From assembly GCA_039586365.1 (NCBI GenBank), contig JBDHKN010000089.1:1-38126 (forward strand): 38,126 bases of DNA. Reading direction: 5' to 3'. This DNA is from Gemmatimonadota bacterium (GTDB lineage: Bacteria; Gemmatimonadota; Gemmatimonadetes; Gemmatimonadales; GWC2-71-9). A model generated the notes under the pieces. The model had not been told where the DNA came from. It worked only from the letters and a program-made list of their open reading frames with translations, and searched no databases. Each line of letters starts with the position of its first letter. Position 1 is the first letter of the stretch. This document shows, piece by piece, positions 1-38,126 of the stretch. A program made the position numbers and the translations under genes.

Positions 1-17
1 AGCCAGGAGACGTGCCT
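1..17 (+). ncRNA. 3' end (B12 box) of a cobalamin riboswitch, truncated by the window start
   Basis: AGCCAGGAGACGTGCC matches the conserved 3' B12-box (AGYCAGRAGACCTGCC) and lies directly upstream of a btuFCD-btuB operon. Confidence 0.8.
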
Positions 18-19
18 GC

Positions 20-122
20 TCGCGCCACCAACAAAGTCCCTCGTGGGGGGGGGATGGTGGAGCGCGAACTCACTTGCCAGCGAGATGTCCGCTCACATCC
101 TTCCCACCGTGGAGGAGTGAGC
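20..122 (+). promoter_or_regulatory. Riboswitch expression platform: two hairpins, the second sequestering the btuF Shine-Dalgarno
   Basis: Hairpin 20-67 (TCGCGC/GCGCGA, CCACCA/TGGTGG, TCCC/GGGA). Hairpin 91-122 (GCTCAC/GTGAGC, TCCT/AGGA) covers GGAGGA at 111-116, upstream of TTG 127. Confidence 0.6.
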
Positions 123-126
123 GTCG

Positions 127-1008
127 TTGTTTCGTAGCTTCACGACCACGGCGGTCCTGGCCGCCGTCATCGCGTCTTGCGGGAGGCCGGAAGCCCAAGA
201 TGGTGAGCAACTATTGGACGATGCGGGTCGTCCGGTGGGCCTGCACACTCCAGCGGAAAGGATCGTCTCGCTCGCACCATCGCTCACTGAGCTGCTGTTT
301 GCCCTCGGTGCTGCGGCGCAGGTAGTGGGACGAACGGACTGGGCTGACTTCCCAGCAGAGGTGGCGGGGATACGCAGTGTGGGTGACGGGCTCAGTCCCA
401 ACGTCGAGATGATCGTCTCCTGCCGTCCCGACTTGGTGCTCTTCTATGCTTCTCCTTCCAACGATGTCGCCATCGCACAACTTGAAAGGGCTGGCATCGC
501 CACGGCGAGCCTGAAGACTGACGACCTCGCTGACTTGATGCGGGCGACTCGGCTCGTGGGTCGACTGAGTGGCCATGAGGCACAGGCTGATTCCCTGGTG
601 TTATGGCTGGAGACAGAGATATCGATGCTTCGGGATTCTCGGCATCAGGGTGTCAGACGCTCGGTGCTCATCCTTGCTTGGGACAACCCGCCGATCGTAG
701 TCGGGGGTGGCAGCTTCCTGAGCGAGATCGTCGAACTCGCGGGGGCGAAGAACTTGTTCGGCGACGTAGGCCGTCCTTCGCTGACCATTAGCATCGAGGC
801 CGTCGCTGAGCGGAATCCCGATGTCGTGCTCGTCACCTCGGATTCGGGGTTACCAGGTTGGGTACAACGTCCTGAGTGGCAGTCGATACCGGCGGTACGC
901 CACCGCAGGTTTGTTGTGGTGCAGGGCAGTGAATTCAGCAGACCCTCCTATCGGGCGCCAGCGGCCGTGCGCAGATTGCGCACCGCGCTCTCTGAGTCAC
1001 AGTTGTGA
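127..1008 (+). CDS. btuF: Cobalamin ABC transporter substrate-binding lipoprotein
   Basis: Lipobox IASC, RIVSLAPSLTELLFALG and PDLVL helical-backbone receptor motifs; riboswitch and operon context. Confidence 0.85.
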   Translation: MFRSFTTTAVLAAVIASCGRPEAQDGEQLLDDAGRPVGLHTPAERIVSLAPSLTELLFALGAAAQVVGRTDWADFPAEVAGIRSVGDGLSPNVEMIVSCRPDLVLFYASPSNDVAIAQLERAGIATASLKTDDLADLMRATRLVGRLSGHEAQADSLVLWLETEISMLRDSRHQGVRRSVLILAWDNPPIVVGGGSFLSEIVELAGAKNLFGDVGRPSLTISIEAVAERNPDVVLVTSDSGLPGWVQRPEWQSIPAVRHRRFVVVQGSEFSRPSYRAPAAVRRLRTALSESQL

Positions 1009-1976
1009 TGCGCTGGCTCGGTTTGATTGCGTTAGCGCTAGTTGCTCTTGCGATAGGAGTCGCGGTGGGTCCTGCAGATCTCTCGCCGTCGACCGCTTGG
1101 GGCGGATTGTTGGGAAGAGGCGACGCAACCGCCATCACAATCGTCAGAGATCTCAGGTTACCCCGTGTCGTGCTTGCGTTCCTGGTTGGGGGCAGTCTCG
1201 CAGTCACCGGCGCTGTGCTTCAAGCTCTGGTGCGCAATCCGCTTGCCGATCCATATCTACTCGGGCTCTCCGGTGGGGCTGGTCTGGGGGCTGTTGTCGC
1301 CATCTCGTTGCGGTTGGGTGGGGCGTGGACTGTACCACTTGCAGCTCTCGTTGGCGCTTTGTTGTCGATCGCTCTTGTATACCAACTCGCGGTGGTGAGC
1401 GGTAGCGTTCTAGACACCCGTGTTCTTCTCCTCTCCGGTGTGGTAGTAGGTGCCTTCGCCGCATCCATAATGGGGGCGATCATGGCTATCTCCACGGCCC
1501 CCGAAGTTCGCAACGCGCTGCTTTGGTTGCTGGGCGGCTTCGACGCCGCGTCGTGGCGCGCATTGGGAGTTTTCGCAGCATACGCTGCTATCCCGCTGGT
1601 TGTGATTTACCGCCAGAGCCGACCACTTGACCTCATGTCGTTGGGTGAGGAGCCGGCTGGCTTTCTCGGAGCAGATGTAGAACGTCTGAAGCGAGTGTTG
1701 TTCCTGGCGGCCTCGTTACTCACGGCGGTTGCTGTTGCCGTCTCGGGTATTATCGGATTCGTTGGGCTGGTAGTTCCTCACGCCATACGGATCCTGTGGG
1801 GCCACCTGCACCGGGCTCTGCTACCCGCAGCCTTCCTGCTCGGCGGAGCCCTGCTCACCGCAGCAGATGCGCTAGCCCGGACGGCCTTCGCTCCGCTCAC
1901 ACTTCCTGTCGGTGTTGTAACAGCGCTGATTGGGGTCCCTTTGTTCGTGGTGCTGGTGAGAAGATGGGCGAAGTGA
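1005..1976 (+). CDS. btuC: FecCD/BtuC-family ABC permease
   Basis: LRLPR, RNPLADPYLLGLSGGA, GIIGFVGLVVPH and LPVGVVTALIG motifs; overlaps the btuF stop. Confidence 0.88.
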   Translation: MMRWLGLIALALVALAIGVAVGPADLSPSTAWGGLLGRGDATAITIVRDLRLPRVVLAFLVGGSLAVTGAVLQALVRNPLADPYLLGLSGGAGLGAVVAISLRLGGAWTVPLAALVGALLSIALVYQLAVVSGSVLDTRVLLLSGVVVGAFAASIMGAIMAISTAPEVRNALLWLLGGFDAASWRALGVFAAYAAIPLVVIYRQSRPLDLMSLGEEPAGFLGADVERLKRVLFLAASLLTAVAVAVSGIIGFVGLVVPHAIRILWGHLHRALLPAAFLLGGALLTAADALARTAFAPLTLPVGVVTALIGVPLFVVLVRRWAK

Positions 1977-2767
1977 TCTTCGCAGCGGACCGAATCTCGT
2001 TCCGGTATCCTGGTACCGAGGGTGTCTCCGCCGTCAACGACGTCAGTTTGTCGATTGAGGCAGGCGAGTTGACTGGAATCGTGGGGCCCAATGGAAGTGG
2101 CAAGACGACGCTGTTGCGCCTGCTATTGGGTGTGCTCGTTCCCTGCAAAGGCGAGGTAACTGCGTTCGGACGGCCAGCCTCTGGCTGGAAGCGGCGTGAG
2201 CTGGCCCGAATGATCGGTGTTGTTTCGCAGCGAGAAGAGCCGGCTTTTCCGCTCAGAGTGAGACAAGCCGTACTCTTCGGCCGATATGCCCACCTTGGGC
2301 CTCTGGGCTCACCGGGTGAGGCCGATAATGCCGCTGTTGAGCGAGCACTTGACCGATGTGACGTACGCCACCTCGCCGACAGGTGGGTAGAGACGCTGTC
2401 GGGTGGGGAATGGCAACGGGTGCGAATCGCTCGCGCGCTGGCCCAGGAGCCTCGAGCACTCGCGCTGGATGAGGCTACAGCGAATCTCGACATCCGTCAT
2501 GAGATGGAGTTGTTCGAACTAACCTCTCAGTTGGTCAACGAAGGTCGGTTTGCAGGAGTCCTTGTCACCCATCAGGTCAATCTCGCAGCGCGGTTTGCCG
2601 ACCGACTGGTCGTGATGGATCAGGGAACCGCCTGCGCAATTGGCCGACCGAACGAAGTGCTGACTAGAGACGTGCTGGAAAGAGTCTTTCATTGGCCAGT
2701 CACCATGACTGAATGGCGTGGATGGCCGCAGTTCATTCCCCTGAGAAAAGACGAGTTTGAACGGTGA
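1964..2767 (+). CDS. btuD: ABC transporter ATP-binding protein (BtuD/FepC-like)
   Basis: Walker A GPNGSGKT, signature LSGGE, Walker B LALDE and H-loop VTH. Start placed at ATG 1964 (or GTG 1973), overlapping the btuC end, not at 1796. Confidence 0.85.
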   Translation: MGEVIFAADRISFRYPGTEGVSAVNDVSLSIEAGELTGIVGPNGSGKTTLLRLLLGVLVPCKGEVTAFGRPASGWKRRELARMIGVVSQREEPAFPLRVRQAVLFGRYAHLGPLGSPGEADNAAVERALDRCDVRHLADRWVETLSGGEWQRVRIARALAQEPRALALDEATANLDIRHEMELFELTSQLVNEGRFAGVLVTHQVNLAARFADRLVVMDQGTACAIGRPNEVLTRDVLERVFHWPVTMTEWRGWPQFIPLRKDEFER

Positions 2768-2865
2768 TATGTTGTGCGAACCCGACTCGACTGTCGCGTG
2801 AGGACCACACACGCTTTGGTAGCAACCACAGGTCCCCTCTCGCGGTGGGTGTGGAGACACCTGAC

Positions 2866-4863
2866 ATGGAAGGCGGCAAGAAAAGTCTGATTGGGATGCA
2901 TGTGGCGCTTCCCTCAGCAGCGCTGCTGGTAGCGCTGAGTTTTGCTAACCCGATTCTTGAAGGCCAAGTACAACCTGACACGACGGTACTCGAGCCGGTT
3001 GTCGTGACGGCGACCCGGCTGGCGCTGCCCCTCTCTTCGATCCCGGCTACGGTCTCAGTCCTCGACGGAGCCGAACTGGACGCGCGTGGAGTTCGCACGG
3101 TCGCGCAGGCGCTCAGGACCATACCGGGCCTCAGCGTTGTCGAGACCGGCTCGTACGGTAGTGCGACATCGGTATTCGTCCGGGGTGGGGAAAGCGACCA
3201 TGTCAAGGTCTTGGTCGATGGCGTGCCGCTGAACAGTCCTGGGGGGAGCATTGACTTTGCAAACTTGACGATCGACAACGTTGAGCGAATTGAAGTAGTC
3301 CGCGGAGCCACAAGTGTCCTCTACGGGTCCGACGCTGTAGCGGGCGTGGTCCAGATCTTCACTCGCAGGGGGAAAGGATCACCCAAGCTCGCAGTGGGCC
3401 TACGTGGAGGGACCTACGCGTCGCTCATGTTAGATGCCAGTCTCTCGGGTGCAACTCGTGCCATGCAATACGGCTTCGGTTTTTCGCGGTCCACCACGAA
3501 TGGTGTGCATGAGTTCAATAGTGAGTATGAGAACTTGGTGCTGAGCGGATCCGTATCGGCGCAACCAGATAGGAGCACCGATGCCGTACTGTCTGCTCGG
3601 TTCAGTGACAGCGAGTTCCATTTCCCAACGGATGAGTCCGGTAACGTCGTGGATCGTAACTCGTTTCAGTTGCAGCAACGAGTCGTGGCCTCACTCGACA
3701 TTGGCAGGTCGTTCGGTGATTGGCTCGAAGGGAGGGTCCTGCTCGCATTGAATCATGTGGACGCCGGGATGGACGATGAGCAAGATGACGCGTCGGACAC
3801 ACTCGGCTTTTTTGCCTTCGGCAGCGAGGCAGCAGTGGAGCGAAAGTCAGTCGATGTGAGATCAAATGTTCACTTACTCAACATGATTCTCACGGCTGGT
3901 GTGCAGATAGAGAACCAGAGCGAACGGAGCACGAGTGAGTCCGTCGGACAGTACGGCGTCTTCGCCGATTCCATCAATGTAGGGCGCTCGAGCTGGGGGT
4001 ACTACGCACAGGTCCAAACGGAAGCTATCGAAGGTGTGACGGTCAATGCAGGAATGCGACTAGACGATAGCGATACCTTTGGGGCGTTTGTGACGTACAG
4101 GGTGGGGGTGGCGGCAGCGTTTGCCTCGGGCAGCCGGCTTCGTGGGTCGGTAGGCAAGGCGTTCAAGGAGCCGACGATATATGAGAACTTCGCGACGAGT
4201 CCCTTCGCCGTAGGCAATCCCGACCTGGAGCCCGAGAGGTCGAGATCTTGGGAACTGGGTATCGAGCAGGTCCTGATACCTGGCCGTGTAAGGTTGGCTG
4301 CCACCTACTTCAATCAGCGGTTCGAAGACCTGATACAGTACAACGTCCTGCCAGCCAATGCCGGTGAGCCGAACTACGTGAACGTGGCCGCAGCCAAGGC
4401 TTCGGGTCTCGAACTGGAGGCTCGCACTTTCTTGCTGCCTCGAGTCACGCTGGGTGGTAGGTACAGCCTGGTGCGTACTGAGGTCACAGATGCAGGCCTG
4501 GATACCGGACCGGACGCGGGATTCGTGCAGGGCGAACGCCTGCTCCGCCGACCCACGCACCAGCTGGGTCTGGATGCGCTTCTCGGGTATGAGGAGCGTG
4601 GATCGCTGGCGCTGCATATCGACTATGTCGGGAGCAGGGACGACCGTGACTTCTCTGGAATCCCAGCACGAAGGATCGAGTTGTCTGACTATCTCAAGAT
4701 CGATGCTGCAGGTGAGTTCACTGTGACAAGGAGCAGTGGAGCGAGACCGAGCGTGACCTTGTCCGCTCGGCTGGAGAACGTACTGAATATCGCTTATCAA
4801 GAAGCGGTTGGCTTCCCCACTCGCGGCCGGACGGTCACGGTCGGAGTGCGGTTCGGAACCTGA
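2866..4863 (+). CDS. btuB: TonB-dependent cobalamin receptor
   Basis: Signal peptide, TonB box-like VVVTATR, plug motifs (VLVDGVPLN, IEVVRG...LYGSDAVAGVV) and GNPDLEPE. GGAG precedes ATG 2866; B12 operon context. Confidence 0.82.
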   Translation: MEGGKKSLIGMHVALPSAALLVALSFANPILEGQVQPDTTVLEPVVVTATRLALPLSSIPATVSVLDGAELDARGVRTVAQALRTIPGLSVVETGSYGSATSVFVRGGESDHVKVLVDGVPLNSPGGSIDFANLTIDNVERIEVVRGATSVLYGSDAVAGVVQIFTRRGKGSPKLAVGLRGGTYASLMLDASLSGATRAMQYGFGFSRSTTNGVHEFNSEYENLVLSGSVSAQPDRSTDAVLSARFSDSEFHFPTDESGNVVDRNSFQLQQRVVASLDIGRSFGDWLEGRVLLALNHVDAGMDDEQDDASDTLGFFAFGSEAAVERKSVDVRSNVHLLNMILTAGVQIENQSERSTSESVGQYGVFADSINVGRSSWGYYAQVQTEAIEGVTVNAGMRLDDSDTFGAFVTYRVGVAAAFASGSRLRGSVGKAFKEPTIYENFATSPFAVGNPDLEPERSRSWELGIEQVLIPGRVRLAATYFNQRFEDLIQYNVLPANAGEPNYVNVAAAKASGLELEARTFLLPRVTLGGRYSLVRTEVTDAGLDTGPDAGFVQGERLLRRPTHQLGLDALLGYEERGSLALHIDYVGSRDDRDFSGIPARRIELSDYLKIDAAGEFTVTRSSGARPSVTLSARLENVLNIAYQEAVGFPTRGRTVTVGVRFGT

Positions 4864-4982
4864 GCGCGCAGCAACGGGAGCTGACCGGTAGCGGAGCGCG
4901 ACAACGTCATCAATCCCACGTACCGCCATATCCTGCGTAACCCGGAGCTGTCGCGCGGTCACTCTGTACCTATCTTTCGCAC

Positions 4983-5747
4983 ATGACTATCGTTGCTACG
5001 CCGGCAGTAGTACTGCACTCTTTCAAGTACAGCGAGTCTTCCAAGATTGTTCGCCTTGCGACGAGGGATCTGGGCGTGCAGAGCGCGATCGCCAAGGGAG
5101 CGTCCAAGGTCAAGAGCAAGTTCGGGGCTAGGCTCCAACTGCTGAGCGAAGGGGTGGCCCAACTCCACATGCGATCGAACCGCGACTTACAGACGCTCGC
5201 CGAGTTCGACGTCACGAAGCAGCGTCCGGGATTGACGAAGGACATTGCCCGTTACGCCGCGGCTGCTGCTTTGGGGGAGCTCGTACTGAGAGTCGCACCG
5301 GCCGAACCGAACGCTCAGATCTACGATTGTCTCGTCAGTGAATTGGATCATCTGGCAAGTGCGGCCGATGATCGGGTCGACGCTGTTGGAATCGCTGCCA
5401 TGTGGCGCGCAGTTAGCGTCCTCGGTTTTGCCCCGGCGATCCACGACTGCGCAAGGGACGGACGTCACGTTCCCTCTGGGGCAGCGACGTTTTCTATTGT
5501 GGACGGTGGCTTTCTCTGTGCCTCGTGTGCCGCGGATTCACACGGACCCACACTGCACTCAGAGGATCGGGCGGCACTTGAGAGGCTAGTCCAGGGTGAC
5601 ACGGAGTCACTACCACCCATTCCGCCCCGACATGCTGCGGCACACCGGCGACTGCTCGCTCGGTTCGTTCAGCGACATGCCAGCGAGGACCAACAGCTCA
5701 ATGCACTGACGTTTTGGGAGACATTGCCGTGGAACGTCACGTCGTAG
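4983..5747 (+). CDS. recO: DNA repair protein RecO
   Basis: N-terminal OB fold (VLHSFKYSESSKIVRLATRDLG...AKGA...SKFGARLQ) and C-terminal zinc-finger-like CARDG...GGFLCASC. Confidence 0.92.
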   Translation: MTIVATPAVVLHSFKYSESSKIVRLATRDLGVQSAIAKGASKVKSKFGARLQLLSEGVAQLHMRSNRDLQTLAEFDVTKQRPGLTKDIARYAAAAALGELVLRVAPAEPNAQIYDCLVSELDHLASAADDRVDAVGIAAMWRAVSVLGFAPAIHDCARDGRHVPSGAATFSIVDGGFLCASCAADSHGPTLHSEDRAALERLVQGDTESLPPIPPRHAAAHRRLLARFVQRHASEDQQLNALTFWETLPWNVTS

Positions 5748-7624
5748 TTGGGACCGCTGGGCATGTCGATCACGGCAAGACCTCGTTGGTGAAGGCTCTC
5801 ACGGGTACAGATACGGATCGCTGGGAAGAAGAAAAGCGGCGCGGCATCACTATCGATCTTGGCTTCGCGGTTCTGGAGTTGGGATCTGGGTTGACGGCCA
5901 GCATTGTCGACGTACCGGGGCACGAGGACTTTGTCCGCAACATGGTGGCGGGCGCGACGGGGATAGACCTAGCTTTGCTGGTAGTTGCGGCGGACGAGGG
6001 TGTGATGCCACAGACCTCAGAACACCTCGCCATCCTGGAGTTTCTAGGGGTGAAGGCCGGTGTTGTTGCCATCACTAAATGTGATCTGGCTGATAGTGAA
6101 TGGCTGGAATTGGTGAAGGAAGACCTGGTTGAACGGCTCACCGGATCTGCTGTGGCTTGGCAGAGTGTTGTTGTGTGCTCCGTGATCGATGGCCGCGGTA
6201 TCGATGAGTTGCGAGACACTCTGTCATCTGTTGCCGGATCGATCGCTGTCCGATCCCGAGAGGACCTGTTTCGGCTGCCTGTGGACCGCATATTCAGTGT
6301 GGCCGGGGCCGGAACTGTGGTGACCGGGACCACATGGAGTGGTACCGCTCGGGTGGGAGACGAAGTCCGGGTGCTGCCTGGCGATCATCGGGCGCGCGTC
6401 CGAGGGATTGAGGTGCACGGCCACGCCTACGATGCCGCTGTGCCCGGTCGTCGCACCGCTCTGGCACTCGCCGGGATCGGACGCCGCGACATTGCGCGTG
6501 GTCACGTGGTTGTTGCCGGCGACCACTGGCGCGAGAGTCACTCAGTCGACGTGATCATCACTTTGCTCCCCGCATCACGGCCGATCACCCAACGGTCGAG
6601 AGTACGATTTCACGTCGGGACAGCAGAAGCTCTCGCACGGGTGACACCGGTCCACTCGGAGATCGAACCGGGGTCCGTAGGGAAGGCGCGATTGAGGTTG
6701 GAGACACCCTTGGTGTGTCGCTGGGGTGATCGCGCAGTGATTAGATCTTATTCTCCTGTGACCACTATCGGCGGATGCGTGGTGGTTGATCCTTGGCCGC
6801 CGAGTCGGCCACGCAGACCCGTGCGCCTGGACGAGAAGGCAGCACTGGACCCCACAGTCCGCCTGAAGGCGTTCGTCGATGTAGCCGCTGAAGTTGGGGT
6901 GTCTCCGGACGAGCTGCCCGTCAGGCTCGGAGTTGTCCCCGGTGAAGTGGCGAGAGTTATCAAATCGGCCGCCGACGTCATCCCAACGAGTCCGCGTCTC
7001 TTGGCTCGGCGGGTGATTGATGCGGCGCGCGACGCAACATTTGGGGCCTTAGCGGATTATCACCGGAAGAAACCCCTAGATCCGGGGATGCCCCGCGAGT
7101 TGCTGCGCCAAGTCGTGCGGGACGAAAGTCTTGCCGAATACGTGCAACAATCTCTGAACGAAGCAGGGCAAGTCACTATTGAGGGCCAGACCGTCCGATC
7201 GGCCGGTCATCGACCCACCCTGACCGATGAGCAAGCTGAAGCTGGCCGGAGGGCGCTGGCAGAGCTCAGGACTGCTGGTGCGCTTGGCAGATCGGTGGCT
7301 GAATTGGGGGGCACACTACCGGCGATCGCAGACCGGGACCTGCTGGAGTTCTATGTGCGGCAGGGAGCTATCGTCAGGGTGGGTAAGGACCGATACTATG
7401 ACAAGACAGCTCTGGACCAAATAATGCTACGGATTCTGCAGGAGATTGATCGACTGGACCGAGCGTCGCCGGGGCAGCTACGAGCGAAGACCGGACTTAC
7501 TCGCAAATACCTGATACCGCTGTTGGAGTGGATGGACGTTCATTCACTTACGCAGCGAGACGGTGACACCAGAGGCCTTGGACCGGCTGCCGTCCAGTTT
7601 CTCAACCAGGTTGACAGTAGTTGA
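5729..7624 (+). CDS. selB: Selenocysteine-specific elongation factor SelB
   Basis: GTAGHVDHGKT, EEKRRGITIDLGF, DVPGHEDF, MPQTSEH and C-terminal winged helices ending TRKYLIPLLEWMD. Likely start GTG 5729 after GGAG. Confidence 0.95.
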   Translation: MERHVVVGTAGHVDHGKTSLVKALTGTDTDRWEEEKRRGITIDLGFAVLELGSGLTASIVDVPGHEDFVRNMVAGATGIDLALLVVAADEGVMPQTSEHLAILEFLGVKAGVVAITKCDLADSEWLELVKEDLVERLTGSAVAWQSVVVCSVIDGRGIDELRDTLSSVAGSIAVRSREDLFRLPVDRIFSVAGAGTVVTGTTWSGTARVGDEVRVLPGDHRARVRGIEVHGHAYDAAVPGRRTALALAGIGRRDIARGHVVVAGDHWRESHSVDVIITLLPASRPITQRSRVRFHVGTAEALARVTPVHSEIEPGSVGKARLRLETPLVCRWGDRAVIRSYSPVTTIGGCVVVDPWPPSRPRRPVRLDEKAALDPTVRLKAFVDVAAEVGVSPDELPVRLGVVPGEVARVIKSAADVIPTSPRLLARRVIDAARDATFGALADYHRKKPLDPGMPRELLRQVVRDESLAEYVQQSLNEAGQVTIEGQTVRSAGHRPTLTDEQAEAGRRALAELRTAGALGRSVAELGGTLPAIADRDLLEFYVRQGAIVRVGKDRYYDKTALDQIMLRILQEIDRLDRASPGQLRAKTGLTRKYLIPLLEWMDVHSLTQRDGDTRGLGPAAVQFLNQVDSS

Positions 7625-7640
7625 TATCACAGCGTAATTT
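7611..7640 (+). promoter_or_regulatory. Putative sigma70 promoter for the downstream secreted-protein gene
   Basis: TTGACA-N18-TAATTT overlapping the selB stop. Confidence 0.4.
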
Positions 7641-7719
7641 TCGCAGTGATGGAGGATTACGCGCTTTAGACACTGAAGGAGTAGCCATAGACACCTTTGT
7701 TGTGAGAGGGGTTGAAAAA

Positions 7720-8145
7720 ATGAAGCACCTGGCCTGGGCGTCTCTGTCGCTCGGGCTCCTGTTGGTCGCGCCCTCCGTAATGGAGGCTCAGCAGGTAAAG
7801 CCGACCGAAGCGGTGCGGCTAGGCAGGAATTACCCGAATCCGTTTAATCCGGAGACCACGATTCCCTTCGAGCTGGATCAGTCCCTCTTCGAGAGCGGAC
7901 GACAGCCCACCGTGAGTCTCAGGATCTATAACGTGCTGGCGCAGCTGGTTGCCATCCCGATCCTGCAGGGTTCGGGTGAGCCGCTGGATAACGTCAAGCT
8001 CGAATGGAATGGCACGGGGCAATTCTCGGCGTATTGGGACGGCAAGATCCGCGACACGTCCCGAGAGGCCCCGTCAGGGGTGTACGTTTACCAGCTGTTG
8101 GTTGACGGACAGTCGCACACCGAGCGTATGACGATCATAAAGTAG
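7720..8145 (+). CDS. Secreted protein consisting of a single FlgD-Ig / T9SS type-A sorting-like domain
   Basis: Signal peptide MKHLAWASLSLGLLLVAPSVMEA, then NYPNPFNPETTI...LRIYNVLAQLV...WDG...PSGVYVYQL...MTIIK. GAGGGG precedes ATG 7720. Confidence 0.75.
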   Translation: MKHLAWASLSLGLLLVAPSVMEAQQVKPTEAVRLGRNYPNPFNPETTIPFELDQSLFESGRQPTVSLRIYNVLAQLVAIPILQGSGEPLDNVKLEWNGTGQFSAYWDGKIRDTSREAPSGVYVYQLLVDGQSHTERMTIIK

Positions 8146-8237
8146 CCGCCCAGAAAACCGAGTTCGATGTGGCGCCGCCACATGCGAAAGGTCCTGAGGA
8201 CGGTTAGCCCAAAAGACAGTATGCCTAATTGATCAGT

Positions 8238-8274
8238 GGCGCGTTGGCAGATTGGCCAGCGCGCCTGTCTTTTT
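8238..8274 (+). terminator. Putative intrinsic terminator
   Basis: GGCGCGTTGGC-agattg-GCCAGCGCGCC (one G-U pair) followed by TGTCTTTTT. Confidence 0.5.
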
Positions 8275-8468
8275 GGCTGAAATGCGCCAGATTTGCAGTA
8301 ATTGGTCGGCATGTGTGTTGCGGGCCTGTCAGTTGTGTTCCATGGTCGCGACGGATTCCAATTGAGGTGAGAGTCCTGCTGATCCGGGCTTCTGGGATCG
8401 GACCTTGGAATTGCTGCAGCAGTGCGTACTGTCGTGTTGCAGGGGATTGAATTGACGGACGGAGACAC

Positions 8469-11102
8469 ATGATAAGGCCCGAGCGTCTAACGATCAAAGC
8501 TGGAGAGGTGCTACGGGATGCCCAGTCGTTAGCCGTGGACAGGGGTAACCCGGTTATCAACGACCTCCATTTGTTCCAGGCTTTGCTGAGCCAGGAGGAG
8601 GGAATCGTCGTGCCGGTGCTTCAGAAGTCCGGGCTGAACGTAACCGAGCTCCGAAGCGAAACGGAAAGAGAAATCGACCGTCTCCCGTCACAGAGCGGAG
8701 GCAGTGCCCAGCCCACCATGGCCAGGGAGTTGGTCGACACGCTGGCTGCGGCGGACGTTTTGGCCAGTGAGTTGGGCGACAGCTATGTGTCAACCGAGCA
8801 CCTGCTGGTCGGGTTGGTCGCCACCCGGGGTACTACGGCGCAGCAACTCCTCACTGCTCGCGGGATCGACAGGGCACAACTGCTCCAGGCGCTGGAGCAG
8901 GTCCGGGGCAGCCATCGTGTCAGTGATGTTGAGCCGGAAGGCAAATACCGTGCGTTGGAACGATACACTAAGGACCTCACCGATCTTGCACGAAAAGGAA
9001 GGCTGGATCCGGTGATCGGACGGGATGAGGAGATCCGCCGCGTGATCCAGGTTCTGTCACGCCGCACCAAGAACAACCCTGTTCTCATCGGCGACCCGGG
9101 TGTCGGCAAGACCGCGGTTGTGGAGGGACTTGCCCAACGGATCGTCAACGGAGATGTGCCTGAACCGTTGCGAGGCAAGCGGATCATCTTGTTGGACATC
9201 GGACAGTTGCTGGCCGGTGCAAAGTACCGAGGAGAATTCGAGGAGCGCCTCAAGGCCGTGCTGAAGGAAGTGACCAGCGAGGAAGGGCGTTTCATTGTCT
9301 TCTTGGATGAGCTGCATACGATTGTGGGTGCTGGTGCTGCTGAGGGCGCAGTTGACGCGTCCAACATGCTGAAGCCAGCGTTGGCACGCGGTGAGCTACA
9401 TATGGTCGGAGCGACGACACTGGACGAGTACCGCAGGCACCTTGAGAAGGACAAGGCCCTCGAGCGGCGGTTCCAGCCCGTGTACGTAGGTGAACCGTCC
9501 GTAGAGGACACTGTCGCGATACTGCGTGGGCTCAAAGAGCGATACGAAGTACACCACGGTGTACGCATCACTGACAGCGCGATCATCTCAGCCGCCACAC
9601 TGTCAGATCGCTATCTGGGTGAGCGTAAGCTGCCTGACAAAGCGATCGACTTGATCGACGAAGCAGCGAGCCGACTGAGGATCGAGATCGACAGCTTGCC
9701 GCAGGAGATCGATGAAGTGGAACGGCGCATGATCCAGCTGCGTATCGAGGAACAGGCCCTCTCCCGCGAAAGAGATCCGGCAAGTGAGGAGCGTCTCGAT
9801 TCTGTGAAGAAGGAGCTCGCCGAGCTGAATGAGCAAGCACAGAGCATGAAGGCTCAGTGGCAAGCTGAGAAGGACTCCATTAGGCGATTGCGGGAGAAGA
9901 AGGCGGAACTGGAGGAACTGCGCCTCACAGCTGAGCAGGTCACCAGGGATGGTGATCTGCAGAAGGCAGCGGAGATCCGGTACGGGAGCGTTCCCGAGTT
10001 GGAACGGGAGATCGAAGTTGAGAAGAGGCGGCTTGACGAGATCCAGGGCAAGGCGAAGTACCTCAAGGAGGAGGTAGAGGCACACGACATTGCAGAAATC
10101 GTGTCGCGGTGGACAGGTATCCCGGTAAGCAAGATGATGGAGTCGGAGCGGGAACGTCTCACCGCGCTCGAGGTAGAATTGGCCCGTCGAGTCATCGGGC
10201 AACAAGAAGCTCTAGCGGCAGTATCGAACGCCGTCCGTCGCGCGCGTGCAGGGCTGCAAGATCCCAACCGACCGATCGGCAGCTTCATCTTCCTGGGACC
10301 GACAGGAGTGGGCAAGACCGAGACCGCTCGGGCGCTGGCTGAGTTTCTGTTCGACGACGAGCGGGCATTGGTGCGGCTGGACATGTCGGAATACATGGAG
10401 AAGCACGCTGTCGCACGCATGATTGGAGCACCTCCTGGATACGTGGGTTACGAAGAGGGAGGACAACTCACCGAAGCCGTCCGGAGGAGGCCATACTCAG
10501 TGATACTGTTCGATGAAATTGAGAAGGCTCACCCGGATGTGTTCAACATGCTGTTGCAGATACTCGATGATGGGCGGCTCACCGACAGCCAGGGCCACCA
10601 CGTGGATTTCCGGAACGCCGTTGTCATCATGACCTCGAATATTGGAAGTCAATGGATTCTCGAGTTGCAGGGTCAGCAGGATGAGGCCGAGCGACGGGTG
10701 CTTGAAGCTCTGCGGCAGACTTTCAAGCCGGAGTTTCTCAACCGTGTGGACGACGTAATAGTATTTCACCAACTGTCCCGCGAGGATCTGGCTGCGATTG
10801 TCGAGTTGCAGCTGGACAGACTGCGGCAACTGTTGGCCGCCCGGGGCCTTGGTCTTGAAATGACGCCAGAAGCCAAGGAGTTCCTGGTTGCAGAAGGCTA
10901 CGATGCGGTCTACGGAGCGAGGCCGCTGAAGAGAGCTATTCAGCGACTGATTCAAAATCCGTTGGCCCTTGAGATGCTCGAGGGTGGATTCGCAGACGGC
11001 GACGTAGTACGCGTTGTCCGTTCAGCCGACGATAAGCGACTGGAGTTCACCAGCGCTTTAGCCAGGCAGCGGGAGTCGGCTCATGGTGCCACCGCTTCCT
11101 AG
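8469..11102 (+). CDS. clpB: ATP-dependent chaperone ClpB
   Basis: Clp N-domain, two AAA+ modules ([16 protein letters not shown]), long coiled-coil middle domain and [13 protein letters not shown]; 877 aa. Confidence 0.97.
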
Positions 11103-11580
11103 ACAGCCCTCGCTGAACGACATCGACCGATTGGGCATGGAGGCGGCGCTGGAGGAAGCCAGGATCGCCGCGCGGATCGGTGAAGTGCCTGTTGGCGCTG
11201 CGATAGTCGTTGGACACGCTGTTGTATCCAGTGCGCATAACTCGACTGTGAGCCTCAACGACCTGACGCAGCACGCTGAACTGATGGCCATACAACAGGC
11301 GCTTGCCGCGATGCCCAGTGATCGACTCGAGCGTGCAACGCTCTATGTGACACTCGAGCCGTGTGCCCAGTGTGCGGGGACGATCCTACTCTCGCGGGTG
11401 GGTCGAGTCTTGTTTGGCGCCTACGATCCCAAGGCTGGAATGGCGGGGAGCGTGGAGGACATCTTGCGGCATCCGAGTTTGAATCACAGGCCGGAAGTGC
11501 GCGGCGGTGTGATGGAAGATGAATGCAGAGCGCTGCTGAGGAGTTTTTTCGAGAGTCGTCGTGGTAAAGCTGACCAATGA
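11083..11580 (+). CDS. tadA: tRNA adenosine(34) deaminase TadA
   Basis: [27 protein letters not shown] and LLRSFF motifs. Confidence 0.88.
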
Positions 11581-11865
11581 TCGGAGAGCAGACCGGTCAC
11601 GGCATCCGTTGTCCCTTTCCTGATATGGGGCTAGCTTATTAGACCTGCCATCTTACCGGTGAGCCGAGCGTGAATGGGTGATCTTCGTCGTAGCCCATCC
11701 GTTGCGCTTCCGGGCTGTTGCGCTCTCCCTCGTTGAGTAGGTAGCGGTGGTGTTGGAGTGGCTCCGACAGTGAAGCTGAGGGGGAAGGCTAGCACTCGGT
11801 AGTCGACAATCACGCAGCATGGTTCTACTTAGTACCGGTATTTCAACCTATTCGATGGTGACTCG

Positions 11866-12951
11866 ATGGTGGTACAGAAGATTTGCTCTAATCATTGGGT
11901 AACATGCCTGGCGGTGACTGCGTTGTTCGTCCCGACGGTGCTAACGGGGTGTGAGCAGACTGGGAGCTACTCTGATGGCAAGGCATACGGTGTCGCATTT
12001 GATTCCGAGGTGCTCGCCGTATTGGGTGGTGACTCCATCACCATGGAGGACCTCCCCGATGAGGTGGGAAGCCGACTCGCTGCCATCGAATTCGGGTATA
12101 GGACGCGCAGGTATCAGGCCCTCGAGGCTGCCCTACGCAACGTGGTCAGAGAACGGCTGCTCGAGAGAGAAGCTGCCGCTCGTGACATTTCACCTGGAGA
12201 GCTGCTTGCGGCCCAAACCGACGGCAAGATCAATGTAACCGAAGAGGACGTGGCTACGTGGTATAGACGCAACCGCTCACGGCTAGAAGGCAGGGGGTTG
12301 AGTGAACTGTCAGTCCAAATCCGCCGGTTCTTAGAGGAGCAGGAACTGACCAGGGTGATGGATTCGTTCTTGGCGGAGCTGGAGGATCGAGAAAATGTAG
12401 TGTATCTACTCGAGCCGGCACGAGCCAACCTCGATAACAGTGGGGCGCCGACACTGGGACCGGACGATGCGCCCGTTACCGTCACCGAGTTCTCTGAATT
12501 TCAATGCCCGTACTGCAGCGTCTTCATGGAATCCTTGTACCAGCTGAGAGACAACTACGGCGACAAGGTCCGAATCGTGTTCAGACACTTCCCATTGGAG
12601 ATCCATCGTGATGCCTTCAAGGCCTCCGAAGCGTCGATGTGTGCCCTAGAGCAGAACCGTTTTTGGGAAATGCACGATCTGCTCTTTGCCGAGCAACGCA
12701 ATCTGGCAGTGGGGGATCTCAAAGAGAAGGCGAGACGACTAGGCCTGGATCAGGACGCTTTCGACGAGTGCCTTGAGTCGGGACGCTACGAAGAGAAGGT
12801 CCGCCGCGACATGGCCGAAGGACAGAACTTTGGCGTGGAGGGGACGCCTGGAAGCTTCGTGAATGGGATTGCGGTGTTGGGAGGGGCCTTGCCGTACGAA
12901 ATGCTAGCGGAGCTGGTTGAACAGGAGCTGCGACGACTGGATCGCAACTGA
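11866..12951 (+). CDS. DsbA/thioredoxin-domain lipoprotein with SurA-like N-terminal helical region
   Basis: Lipobox LTGC; EFSEFQCPYC active site, FRHFPL and GVEGTP. Confidence 0.85.
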   Translation: MVVQKICSNHWVTCLAVTALFVPTVLTGCEQTGSYSDGKAYGVAFDSEVLAVLGGDSITMEDLPDEVGSRLAAIEFGYRTRRYQALEAALRNVVRERLLEREAAARDISPGELLAAQTDGKINVTEEDVATWYRRNRSRLEGRGLSELSVQIRRFLEEQELTRVMDSFLAELEDRENVVYLLEPARANLDNSGAPTLGPDDAPVTVTEFSEFQCPYCSVFMESLYQLRDNYGDKVRIVFRHFPLEIHRDAFKASEASMCALEQNRFWEMHDLLFAEQRNLAVGDLKEKARRLGLDQDAFDECLESGRYEEKVRRDMAEGQNFGVEGTPGSFVNGIAVLGGALPYEMLAELVEQELRRLDRN

Positions 12952-13001
12952 GTTCGTCTGGACCGCGAGCCCGGGGCACAGGCCTGTACACTCTGCCTGG
13001 C

Positions 13002-13856
13002 TTACCCGTTCTCAGCCGAGTTCATCTTACCCACCACGACCGTGACATTGTCCCTGCCCCCTCCCTCCAGGGCAGCGTCCACCAGCTGCTCACAAGCAGT
13101 CTTGGCGTTGGGAGTGCGCTGCAAGATCTCGGCAATGCCATCGTCTCCCACATGCCTGGTCAGGCCGTCTGTACACAGCAGCATAACGTCATTCCATTCC
13201 AGATCAATCAGGCCTACTGACGGTAGGATCTCGGCACCTATTGCGCTGGAGAGCGTGCTGCCCAGACTGCTTCGTTCTACCTGCTCTTCCTTCATTATGC
13301 CTTCGTCGATCATCAACTCGCCCATTGTCTGGTCACGGGTGAGCTGCCTGAGCCGTCCCTTGCGGAGGTAGTAGGCCCGGCTGTCGCCCACATGGATGAT
13401 GTAAGCGCGGGGCCAGATCAGAGCGACCATCGTAAGCGTAGTTGCCGGTCCCTTGCCGTGGCTGGAGTATTCTCTCTGGACCGTCTTGTGTGCATGCTGA
13501 ACAGCGTTTTCCAGATTCTCTAGGAACTCGTTTTCACCTTCTACGTCGAAGCTGTAGTAGCACCCCATTGTGCGTCCTATGTATGTGCCCAACGCTTGCA
13601 CTGCCGTACCACTAGCGAGACGTCCGCCACCGATGCTTCCCACACCATCAGCGACGACGAACAAATGGGCCTCAGATTGCTTCAGGTGATCGAACGCGTG
13701 CACGTTGTCTAGGTTGGTCTGTTGTACTGTCAGGGCCTTGGTTGCCGCAGCGAGGAAGAAATGATCTTCATTCACCTCCCGTACTTTACCTACATGGCTC
13801 ATCCCGTAGGCGTCGATCGAACCCTTGAGCTTGAAACGGTCGCTGTCGTCGGTCAT
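13002..13856 (-). CDS. PP2C-family Ser/Thr protein phosphatase
   Basis: GKVREVNED, VVADGVG, HVGDSRAY, LLCTDGL and GGRDNVT motifs. Confidence 0.92.
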   Translation of the reverse strand: MTDDSDRFKLKGSIDAYGMSHVGKVREVNEDHFFLAAATKALTVQQTNLDNVHAFDHLKQSEAHLFVVADGVGSIGGGRLASGTAVQALGTYIGRTMGCYYSFDVEGENEFLENLENAVQHAHKTVQREYSSHGKGPATTLTMVALIWPRAYIIHVGDSRAYYLRKGRLRQLTRDQTMGELMIDEGIMKEEQVERSSLGSTLSSAIGAEILPSVGLIDLEWNDVMLLCTDGLTRHVGDDGIAEILQRTPNAKTACEQLVDAALEGGGRDNVTVVVGKMNSAENG

Positions 13857-13871
13857 CTTGCTACCGATGTC

Positions 13872-14369
13872 TCAGGACTTGATTGTTGCTGCTGCCAACC
13901 AAAGAAATGCTTCTTCCACGCCTTCTCCTGTTTTCGCACTGGTGCCTAAGGCATGGAGGCCATGATCAGATAGTGTGTCATAATCGTCGGTCCTGAGCAG
14001 CCATTGGTCCGTCAGATCCTTCTTGTTGAGGGCGACTGTCGTGGGAACGTCACCCACTGTCTCGTGAGCCATCTCGTGGAGTGCATACAACTGTTCTAGC
14101 GTTTCGCGTCGCGTGCCATCTACTACGTAGAAGAGGCCGCCTGACCCCCTCAGGTAGCTGGCTGGCACGTCCTGGAATTCATCCTTCCCAGCAAGGTCCC
14201 ACAGCAGGAGATTGACGGTAGTCCCTTCCACCTCGACTTGCTTCCGATCGATCTTCACGCCGACCGTAGAGTGGTATTTCTCCGAGAACTTGGAATACAC
14301 GAATTTCTGGACCAGACTCGTCTTGCCAGTGGCGAACATACCCACCATGCAGATCTTCTTCTGGATCAC
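13872..14369 (-). CDS. Rab-like small GTPase (Ras superfamily), stand-alone G domain
   Basis: G1 GMFATGKT, G2 STVG, G3 WDLAG, G4 NKKD and G5 TSAKTG; 165 aa. GTG start overlaps the upstream stop (GTGA). Confidence 0.9.
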   Translation of the reverse strand: MIQKKICMVGMFATGKTSLVQKFVYSKFSEKYHSTVGVKIDRKQVEVEGTTVNLLLWDLAGKDEFQDVPASYLRGSGGLFYVVDGTRRETLEQLYALHEMAHETVGDVPTTVALNKKDLTDQWLLRTDDYDTLSDHGLHALGTSAKTGEGVEEAFLWLAAATIKS

Positions 14370-16168
14370 TCTTGTGTGCCTCCCCTGTCTGTGCCAAAGG
14401 TTACCCTAACCAAGAAGGAAACACTACGGTTGATGCGGGCCTGGTCCGTCGCTGCTGTCGAGGAAAGAGGATCGGATGTTCCGATGCCGACTGCGTTCAT
14501 AGCTGCTCCTGGGATCCCCCGTCCTGCCAAGATACTACTCACGCCGTCTGCCCGTTGCTGGCTAAGGAGTCGGTTGGTCTCGTTCGATCCGGTAGTATCG
14601 GTGCGGCCGACAATGTTGAGTGCCGCTGCGTAGTTGCGCTCTTCTGCAATGCCCCGGAGGCGTTGGAATGCAGTGGCAACCTCATCCAAGACCCCTCTGG
14701 CGGTTGCGTCCAGCGTCACTGATCCAATGGCGAACTGGATCCGGTGCTGCTCCACTTCATCTTTGAGCTCCGCTAATTCAGGTGGCAAGATCTCAGTGAC
14801 ACCGGAGACGTCGACGGTTGTTACACCAGGAGGCAGGGGTCCGCTCCGGACCAATCCTGCGATCCACTCTGGCGTAGCAGATCCGCCAGCGTAAAGCGTA
14901 TCTCCACGCAGTCCCAGAGCAACACTCGCGGGTGGATCGAGCATCCGGTTTGCTCGCGCTAGGACCAGACTCGGTTCGAACGAAACATAGGGTCTCCATC
15001 TGGCCTCGATCCGCGTCGTGTCCAATCCCATTCGAGCGAGCAAGCGCATCGGTTCAGCTGCAGCCGGGTCGAGCAAGCCAGACAAGCGCCACGTCCGCCA
15101 GCCCCGCTCAGGCTCGATCAACACTATCCCTGGTTCGTTCTCGAGCACAGTCAATGCTGCGCGCCACCGTTGGGCTGAGCGGAGGGCGAGAGTGGTGAGA
15201 ACGACTATGACCAGGATTGTCACCACCCAGGCAATCCGCGGGGCTAGGCCAAGGCTGGTCGGACGGTCGGTGGCGACTACCGTCTGGAGACACTCTTGTA
15301 GGAGCGACCGCGTGGATTCGAACGGTGCAGCGTCGCCATCGAAATCCACTAGGGGGTTGGTGAAGTGCAGGTGGATTGTCTCCAGTGTAGCTTGTAGTTG
15401 CTCGAGGACGCTCCCTGGAGGTTGCCCGCTCACCACGGCAGCGATGTGAGCTTGCGGTCCTTGCTCCACCAACACGGTTCTTTCCCCAACTTCGAAGGTG
15501 CGGAGGTCTCCTTCCTCCTCCGAGCCCGCGTCGAAAGAATCCTGCACGAAATCGCGGATTGCAGTCATCATGCTGGAGATGAGGTCGGCGTCCTGCGCAG
15601 GTATGCCTTCAGCGGTCACCTCGGCCAGCAGCAGGCCTGTTTCCGCATGTATCAGCAAGACCTGCTCGACACGATAGACCAGCGCATATTTGACCACGAT
15701 CTGTGCGAATGGGACCCCGGTGCGCCACGCTTCGATGCGCCACTTGAGGCCCTTCAAGGAGAGGCTATGCTCGATGGCGCGATTGATCGTGTTGACGATC
15801 CCGGCCATGGTCTCGCCGATCGCCTTGCGAATCGCCGGTCCCAGAATCGGGAATATGGCGTGCGCAATATTCTGAGGGTTGCGTCTTACGGATTCGCTGA
15901 AAGCGTCCTGCAAAGTGGGGGCCAGAGAACGGGCTAGCTGTTTGTCCCTGGCGGTTCGCAGGGCAACAGCATCGGGGAGCTTGTCGGCTAGCTCTGCGGG
16001 GGTCAAGCTCAGTTCGTCGAGCCGTCGCTCCAGTTCCTCCAACCGTCTCCGTTCCTGACCGACCAAGAGCCGGCGCAGCTCGGTGAGTCCGCTCGGACCT
16101 TGCTTGACGTCGGGAGCAGTGTCGGATTCTTCCGGCAATGGATCGACCTTGCCGCCGTCTTCGGGCAC
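14366..16168 (-). CDS. Membrane protein: N-terminal coiled coil, predicted longin-like domain, single TM helix, periplasmic OmpA-like peptidoglycan-binding domain
   Basis: OmpA_C motifs IVGRTDTTGSNETNRLLSQQRA, GIGTSDP and NRSVSF; TM IAWVVTILVIVVLTTLAL (aa ~312-329). The longin call is inferred from the strand/helix pattern. Confidence 0.8.
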   Translation of the reverse strand: MPEDGGKVDPLPEESDTAPDVKQGPSGLTELRRLLVGQERRRLEELERRLDELSLTPAELADKLPDAVALRTARDKQLARSLAPTLQDAFSESVRRNPQNIAHAIFPILGPAIRKAIGETMAGIVNTINRAIEHSLSLKGLKWRIEAWRTGVPFAQIVVKYALVYRVEQVLLIHAETGLLLAEVTAEGIPAQDADLISSMMTAIRDFVQDSFDAGSEEEGDLRTFEVGERTVLVEQGPQAHIAAVVSGQPPGSVLEQLQATLETIHLHFTNPLVDFDGDAAPFESTRSLLQECLQTVVATDRPTSLGLAPRIAWVVTILVIVVLTTLALRSAQRWRAALTVLENEPGIVLIEPERGWRTWRLSGLLDPAAAEPMRLLARMGLDTTRIEARWRPYVSFEPSLVLARANRMLDPPASVALGLRGDTLYAGGSATPEWIAGLVRSGPLPPGVTTVDVSGVTEILPPELAELKDEVEQHRIQFAIGSVTLDATARGVLDEVATAFQRLRGIAEERNYAAALNIVGRTDTTGSNETNRLLSQQRADGVSSILAGRGIPGAAMNAVGIGTSDPLSSTAATDQARINRSVSFLVRVTFGTDRGGTQE

Positions 16169-16170
16169 TG

Positions 16171-16761
16171 TCAGTTGCTCTCCTGTGACGCTTGGAGGTC
16201 TTCGGACAGGTGCAGCGCGACGTCCGAAAACAGCTGGATGAGCGTAGCAGTATCCAACTTCTCGCCCCTCAGTTCCAGCACCGCCCGCTGCAGCTCACTG
16301 GACAGATCACTGGAAAGCTGGTTGATCTGGCTCGCTGTGGATTTGGAGTACTCCAAGATCGCTGTCCGCAGCTCGGCGTCTGCTTTGCTCGTCGAGTCAT
16401 CCAAATTGGCCACCCGCTTCTCGAAGGTGCTCACAGTCTCTTTCAACTCTGCTGCCAGGGCCTTGCCATCCTCTGCTCGCTTGGCTCGTTCACCTGCCAG
16501 TCTTTCACCCAGCGCATCGATCTCCTTCTTGATGTATGACTCGGTGTCGCTCAGCTGTCTCTGGGTGTCGACGCGGAACGCGGTCAGCTCTCGCTGAAGA
16601 CGTTCCTCGAGGCTCGCGAGTCGAGCATCGACGGCCCGCATCTGTCCTCCGAAGAGGATGTCTCTGACCTTGTCGAGGCTCTCCGGCGTTTCCCCTGGTC
16701 CAGCTTCCTCGGGGGCTCGTGAAATCGCAGCCTTCTTCCGTGGGTTATTGGTTCTGGTCAT
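16171..16761 (-). CDS. Uncharacterised coiled-coil protein, first gene of the GTPase operon
   Basis: 196 aa, E/L/A/R-rich heptads, motif SLDKVRDILFG; stop lies 2 nt before the next start. Confidence 0.75.
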   Translation of the reverse strand: MTRTNNPRKKAAISRAPEEAGPGETPESLDKVRDILFGGQMRAVDARLASLEERLQRELTAFRVDTQRQLSDTESYIKKEIDALGERLAGERAKRAEDGKALAAELKETVSTFEKRVANLDDSTSKADAELRTAILEYSKSTASQINQLSSDLSSELQRAVLELRGEKLDTATLIQLFSDVALHLSEDLQASQESN

Positions 16762-16977
16762 GGTCTCTCGTCATCGAACGGGGAACAAACGGGCCGGTAG
16801 GTTGGCCACCGAAGCGAACCATCCGCGGTTAGCAGCCAAAACTAGCGCGGTCAGAGCCTGTCGGCTACCTGGCCTCGGGCTCATGCCGCGCAGCGAACGG
16901 TGCTAGCCACGCGGACGGAGGACGGTCACAGTTCGGCTCAAGTTGCGGATGACTTTGTCGCTGATGGTGAACCACCG

Positions 16978-19258
16978 CTAGAACTCGTATTCGAGACCGA
17001 TTATCGGTAGCGTGCTCCATTGATAGACGATGTCCGGCCCATTCTCGAGTTCATTCCAGTAGTACGAGGCCACGTTCTTTCGATTGTACGCGTTCCACAC
17101 GCTAGCGTACACAATCAAGTTTGATCCGCGGAAGTGAAAACGCCTGTCGGCCCGAATGTTGAGGGAGTGGTAGTCGGGATATCGGGCCTCGTTGATCTGG
17201 CTCTCGTCCAGAACTGCGTGATTCAGGGCGGTCGATTGATCGAGATCAAAGGGCGTATAAGGAGATCCTCCAGCGTAGATCCAACGCGCACTGAACTCCC
17301 AGGTGCTGCTCGGTTTGTATCCACCCTCCAGGCTCAGAACCAGACGGTTGTCGAACACCCTGTCTCTCCAAATCACGTCGCTACCCATGTAGTGCGATCT
17401 GAAGTAGGATACGCTCGCTAGTCCATACAGCTGATGTACGAGGCGCTTTTGGACGGTCGCTTCAATCCCGGTGGTCCGGGCTTTACCGACAGCGGATAGC
17501 CGCTCGTGGTTGAGGAAGAACCCGTAGCGGTAGAACAGCTCATCGATGGTGAACAACGCTGGCTGCTGTGGATCGATCGGGAACTGCGCGTATTCTTTGC
17601 GATACATCTCCAGGGTGAGTTTCGTTTGGTCGGTGAGCAGATGTGTTAGTCCCAGCACGCAGTGAATGGCCCGGGGATCAGGGAGTTCCCGGTTCGCCTC
17701 GTTCTGGGAAAGCAGTATCGATGGGAGGCTCTGATAGTAGAGACCTGTAGCTCCAATCACCGTGGTTCTGTCATCAAGTCGATATGAGAAAGAGAGTCTG
17801 GGTGACAGGTGCCTGTTGTGACTATAGGAGTGGTAGTCGGCCCTCACGCCGATTGTGGCGGTCAGACGGTTCGCAGGTCGCACAGTGTAGCTGGCAAAAG
17901 CGCTGACTTTGCTCTCGTTCGTTGTCGTTTCCAGGATCATCTCGGGTGTGGCGCCACCGAGAGCGTCTGTGTACTCGGCGTAGAAGTTGTCATACGCGGC
18001 CTGAACGTGCTTCGCCTCGACGCCAAACTCGATCGAGTTGGTGCTATTGATTTCAAACGTATTCACATTGCGTAGCGTAGCGGTCCATTCTGAGGAGCGG
18101 TTCGTTATCAAGTGTTGCCCGGATGACGTCTCGTTGAAGTACTCATCGTATTCGCTCGAAGTGTACGACAAAGACGTATTTGAGACGCCACCACCCCAGA
18201 GAGCACGCGTTCTCAACAGCCACAGCACTGTCGGAGTGCATTTGGTCGTATCCCATTACACCTAACAGCATGAGCTTGTGGTTGGGGCTGAAGTCATACA
18301 CGAGCTTTCCCTGGTAGTCACCGTAGCGCGGTGCGACTGTAGAGCCGACATCTGCCAACTTGATGATCAGGTCCAGGTAGCTTCTGCGAGCTGAGAGGAG
18401 CCAAGCTCCCCTGCCACTGCCGAGGGGACCTTCTGCCACCCCACCGAAACCGGCGAAGTTGAGATCCAGTTGACCGTCGAACTCGTTGCGATTGCCCTCG
18501 CGAAGCTTGATGTCCATGACGGAAGAGAGGCGGTCCCCGTAGCTGGCGGAAAACCCACCGGTGCGGAAGCTCACGTCCTGGATGAAGTCCACATTCAGAA
18601 GGCCGATTGCGCCCCCCGAGGTTCCCTGAGTAGGGAAGTGATTGACGTTTGGTATCTCCACATTGTCGACAAAGAATGCGTTTTCGATCGGACTGCCGCC
18701 GCGGACGATGAGACTGTTGCTTTGATCATTGATCTTGGCGACGCTTGGAAGCGTTGCCATAATCCGGCTCACGTCACCAGCTGATCCGGGGGCGCGACGG
18801 ATCTCCTCACCCGAATAACCAGTGATGCTGGTCGGCTGTTTTTCTTCGTCGGGGAAGTAACCACTTACAACGACTATGCCGTCTAGTTGCACAGGCAGCC
18901 GCTCGAGTTCGACGTCAACAAATGTGATCCGGTTCGGCCGGACGATGACGTCGGGTCGCGCCAGCGGCCGGTACCCGATCATCCTGAATTGGACCGTGTA
19001 GCTGCCGAGGGGCACGCCCTCGAGAGTGAACCAGCCGTCACCTCCGGTGTTGGACACTAGTTCTGTCCCGTCCAGACTCACTGCCACTCCCGGGAGAGCG
19101 GTCCGGGGCTTTCTGCTGTGGACCTGTCCCTTCACGGTTCCAGTCGGCTGGCTCTGTCCCACCACCGATGAAGTCGATGGCTGTGCTTGTGTTGGCAGGA
19201 GAAGGAGGGTGGAGAGCCAGCAGGCGACTCGTGTCACAACCTGGCTGTGATATCTCAT
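16978..19258 (-). pseudogene. TonB-dependent receptor with N-terminal carboxypeptidase-regulatory-like domain, disrupted near 18205
   Basis: The 5' ORF (ATG 19258) has a signal peptide, GTVKGQV...PGVAV and plug VRGGSPIENAFFVD, GGFSASYGDRLSSV. The 3' ORF is a beta-barrel ending LEYEF. The frames switch at ...AVEN/RALWGGG; span 2281 nt = 3n+1. Confidence 0.8.
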
Positions 19259-19337
19259 CTCGGTTTCCTCGAATGTCGTAGGGTCCGGAGCGCCTCCGGC
19301 CCGGGCGACACCCGGAACGTCGGACCAAAGCGTGCGA

Positions 19338-19395
19338 CTAAATCGATTGTTTGAAACATACGTTAGAATCATATTGCGGGGCCATCCGTTGTCAA
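19338..19395 (-). promoter_or_regulatory. Promoter of the TonB receptor with an adjacent putative TetR operator
   Basis: Minus strand TTGACA(19395-19390)-N16-TATGAT(19373-19368), followed by CTAACGTATGTTTCAAACAATCGATTTAG (19366-19338). Confidence 0.6.
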
Positions 19396-19435
19396 GCGTC
19401 CCGGTCGGGCCCGGCTATGCATCATCCAAGACCGC

Positions 19436-19490
19436 TTGACCCTGGTCAGGCCGACCGACACCTTACGCACGTCTTAGACAGGTGTTTTAG
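19436..19490 (+). promoter_or_regulatory. Putative tetR promoter with a second copy of the operator
   Basis: TTGACC-N17-CACCTT, then CTTACGCACGTCTTAGACAGGTGTTTTAG (19462-19490), 19/29 identical to the opposite-strand copy. Confidence 0.5.
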
Positions 19491-19508
19491 GTGTTGACTG
19501 GAGGGTCC

Positions 19509-20123
19509 ATGAGTGTTGCAGAGCAGTCAGTTCGTGACCGGATCATGCTCGCTACGGTGACGTGCATCGAGCGACAGGGGATGGATGCAGTCACCGTGAG
19601 GGGTATTGCGAAGGAGGCAGGAGTCAACAGTGCCGCAATCAACTACTACTTCGGGACCAAGCAGAACCTGATCGAGACAACTCTGCAGCACGTTTTGAGG
19701 CAGGAGTTCATAGGGTCGCTTGCGGAGTTGGATGAAGCCGTCGAAGCGGCGCAGGGCGATCTTCGAACCGGTCTCACGAATTTCCTCACCGAGTTTTTCA
19801 GCAACATGCTGCGCTGGCCCCGCGTCACCGAGGCGCACCTGCACGATGCCCTCATGCGTCAAGACTACGATGGTACAACGGTCAGAGAAGCCAACGCGTT
19901 CTTCGAGCAGTTTCTAGCCCGGATTCGATCGGTGCTGCCAAACGGTAGCGAAGCGGACCTCAAGCTGTCGGTCATTCAGATGTGGTCGTCCCTGTTACTG
20001 CTATCCCTGATGCCGCGGCTATTCGAACGATTCTGCGACGTCGCGCCAAGTGACGCCGACTGGCAGGAGAAATACGTGCGACGCCTGCTAGGTCACTTTT
20101 TGCACAAGCCGGATGTCACGTAG
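19509..20123 (+). CDS. TetR/AcrR-family transcriptional regulator
   Basis: HTH TVRGIAKEAGVNSAAINYYFGTKQNL; GGAGG precedes ATG 19509. Confidence 0.9.
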   Translation: MSVAEQSVRDRIMLATVTCIERQGMDAVTVRGIAKEAGVNSAAINYYFGTKQNLIETTLQHVLRQEFIGSLAELDEAVEAAQGDLRTGLTNFLTEFFSNMLRWPRVTEAHLHDALMRQDYDGTTVREANAFFEQFLARIRSVLPNGSEADLKLSVIQMWSSLLLLSLMPRLFERFCDVAPSDADWQEKYVRRLLGHFLHKPDVT

Positions 20124-20149
20124 GACCACGGTGGATCCCCATAAGGGTT

Positions 20150-20406
20150 GCCTGCGGCCATGCTTGATCCGCTGCGTCGGGCAGCACTGACCGTACTTCA
20201 ACCGGCTCGAAAGAGACGGAGCCCTCGCCTTTCGATAGTATGGTGCATCCCTGATCTCCGTTGCACTTGACACTCCTCGGGGTGATACCCGGAACCCAAA
20301 CTGTGGTACCGTGAGCCGCCGAGTCGACTGCAAACTCAAAATCCTCGCGCCAATTGAAGTCGGGAAAGCGCGCGACGTCCTCGGCTAGGACCGCTTCGGG
20401 AGACCG
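20150..20406 (-). pseudogene. Probable remnant of the N-terminal region of a serine hydrolase (beta-lactamase family) gene
   Basis: Start-less open frame translating RSPEAVLAEDVARFPDFNWREDFEFAVDSAAHGTTVWVPGITPRSVKCNGDQGCTILSKGEGSVSFEPVEVRSVLPDAADQAWP. The GDQGC..L......FEP.......PD....WP pattern recalls serine hydrolase N-termini (from memory, not searched). Confidence 0.45.
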
Positions 20407-20571
20407 CAGCAGAGGAGAGCCCGGCGGCGGCCGCGACTGTAGACATGCGTGAACCGTTGTGTGCGGGTCTGATTGACGTGATCGACGTGACGGCTATCTC
20501 CCCGAGGTCGGTCAGTATACTATGTCTAACCCACGTCAGTCGCCATTTGAGGGGGCGCGGCCGCAACCGGG

Positions 20572-21846
20572 ATGCACATAACTCTCGTCACCGTCGGTTC
20601 CACCGGCGATATCTGGCCATATGTGGCTCTGGGAATCGGTCTGAAGCGGGCCGGTCATTACGTGTGCCTGGCCACGCATTCCCACTTCGCGCCATTGATC
20701 AAGGACCGCGGACTCGATTTCTCCCCGGTCGAAGGCGATCCCCGTGAAGCGGTGGAGAGTGAGCGCGGGCAGGCCTGGCTCGATACTGGTGAGAACTCCC
20801 TGGCCTTTGCACACCACATGGCCGAAGTGATGCGTCCGACGATGAGTCGAGCGCTGAGTGATTACTGGAAGGCTTGCCAACCCGCTGACGTCGTCATCTA
20901 CTCAACACTTGGCTGGCTCGCAGCTCATCACATCGTCGAGAAGATCCAGATCCCGGGCATCGCGGCCTACCTGCAACCAATGACTCCGACCGGTGAATTC
21001 CCAGCTCCTGTGTCCCCCTCGCGGTTGCGCCTCGGTCGGTCATACAATCGCCTCACCTACCTGGTGGGCGAACAGGTCTATTGGATGCTCTTTCGACGCT
21101 CGTTGAACCAAGCGCGGCAGGAGGTGCTGGACCTACCACCGCTGGGGATCAGGGCACCCTTCGCTCGAACCAGGCGGCAACGAATCCCTCTCCTTTACGG
21201 CTACAGTCCGGCAGTGGTACCCAGGCCGCCCGATTGGCCGACTTGGATACACGTGACAGGGTACTGGTTCCTCGACCGGCCTTCACACTGGGAAGCCCCC
21301 AGTGGTCTCATCGACTTCCTCCAGTCGGGCCCGCCACCGGTATACGTGGGGTTCGGAAGCATGCGCACCCGAGAAGCAGGCAAGGTCACAGAAGTCGTCT
21401 TGGATGCGTTGGCTCGCGCTGGTCAGAGAGGAATTATCGCGTCGGGCTGGGGTGGCATCTGTCCCGCCGACCTGCCGGACTACGCCTGGGCGGTTGAGTC
21501 GGTGCCGCACGATTGGCTCTTCCCACAGACTGCCGCGGTGGTGCACCATGCTGGGGCCGGGACTACTGCTGCCGGTCTCCGAGCCGGCGTTCCGACTGTA
21601 TCCGTTCCGTTCTTTGGAGACCAGTACTTCTGGGCGCGGCGCGTGCACGCTCTTGGTGCCGGACCTGGTCCGATCCCGCTGAGGTGGCTTTCCGCTGATA
21701 AGTTGGCGGAGGCCATTCGCGTGGCCGTCTCCAACCCCCGGATTCGAGCAGGCGTCGGTGACCTGGGCCGGCGGATCCGCGCTGAGGATGGAGTGGGCAG
21801 GGCAGTGCAGGCCGTCGAAGAGTATGTGACGGGAGTAAAGTCGTAG
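20572..21846 (+). CDS. GT1-family glycosyltransferase (sterol 3-beta-glucosyltransferase-like)
   Basis: GSTGDIWPY, PPVYVGFGSM, VPHDWLFP and HHAGAGTTAAGLRAGVPTVSVPFFGDQ. Confidence 0.88.
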   Translation: MHITLVTVGSTGDIWPYVALGIGLKRAGHYVCLATHSHFAPLIKDRGLDFSPVEGDPREAVESERGQAWLDTGENSLAFAHHMAEVMRPTMSRALSDYWKACQPADVVIYSTLGWLAAHHIVEKIQIPGIAAYLQPMTPTGEFPAPVSPSRLRLGRSYNRLTYLVGEQVYWMLFRRSLNQARQEVLDLPPLGIRAPFARTRRQRIPLLYGYSPAVVPRPPDWPTWIHVTGYWFLDRPSHWEAPSGLIDFLQSGPPPVYVGFGSMRTREAGKVTEVVLDALARAGQRGIIASGWGGICPADLPDYAWAVESVPHDWLFPQTAAVVHHAGAGTTAAGLRAGVPTVSVPFFGDQYFWARRVHALGAGPGPIPLRWLSADKLAEAIRVAVSNPRIRAGVGDLGRRIRAEDGVGRAVQAVEEYVTGVKS

Positions 21847-22049
21847 GGCGGCTGAACCCATTGGGATGTTGCTGTGCCCCTTGTCACGGCCTTGGCTATC
21901 CAGCGGTGGAGGGGAGAGGCATCCACGTTGTTGCCAGCTGAGCCTCGCGCAACAAGCTGGTTTCTGCCCGTGCGCTACCCGATCGTGCCTTAGTAAACCG
22001 TTATGGTGTAATAGTTTAAAGTCTCAGCACGGTCCCTGCTCCAGAGCTG

Positions 22050-22085
22050 TTGCTAAAATTTTAGCATTGTGCTAGTTTTTTAGCA
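22050..22085 (+). promoter_or_regulatory. blaI-like promoter overlapped by two TGCTA-N6-TAGCA operators
   Basis: TTGCTA-N17-TAGTTT with extended -10 TG. Perfect palindrome TGCTAAAATTTTAGCA at 22051-22066 and TGCTAGTTTTTTAGCA at 22070-22085. Confidence 0.7.
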
Positions 22086-22127
22086 AGATGAAGCCTGAGT
22101 CTAGCAAGTGTCGTAGAGAGGAAGACC

Positions 22128-22517
22128 ATGTCTGCATCCACGCACATCGATCTCAGTCGCCGTGAGCGCCAGATCATGGACGTGATCTACGCCAGCGGTT
22201 CTGCCACCGTCCGCGACGTCATGGACGGTGTCCCCGATCCGCCGAGTTATTCGGCAGTGAGGGCGATGCTCAGGGTGCTGGAAGAAAAGGGACATGTCGA
22301 ACATCGACACGACGGCCCTCGTTACGTCTACGTTCCGACCGTGCCGCGTGCCCAAGCCAGCGAATCCGCTATGAAACAGATGCTGCGCACCTTCTTTGAT
22401 GGCTCGGCGGAGCGTGCCGTTGCGGCTCTGCTTGATATGTCCAGTTCCGATCTCTCCGAGGTAGAGCTTGATCGTCTCGCTGCGCTGATTGAGCAGGTGC
22501 GGAAGGAGGGGAGGTAG
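22128..22517 (+). CDS. BlaI/MecI/CopY-family repressor
   Basis: LSRRERQIMDVIY, SYSAVRAMLRVLEEKGHV and TFFDGS motifs. Confidence 0.92.
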   Translation: MSASTHIDLSRRERQIMDVIYASGSATVRDVMDGVPDPPSYSAVRAMLRVLEEKGHVEHRHDGPRYVYVPTVPRAQASESAMKQMLRTFFDGSAERAVAALLDMSSSDLSEVELDRLAALIEQVRKEGR

Positions 22518-22519
22518 CG

Positions 22520-25405
22520 ATGCATACGGTGATTTCTGCCACGCCTTTACTGGTGATGAGAGTAGACCTGGGTGCCGAGTTCGTGCTGAGTCTCGGTGCC
22601 AAGAGTGTAATCATCCTGCTGCTCGCGAGTGCGGCGGTCGTTACGCTGCGGAACTCTTCCGCTGCGGTTCGCCACCTCGTCTGGAGCACCACGCTCGTAG
22701 GTCTGCTGGCGTTGCCGATGTTGGTGCTGGTGGTTCCCGAATGGATCACGCCAGCGATCGGTACCGTTGTGTGGCCGGATCTGGACAGAGCAGAAGCACC
22801 CCGAGCTGCATCTCATGCGGCCCCCGCACTTGGCGCCGCAGCCGCGCAGGATATCTCGTCTGCTGGGGTGCCAAGCCTGGCTCTTGTGCCAGCAAGCGAG
22901 CCAGCTCGGGTTGCCATCACACGCACGCCTGTAACCGAGCTGGGTGCTTCGAGCGAGAACGCCCTACTAGGTGCCTCCGTTCGGTCGGCGGCCGCAGTCG
23001 GAATCTTGGGCGCGCTCGGCGGTGCCACCTGGCAGTCTTGGCTCTTCTTGGGATGGCTCGGCGGAGCTCTCTTGATCTTTGCCTGGATCGGCGTGGGCTA
23101 CTGCGTCACTTGGTGGCTGGAACGGTCCTCCCGCGTTGTTGTTAGTGGTCCCGTGCATGCTCTTGTAGATGAACTTGCAGAGGAACTCGATCTTCGCCGG
23201 ACCGTGACTCTGTTGCAGACAGATCTGCATACGATGCCCAGGACATGGGGCCTCCGACCCAAAGTGCTGTTGCCGGTTGACGCTGATGATTGGAGTGACG
23301 TGCGGCTGCGAACGGTTCTGCTACACGAGTTGGCTCACATCAAGCGGCGCGACTACCTGACACAGATGCTGGCACACGTGGCCGGGGCGCTCTACTGGTT
23401 CAACCCGTTGGTGTGGTACGCCTCGCGACGGATGCGCATTGAGCGCGAGCGTGCATGCGACGACCGGGTGCTGAACGCAGGTTCCAAAGCGTCGGACTAT
23501 GCGGAGCATCTATTGCACATCGCGCGCTCAATGAAGGTGAGCGTTCTCGCATCGGCGACTAGCGTAGCAATGGCGAGGCGCTACCAACTCAGCAACAGAT
23601 TACTGGACTTGCTGGACGGCGAGCGGCGCCGCTCGATCGTGTCACCGAAGGTAGCGGTGGTCGCATGGACCGTTGCGGCTGCTGTGGTCATACCGGTTGC
23701 GGGAGCAGCGAGCGCACCAGAAACACATGCCGAGAACGATGGGGTCTCTATTAGAGGAACAGCCTCCAGGGTTACTGAGGCGGCGGAGCCTGCCGGCCGC
23801 ACGGAGAATTTGATGCGTCTCACCGGGGCTACACCGCGCCGCGCCGCTGCGGGTGCGCGGCAGGATGACCACCTGACTGATGTCCAAGTTGTCCAACAAT
23901 GCGACTGGTACCGGCGGGGAGCTAATACGGCTACATCGATGAACGTGAACGACGACCTGCTCCAGATCAGCATCAGGATGGACGACTGCCAGCTCAGTAT
24001 CGTGGCCGTCGGTGAGATCGAGTTTGACGAAGCGGAGACGGACATCACCTACATCGCTCCGGATGGAATGTTCGAGATCGAGGAGCGGGAGGGACGTACG
24101 TGGTCACGTCTTCGGATCGCGCCGACGGAGGGAGCGGCTCTCGAGCGCCGGTGGTTTGTTGACGGCGAGGAGAGATCCTACGATCGCGAAGCTCAGGAGT
24201 GGTTTTCGGGTTTGCTCCCCCTGGTGTTCCGCCGCGCTGGATTTCAGGCTGAGGAGCGCGCCGCACGCCTACTCAAGCGGGACGGTGTGGACGGACTGTT
24301 GCAGGAGATCTCCCTGATCCCCAGCGATTACACCGCTCGCAAGTACTTCGAGGTATTGCTCACACAAGCTGATCTGAGCGAGCAGCAAATTCGTGAGGTT
24401 GTGAGGCAGGCTGGGAAGGAGATCGATTCGGACTACGAACTAGCCGAGTTGTTGATCGGCATGGCGCATTCGCATCCCGTGGATGAGGCTGTGCAGGTCG
24501 CTTACATCGAAGCGGCTCAGACCATCGACTCGGACTACGAGACCCGCCGAGTGCTCAACGTGATTCTGGATCGGCCGGGGTTGAGCGCAGCAGTAGCGCG
24601 CGGCATGCTGCAGTTGGCGATGGAGATCGATTCCGACTATGAGCTGGCCGAGTTGTTGATCGGAATGCTCGACAGACACCCGGTTGAGGAGGCGCTCACA
24701 CCTGAGTTCTTCGCCGCGCTCGGGACGCTTGACTCTGATTACGAGCACAGTAGAGTGCTCCAGGCAGCCCTGCAGAGAGGTGCTCCCAGCCGCCGGGTGT
24801 TGGATCTCGCGCTGGAGTCGGCATCCCGTCTGGATTCGGACTACGAGTTGGCCGAGCTGTTGATCCAGGTCGGTGAGCTCTATCCAACGGGTCAGACCAT
24901 ACCGGACTCTTACCTTGGGGCCGCGCGCTCGATTGGATCTGACCACGAGCGCAGGAGAGTGTTCAGCGTGCTCGTTGAGCGCGATCGGCTGAGCGTAGAG
25001 TCGTTGGAGCAGTTGCTCGATGCCGCGATTCTTATAGACTCGGACTACGAGTTGGCTGGACTCCTGGTGAATGTGCTTGAGGCATACGAGTTTGACGGCT
25101 CGACATACGAGGCGCTCTTCCGTGCGGTGAGCGCGCTCGACTCCGACTTCGAGCGATCACGGGTGTTGCAGACGGTGCTGAACGAGAGGTCGCTGACCGA
25201 CAGGACTGTAGAGCTGGTCCTGGATGCAGCGAGTTCCATGGACTCCGACTATGAACTGTCGACGGTTCTCCTCAAGGTGGTCGAGAGCCACACATTGAAT
25301 GAGCGTCTGCGCCAGATATTCATCGATGTAGCTGGGAGCATCTCATCTGAGTACGAGCGGGACCGAGTGTTGGCGATGCTTGTTAGAAACGGCGGTGTTG
25401 ACTAG
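22520..25405 (+). CDS. BlaR1-like M56 metallopeptidase with a C-terminal helical-repeat extracytoplasmic domain
   Basis: SAAVRHLVW, HELAH zinc motif, YWFNPLVW and ERERACDD; starts 2 nt after the blaI-like gene. Confidence 0.9.
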   Translation: MHTVISATPLLVMRVDLGAEFVLSLGAKSVIILLLASAAVVTLRNSSAAVRHLVWSTTLVGLLALPMLVLVVPEWITPAIGTVVWPDLDRAEAPRAASHAAPALGAAAAQDISSAGVPSLALVPASEPARVAITRTPVTELGASSENALLGASVRSAAAVGILGALGGATWQSWLFLGWLGGALLIFAWIGVGYCVTWWLERSSRVVVSGPVHALVDELAEELDLRRTVTLLQTDLHTMPRTWGLRPKVLLPVDADDWSDVRLRTVLLHELAHIKRRDYLTQMLAHVAGALYWFNPLVWYASRRMRIERERACDDRVLNAGSKASDYAEHLLHIARSMKVSVLASATSVAMARRYQLSNRLLDLLDGERRRSIVSPKVAVVAWTVAAAVVIPVAGAASAPETHAENDGVSIRGTASRVTEAAEPAGRTENLMRLTGATPRRAAAGARQDDHLTDVQVVQQCDWYRRGANTATSMNVNDDLLQISIRMDDCQLSIVAVGEIEFDEAETDITYIAPDGMFEIEEREGRTWSRLRIAPTEGAALERRWFVDGEERSYDREAQEWFSGLLPLVFRRAGFQAEERAARLLKRDGVDGLLQEISLIPSDYTARKYFEVLLTQADLSEQQIREVVRQAGKEIDSDYELAELLIGMAHSHPVDEAVQVAYIEAAQTIDSDYETRRVLNVILDRPGLSAAVARGMLQLAMEIDSDYELAELLIGMLDRHPVEEALTPEFFAALGTLDSDYEHSRVLQAALQRGAPSRRVLDLALESASRLDSDYELAELLIQVGELYPTGQTIPDSYLGAARSIGSDHERRRVFSVLVERDRLSVESLEQLLDAAILIDSDYELAGLLVNVLEAYEFDGSTYEALFRAVSALDSDFERSRVLQTVLNERSLTDRTVELVLDAASSMDSDYELSTVLLKVVESHTLNERLRQIFIDVAGSISSEYERDRVLAMLVRNGGVD
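24320..25390 (+). repeat. Eleven tandem ~34-aa DSDYE repeats (102-nt period) within the M56 gene
   Basis: Units start at 24320, 24425, 24527, 24629, 24731, 24833, 24935, 25037, 25139, 25241 and 25343, alternating DSDYELAELLI and DSDYExxRVL types. Confidence 0.9.
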
Positions 25406-25555
25406 GGAACGAGATCCCAACCGTACGCTGGACCAAAGGCAGCTGGGCATATAATGGACCGAGTGGTGTCTCTTAGCGTTACCTGGCGTCGTATGCCCAC
25501 TCATGATGGCTGACTATTGAGCGGTGGCAGTCCAAGCGGCTGTTGCGCGCCACAC

Positions 25556-26785
25556 TCAGATCCACACGTCCCGCAACAACCTGATCGCGTTTCCACCCAT
25601 GACTTTGGCAATGTCTTCATCGCTATAGCCGTGTTGTACGAGCCAGCGCACGATGTTGTGAGAGCCCTCAGTGGGATTCTCCAGCCCCTTCACGTACTGC
25701 ACCTTCTCGAACGGTGGGTTTTCTGATCCTACTGCCGGTTGGCGTGGCGCATGAGCCTCTTTGATGGAAAGAGCGGTAGCGTAGACGTCATGCAGGCCAA
25801 CGTGATCACCATACACGGTGTCGGGACCAAAGCCGACGTGGTCGATGCCAACGAGATCCTTGATATACTCGAAGTGTTCCATCACCGATTCGAGAGAATG
25901 GCTGGTGTGATTGCGCGTAAGCGTAGTGTGTGGAGCAGCCTCGACACCGATCAAGCCACCTTTCCTAGCGCAGGCCTCGATCACAATGTCGGGAGCCAAC
26001 CTGTTCGACTCCCACAGTGCACGCGCACCGATGTGGCTCAGAATGATCGGCCTGTCGCTCGCCTCGATCACATCCAATGTCGTTTGGTCGCCGCAGTGGG
26101 AACAGTCAATCAGCATACCCAATTTGTTCATCCTCGCTACCGCTCGCTTCCCCAATACCGTCAAACCACCGTCGCGCGGTTCCTTTAGGCCTGATCCGAG
26201 GGAATTCCCTTCACTGTAGGTGACTCCCAAGGCTCGCACACCGAATCCGTAGAGGATATCGATCCGGTCCAACTCATTCTCGATCATGGCGGCACCTTCA
26301 AGAGACGCTATCCATGCCACTCGTCCTTGGTCGTGGGCTTCCACGATCTCGTCGACGGTCGTGCAGTGGAACACGAAATCCTGATGTGCCAAGTCGCACA
26401 TTCGCATCCCCAGGTCATGCAGCACCTCGGTCCACTTCCAGCCGCTCTTGGACTCGATGTTGAGAATGCCGTCCATGAGATTGTCGAATACCGCATCCCA
26501 GTGGGCGGCAGCGAGACCGGTGAATGCGGTGGCCATGCGGCCGTCGCGTGTGTACTCCGGCGATTGTCGGATTCGAGCGGGGAAGATGCCAAGGTGCTCA
26601 TGAAGTGACACGAATATGTTGTTGCTGATGAGTCGCTCGACGCGTTCTTTGTCAGTGGGTGCGAGGGGTACTAAATGGGGCTCGACACGATCGAGTTGCT
26701 CGGCGAGTTCAAACTCCCGGTAGTCGATTCCCTTCTCCAGGTACGAAAACGATTCGTAATCAGTACCGCGCTTGGTCAGACTCAT
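25556..26785 (-). CDS. Membrane dipeptidase (peptidase M19 family)
   Basis: SLHEH, SLEGA, DGGLTVLGKRAVARMNKLGMLIDCSH, GIDHVGFGPD and KVMGGNAIRL. Confidence 0.88.
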   Translation of the reverse strand: MSLTKRGTDYESFSYLEKGIDYREFELAEQLDRVEPHLVPLAPTDKERVERLISNNIFVSLHEHLGIFPARIRQSPEYTRDGRMATAFTGLAAAHWDAVFDNLMDGILNIESKSGWKWTEVLHDLGMRMCDLAHQDFVFHCTTVDEIVEAHDQGRVAWIASLEGAAMIENELDRIDILYGFGVRALGVTYSEGNSLGSGLKEPRDGGLTVLGKRAVARMNKLGMLIDCSHCGDQTTLDVIEASDRPIILSHIGARALWESNRLAPDIVIEACARKGGLIGVEAAPHTTLTRNHTSHSLESVMEHFEYIKDLVGIDHVGFGPDTVYGDHVGLHDVYATALSIKEAHAPRQPAVGSENPPFEKVQYVKGLENPTEGSHNIVRWLVQHGYSDEDIAKVMGGNAIRLLRDVWI

Positions 26786-26840
26786 ATTAGGCTCCTACTC
26801 AATGCATGTGTTGAGCGCCGTAGACTCCTGTAGGAGAGGA

Positions 26841-28277
26841 TCACCGGATCAGTTTGTCTCCGAAGAAGACCTTCAGATTCTCTTCAGGTACGGGACGCGT
26901 AAGAAGTGAAATCACGACGAACAGTATCAGGCTGCTGACAACGCCCACTTCTACCGCATCGATGCCGTGCACAGCGAACCCGGCCTGTCCGGTGAACTCC
27001 CATACAAGGCACGCCAAGAACCCCCCAAGCATCGCTGCGAAGGCACCGGCGGCCGTACCGCGGCGCCAGTTGAGCCCGATCACTACGGGGACGAAGAAGA
27101 AGCTCGCAATGAACTTCGTTTGTTCTACCACAATGGCTTGGACGTCACCGTACTTCTGGAGCGCGAAGTAGATTGGGACGAAGGCGAGCACGAGGATACT
27201 CAGCCTGTTTACCATCACCAAGTGCGCTTGGCTCGCTTTGGGTCTGATGAACCTACCGTACAGATCATGTGCTACCGACGCGCCAGTCACGAGAAGGATC
27301 GAGTTCACCGTCGACATGATGGCGCTGAGCATGGCCACTATGAGGAGGGCTCCCACAAGAGGTGGCAGCACCTCGAATGCCATGATCGAACTCGCTTGAT
27401 CAGCAGAGGCGAGGTTTGGGAACAACACTCGAGTCAGCAGGCCCAGCAACATGACCGAGAGTCCGATTATGAGCTGAAAGCCAATCGATATCCCTATCGC
27501 CTGCTTCACGGTGCGCTCGTCACGCATCGAGTAGAACCGAGTCATCTCGTAAGGGGCGGCGGCAATGGAGAAACCGAAGCTCACTCCAAAAGCCAGGAGC
27601 TCCTTGGGACCGTAGTACCAGCCCAATAGGCGCGAATCCAGTGATCTCAGAAATGTGACGGATTGGGCCACCCCTCCAGCATGACTCAGGAGCACCGGCA
27701 CTGCCAGAGCCAGACCCGTCACCATTATCAGTGTCTGCAGGAACTCGATATACGAACTGCTGCGCACTCCACCTAGCAGGGTGTAGAACGCAGTGCTGGC
27801 CACTAGGATCAACATCGCCGTGAGCGGCTCAATCCCAAATACGGCCAGAGCGATCTCTCCACTCGCCTGAAACTGTGCAACGAGGTATATGGTATACGAC
27901 ACGACAATGAGAGTGGCCGCTAGGGCGCGCGCCTTTTCACTGCCAAAACGCACCGCGATGTAGTCGGGAACGGTGAGGGCACCGAAGCGACGTAGTCTCG
28001 GTGCCACCAGAAAGGCTGACGTCAGCCATCCAGCCCACACGCCAAACCAGATCCACCACCAGGAGACACCTGTGAGATAGTGACGGCCCAGCGTGCCGAC
28101 TACTGTACCGGCGCTGATTTGGGAGGCGGCGAGCACAGCTCCCCCGACAATGGGGCCGATGGAGCGCCCCGCCGCAATGAAATCCACCTCCGTCCGGGTA
28201 CGGAAAGCACCCCATACCGAAATGCCGAGGATCAAGCCGAAATAGACAACCAGTACTGCCAGCAATGTGGTTCCCAT
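26841..28277 (-). CDS. Sodium:solute symporter family protein
   Basis: DFIAAGRSIG, TVPDYIAVRFGS, YTLLGG and AMLSAIMSTVNS; many TM segments. Confidence 0.9.
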   Translation of the reverse strand: MGTTLLAVLVVYFGLILGISVWGAFRTRTEVDFIAAGRSIGPIVGGAVLAASQISAGTVVGTLGRHYLTGVSWWWIWFGVWAGWLTSAFLVAPRLRRFGALTVPDYIAVRFGSEKARALAATLIVVSYTIYLVAQFQASGEIALAVFGIEPLTAMLILVASTAFYTLLGGVRSSSYIEFLQTLIMVTGLALAVPVLLSHAGGVAQSVTFLRSLDSRLLGWYYGPKELLAFGVSFGFSIAAAPYEMTRFYSMRDERTVKQAIGISIGFQLIIGLSVMLLGLLTRVLFPNLASADQASSIMAFEVLPPLVGALLIVAMLSAIMSTVNSILLVTGASVAHDLYGRFIRPKASQAHLVMVNRLSILVLAFVPIYFALQKYGDVQAIVVEQTKFIASFFFVPVVIGLNWRRGTAAGAFAAMLGGFLACLVWEFTGQAGFAVHGIDAVEVGVVSSLILFVVISLLTRPVPEENLKVFFGDKLIR

Positions 28278-28289
28278 TGACCGTCTCCG

Positions 28290-28922
28290 TCACACCGTCG
28301 TGCGACGTGACAATGCACGACGCCACAGGAGCCAGCACGCGGTAGCGAACAACGCAAGCAACACAACTCCAGTTTCCGAGATCCGGTTGACGGACCATTG
28401 TCCCATCTGGGGTGGTGTTCTCAGGAAGTTGGGAAGGTTCTCGAGCCGAGCTACCGCGGAGCCGTCAGCCTCACGAACGAGGCGAGGAAAACCGTCTCGG
28501 AGCAGGGCGTTAGGACCTACACCCACGACACGAATATGAATCTGGGTGCTTCCCGATACGGTGGGAGCGTCGGGCACGGCAAACGGGATGCGAGATAGAT
28601 CTCCATGCACGCTGTAACGGATACCCACAGTCTGCGCGTCGCTCGCGGCCAGCCTGATCCGGTACAATCCGGGAGACACCGCGATGTATGGTCTCTGAGA
28701 GACAACAGATGGGTGGAAGAACTCGAGTCGTTGGTCCCGCAACTTAGCAAGCGACAGGTAGAGGGAGTCTTGCTGTCCCTGGATTTGGTAGCTGGCTGCC
28801 ACAACTGCCGTCGAGTCAGTAGCAATCTCGATCGAGATGTCGGCGGCCACTAGCTGGGCTGCGATTCCCAAACGCAGTACGGCGGCAAGCACAACGACAA
28901 AGATCCCTGTTGATCGGCACAC
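28290..28922 (-). CDS. Hypothetical exported protein with a C-terminal membrane anchor
   Basis: Hydrophobic N-terminus, beta-rich middle, C-terminal TM followed by RR; 12 nt upstream of the SSS gene. Confidence 0.6.
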   Translation of the reverse strand: MCRSTGIFVVVLAAVLRLGIAAQLVAADISIEIATDSTAVVAASYQIQGQQDSLYLSLAKLRDQRLEFFHPSVVSQRPYIAVSPGLYRIRLAASDAQTVGIRYSVHGDLSRIPFAVPDAPTVSGSTQIHIRVVGVGPNALLRDGFPRLVREADGSAVARLENLPNFLRTPPQMGQWSVNRISETGVVLLALFATACWLLWRRALSRRTTV

Positions 28923-29068
28923 GGCAAGTGAGCCACCTCAGTTTCCTTGAGTTGCAGCCTCCACAGGGCGATATTGCGATCCCACGCGGCCGACCTTCCC
29001 ACCTAGCTGGCGGTACGCCAACTGGAACACCAGCGCCTGAATGATGGCGACAAACCAGGAGTGATTGT

Positions 29069-30196
29069 ATGAATACGTCTCGGAGGGACTTCGTTCAGAT
29101 GACAGCTGCCGCTGGCGCAGTAGGATTGGCACTTGGTCCCCGTTCTCGAGCTGGGCTGGGTCCTGTTATCGCGTCACCAGCCCCCCTCCGCATCTTGGTA
29201 CTCGGCGGCACGGGTTTCATTGGCCCGCACTTGGTGCGACATGCACTGAGCCGGGGGCATGTTCTCACACTGTTCAATCGCGGACGTACCAACACTCACC
29301 TATTCCCCGAGGTAGAGAAGCTGGTCGGTGATCGCGAAAACGACTTGGAGTCTCTGAGAGGACGTACTTGGGATGCCGTGATCGACAACTCTGCTAGCAA
29401 TCCAAGATGGGTACGCGACTCGGCTCAACTACTGAAGGACTCCGCCGACGTTTATCTCTTCACGTCAACAAGATCGACATACTCGGATTTCAGCCAGATT
29501 GGGATGACCGAGGAGACCGGTCCGCAGTTCGACGTGGATCCGGCGGTGACCGACGATCCGGATGTGAGACTTCCCTACGGACAGGCCAAGGTGCTGTGCG
29601 AGTATGAGACCAAGAGGGCATTCCCCGGTAGATACCTGATCGTACGACCGGGTCTCATAGTAGGACCGGGAGATCAAACGGACAGGTTCACATACTGGCC
29701 GGCCCGGATCCATCGCGGTGGCGAAGTGCTGGCGCCAGGTGAGCCCGACAATCCCGTCATGTTCATTGACGTGCGCGACCTGGCCGAATGGTATGTCCAT
29801 CTCCTCGAACGAGGTGCTCGCGGGGCGCTCAACGCGTTGGGACCGGAGGCTCCTCTGTCCTTTGCGGAACTGCTTTATGGTATCCGTGCTGTCACTTCAA
29901 CGCCGGTATCATTCACCTGGGTGGCCACGGACTTCCTGTTGGACCATGAAGTGCGGCCTTATTCCCATATGCCGTTGTGGATGCCTGCACGCGGTGACAG
30001 GGCGGGATTCAACCGCTGGGATCTCACCAAGCCGTTGGCGATGGGGCTCAAGTATCGCCCGCTCGCGGTCACCGCAAAGGACACACTCGAGTTCCACCTA
30101 TCGCGACCATTGGAACGGCAGCAAGATCTCCGAGCCGGAATCACGCCCGCACGCGAAGCGGAACTGCTGGAAGCATGGAGACAGATGCCCCTGTGA
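29069..30196 (+). CDS. Tat-signal NAD-dependent epimerase/dehydratase (extended SDR)
   Basis: SRRDFV twin-arginine leader, GGTGFIG, YGQAK and VRPGLIVGPGD. Confidence 0.88.
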   Translation: MNTSRRDFVQMTAAAGAVGLALGPRSRAGLGPVIASPAPLRILVLGGTGFIGPHLVRHALSRGHVLTLFNRGRTNTHLFPEVEKLVGDRENDLESLRGRTWDAVIDNSASNPRWVRDSAQLLKDSADVYLFTSTRSTYSDFSQIGMTEETGPQFDVDPAVTDDPDVRLPYGQAKVLCEYETKRAFPGRYLIVRPGLIVGPGDQTDRFTYWPARIHRGGEVLAPGEPDNPVMFIDVRDLAEWYVHLLERGARGALNALGPEAPLSFAELLYGIRAVTSTPVSFTWVATDFLLDHEVRPYSHMPLWMPARGDRAGFNRWDLTKPLAMGLKYRPLAVTAKDTLEFHLSRPLERQQDLRAGITPAREAELLEAWRQMPL

Positions 30197-30283
30197 AGGG
30201 GACCACCTCGCGGATGCGACGAGGATTGCTAGGGCCCAATTAGCGGTGCCCGACGTACAGACGTCAGGAGAGATGCCATTACA

Positions 30284-31574
30284 ATGTTGAGGGCAACTTT
30301 GAGAAAGCTCGTGCTAGTTCAGGATACTGAGGTGGCGGCGTTGCTGTGGGCGACAGCCTATGGCTTCTGCATCTTCCTTGCGTACTACATCCTGCGCCCG
30401 GTTCGGGATGAGATCAGCTCCGCGGACCGTGGAAACCTGCAGATCATCTGGACTGCAGTATTCCTGGCGATGCTAGTGGTTGTCCCAGCCTATTCCTGGG
30501 TTGTATCGCGGTATCCGCGAGGCGTCTTCGTTCCCCTGGCAAATCGGTTCTTCATCGTCAATCTACTGATCTTTTTCGCCGCCCTGCATCTGCTGCCAGA
30601 AAATGCCAGGCCGTGGATCGATCGTGGCTTCTACGTCTGGGCGAGCGTTTTTGCGCTCTTCGTGGTCACAGTGTTCTGGGGCTGCATGGCGGATCTCTTC
30701 CGCAACGAACAAGGGAAGCGGCTGTTTGCGTTCATCACAGTTGGGTCTTCATTAGGGGCGATCGCCGGGTCGTCCCTGACGGCCATACTAGCTGAGGTCG
30801 TTGCACCTTTCAGTCTTCTGCTGATCGCGTGCATTCCCCTAGAGATCGCGTCTTGGTGCGTGGGGGTGTTGCACCGCAAGTTTGGGGGGAGAGACGGCGT
30901 TAGGACGCCTGCCAACGAACCGGTCCGCGGATCAGCGATGAGCGGCATACGCGTGGTGTTCCAGTCCCCATACCTGCTGGGTATCGCTGCGTACCTCGCA
31001 CTGATGACGTTCGCGTCCACGGTTCTGTACTTTCAGCAAGCGGACCTCATCGGTCAGGCGTTTGTGGACGAATCGGGCTGCGCGGACAGCGTTCTACGCC
31101 AAGATCGATCTCGCGGTGAACATCCTCACCATTCTGCTGCAGACCTTGATCACCGCGCGGATAATCCGACTCATTGGGGTGGGACTCAGCCTTACCGTGG
31201 TGCCGGCCTGCCTCTTCCTGGGTTTCTTGGGTCTAGGGCTATACCCACTGCTCGCAGTGTTGGTGGTGTTGCAGGTGCTGTACCGGTCGGGCCGATACGG
31301 AATCGCAAAGCCCGCGCGCGAGGTGTTGTTCACCGTGGTTAGTCGTGAGGAAAAGTACAAGTCGAAGGCATTTCTCGATGCGGCGGTGTACCGGGGTGGA
31401 GACTTAGTGAGCGGATGGATCTATGCCGGCCTAGCGTGGATCGGGCTTTCGGTCGGTGCAATCGCCCTTGTGGCGGCACCGCTAGCGGCCGTTTGGGTTG
31501 GCATCGCATTGAGTCTTGGCCGTCGGCAAGATGAGCTCGCCAAGCTGGAGGCGACTCCAGCGGGCGCGGGCTGA
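30284..31574 (+). pseudogene. NTP/NDP exchange (TLC/NTT-like) MFS transporter, frameshifted near 31065-31075
   Basis: The 5' ORF has YYILRPVRDE and FW..MADLF..EQGKRLF. The 3' ORF has RYGIAKPAREVLFTVVSREEKYKSKAFLDAAVYRGGD. Span 1291 nt = 3n+1. Confidence 0.75.
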
Positions 31575-31692
31575 CCAGCTTGAGCAGGTGTAGCATCCGA
31601 GGTTCGACCCGGGACAGATCTCGGCCAACTGGATCCAGCTGCGGAAGTTGTGGAGTCTCTCGATCCGCGCTGCCAAGGCCACCGGAGGCGGC

Positions 31693-32847
31693 CTAGAGTC
31701 TTCTGGCCCTCCAGGCTGACAGGATCTCGGCTTCCCGTTCAGCGGTAAGGGGGAAACGCGGCTCCTCGCGCCGTTGCTCGGTGACCGCATCGGAGTACCA
31801 CCATTCGTAGATGTTCATAAGTGTGACGGCGATGGGGCGGTGAGTCAGACCGTGAGAGAGAGCCTTTTCGATGTTGATGCTCGCATTGCCGATGTAGTCT
31901 CCTTCGACCATGACCCAAGGAATGGCGTACCGGAGCCGCTGTTCCTCGAGAAAGCTGTAGTCTTCGATCCACGTCCATGACATTTGTGAAGAAGTGGCAG
32001 CCCTTACTCCGTGGAGGAACTCCTCCATTGTGAGAGGTGACGCCGGTCCGGCAGCATTGTACACGCCGGTATTGCCGTTCTCGACCAATCTGATCATCCA
32101 CTCCGTCAAATCGCGTACGTCAATCAGCATGACCGGGTCGCCCTTTCTTCCCGGAGCCAACACCTCGCCCCCGCGTTGCAGTCGCACTGGCCAGTAGGCT
32201 GAACGACCCGTCCGGTCGCCTGGGCCGAAGATGTACTGGGGTCTGACGACGATAGCACGATCTCCAAACGCTTTCTGCACCTCGATCTCTGACAATGCCT
32301 TCATCACACCGTAGGATGGATTCTCCTGCGGCGGGTCGTCTGCTAGGACCAGCTTCGTGTCTTCGCGAATGTCAGTGGTGAGGTAGGGGAGGTAGACGCC
32401 CGTGGAGGACACGAAGAGGTAATGCTGTGCCGAATCCTCGAGGAGCTGGGTCGAATTACGCGCCCACTCCACCCGCTGGCCCGAGTTGTCGATCACAACG
32501 TCCCAGGTCCGACCCTGCAAGGCTTGCAGGTTCTGGTTACGGTCTCCAATCAGGTGTTCAACGTCAGCAAAAACTTCCCGAAACAGTGTTGGCTGAGTCT
32601 GTCCCCTGGTGAAGATCGTCACCGTGTGTCCTCGTTCAAGCGCATACCGAACTTGATGCGGCCCGATGAAGCTAGTACCACCGAGTATCAGGATCTTCAG
32701 CTGACGGGGTGCTGGCTCAACTCCAGGTTCACGGCTTGGCGATGCGACACTGAGAGGAGATCTCAATCCAGTTGAGCTGACGCCCAAGCCGAGTGCACCA
32801 CTAGCTGCTAGGGAAGTGCGCAGGAATTCGCGTCTGCCGACGGACAT
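31693..32847 (-). CDS. Tat-signal NAD-dependent epimerase/dehydratase (extended SDR), paralogue of 29069-30196
   Basis: Start ATG 32847 MSVGRREFL; GGTSFIG, YGVMK, RGGEVLAPG and IDVRDL. Confidence 0.88.
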   Translation of the reverse strand: MSVGRREFLRTSLAASGALGLGVSSTGLRSPLSVASPSREPGVEPAPRQLKILILGGTSFIGPHQVRYALERGHTVTIFTRGQTQPTLFREVFADVEHLIGDRNQNLQALQGRTWDVVIDNSGQRVEWARNSTQLLEDSAQHYLFVSSTGVYLPYLTTDIREDTKLVLADDPPQENPSYGVMKALSEIEVQKAFGDRAIVVRPQYIFGPGDRTGRSAYWPVRLQRGGEVLAPGRKGDPVMLIDVRDLTEWMIRLVENGNTGVYNAAGPASPLTMEEFLHGVRAATSSQMSWTWIEDYSFLEEQRLRYAIPWVMVEGDYIGNASINIEKALSHGLTHRPIAVTLMNIYEWWYSDAVTEQRREEPRFPLTAEREAEILSAWRARRL

Positions 32848-32999
32848 GACGTCACGCTCCGTTTCTCTGCTGGGGCCGATCGATAGGGACGAAACAAAGG
32901 GTAGCCTCGGGTCCGATCCGACACAACACATCGGGGATGGTCAACCCATTGCACACGTTATTTCAAGCTCCATCTTACTTACCAGAAGGGAGGCAACGA

Positions 33000-33968
33000 G
33001 TGTCGACCAAACATCTGTTCGTGATTCACGGAAGTAGCACCAAGCCACAGCGCCGTGTGCTAGAGCGCCTGGTCAAAAGAGCGATAACGGAGGGCCTTCG
33101 TAGAGTTGATTCCGGTGCGGCGGGGAAGCTCGAGGCGTCTGGCATCAGATTCACACTTGTCTACTATGGGGACATCACCAACGAGTTGATGGTTCGTGCG
33201 GAGCCTGAGCTCAAGAAATCGATGATTCAGCGGGGCGGCAGATGGTACCAACCGCACAACAGCGACGAGATGAATCTCGAGCGGCTCATCGCATGGCCCA
33301 CCAGGAAACACAGCCAAGGACACTACAAGGAGTTGATTCGAAAGACGCCGAACCGTCGCTTGTTGGATCATGTGGCGCGGGTCGTGAGTCCAGTGGCGTC
33401 GGTGATGGGGCTAGGGCCGTATGCGATCAGGCGATTGTTTCCCGATCTCGCAGCCTATCTCAACAGCCGGGCATGGGGATCGGAGCTCCGCACTCGGCTG
33501 CAGGGCCCGCTCCGACGTGCGCTTGCGCGTGGGGAGGACGTAGCCCTGGTGTCACACAGCATGGGTTGTATTGTGTCGTATGACGTGCTCTGGAAGCTCT
33601 CACGCATGAGTGAGTACCGCAGTGTTCACGATCGCAAGGTGTCTCTGTGGTTGACCTTGGGGAATCCGCTAGGTGAGCCGACGATAAAAGCCATGCTGTA
33701 CGATGCAAACGAACCTAATGACGGCCTCTTCCCAGCGAATTTGGTTGATTGGGTCAACATTGCCGCGCAGGACGACCTCGTTGCACGCGATCGCACGGTT
33801 GCAGACGATTTCCAGGAGATGATCCGCCGCAAGCTACTGAGACGAATCAAGGATCATCGGCGCATATACTCGTTCTGGGTTGGCGCCCGCGGATCGAATC
33901 CACACAAGTCGTATGGTTATTTCAACCATCCGTCCGTGGCGAGGGTACTCGCACGCTGGATACAGTGA
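33000..33968 (+). CDS. Alpha/beta-hydrolase fold protein
   Basis: FVIHG, nucleophile elbow VSHSMG, TLGNPL, DDLV and NPHKSYGY. GGAGG precedes GTG 33000. Confidence 0.7.
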   Translation: MSTKHLFVIHGSSTKPQRRVLERLVKRAITEGLRRVDSGAAGKLEASGIRFTLVYYGDITNELMVRAEPELKKSMIQRGGRWYQPHNSDEMNLERLIAWPTRKHSQGHYKELIRKTPNRRLLDHVARVVSPVASVMGLGPYAIRRLFPDLAAYLNSRAWGSELRTRLQGPLRRALARGEDVALVSHSMGCIVSYDVLWKLSRMSEYRSVHDRKVSLWLTLGNPLGEPTIKAMLYDANEPNDGLFPANLVDWVNIAAQDDLVARDRTVADDFQEMIRRKLLRRIKDHRRIYSFWVGARGSNPHKSYGYFNHPSVARVLARWIQ

Positions 33969-33980
33969 GTGTCCTACATC

Positions 33981-34394
33981 TCACATGTCCAACGCAGCCA
34001 TCGCTTCCGCGTACTTGTCTGGCCTGACGTAGAGAATGTAGCCGTAACCTCCTCTTCCGTCTGTCACTCCGGTTGAAGCGTAGACGTTCACGTTGGCTTC
34101 GTAGAGCCTCTCGTGAATACCGGTAAGGGCACCCAGCGCATCGTCCCCCTGAACTAGGAGAGCGTGGTGTGGTCCGTCCAGCGTCAATCCGGACTGTTTC
34201 GCCGCGGAGTCCAACTTGGGGGGATCCTCAGGGAAGATCGTCAATTGCGTGCGCATGGGGCCGACAGGCACACCGGTAAAAGCGAGCATGTTGACGCCCA
34301 GTTCAGCAAATTGCGATAGCAACCTATATGCTTCCCCTGGCTGGTCAGTCACTGTCGCATAGAAGTACTGTACGCCGCGGATATGGAATGCCAT
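33981..34394 (-). CDS. ACT-domain-like protein
   Basis: DQPGEAYRLLSQFAELGVNM and GDDALGALTGIHERLYEANVNV (two ACT-like units). GGAGG precedes ATG 34394. Confidence 0.7.
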   Translation of the reverse strand: MAFHIRGVQYFYATVTDQPGEAYRLLSQFAELGVNMLAFTGVPVGPMRTQLTIFPEDPPKLDSAAKQSGLTLDGPHHALLVQGDDALGALTGIHERLYEANVNVYASTGVTDGRGGYGYILYVRPDKYAEAMAALDM

Positions 34395-34504
34395 AGCTTC
34401 CTCCAGGCTCTGGGTTCCCACTTGAAATCATACCGCCAGGGACGCCGGTTTGCACTGGTGTTCTGGTGTGCTGGACCTGCAAGGCATCTCACAATGATAC
34501 CGGA

Positions 34505-35678
34505 CTACACGGGTAGTACGAGATCGTCTAGCGACTCCGGAGCATGGGTGAGATTGACGTAGCCATCCTCGGTAATCAGAATGGTATCGGAATGGCGGTA
34601 GCCACCTTTCGCTTCGTCATATATTCCTGGCTCGACGCTGATCAGCATCTGCGGCGCGAGGACGCGTGTTTCACCAATCGCCAAGAAGGGCGCTTCGTGT
34701 CCGGTGATGCCTAAACCATGTCCGGTCCGATGGATGATGCCGTGCTCGTAGCCCGCGGTAGCGATGACTCTCCGTGCTGCCTCATCGATCTCACCCAGAT
34801 GTTGACCGGGCTTCAGTAGGTCCAATGCGGTGGCTCGAGCGGCGAACATGACGTCGAAAGCTTCTCGAGCGTACTCGGGTACTTCGCCGAGGAAGAAAGT
34901 CCGTTCCAACTCCACGCCATAACCGTCGACCTGTGCCGATACGATGCTCACATGGGGGCCACCACGTTCCATTGGCTGCCAGAGTTTCGGGATTCGGTGC
35001 GGATCGTGTGAGATCGTCGGTGGCCAGACTGCTCCCAGAGTCTTCGTCACTATGAAGTTTGCATCCGGGATGTCCGTGAAGATCTTCTGTGTCATCACCG
35101 TGTTTACCGCGCTGAATATTTCTCCCTCAAGCACCCCTGGCTTGCAAAGGTCCAATGCTGTCTCATGCCCCATGTCAACAACGCTACATGCATGCACTGT
35201 CCGCCCAATCTCGTATTCGGTCTTTACTATGCGGGCTTCATCGACAACATCGGTGACGATGACGGTTCCCGGTGTGCGGTTGGCTATACCGACTGGCATC
35301 GCCTGCTCAATGCCTATGCGGGCACTCTTGCTGAATAGAGATCTGTAGACATCATGCCAATTGTTGCCTTCTGGAGCGGGGAACGGGGAACTCAAAGTAG
35401 GTGACACATTCCAGCTCGCAGCGCGCTCGCTCTAATACGTGCGACAGTTCCAACTTGGGCACCAACATCATTGGGATTCCCGTCCGGGGAACAATGAGCA
35501 GAAACGGGCGTTCGTGCACGTAGTTCGCAAAGTTGGTCAGATAGTAGACGTTGATGGGGTCGAACGCGACGTAGTAGTCCAGATCGGACTCCGCCATCAG
35601 CGCCCTGACTCTCGTGAGGCGCTCCGTGAGTTCGAGTAGATCGGGTGGCAATGTGATTGGATCGGGAACGTCGCTCAT
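34505..35678 (-). pseudogene. M24 (Xaa-Pro peptidase/creatinase-like) gene frameshifted by a 7-bp tandem duplication
   Basis: Creatinase_N region (NVYYLTNF...ERP) in one frame and the M24 core (GHGLG..HEAP, VEPGIY) in another. CGGGGAA occurs twice at 35377-35390; removing one copy gives a 388-aa ORF. Confidence 0.85.
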
Positions 35679-35793
35679 GGCTCATCTCCGGGTATGGTCG
35701 TGCTTCGGCTGACATGGATCAACCGGGAGGGTTCTATTCGAAACGTATCCCGGTGTAATGTACGCAGTGGTCGGCTGGTGGTGAGATCAGGAG

Positions 35794-36198
35794 GTGGTTT
35801 ACGGGCCAACTGCTGGTTTCTCGAGTATCGTGAGCTCTTACGACGCCACGAATTCTCCCGACCAAATCATCCTTGAAGCCGGCGATCCCAAGACCGAACG
35901 TGAGAAGCTGCCCGATCGTTCACCTTTGAACCATGTGGACCTGTTGAATTCGCCGCTGTTGCTTACCCATGAATCCAACGACAATCGTGTTGGTGTTACG
36001 GAGAGCCGCCAGTTCAATGCTGCAGCGGCAGAGCTGCACAAACCAGTCACCTACGTGGAGTTCGGGGGTCAACGGCACGGTATCAGCGGGCTGGCAAACC
36101 CGGTGCGGTGGTATCAGGCGCAGTTCGATGTCTTGTACGGTGTCGAAAGGCCTTCAAGTACTATTGCGCGCGGCCTCTATCAGTTCCTCCACTTTTGA
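35794..36198 (+). pseudogene. C-terminal fragment of an S9 prolyl oligopeptidase-family gene
   Basis: RSPLNHVD...PLLLTHESNDNRV...ES...YVEFGGQRHG retains the Asp/His region, but there is no GxSxGG and no propeller domain. Confidence 0.65.
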
Positions 36199-36729
36199 CA
36201 CGGCCCGCTGCGCCATGCGAAGGAACTCCTCGCCACCTTGGTACATACGCCGCAACTCGCTGCAGTGAACCGACCCCCGAGATAGCCACCAGTCCCAATA
36301 CTCGTTGGACATCTGTCGGGCGCGGCGTCTGAGTTGGGTCCGGTCTTGGTGCAGTTTGCCAGCTGCGACACCGATGGCCAACATGCTACCTGTGAGCATC
36401 CCGCAGAGATCTCCCTGTCCCAACCCACCATTGAAGACCGTGGCCGCGTCGAGCCTCGCTTCCGGTTCGCCGAGATACCTCAGCGCCACCACGTAACAGC
36501 ATTCAGCGCAGCCAAAACCGTGGCCGGCGTAATTCTGTACGTCTCTCGCCATCGTGGAAGCAGCGATTGTCCGCTGTTCTTGTGGCGTGAAGGTGCTCCA
36601 GAACCCGGGCTTATCCTGCTCCTGGAAACTCTCGGACAGGCTGGGAAACGCGAGGCCTGCCGCCAACAGCGGAGTGAGGGAACCGACGAACTCCCGTCTG
36701 GTTGCTCTGTAGGATCCGAATTCTCCCAT
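36154..36729 (-). CDS. C-GCAxxG-C-C family putative redox protein with a Tat-like leader
   Basis: TRREFV leader; GCAEC, FNGGLGQGDLCGMLTG and GSVHC motifs. Start placed at ATG 36729. Confidence 0.7.
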   Translation of the reverse strand: MGEFGSYRATRREFVGSLTPLLAAGLAFPSLSESFQEQDKPGFWSTFTPQEQRTIAASTMARDVQNYAGHGFGCAECCYVVALRYLGEPEARLDAATVFNGGLGQGDLCGMLTGSMLAIGVAAGKLHQDRTQLRRRARQMSNEYWDWWLSRGSVHCSELRRMYQGGEEFLRMAQRAVSKVEELIEAARNST

Positions 36730-37073
36730 TGCAGGTCCCTTTGGCTTGTCTACTCCGTATCCGGGCAGCGATTCCTGGACCAGCCAGCCGCATCTCAAAC
36801 TGCTAAAGATGGGCGCTGTTAGGCAAGTGATGGATGTCGGACCAGGCTCGGTGCCGCCGCCTCACCGATCTTCTCACCGGAGGGGCTGGACGAAACGTCA
36901 CAGCTACAACCGACGTAGTGCTGAGGTGGGTAGTGGATGCAACTTCGAGCCGGTCTGGAGCATCGAATGAAGTGGAGGGCTGAGCCATTTCTATCTACCA
37001 TTTGATCCCACGAGCTCTGGAGGCGCGCCTGCCCGCTGGCGCAACCCAGCAGATCGTGCGCTTTGGCGCATGG

Positions 37074-38126
37074 ATGCGTCACCGAACCAAGAAGCAACTT
37101 GTCATGCGGCTGGCCCTTGTATCTGTCCTGGGTGTGTCGGGTCTAATGACGCTCGAGGCAGTCGTGAGAGCCCGGTTGGGAGATTCGACGTTTCAGACAC
37201 CCACCAGGATCTATGCCAGTCCCATCGTGCTCAAGTCCGGCGGCGAGGCCGATCGAGACCGGGTTGAGACACAGCTAGAGCGGCTTGGATACCGGAGAGC
37301 CAGGCGAAGCCGTGTCACAATCGGTGAATACTACCTCGGGTCGGGAACCTGGGTTGTGGGGCGCCGGGCCTTCCGGCTGGGGAACAGACTCGACCCGGGA
37401 GGCGTGGTTACGATCGGGCTCGGCTATCGGGGTCGAATCTCCAGTGTCCGGGATGAGGACGGCAATCGTCTCCGCATGGTCTCGCTGGAACCAGAGCTCA
37501 TTCGCAGTGCCTTCGGCCCATTCCAAGAGGACCGCGTACCGGTTTCGTTAGAGCAAGTGCCCGATCACTTGGTGGCTGCGGTTCTGTCAATTGAAGACCA
37601 GCGTTTCTTCGATCACTGGGGCCTCCATCTCAAACGAATTGCTGGAGCAGCCGTAGCGAACGTGCGCGCTCGTCGTGTCGTGCAGGGGGCGAGCACTATT
37701 ACACAGCAGCTTGCCAAGAACCTGTACCTCTCAGCAAGACGTTCGCCGATCCGCAAGCTTCGGGAAGCCGCGATGGCGTTGGTTCTCGAGTCTCGCTACA
37801 GCAAGGAGGAGATTCTTGAAGCATACCTGAACGAGATATACCTGGGACAGGACGGTGCGCTGGCAATTCATGGTGTGGGACGTGCAGCGCAGTTCTATTT
37901 CGGAAAGGACGTGAGCCAACTTGATATCAGTGAAGCAGCTCTGCTCGCGGGTATCATACGCGGTCCGAGTCTCTACTCTCCCTTCCGTAATCCCGAAGCT
38001 GCGAAGAACCGACGCGACCTGGTGCTCGAACTGATGCTTAATAGGGAGCTCATCACCGAGAGCGAGCATCGCCGGGCACAGCGCGCATCGCTGGGCCTGA
38101 GAGAGAAGCCGCGGTCGGCAGATGCG
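37074..38126 (+). CDS. mrcB: Penicillin-binding protein 1B (5' part, truncated by the window end)
   Basis: Not in the ORF track. The frame reads MRHRTKKQLVMRLALVSVLG (TM), then UB2H-like TRIYASP...LERLGY...LEPELI and transglycosylase motifs IEDQRFF, QGASTITQQLAKNLYL, RKLREA and YLNEIYLGQ. Alternative start TTG 37002. Confidence 0.85.
   Translation, partial: MRHRTKKQLVMRLALVSVLGVSGLMTLEAVVRARLGDSTFQTPTRIYASPIVLKSGGEADRDRVETQLERLGYRRARRSRVTIGEYYLGSGTWVVGRRAFRLGNRLDPGGVVTIGLGYRGRISSVRDEDGNRLRMVSLEPELIRSAFGPFQEDRVPVSLEQVPDHLVAAVLSIEDQRFFDHWGLHLKRIAGAAVANVRARRVVQGASTITQQLAKNLYLSARRSPIRKLREAAMALVLESRYSKEEILEAYLNEIYLGQDGALAIHGVGRAAQFYFGKDVSQLDISEAALLAGIIRGPSLYSPFRNPEAAKNRRDLVLELMLNRELITESEHRRAQRASLGLREKPRSADA

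Follow-up and report, generated by a model that had tools for sequence, protein, structure and literature searches.

What might a small GTPase resembling the Rabs of eukaryotes do in a bacterium, when its gene lies directly behind that of a protein predicted to reach from the cytoplasm to the cell wall? The question is raised by four genes in the window analysed here, a stretch of 38,126 nt that forms a Gemmatimonadota contig (JBDHKN010000089.1). All four are on the minus strand: DUFY (16171..16761, 196 aa), DUFX (14366..16168, 600 aa), the GTPase Rup (13872..14369, 165 aa, with a GGAGG ribosome-binding site upstream) and a PP2C phosphatase (13002..13856, 284 aa). DUFY and DUFX are separated by 2 nt, DUFX and Rup overlap by 4 nt (GTGA), and a gap of 15 nt precedes the PP2C gene. 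An earlier sequence-only reading had described four co-oriented genes with these gaps and domains, and both the open reading frames and the Pfam matches agree with it.

A known cassette with an unusual fourth gene

The cassette had already been catalogued. The core of the cluster (DUFY, DUFX-TM-OmpA, Rup and an output enzyme) matches the Group 1 Rup cassette that Wuichet and Sogaard-Andersen (2014; PMC4316618) outlined by genomics, as a computational prediction, and proposed to be a signalling system. The neighbourhood they describe, with its coiled coil, TM-OmpA protein and output module, rules out a wholly new system. The window has the same 160-180-aa Ras-like GTPase without the G3 Gln and likewise a signalling enzyme in fourth place, and its DUFY, DUFX:OmpA, Rup order agrees with rows of their Table S2. 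Its Rup is 51% identical to a copy on a Mesorhizobium plasmid with the same gene order; Mesorhizobium loti is a listed Group 1 member in PMC4316618, and it is through this copy and the gene order that the window's Rup is provisionally placed in Group 1. The window differs in its fourth gene, a stand-alone PP2C that lacks the invariant-Gln N-terminal region, and for this reason we file the cluster as a variant and not as a canonical Group 1 Rup system. The outputs named in PMC4316618 are a diguanylate cyclase/phosphodiesterase or a histidine kinase; the word phosphatase is absent from its main text, and its 27 Group 1 rows include no Gemmatimonadetes genome. We found no experimental work on the Group 1 Rup cassette in the literature searched, and the systems treated in the available part of PMC7159879 are different from it. 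What goes beyond PMC4316618 is the modelled longin fold of DUFX, the dedicated PP2C variant without a Gln domain and the mobility of the Rup-PP2C pair.

Conservation of the cassette

Core and output gene stand in the same order (DUFY, DUFX, Rup, output) in 61 of the 66 loci that carry DUFX, DUFY is present in 63, and DUFX and Rup occur in an identical set of 23 of 301 genomes of the phylum. The grouping of the four genes is not due to chance, and the expected pattern, a core of three genes that stays fixed and a signalling enzyme in fourth place that varies, was recovered. The idea that PP2C is the general output of the cassette was not, as it is confined to one lineage: 8 of the 66 loci carry PP2C versus 53 with an output of the Gln-domain type, and the two never occur together. 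Among 38 metagenome loci, 29 had PP2C, 5 the Gln domain, 4 neither and 0 both. The interchangeable outputs found elsewhere include histidine kinase, GGDEF-EAL, cyclase, sigma-54 activator and SpoIIE-type phosphatase. Ten other cassettes in the phylum (one of them incomplete) have neither PP2C nor Gln domain, and three phylum genomes hold a second Rup adjoining a Gln-domain gene; both of the two such loci inspected are DUFY-Rup-kinase cassettes without an adjacent DUFX. Neither of these output genes nor DUFX is therefore always adjacent.

Flanking genes were rejected as parts of the system, since the window's DsbA-like, TetR, ClpB and deaminase neighbours are matched in 0/19 loci of the PP2C clade; its TonB receptor gene is matched in 1/19. 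Promoter and terminator scans were uninformative, with 0 and 2 sites where shuffled sequence gave means of 1.3 and 2.9. One RNA run had a 0.05 share of words. Two 151-nt contigs are exact matches to DUFX and PP2C has three short partial ones, but these matches do not show transcription.

Rup is a Ras-family GTPase but not a Rab

The description of Rup as a stand-alone 165-aa G domain with Rab-like motifs stood as regards the domain and its kinship. Pfam places a Ras domain at residues 5-161 with 104 bits (versus 80 for Roc and 60 for Arf), G1 to G5 are intact (the G1, G2, DxxG, NKxD and SAK motifs are all present), and the nearest relatives of solved structure are Rabs (Rab23, E 6e-24). Alignment to Rab23 over residues 5-161 contains a single one-residue gap, near the C-terminus, and no MglA-type insertion between G1 and G2. 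Likeness to Rab23 in the RabF1-F5-type segments is partial at switch I, beta-3 and post-switch II and poor at switch II. In a profile search of the genome with Rup, the next-best GTPase matches reached just 27 and 19 bits.

Identity as a true Rab did not stand. Rab GTPases carry a C-terminal hypervariable tail with prenylated cysteines, whereas Rup ends four residues past its G domain, with no C-terminal tail and no C-terminal Cys, and has Lys62 at the position of the catalytic G3 Gln. The missing tail and the missing Gln rule out a true Rab, and the protein is best described as a Group 1 Rup. The G3 Gln is absent from 57/57 aligned Rup rows from genomes and present in 2/28 PP2C-linked metagenome copies. 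The PP2C-linked Rups were also considered for a further catalytic Gln, in helix 3. This was rejected: Q93 is found in 19/19 genome rows, but in metagenome copies the position varies among Gln, Lys, Glu, Arg and Asp. Rab prenylation itself is covered in the available part of PMC4915359.

DUFX carries a predicted longin domain and a wall anchor

DUFX is predicted to be a single-pass inner-membrane protein, laid out as a helical stalk, a longin domain, a TM helix, two small alpha/beta domains and an OmpA-like domain; its family numbers 6481 representatives at E<=0.001 and 2484 at 1e-30. Residues 26-164 (15677..16093, minus strand) are modelled as long helices, with block pLDDT mostly 52-86, and likely form a stalk for dimerisation or DUFY binding. 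P107, R114, W143 and R144 are invariant in this stalk. Two DUFX motifs served as the peptides by which loci were selected, which inflates their conservation.

The longin domain (residues 165-298; 15275..15676, minus strand) was recognised from model topology, structure comparison, Foldseek and conservation; a Pfam search of the DUFX sequence gave no longin match. The model is closest to VAMP7 (Z 13.2, rmsd 2.3, 116 aligned), and other matches are Sec22 (Z 12.7), CPLANE (12.6), a TRAPP subunit (11.4), MglB (10.8) and Mon1-Ccz1 (10.6), all at sequence identities of about 6-17%. The 50 structural-match rows listed are all longin, roadblock or adaptor-type chains, or complexes containing them, and Foldseek agrees. 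Longin matches extend to about model residue 272 and roadblock matches end near 250, and the order of strands and helices, with two C-terminal helices, is that of a longin. What PMC4316618 left as a domain of unknown function therefore models as a longin, a label that the earlier reading had already given it. The top helix of the domain (residues 194-212) is conserved, and according to the available part of PMC3747258 it is the top-helix face that binds the GTPase in solved longin complexes.

The TM helix (residues 311-330; 15179..15238, minus strand) is the sole hydrophobic segment, with a Kyte-Doolittle value of 2.4 over 19 residues. It is followed by two small alpha/beta domains, predicted to be periplasmic (residues 333-461; 14786..15172, minus strand; model pLDDT 92.7), of which the second is tentatively BON-like; its matches to BonA (Z 7.3), OsmY (7.2) and CdsD (7.2) are too low to tell kinship from a shared arrangement. 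The OmpA-like peptidoglycan-binding domain (residues 479-581; 14426..14734, minus strand; Pfam OmpA, E 1e-12) models closely on Pal (Z 17.0, rmsd 2.3, 111 aligned). The Asp and Arg of the OmpA-like binding loop take part in peptidoglycan binding; in DUFX the loop's G, N and R are invariant in 44 rows and the Asp is present. With one TM segment and a Pfam OmpA domain, an inner-membrane protein joining a cytoplasmic region to an OmpA-like domain is an apt description.

DUFY appears from its sequence to be cytoplasmic and all-helical, resembling a coiled coil, and it has conserved motifs at both termini. Its Pfam matches are weak, of coiled-coil type and all under cut-off, its Atlas neighbours are unnamed bacterial clusters, and we infer that it is a scaffold or adaptor. 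Homology of the DUFY and DUFX N-termini was rejected, the faint motif that they share being a hint only (hhalign P 0.011, probability 3.9%).

A possible longin platform beside a Rab-like GTPase

A modelled complex of two DUFX(95-301) chains and one Rup scored 0.58, versus 0.00 for the best control; the score mark is reached by 116/157 solved complexes and 2/215 mismatches, and at 0.60 or below are just 18 of the 157 solved complexes together with both mismatches. Contacts agree by at least 94% between runs, and partner pLDDT is at least 77. The model gives weak support to a predicted contact between a DUFX dimer and Rup, and its score may stem from likeness to solved longin-GTPase complexes. 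Of the earlier proposal that the wall-anchored protein acts on the GTPase, this predicted contact is the part that gained weak support.

Several known systems place a small GTPase next to a partner of this fold. In the MglA-MglB polarity module the GTPase gene likewise adjoins that of a roadblock/longin-fold partner; the GTPase of the window, in contrast, is Rab-like and aligns to Rab23 without the G1-G2 insertion, and its partner, a longin by topology with two helices at its C-terminal end, forms one protein with a membrane and wall anchor. The eukaryotic longin Rab GEFs (Mon1-Ccz1/Ypt7, TRAPP/Ypt1, Fuzzy-Inturned/Rab23) and SRalpha/SRbeta share a longin fold beside a GTPase. Unlike these, the cassette would be linked to the membrane by a TM helix and peptidoglycan anchor and not by prenylation, DUFX, whose structural matches have a sequence identity of about 6-17%, is a putative GEF, and its longin dimer would be at most a homodimer, since the cassette has one longin gene. 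The actinobacterial conservon (CvnA-D) is also a four-gene operon, in which a small GTPase is coupled to a membrane protein and a roadblock-type fold (PMC4316618). Its GTPase, however, belongs to the MglA family, its MglB is free and its membrane protein is a histidine kinase; it has no OmpA anchor and no PP2C.

According to PMC4316618, no other prokaryotic GTPases resemble Rab/Ran/Ras/Rho as much as the Group 1 Rups, which were all uncharacterised and whose regulators were left open. The longin fold marks the operon partner DUFX as a candidate for the kind of regulator that eukaryotic Rabs have. The available part of a 2013 review (PMC3747258) states that prokaryotes have no longin domains, and that of a 2024 Asgard study (PMC10933270) notes that the GTPases it covers are hard to pair with regulators because they rarely share operons. 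Here Rup and its candidate longin regulator lie in one operon, and the pairing can be tested with small soluble proteins.

PP2C forms a dedicated Rup-linked clade

PP2C as the fourth gene is confirmed by Pfam (PP2C_2, E 4e-14, above cut-off); against the NCBIfam Stp1-type model it reaches 169 bits, under the cut-off of 230. It is a stand-alone Ser/Thr phosphatase (PPM) domain with no extra domain. The NED, ADG, GDSR, TDG and GGxDN motifs, which have metal-binding roles, are kept across the alignment. Residues specific to the clade are mostly ordinary PP2C residues, and an Arg/Gln GAP finger was set aside, the linked-specific R168 and Q192 falling at ordinary PP2C positions.

A Gln-domain profile search found nothing in PP2C nor elsewhere in the window's genome, which is 86% complete, so that a Gln-domain gene could be absent from the assembly. 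The invariant Gln of the output N-terminal region is present in 24/24 aligned outputs from other loci, and PMC4316618 proposed this domain as a GAP. The PP2C variant thus offers a natural test case for the proposed trans-Gln GAP: with the Gln domain missing, it allows a direct look at how the GTPase is turned off.

In a tree, 19 Rup-linked PP2Cs fall on one side of a branch versus 39 free paralogues (99/99), and the Rups linked to PP2C likewise split off (100/100), with subgroups that match those of PP2C. By these sequence relationships PP2C appears to be a dedicated Rup-linked clade of a Gemmatimonadota-like lineage, and its many copies count as one event because the link arose once. None of the 18 clade relatives from genomes has lost it, and 28 metagenome loci whose GTPase is whole have it too, against a background of varying flanks. 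On metagenome contig L170 a Rup-PP2C pair of the clade precedes DUFY and DUFX genes from outside it, which indicates that the pair moves as a unit; loci L173 and L177 have the pair without DUFX directly upstream.

Proposed mechanism and alternatives

We give an even chance to a reading in which the cluster is a Group 1 Rup cassette that signals across the envelope through a small GTPase and has been rewired to Ser/Thr phosphorylation. DUFX would span the inner membrane, probably as a dimer, with its OmpA-like domain gripping peptidoglycan, and its cytoplasmic longin domains would be the docking platform for Rup, as longin/roadblock dimers are for Rabs and MglA. They may determine the location of Rup and tilt its nucleotide state; for this, a GEF-like or allosteric role without catalysis is likelier than that of a catalytic GAP. 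DUFY would be a helical adaptor tying Rup to DUFX. In canonical cassettes the partner addressed by Rup would be the output enzyme's Gln domain; in the PP2C lineage a dedicated PP2C may have taken the output slot, where Rup would control its activity or position and the state of the envelope would be passed on as dephosphorylation of kinase substrates. A bolder version, which we find less likely than not, has the Rab-like GTPase and its own wall-anchored longin-dimer GEF platform in one operon. Rup would directly control PP2C without a trans-acting Gln domain, by means of a basic residue at the catalytic position or, in two copies, of a Gln that has been restored there. If true, it would pair a Rab-like GTPase with a longin platform in a way otherwise known from eukaryotic membrane traffic, and would be a minimal, cloneable model of a longin-Rab switch wired to bacterial protein phosphorylation.

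DUFX could instead be a static landmark and not a sensor, its anchor fixing the module at a pole, septum or patch of old wall while an MglA/MglB-like switch localises the phosphatase. The kinship of its fold to MglB and its periplasmic part, made up of BON-like and OmpA-like anchoring folds with no recognisable ligand-binding domain, are consistent with this; the outputs, however, are general signalling enzymes, which fit signal transfer at least equally, and we judge a landmark role unlikely, noting that it and a sensor role are not mutually exclusive. It is quite improbable that Rup acts through DUFY (and the Gln domain where present) while the longin binds DUFY, lipids or another partner and not the GTPase. 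DUFY-Rup-kinase cassettes without adjacent DUFX, SNARE/adaptor longins (VAMP7, Sec22) as top structural matches, the faint motif common to the DUFY and DUFX N-termini, and longins acting outside GTPase regulation, as mentioned in the available part of PMC10933270, would all suit such a route, but the DUFX-Rup model passed its controls, if weakly, and DUFX is present in every Rup genome among the 301.

PP2C might also be a regulator and not the output, dephosphorylating DUFY, DUFX or Rup after a Ser/Thr kinase, with the real output in trans. It has no partner-binding domain, the genome is rich in kinases (83 protein-kinase matches), the linked Rups have gained a P-loop Thr (18/19, versus Val in 38/38 other Rups), and a kinase gene adjoins the Rup-PP2C pair in L177. 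That single adjacent kinase is weak evidence because kinases are so numerous in the genome, and PP2C lies exactly in the output slot and never with a Gln-domain output, which makes a regulatory role rather unlikely. We think it very unlikely that PP2C is just a passenger of long standing, which came into the slot on loss of the Gln-domain gene and has no functional tie to Rup. Its single origin, sister cassettes in the phylum without such a fourth gene and three other PP2C genes in the genome would fit a passenger, yet PP2C was kept in 18/18 genome relatives and the 28 metagenome loci while its surroundings changed, and it moved together with Rup through a rearrangement.

The window cassette as a variant Group 1 Rup neighbourhood

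The four ORFs of the cassette (13002-16761, minus strand) have the lengths and spacing (a 2 nt gap, a GTGA overlap and a 15 nt gap) that the sequence-only reading had described. Pfam searches identified the 165-aa protein as Ras (104 bits, with Roc at 80 and Arf at 60) and the 284-aa protein as PP2C, placed an OmpA match at residues 479-581 of the 600-aa DUFX protein, and returned nothing but weak coiled-coil-type matches for the 196-aa DUFY protein. DUFX has one hydrophobic segment, at residues 311-330. The nearest named relatives are in Gemmatimonadota, the lineage inferred for the window.

According to Wuichet and Sogaard-Andersen (2014, PMC4316618), Group 1 Rup GTPases are without the G3 Gln and are neighboured by a coiled-coil protein, a protein combining an unknown domain, a TM helix and OmpA, and an output module. 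The output is most often a histidine kinase or a diguanylate cyclase/phosphodiesterase, and an invariant Gln in its N-terminal region (the Gln domain) was proposed as a trans GAP residue. Their supplementary Table S2 holds 27 Group 1 rows, and no Rup had been characterised as of 2014. The core of the cassette is almost certainly a neighbourhood of this kind, and its GTPase has the Group 1 features that could be checked. A Gln-domain output is a defining feature of the four-gene system, however, and is missing from the window's system, which we therefore regard as a variant. The main text of PMC4316618 never uses the word "phosphatase", and the supplements searched mention neither PP2C nor SpoIIE; within the text and supplements covered, both the PP2C variant and a longin assignment for DUFX are absent. 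A search of mostly open-access literature, which does not prove absence, found no experimental study of the cassette and no paper assigning a longin to DUFX. The points added by the present analysis are a clade of dedicated PP2Cs, a search for the Gln domain across the whole genome, the apparent movement of Rup and PP2C as a pair, and a basic residue or a restored Gln at the catalytic position.

Conservation of the core and variation of the output gene

Sixty-six genome-contig loci were retrieved with DUFX by exact peptides of the query, and the set is therefore biased; it is Variovorax-rich and covers Gemmatimonadota, Acidobacteriota, Bacteroidota, Verrucomicrobiota, alpha-, beta- and gamma-proteobacteria and one archaeal partial match. 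Profile searches found the three core genes (DUFY, DUFX and Rup) together with an output gene in 61 of the 66, the output having a Gln domain in 53 (24 of which were used to build the profile), PP2C in 8, and both in none. This bears out the expectation of a conserved three-gene core with a variable fourth enzyme. The 17 Gln-domain outputs scanned were histidine kinases, GGDEF-EAL proteins, SpoIIE-type phosphatases, proteins with PAS domains only, one class III cyclase and one sigma-54 activator. Of the other five loci, two are cut off by contig ends, one is a neighbourless DUFX and one is the archaeal locus. In the fifth (L015:5869-7348) a truncated DUFX runs directly into a piece of PP2C, neither GTPase nor DUFY was found at the locus, and the arrangement is possibly a deletion or misassembly.

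Among 301 genomes of the phylum, DUFX and the GTPase occur in the same 23. Loci were compared for 20 of the 22 genomes other than that of the window; PP2C followed the GTPase in 10 but not in the other 10, one of which ends 133 bases past the GTPase. Genes flanking the cassette showed no conservation among the loci compared. Tandem Rup pairs occur in three sister cassettes (L105:4137-5171, L108:4000-5033 and L109; genomes G122, G298 and G186), and two adjacent Rup matches also in G096 and G243. Upstream of PP2C-less cassettes (L100, L104, L105, L107, L108, L109 and L165:4415-6851) there is often a histidine kinase together with a sigma-54 response regulator, as checked by Pfam for L165 alone, and downstream of some there is a single receiver-like ORF.

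The Gln is invariant in all 24 aligned Gln-domain rows. The profile found no Gln domain in the window's PP2C or elsewhere in its genome (assembly 86% complete); it detected the domain in two control genomes with canonical cassettes and gave no match in three with PP2C-type cassettes. Across the phylum the domain appeared in 3 of 301 genomes, always directly after a second Rup gene. Two of the three were inspected (L161:3167-6253 and L162:3142-6246); this second cassette begins with an Hpt-like gene, continues with DUFY and Rup, and closes with a kinase that matches the Gln domain twice; no DUFX lies within 9.5 kb of it. A divergent sigma-54 regulator lies beside it. Rup-family GTPases also occur as orphans, at L163:5122-6486 (-) and L164:4556-5218 (+), where the vicinity holds neither DUFY nor DUFX nor a gene with a Gln domain.

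A dedicated PP2C clade

In the PP2C tree (58 sequences, two short rows dropped), 19 Rup-linked PP2Cs fell on one side of a branch (99/99) and 39 free paralogues from 11 genomes on the other. The GTPases of the linked PP2Cs grouped correspondingly (100/100, stem 0.54), with subgroups that resemble those of the PP2Cs, and DUFX proteins of PP2C-linked loci also grouped together (97/96). The Rup-PP2C link arose once and the genes were then inherited together; the many linked copies are not separate events. After 28 loci were set aside as redundant or partial, the catalytic-Gln position is Arg (18) or Lys (1) in the 19 PP2C-linked GTPases and Glu (24), Ala (8), Arg (3), Asn (2) or Thr (1) in 38 others. 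Another 38 loci, picked from metagenomes with the window's GTPase as query, carry PP2C (29), a Gln domain (5) or neither (4); in 28 whole PP2C-linked metagenome GTPases, several of them near-copies, the position is Arg (23), Lys (3) or Gln (2). The canonical G3 Gln is present in two PP2C-linked Rups, at L170:3498-7303 and L173:973-2023.

A longin-like domain in DUFX and its predicted contact with Rup

Compared with 48,161 solved chains, the model of the DUFX domain best matched the VAMP7 longin (Z 13.2, rmsd 2.3, 116 aligned), with further matches to Sec22 (12.7), CPLANE (12.6), AP-3 and TRAPP subunits (11.4) and a Lokiarchaeota longin (11.0); Foldseek agreed with this assignment. MglB scored Z 10.8, in an alignment that stops at residue 250. 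In the lone top helix (194-212), M200 is invariant (63 rows) and six positions reach at least 90%, a conservation partly inflated because the loci were chosen by the query's exact peptides. The top-helix face of such domains binds the GTPase in solved complexes, and these domains mostly serve as platforms without catalytic activity of their own (PMC3747258). The periplasmic part was modelled at pLDDT 92.7. Its last domain is OmpA-like (Pal, Z 17.0); before it come two small alpha/beta domains, of which the second loosely resembles BON (Z 7.3). The DUFX family numbers 6481 representatives at E<=0.001. On the archaeal contig, the longin-region match lies within an AAA_16/TPR protein (L066:4497-6529), and a small GTPase is encoded nearby on the other strand (L066:1837-2751).

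Complex prediction had been put forward as a check on the interactions. For two copies of DUFX(95-301) with Rup, a contact was predicted at 0.58 (runs 0.62, 0.58 and 0.58) against 0.00 for the best control, with contact agreement of at least 94% between runs and partner pLDDT of at least 77. In the calibration set, from which our set-up differs, 157 solved complexes and 215 mismatches were scored; 116 of the former and 2 of the latter reached the mark, and scores of 0.60 or below came from only 18 of those 157 complexes yet from both mismatches. The model lends weak support to docking of Rup by a DUFX dimer, modestly raising its odds, and the pass could stem from resemblance to solved longin-GTPase complexes.

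Proposed mechanism and alternatives

The domain anatomy and co-inheritance of the cassette genes are observed; the interactions and direction of signalling are putative. In the reading we rank as most likely, and hold with evenly balanced confidence, DUFX, tethered to the wall, would dock Rup on its longin dimer and bias its nucleotide state, DUFY would link parts of the cassette, and Rup would control the dedicated PP2C. Other readings are partly compatible with one another. That the longin does not bind Rup is improbable, the predicted contact pointing weakly the other way; that DUFX serves only as a landmark is unlikely, as is, to a similar degree, a PP2C that resets the module.

That PP2C is a passenger gene is very unlikely, as three loci, each a single metagenome contig that may be misassembled, suggest that the pair travels together and argue against this reading. 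L170 has the rearranged order Rup, PP2C, DUFY, DUFX; its Rup falls inside the PP2C clade and its DUFX outside, and its PP2C scores 406 bits with the linked profile vs 344 with the free profile. L173 has a sister Rup and then PP2C, with an unrelated gene upstream. At L177 a protein kinase gene lies upstream of Rup-PP2C, on the opposite strand, and 4.4 kb contain neither DUFX nor DUFY. The window's genome encodes 83 protein-kinase family matches and four PP2C genes, so a phosphatase output has substrates; since kinases are so abundant, the one beside the L177 pair is weak evidence.

Other genes in the window

A TonB-dependent receptor (16978-19372, minus strand) is split over two overlapping frames, a 409-aa N-terminal part with the plug and a 416-aa barrel part, and therefore looks frameshifted or misassembled. 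Other neighbours (127-4863, 4983-7624, 8469-12951 and 22128-25405) are ordinary: an iron or cobalamin-type ABC transporter with a TonB receptor, RecO, SelB, a ClpB-like protein (from the sequence reading), a deaminase, a DsbA-like protein and a BlaI/BlaR1-type pair.
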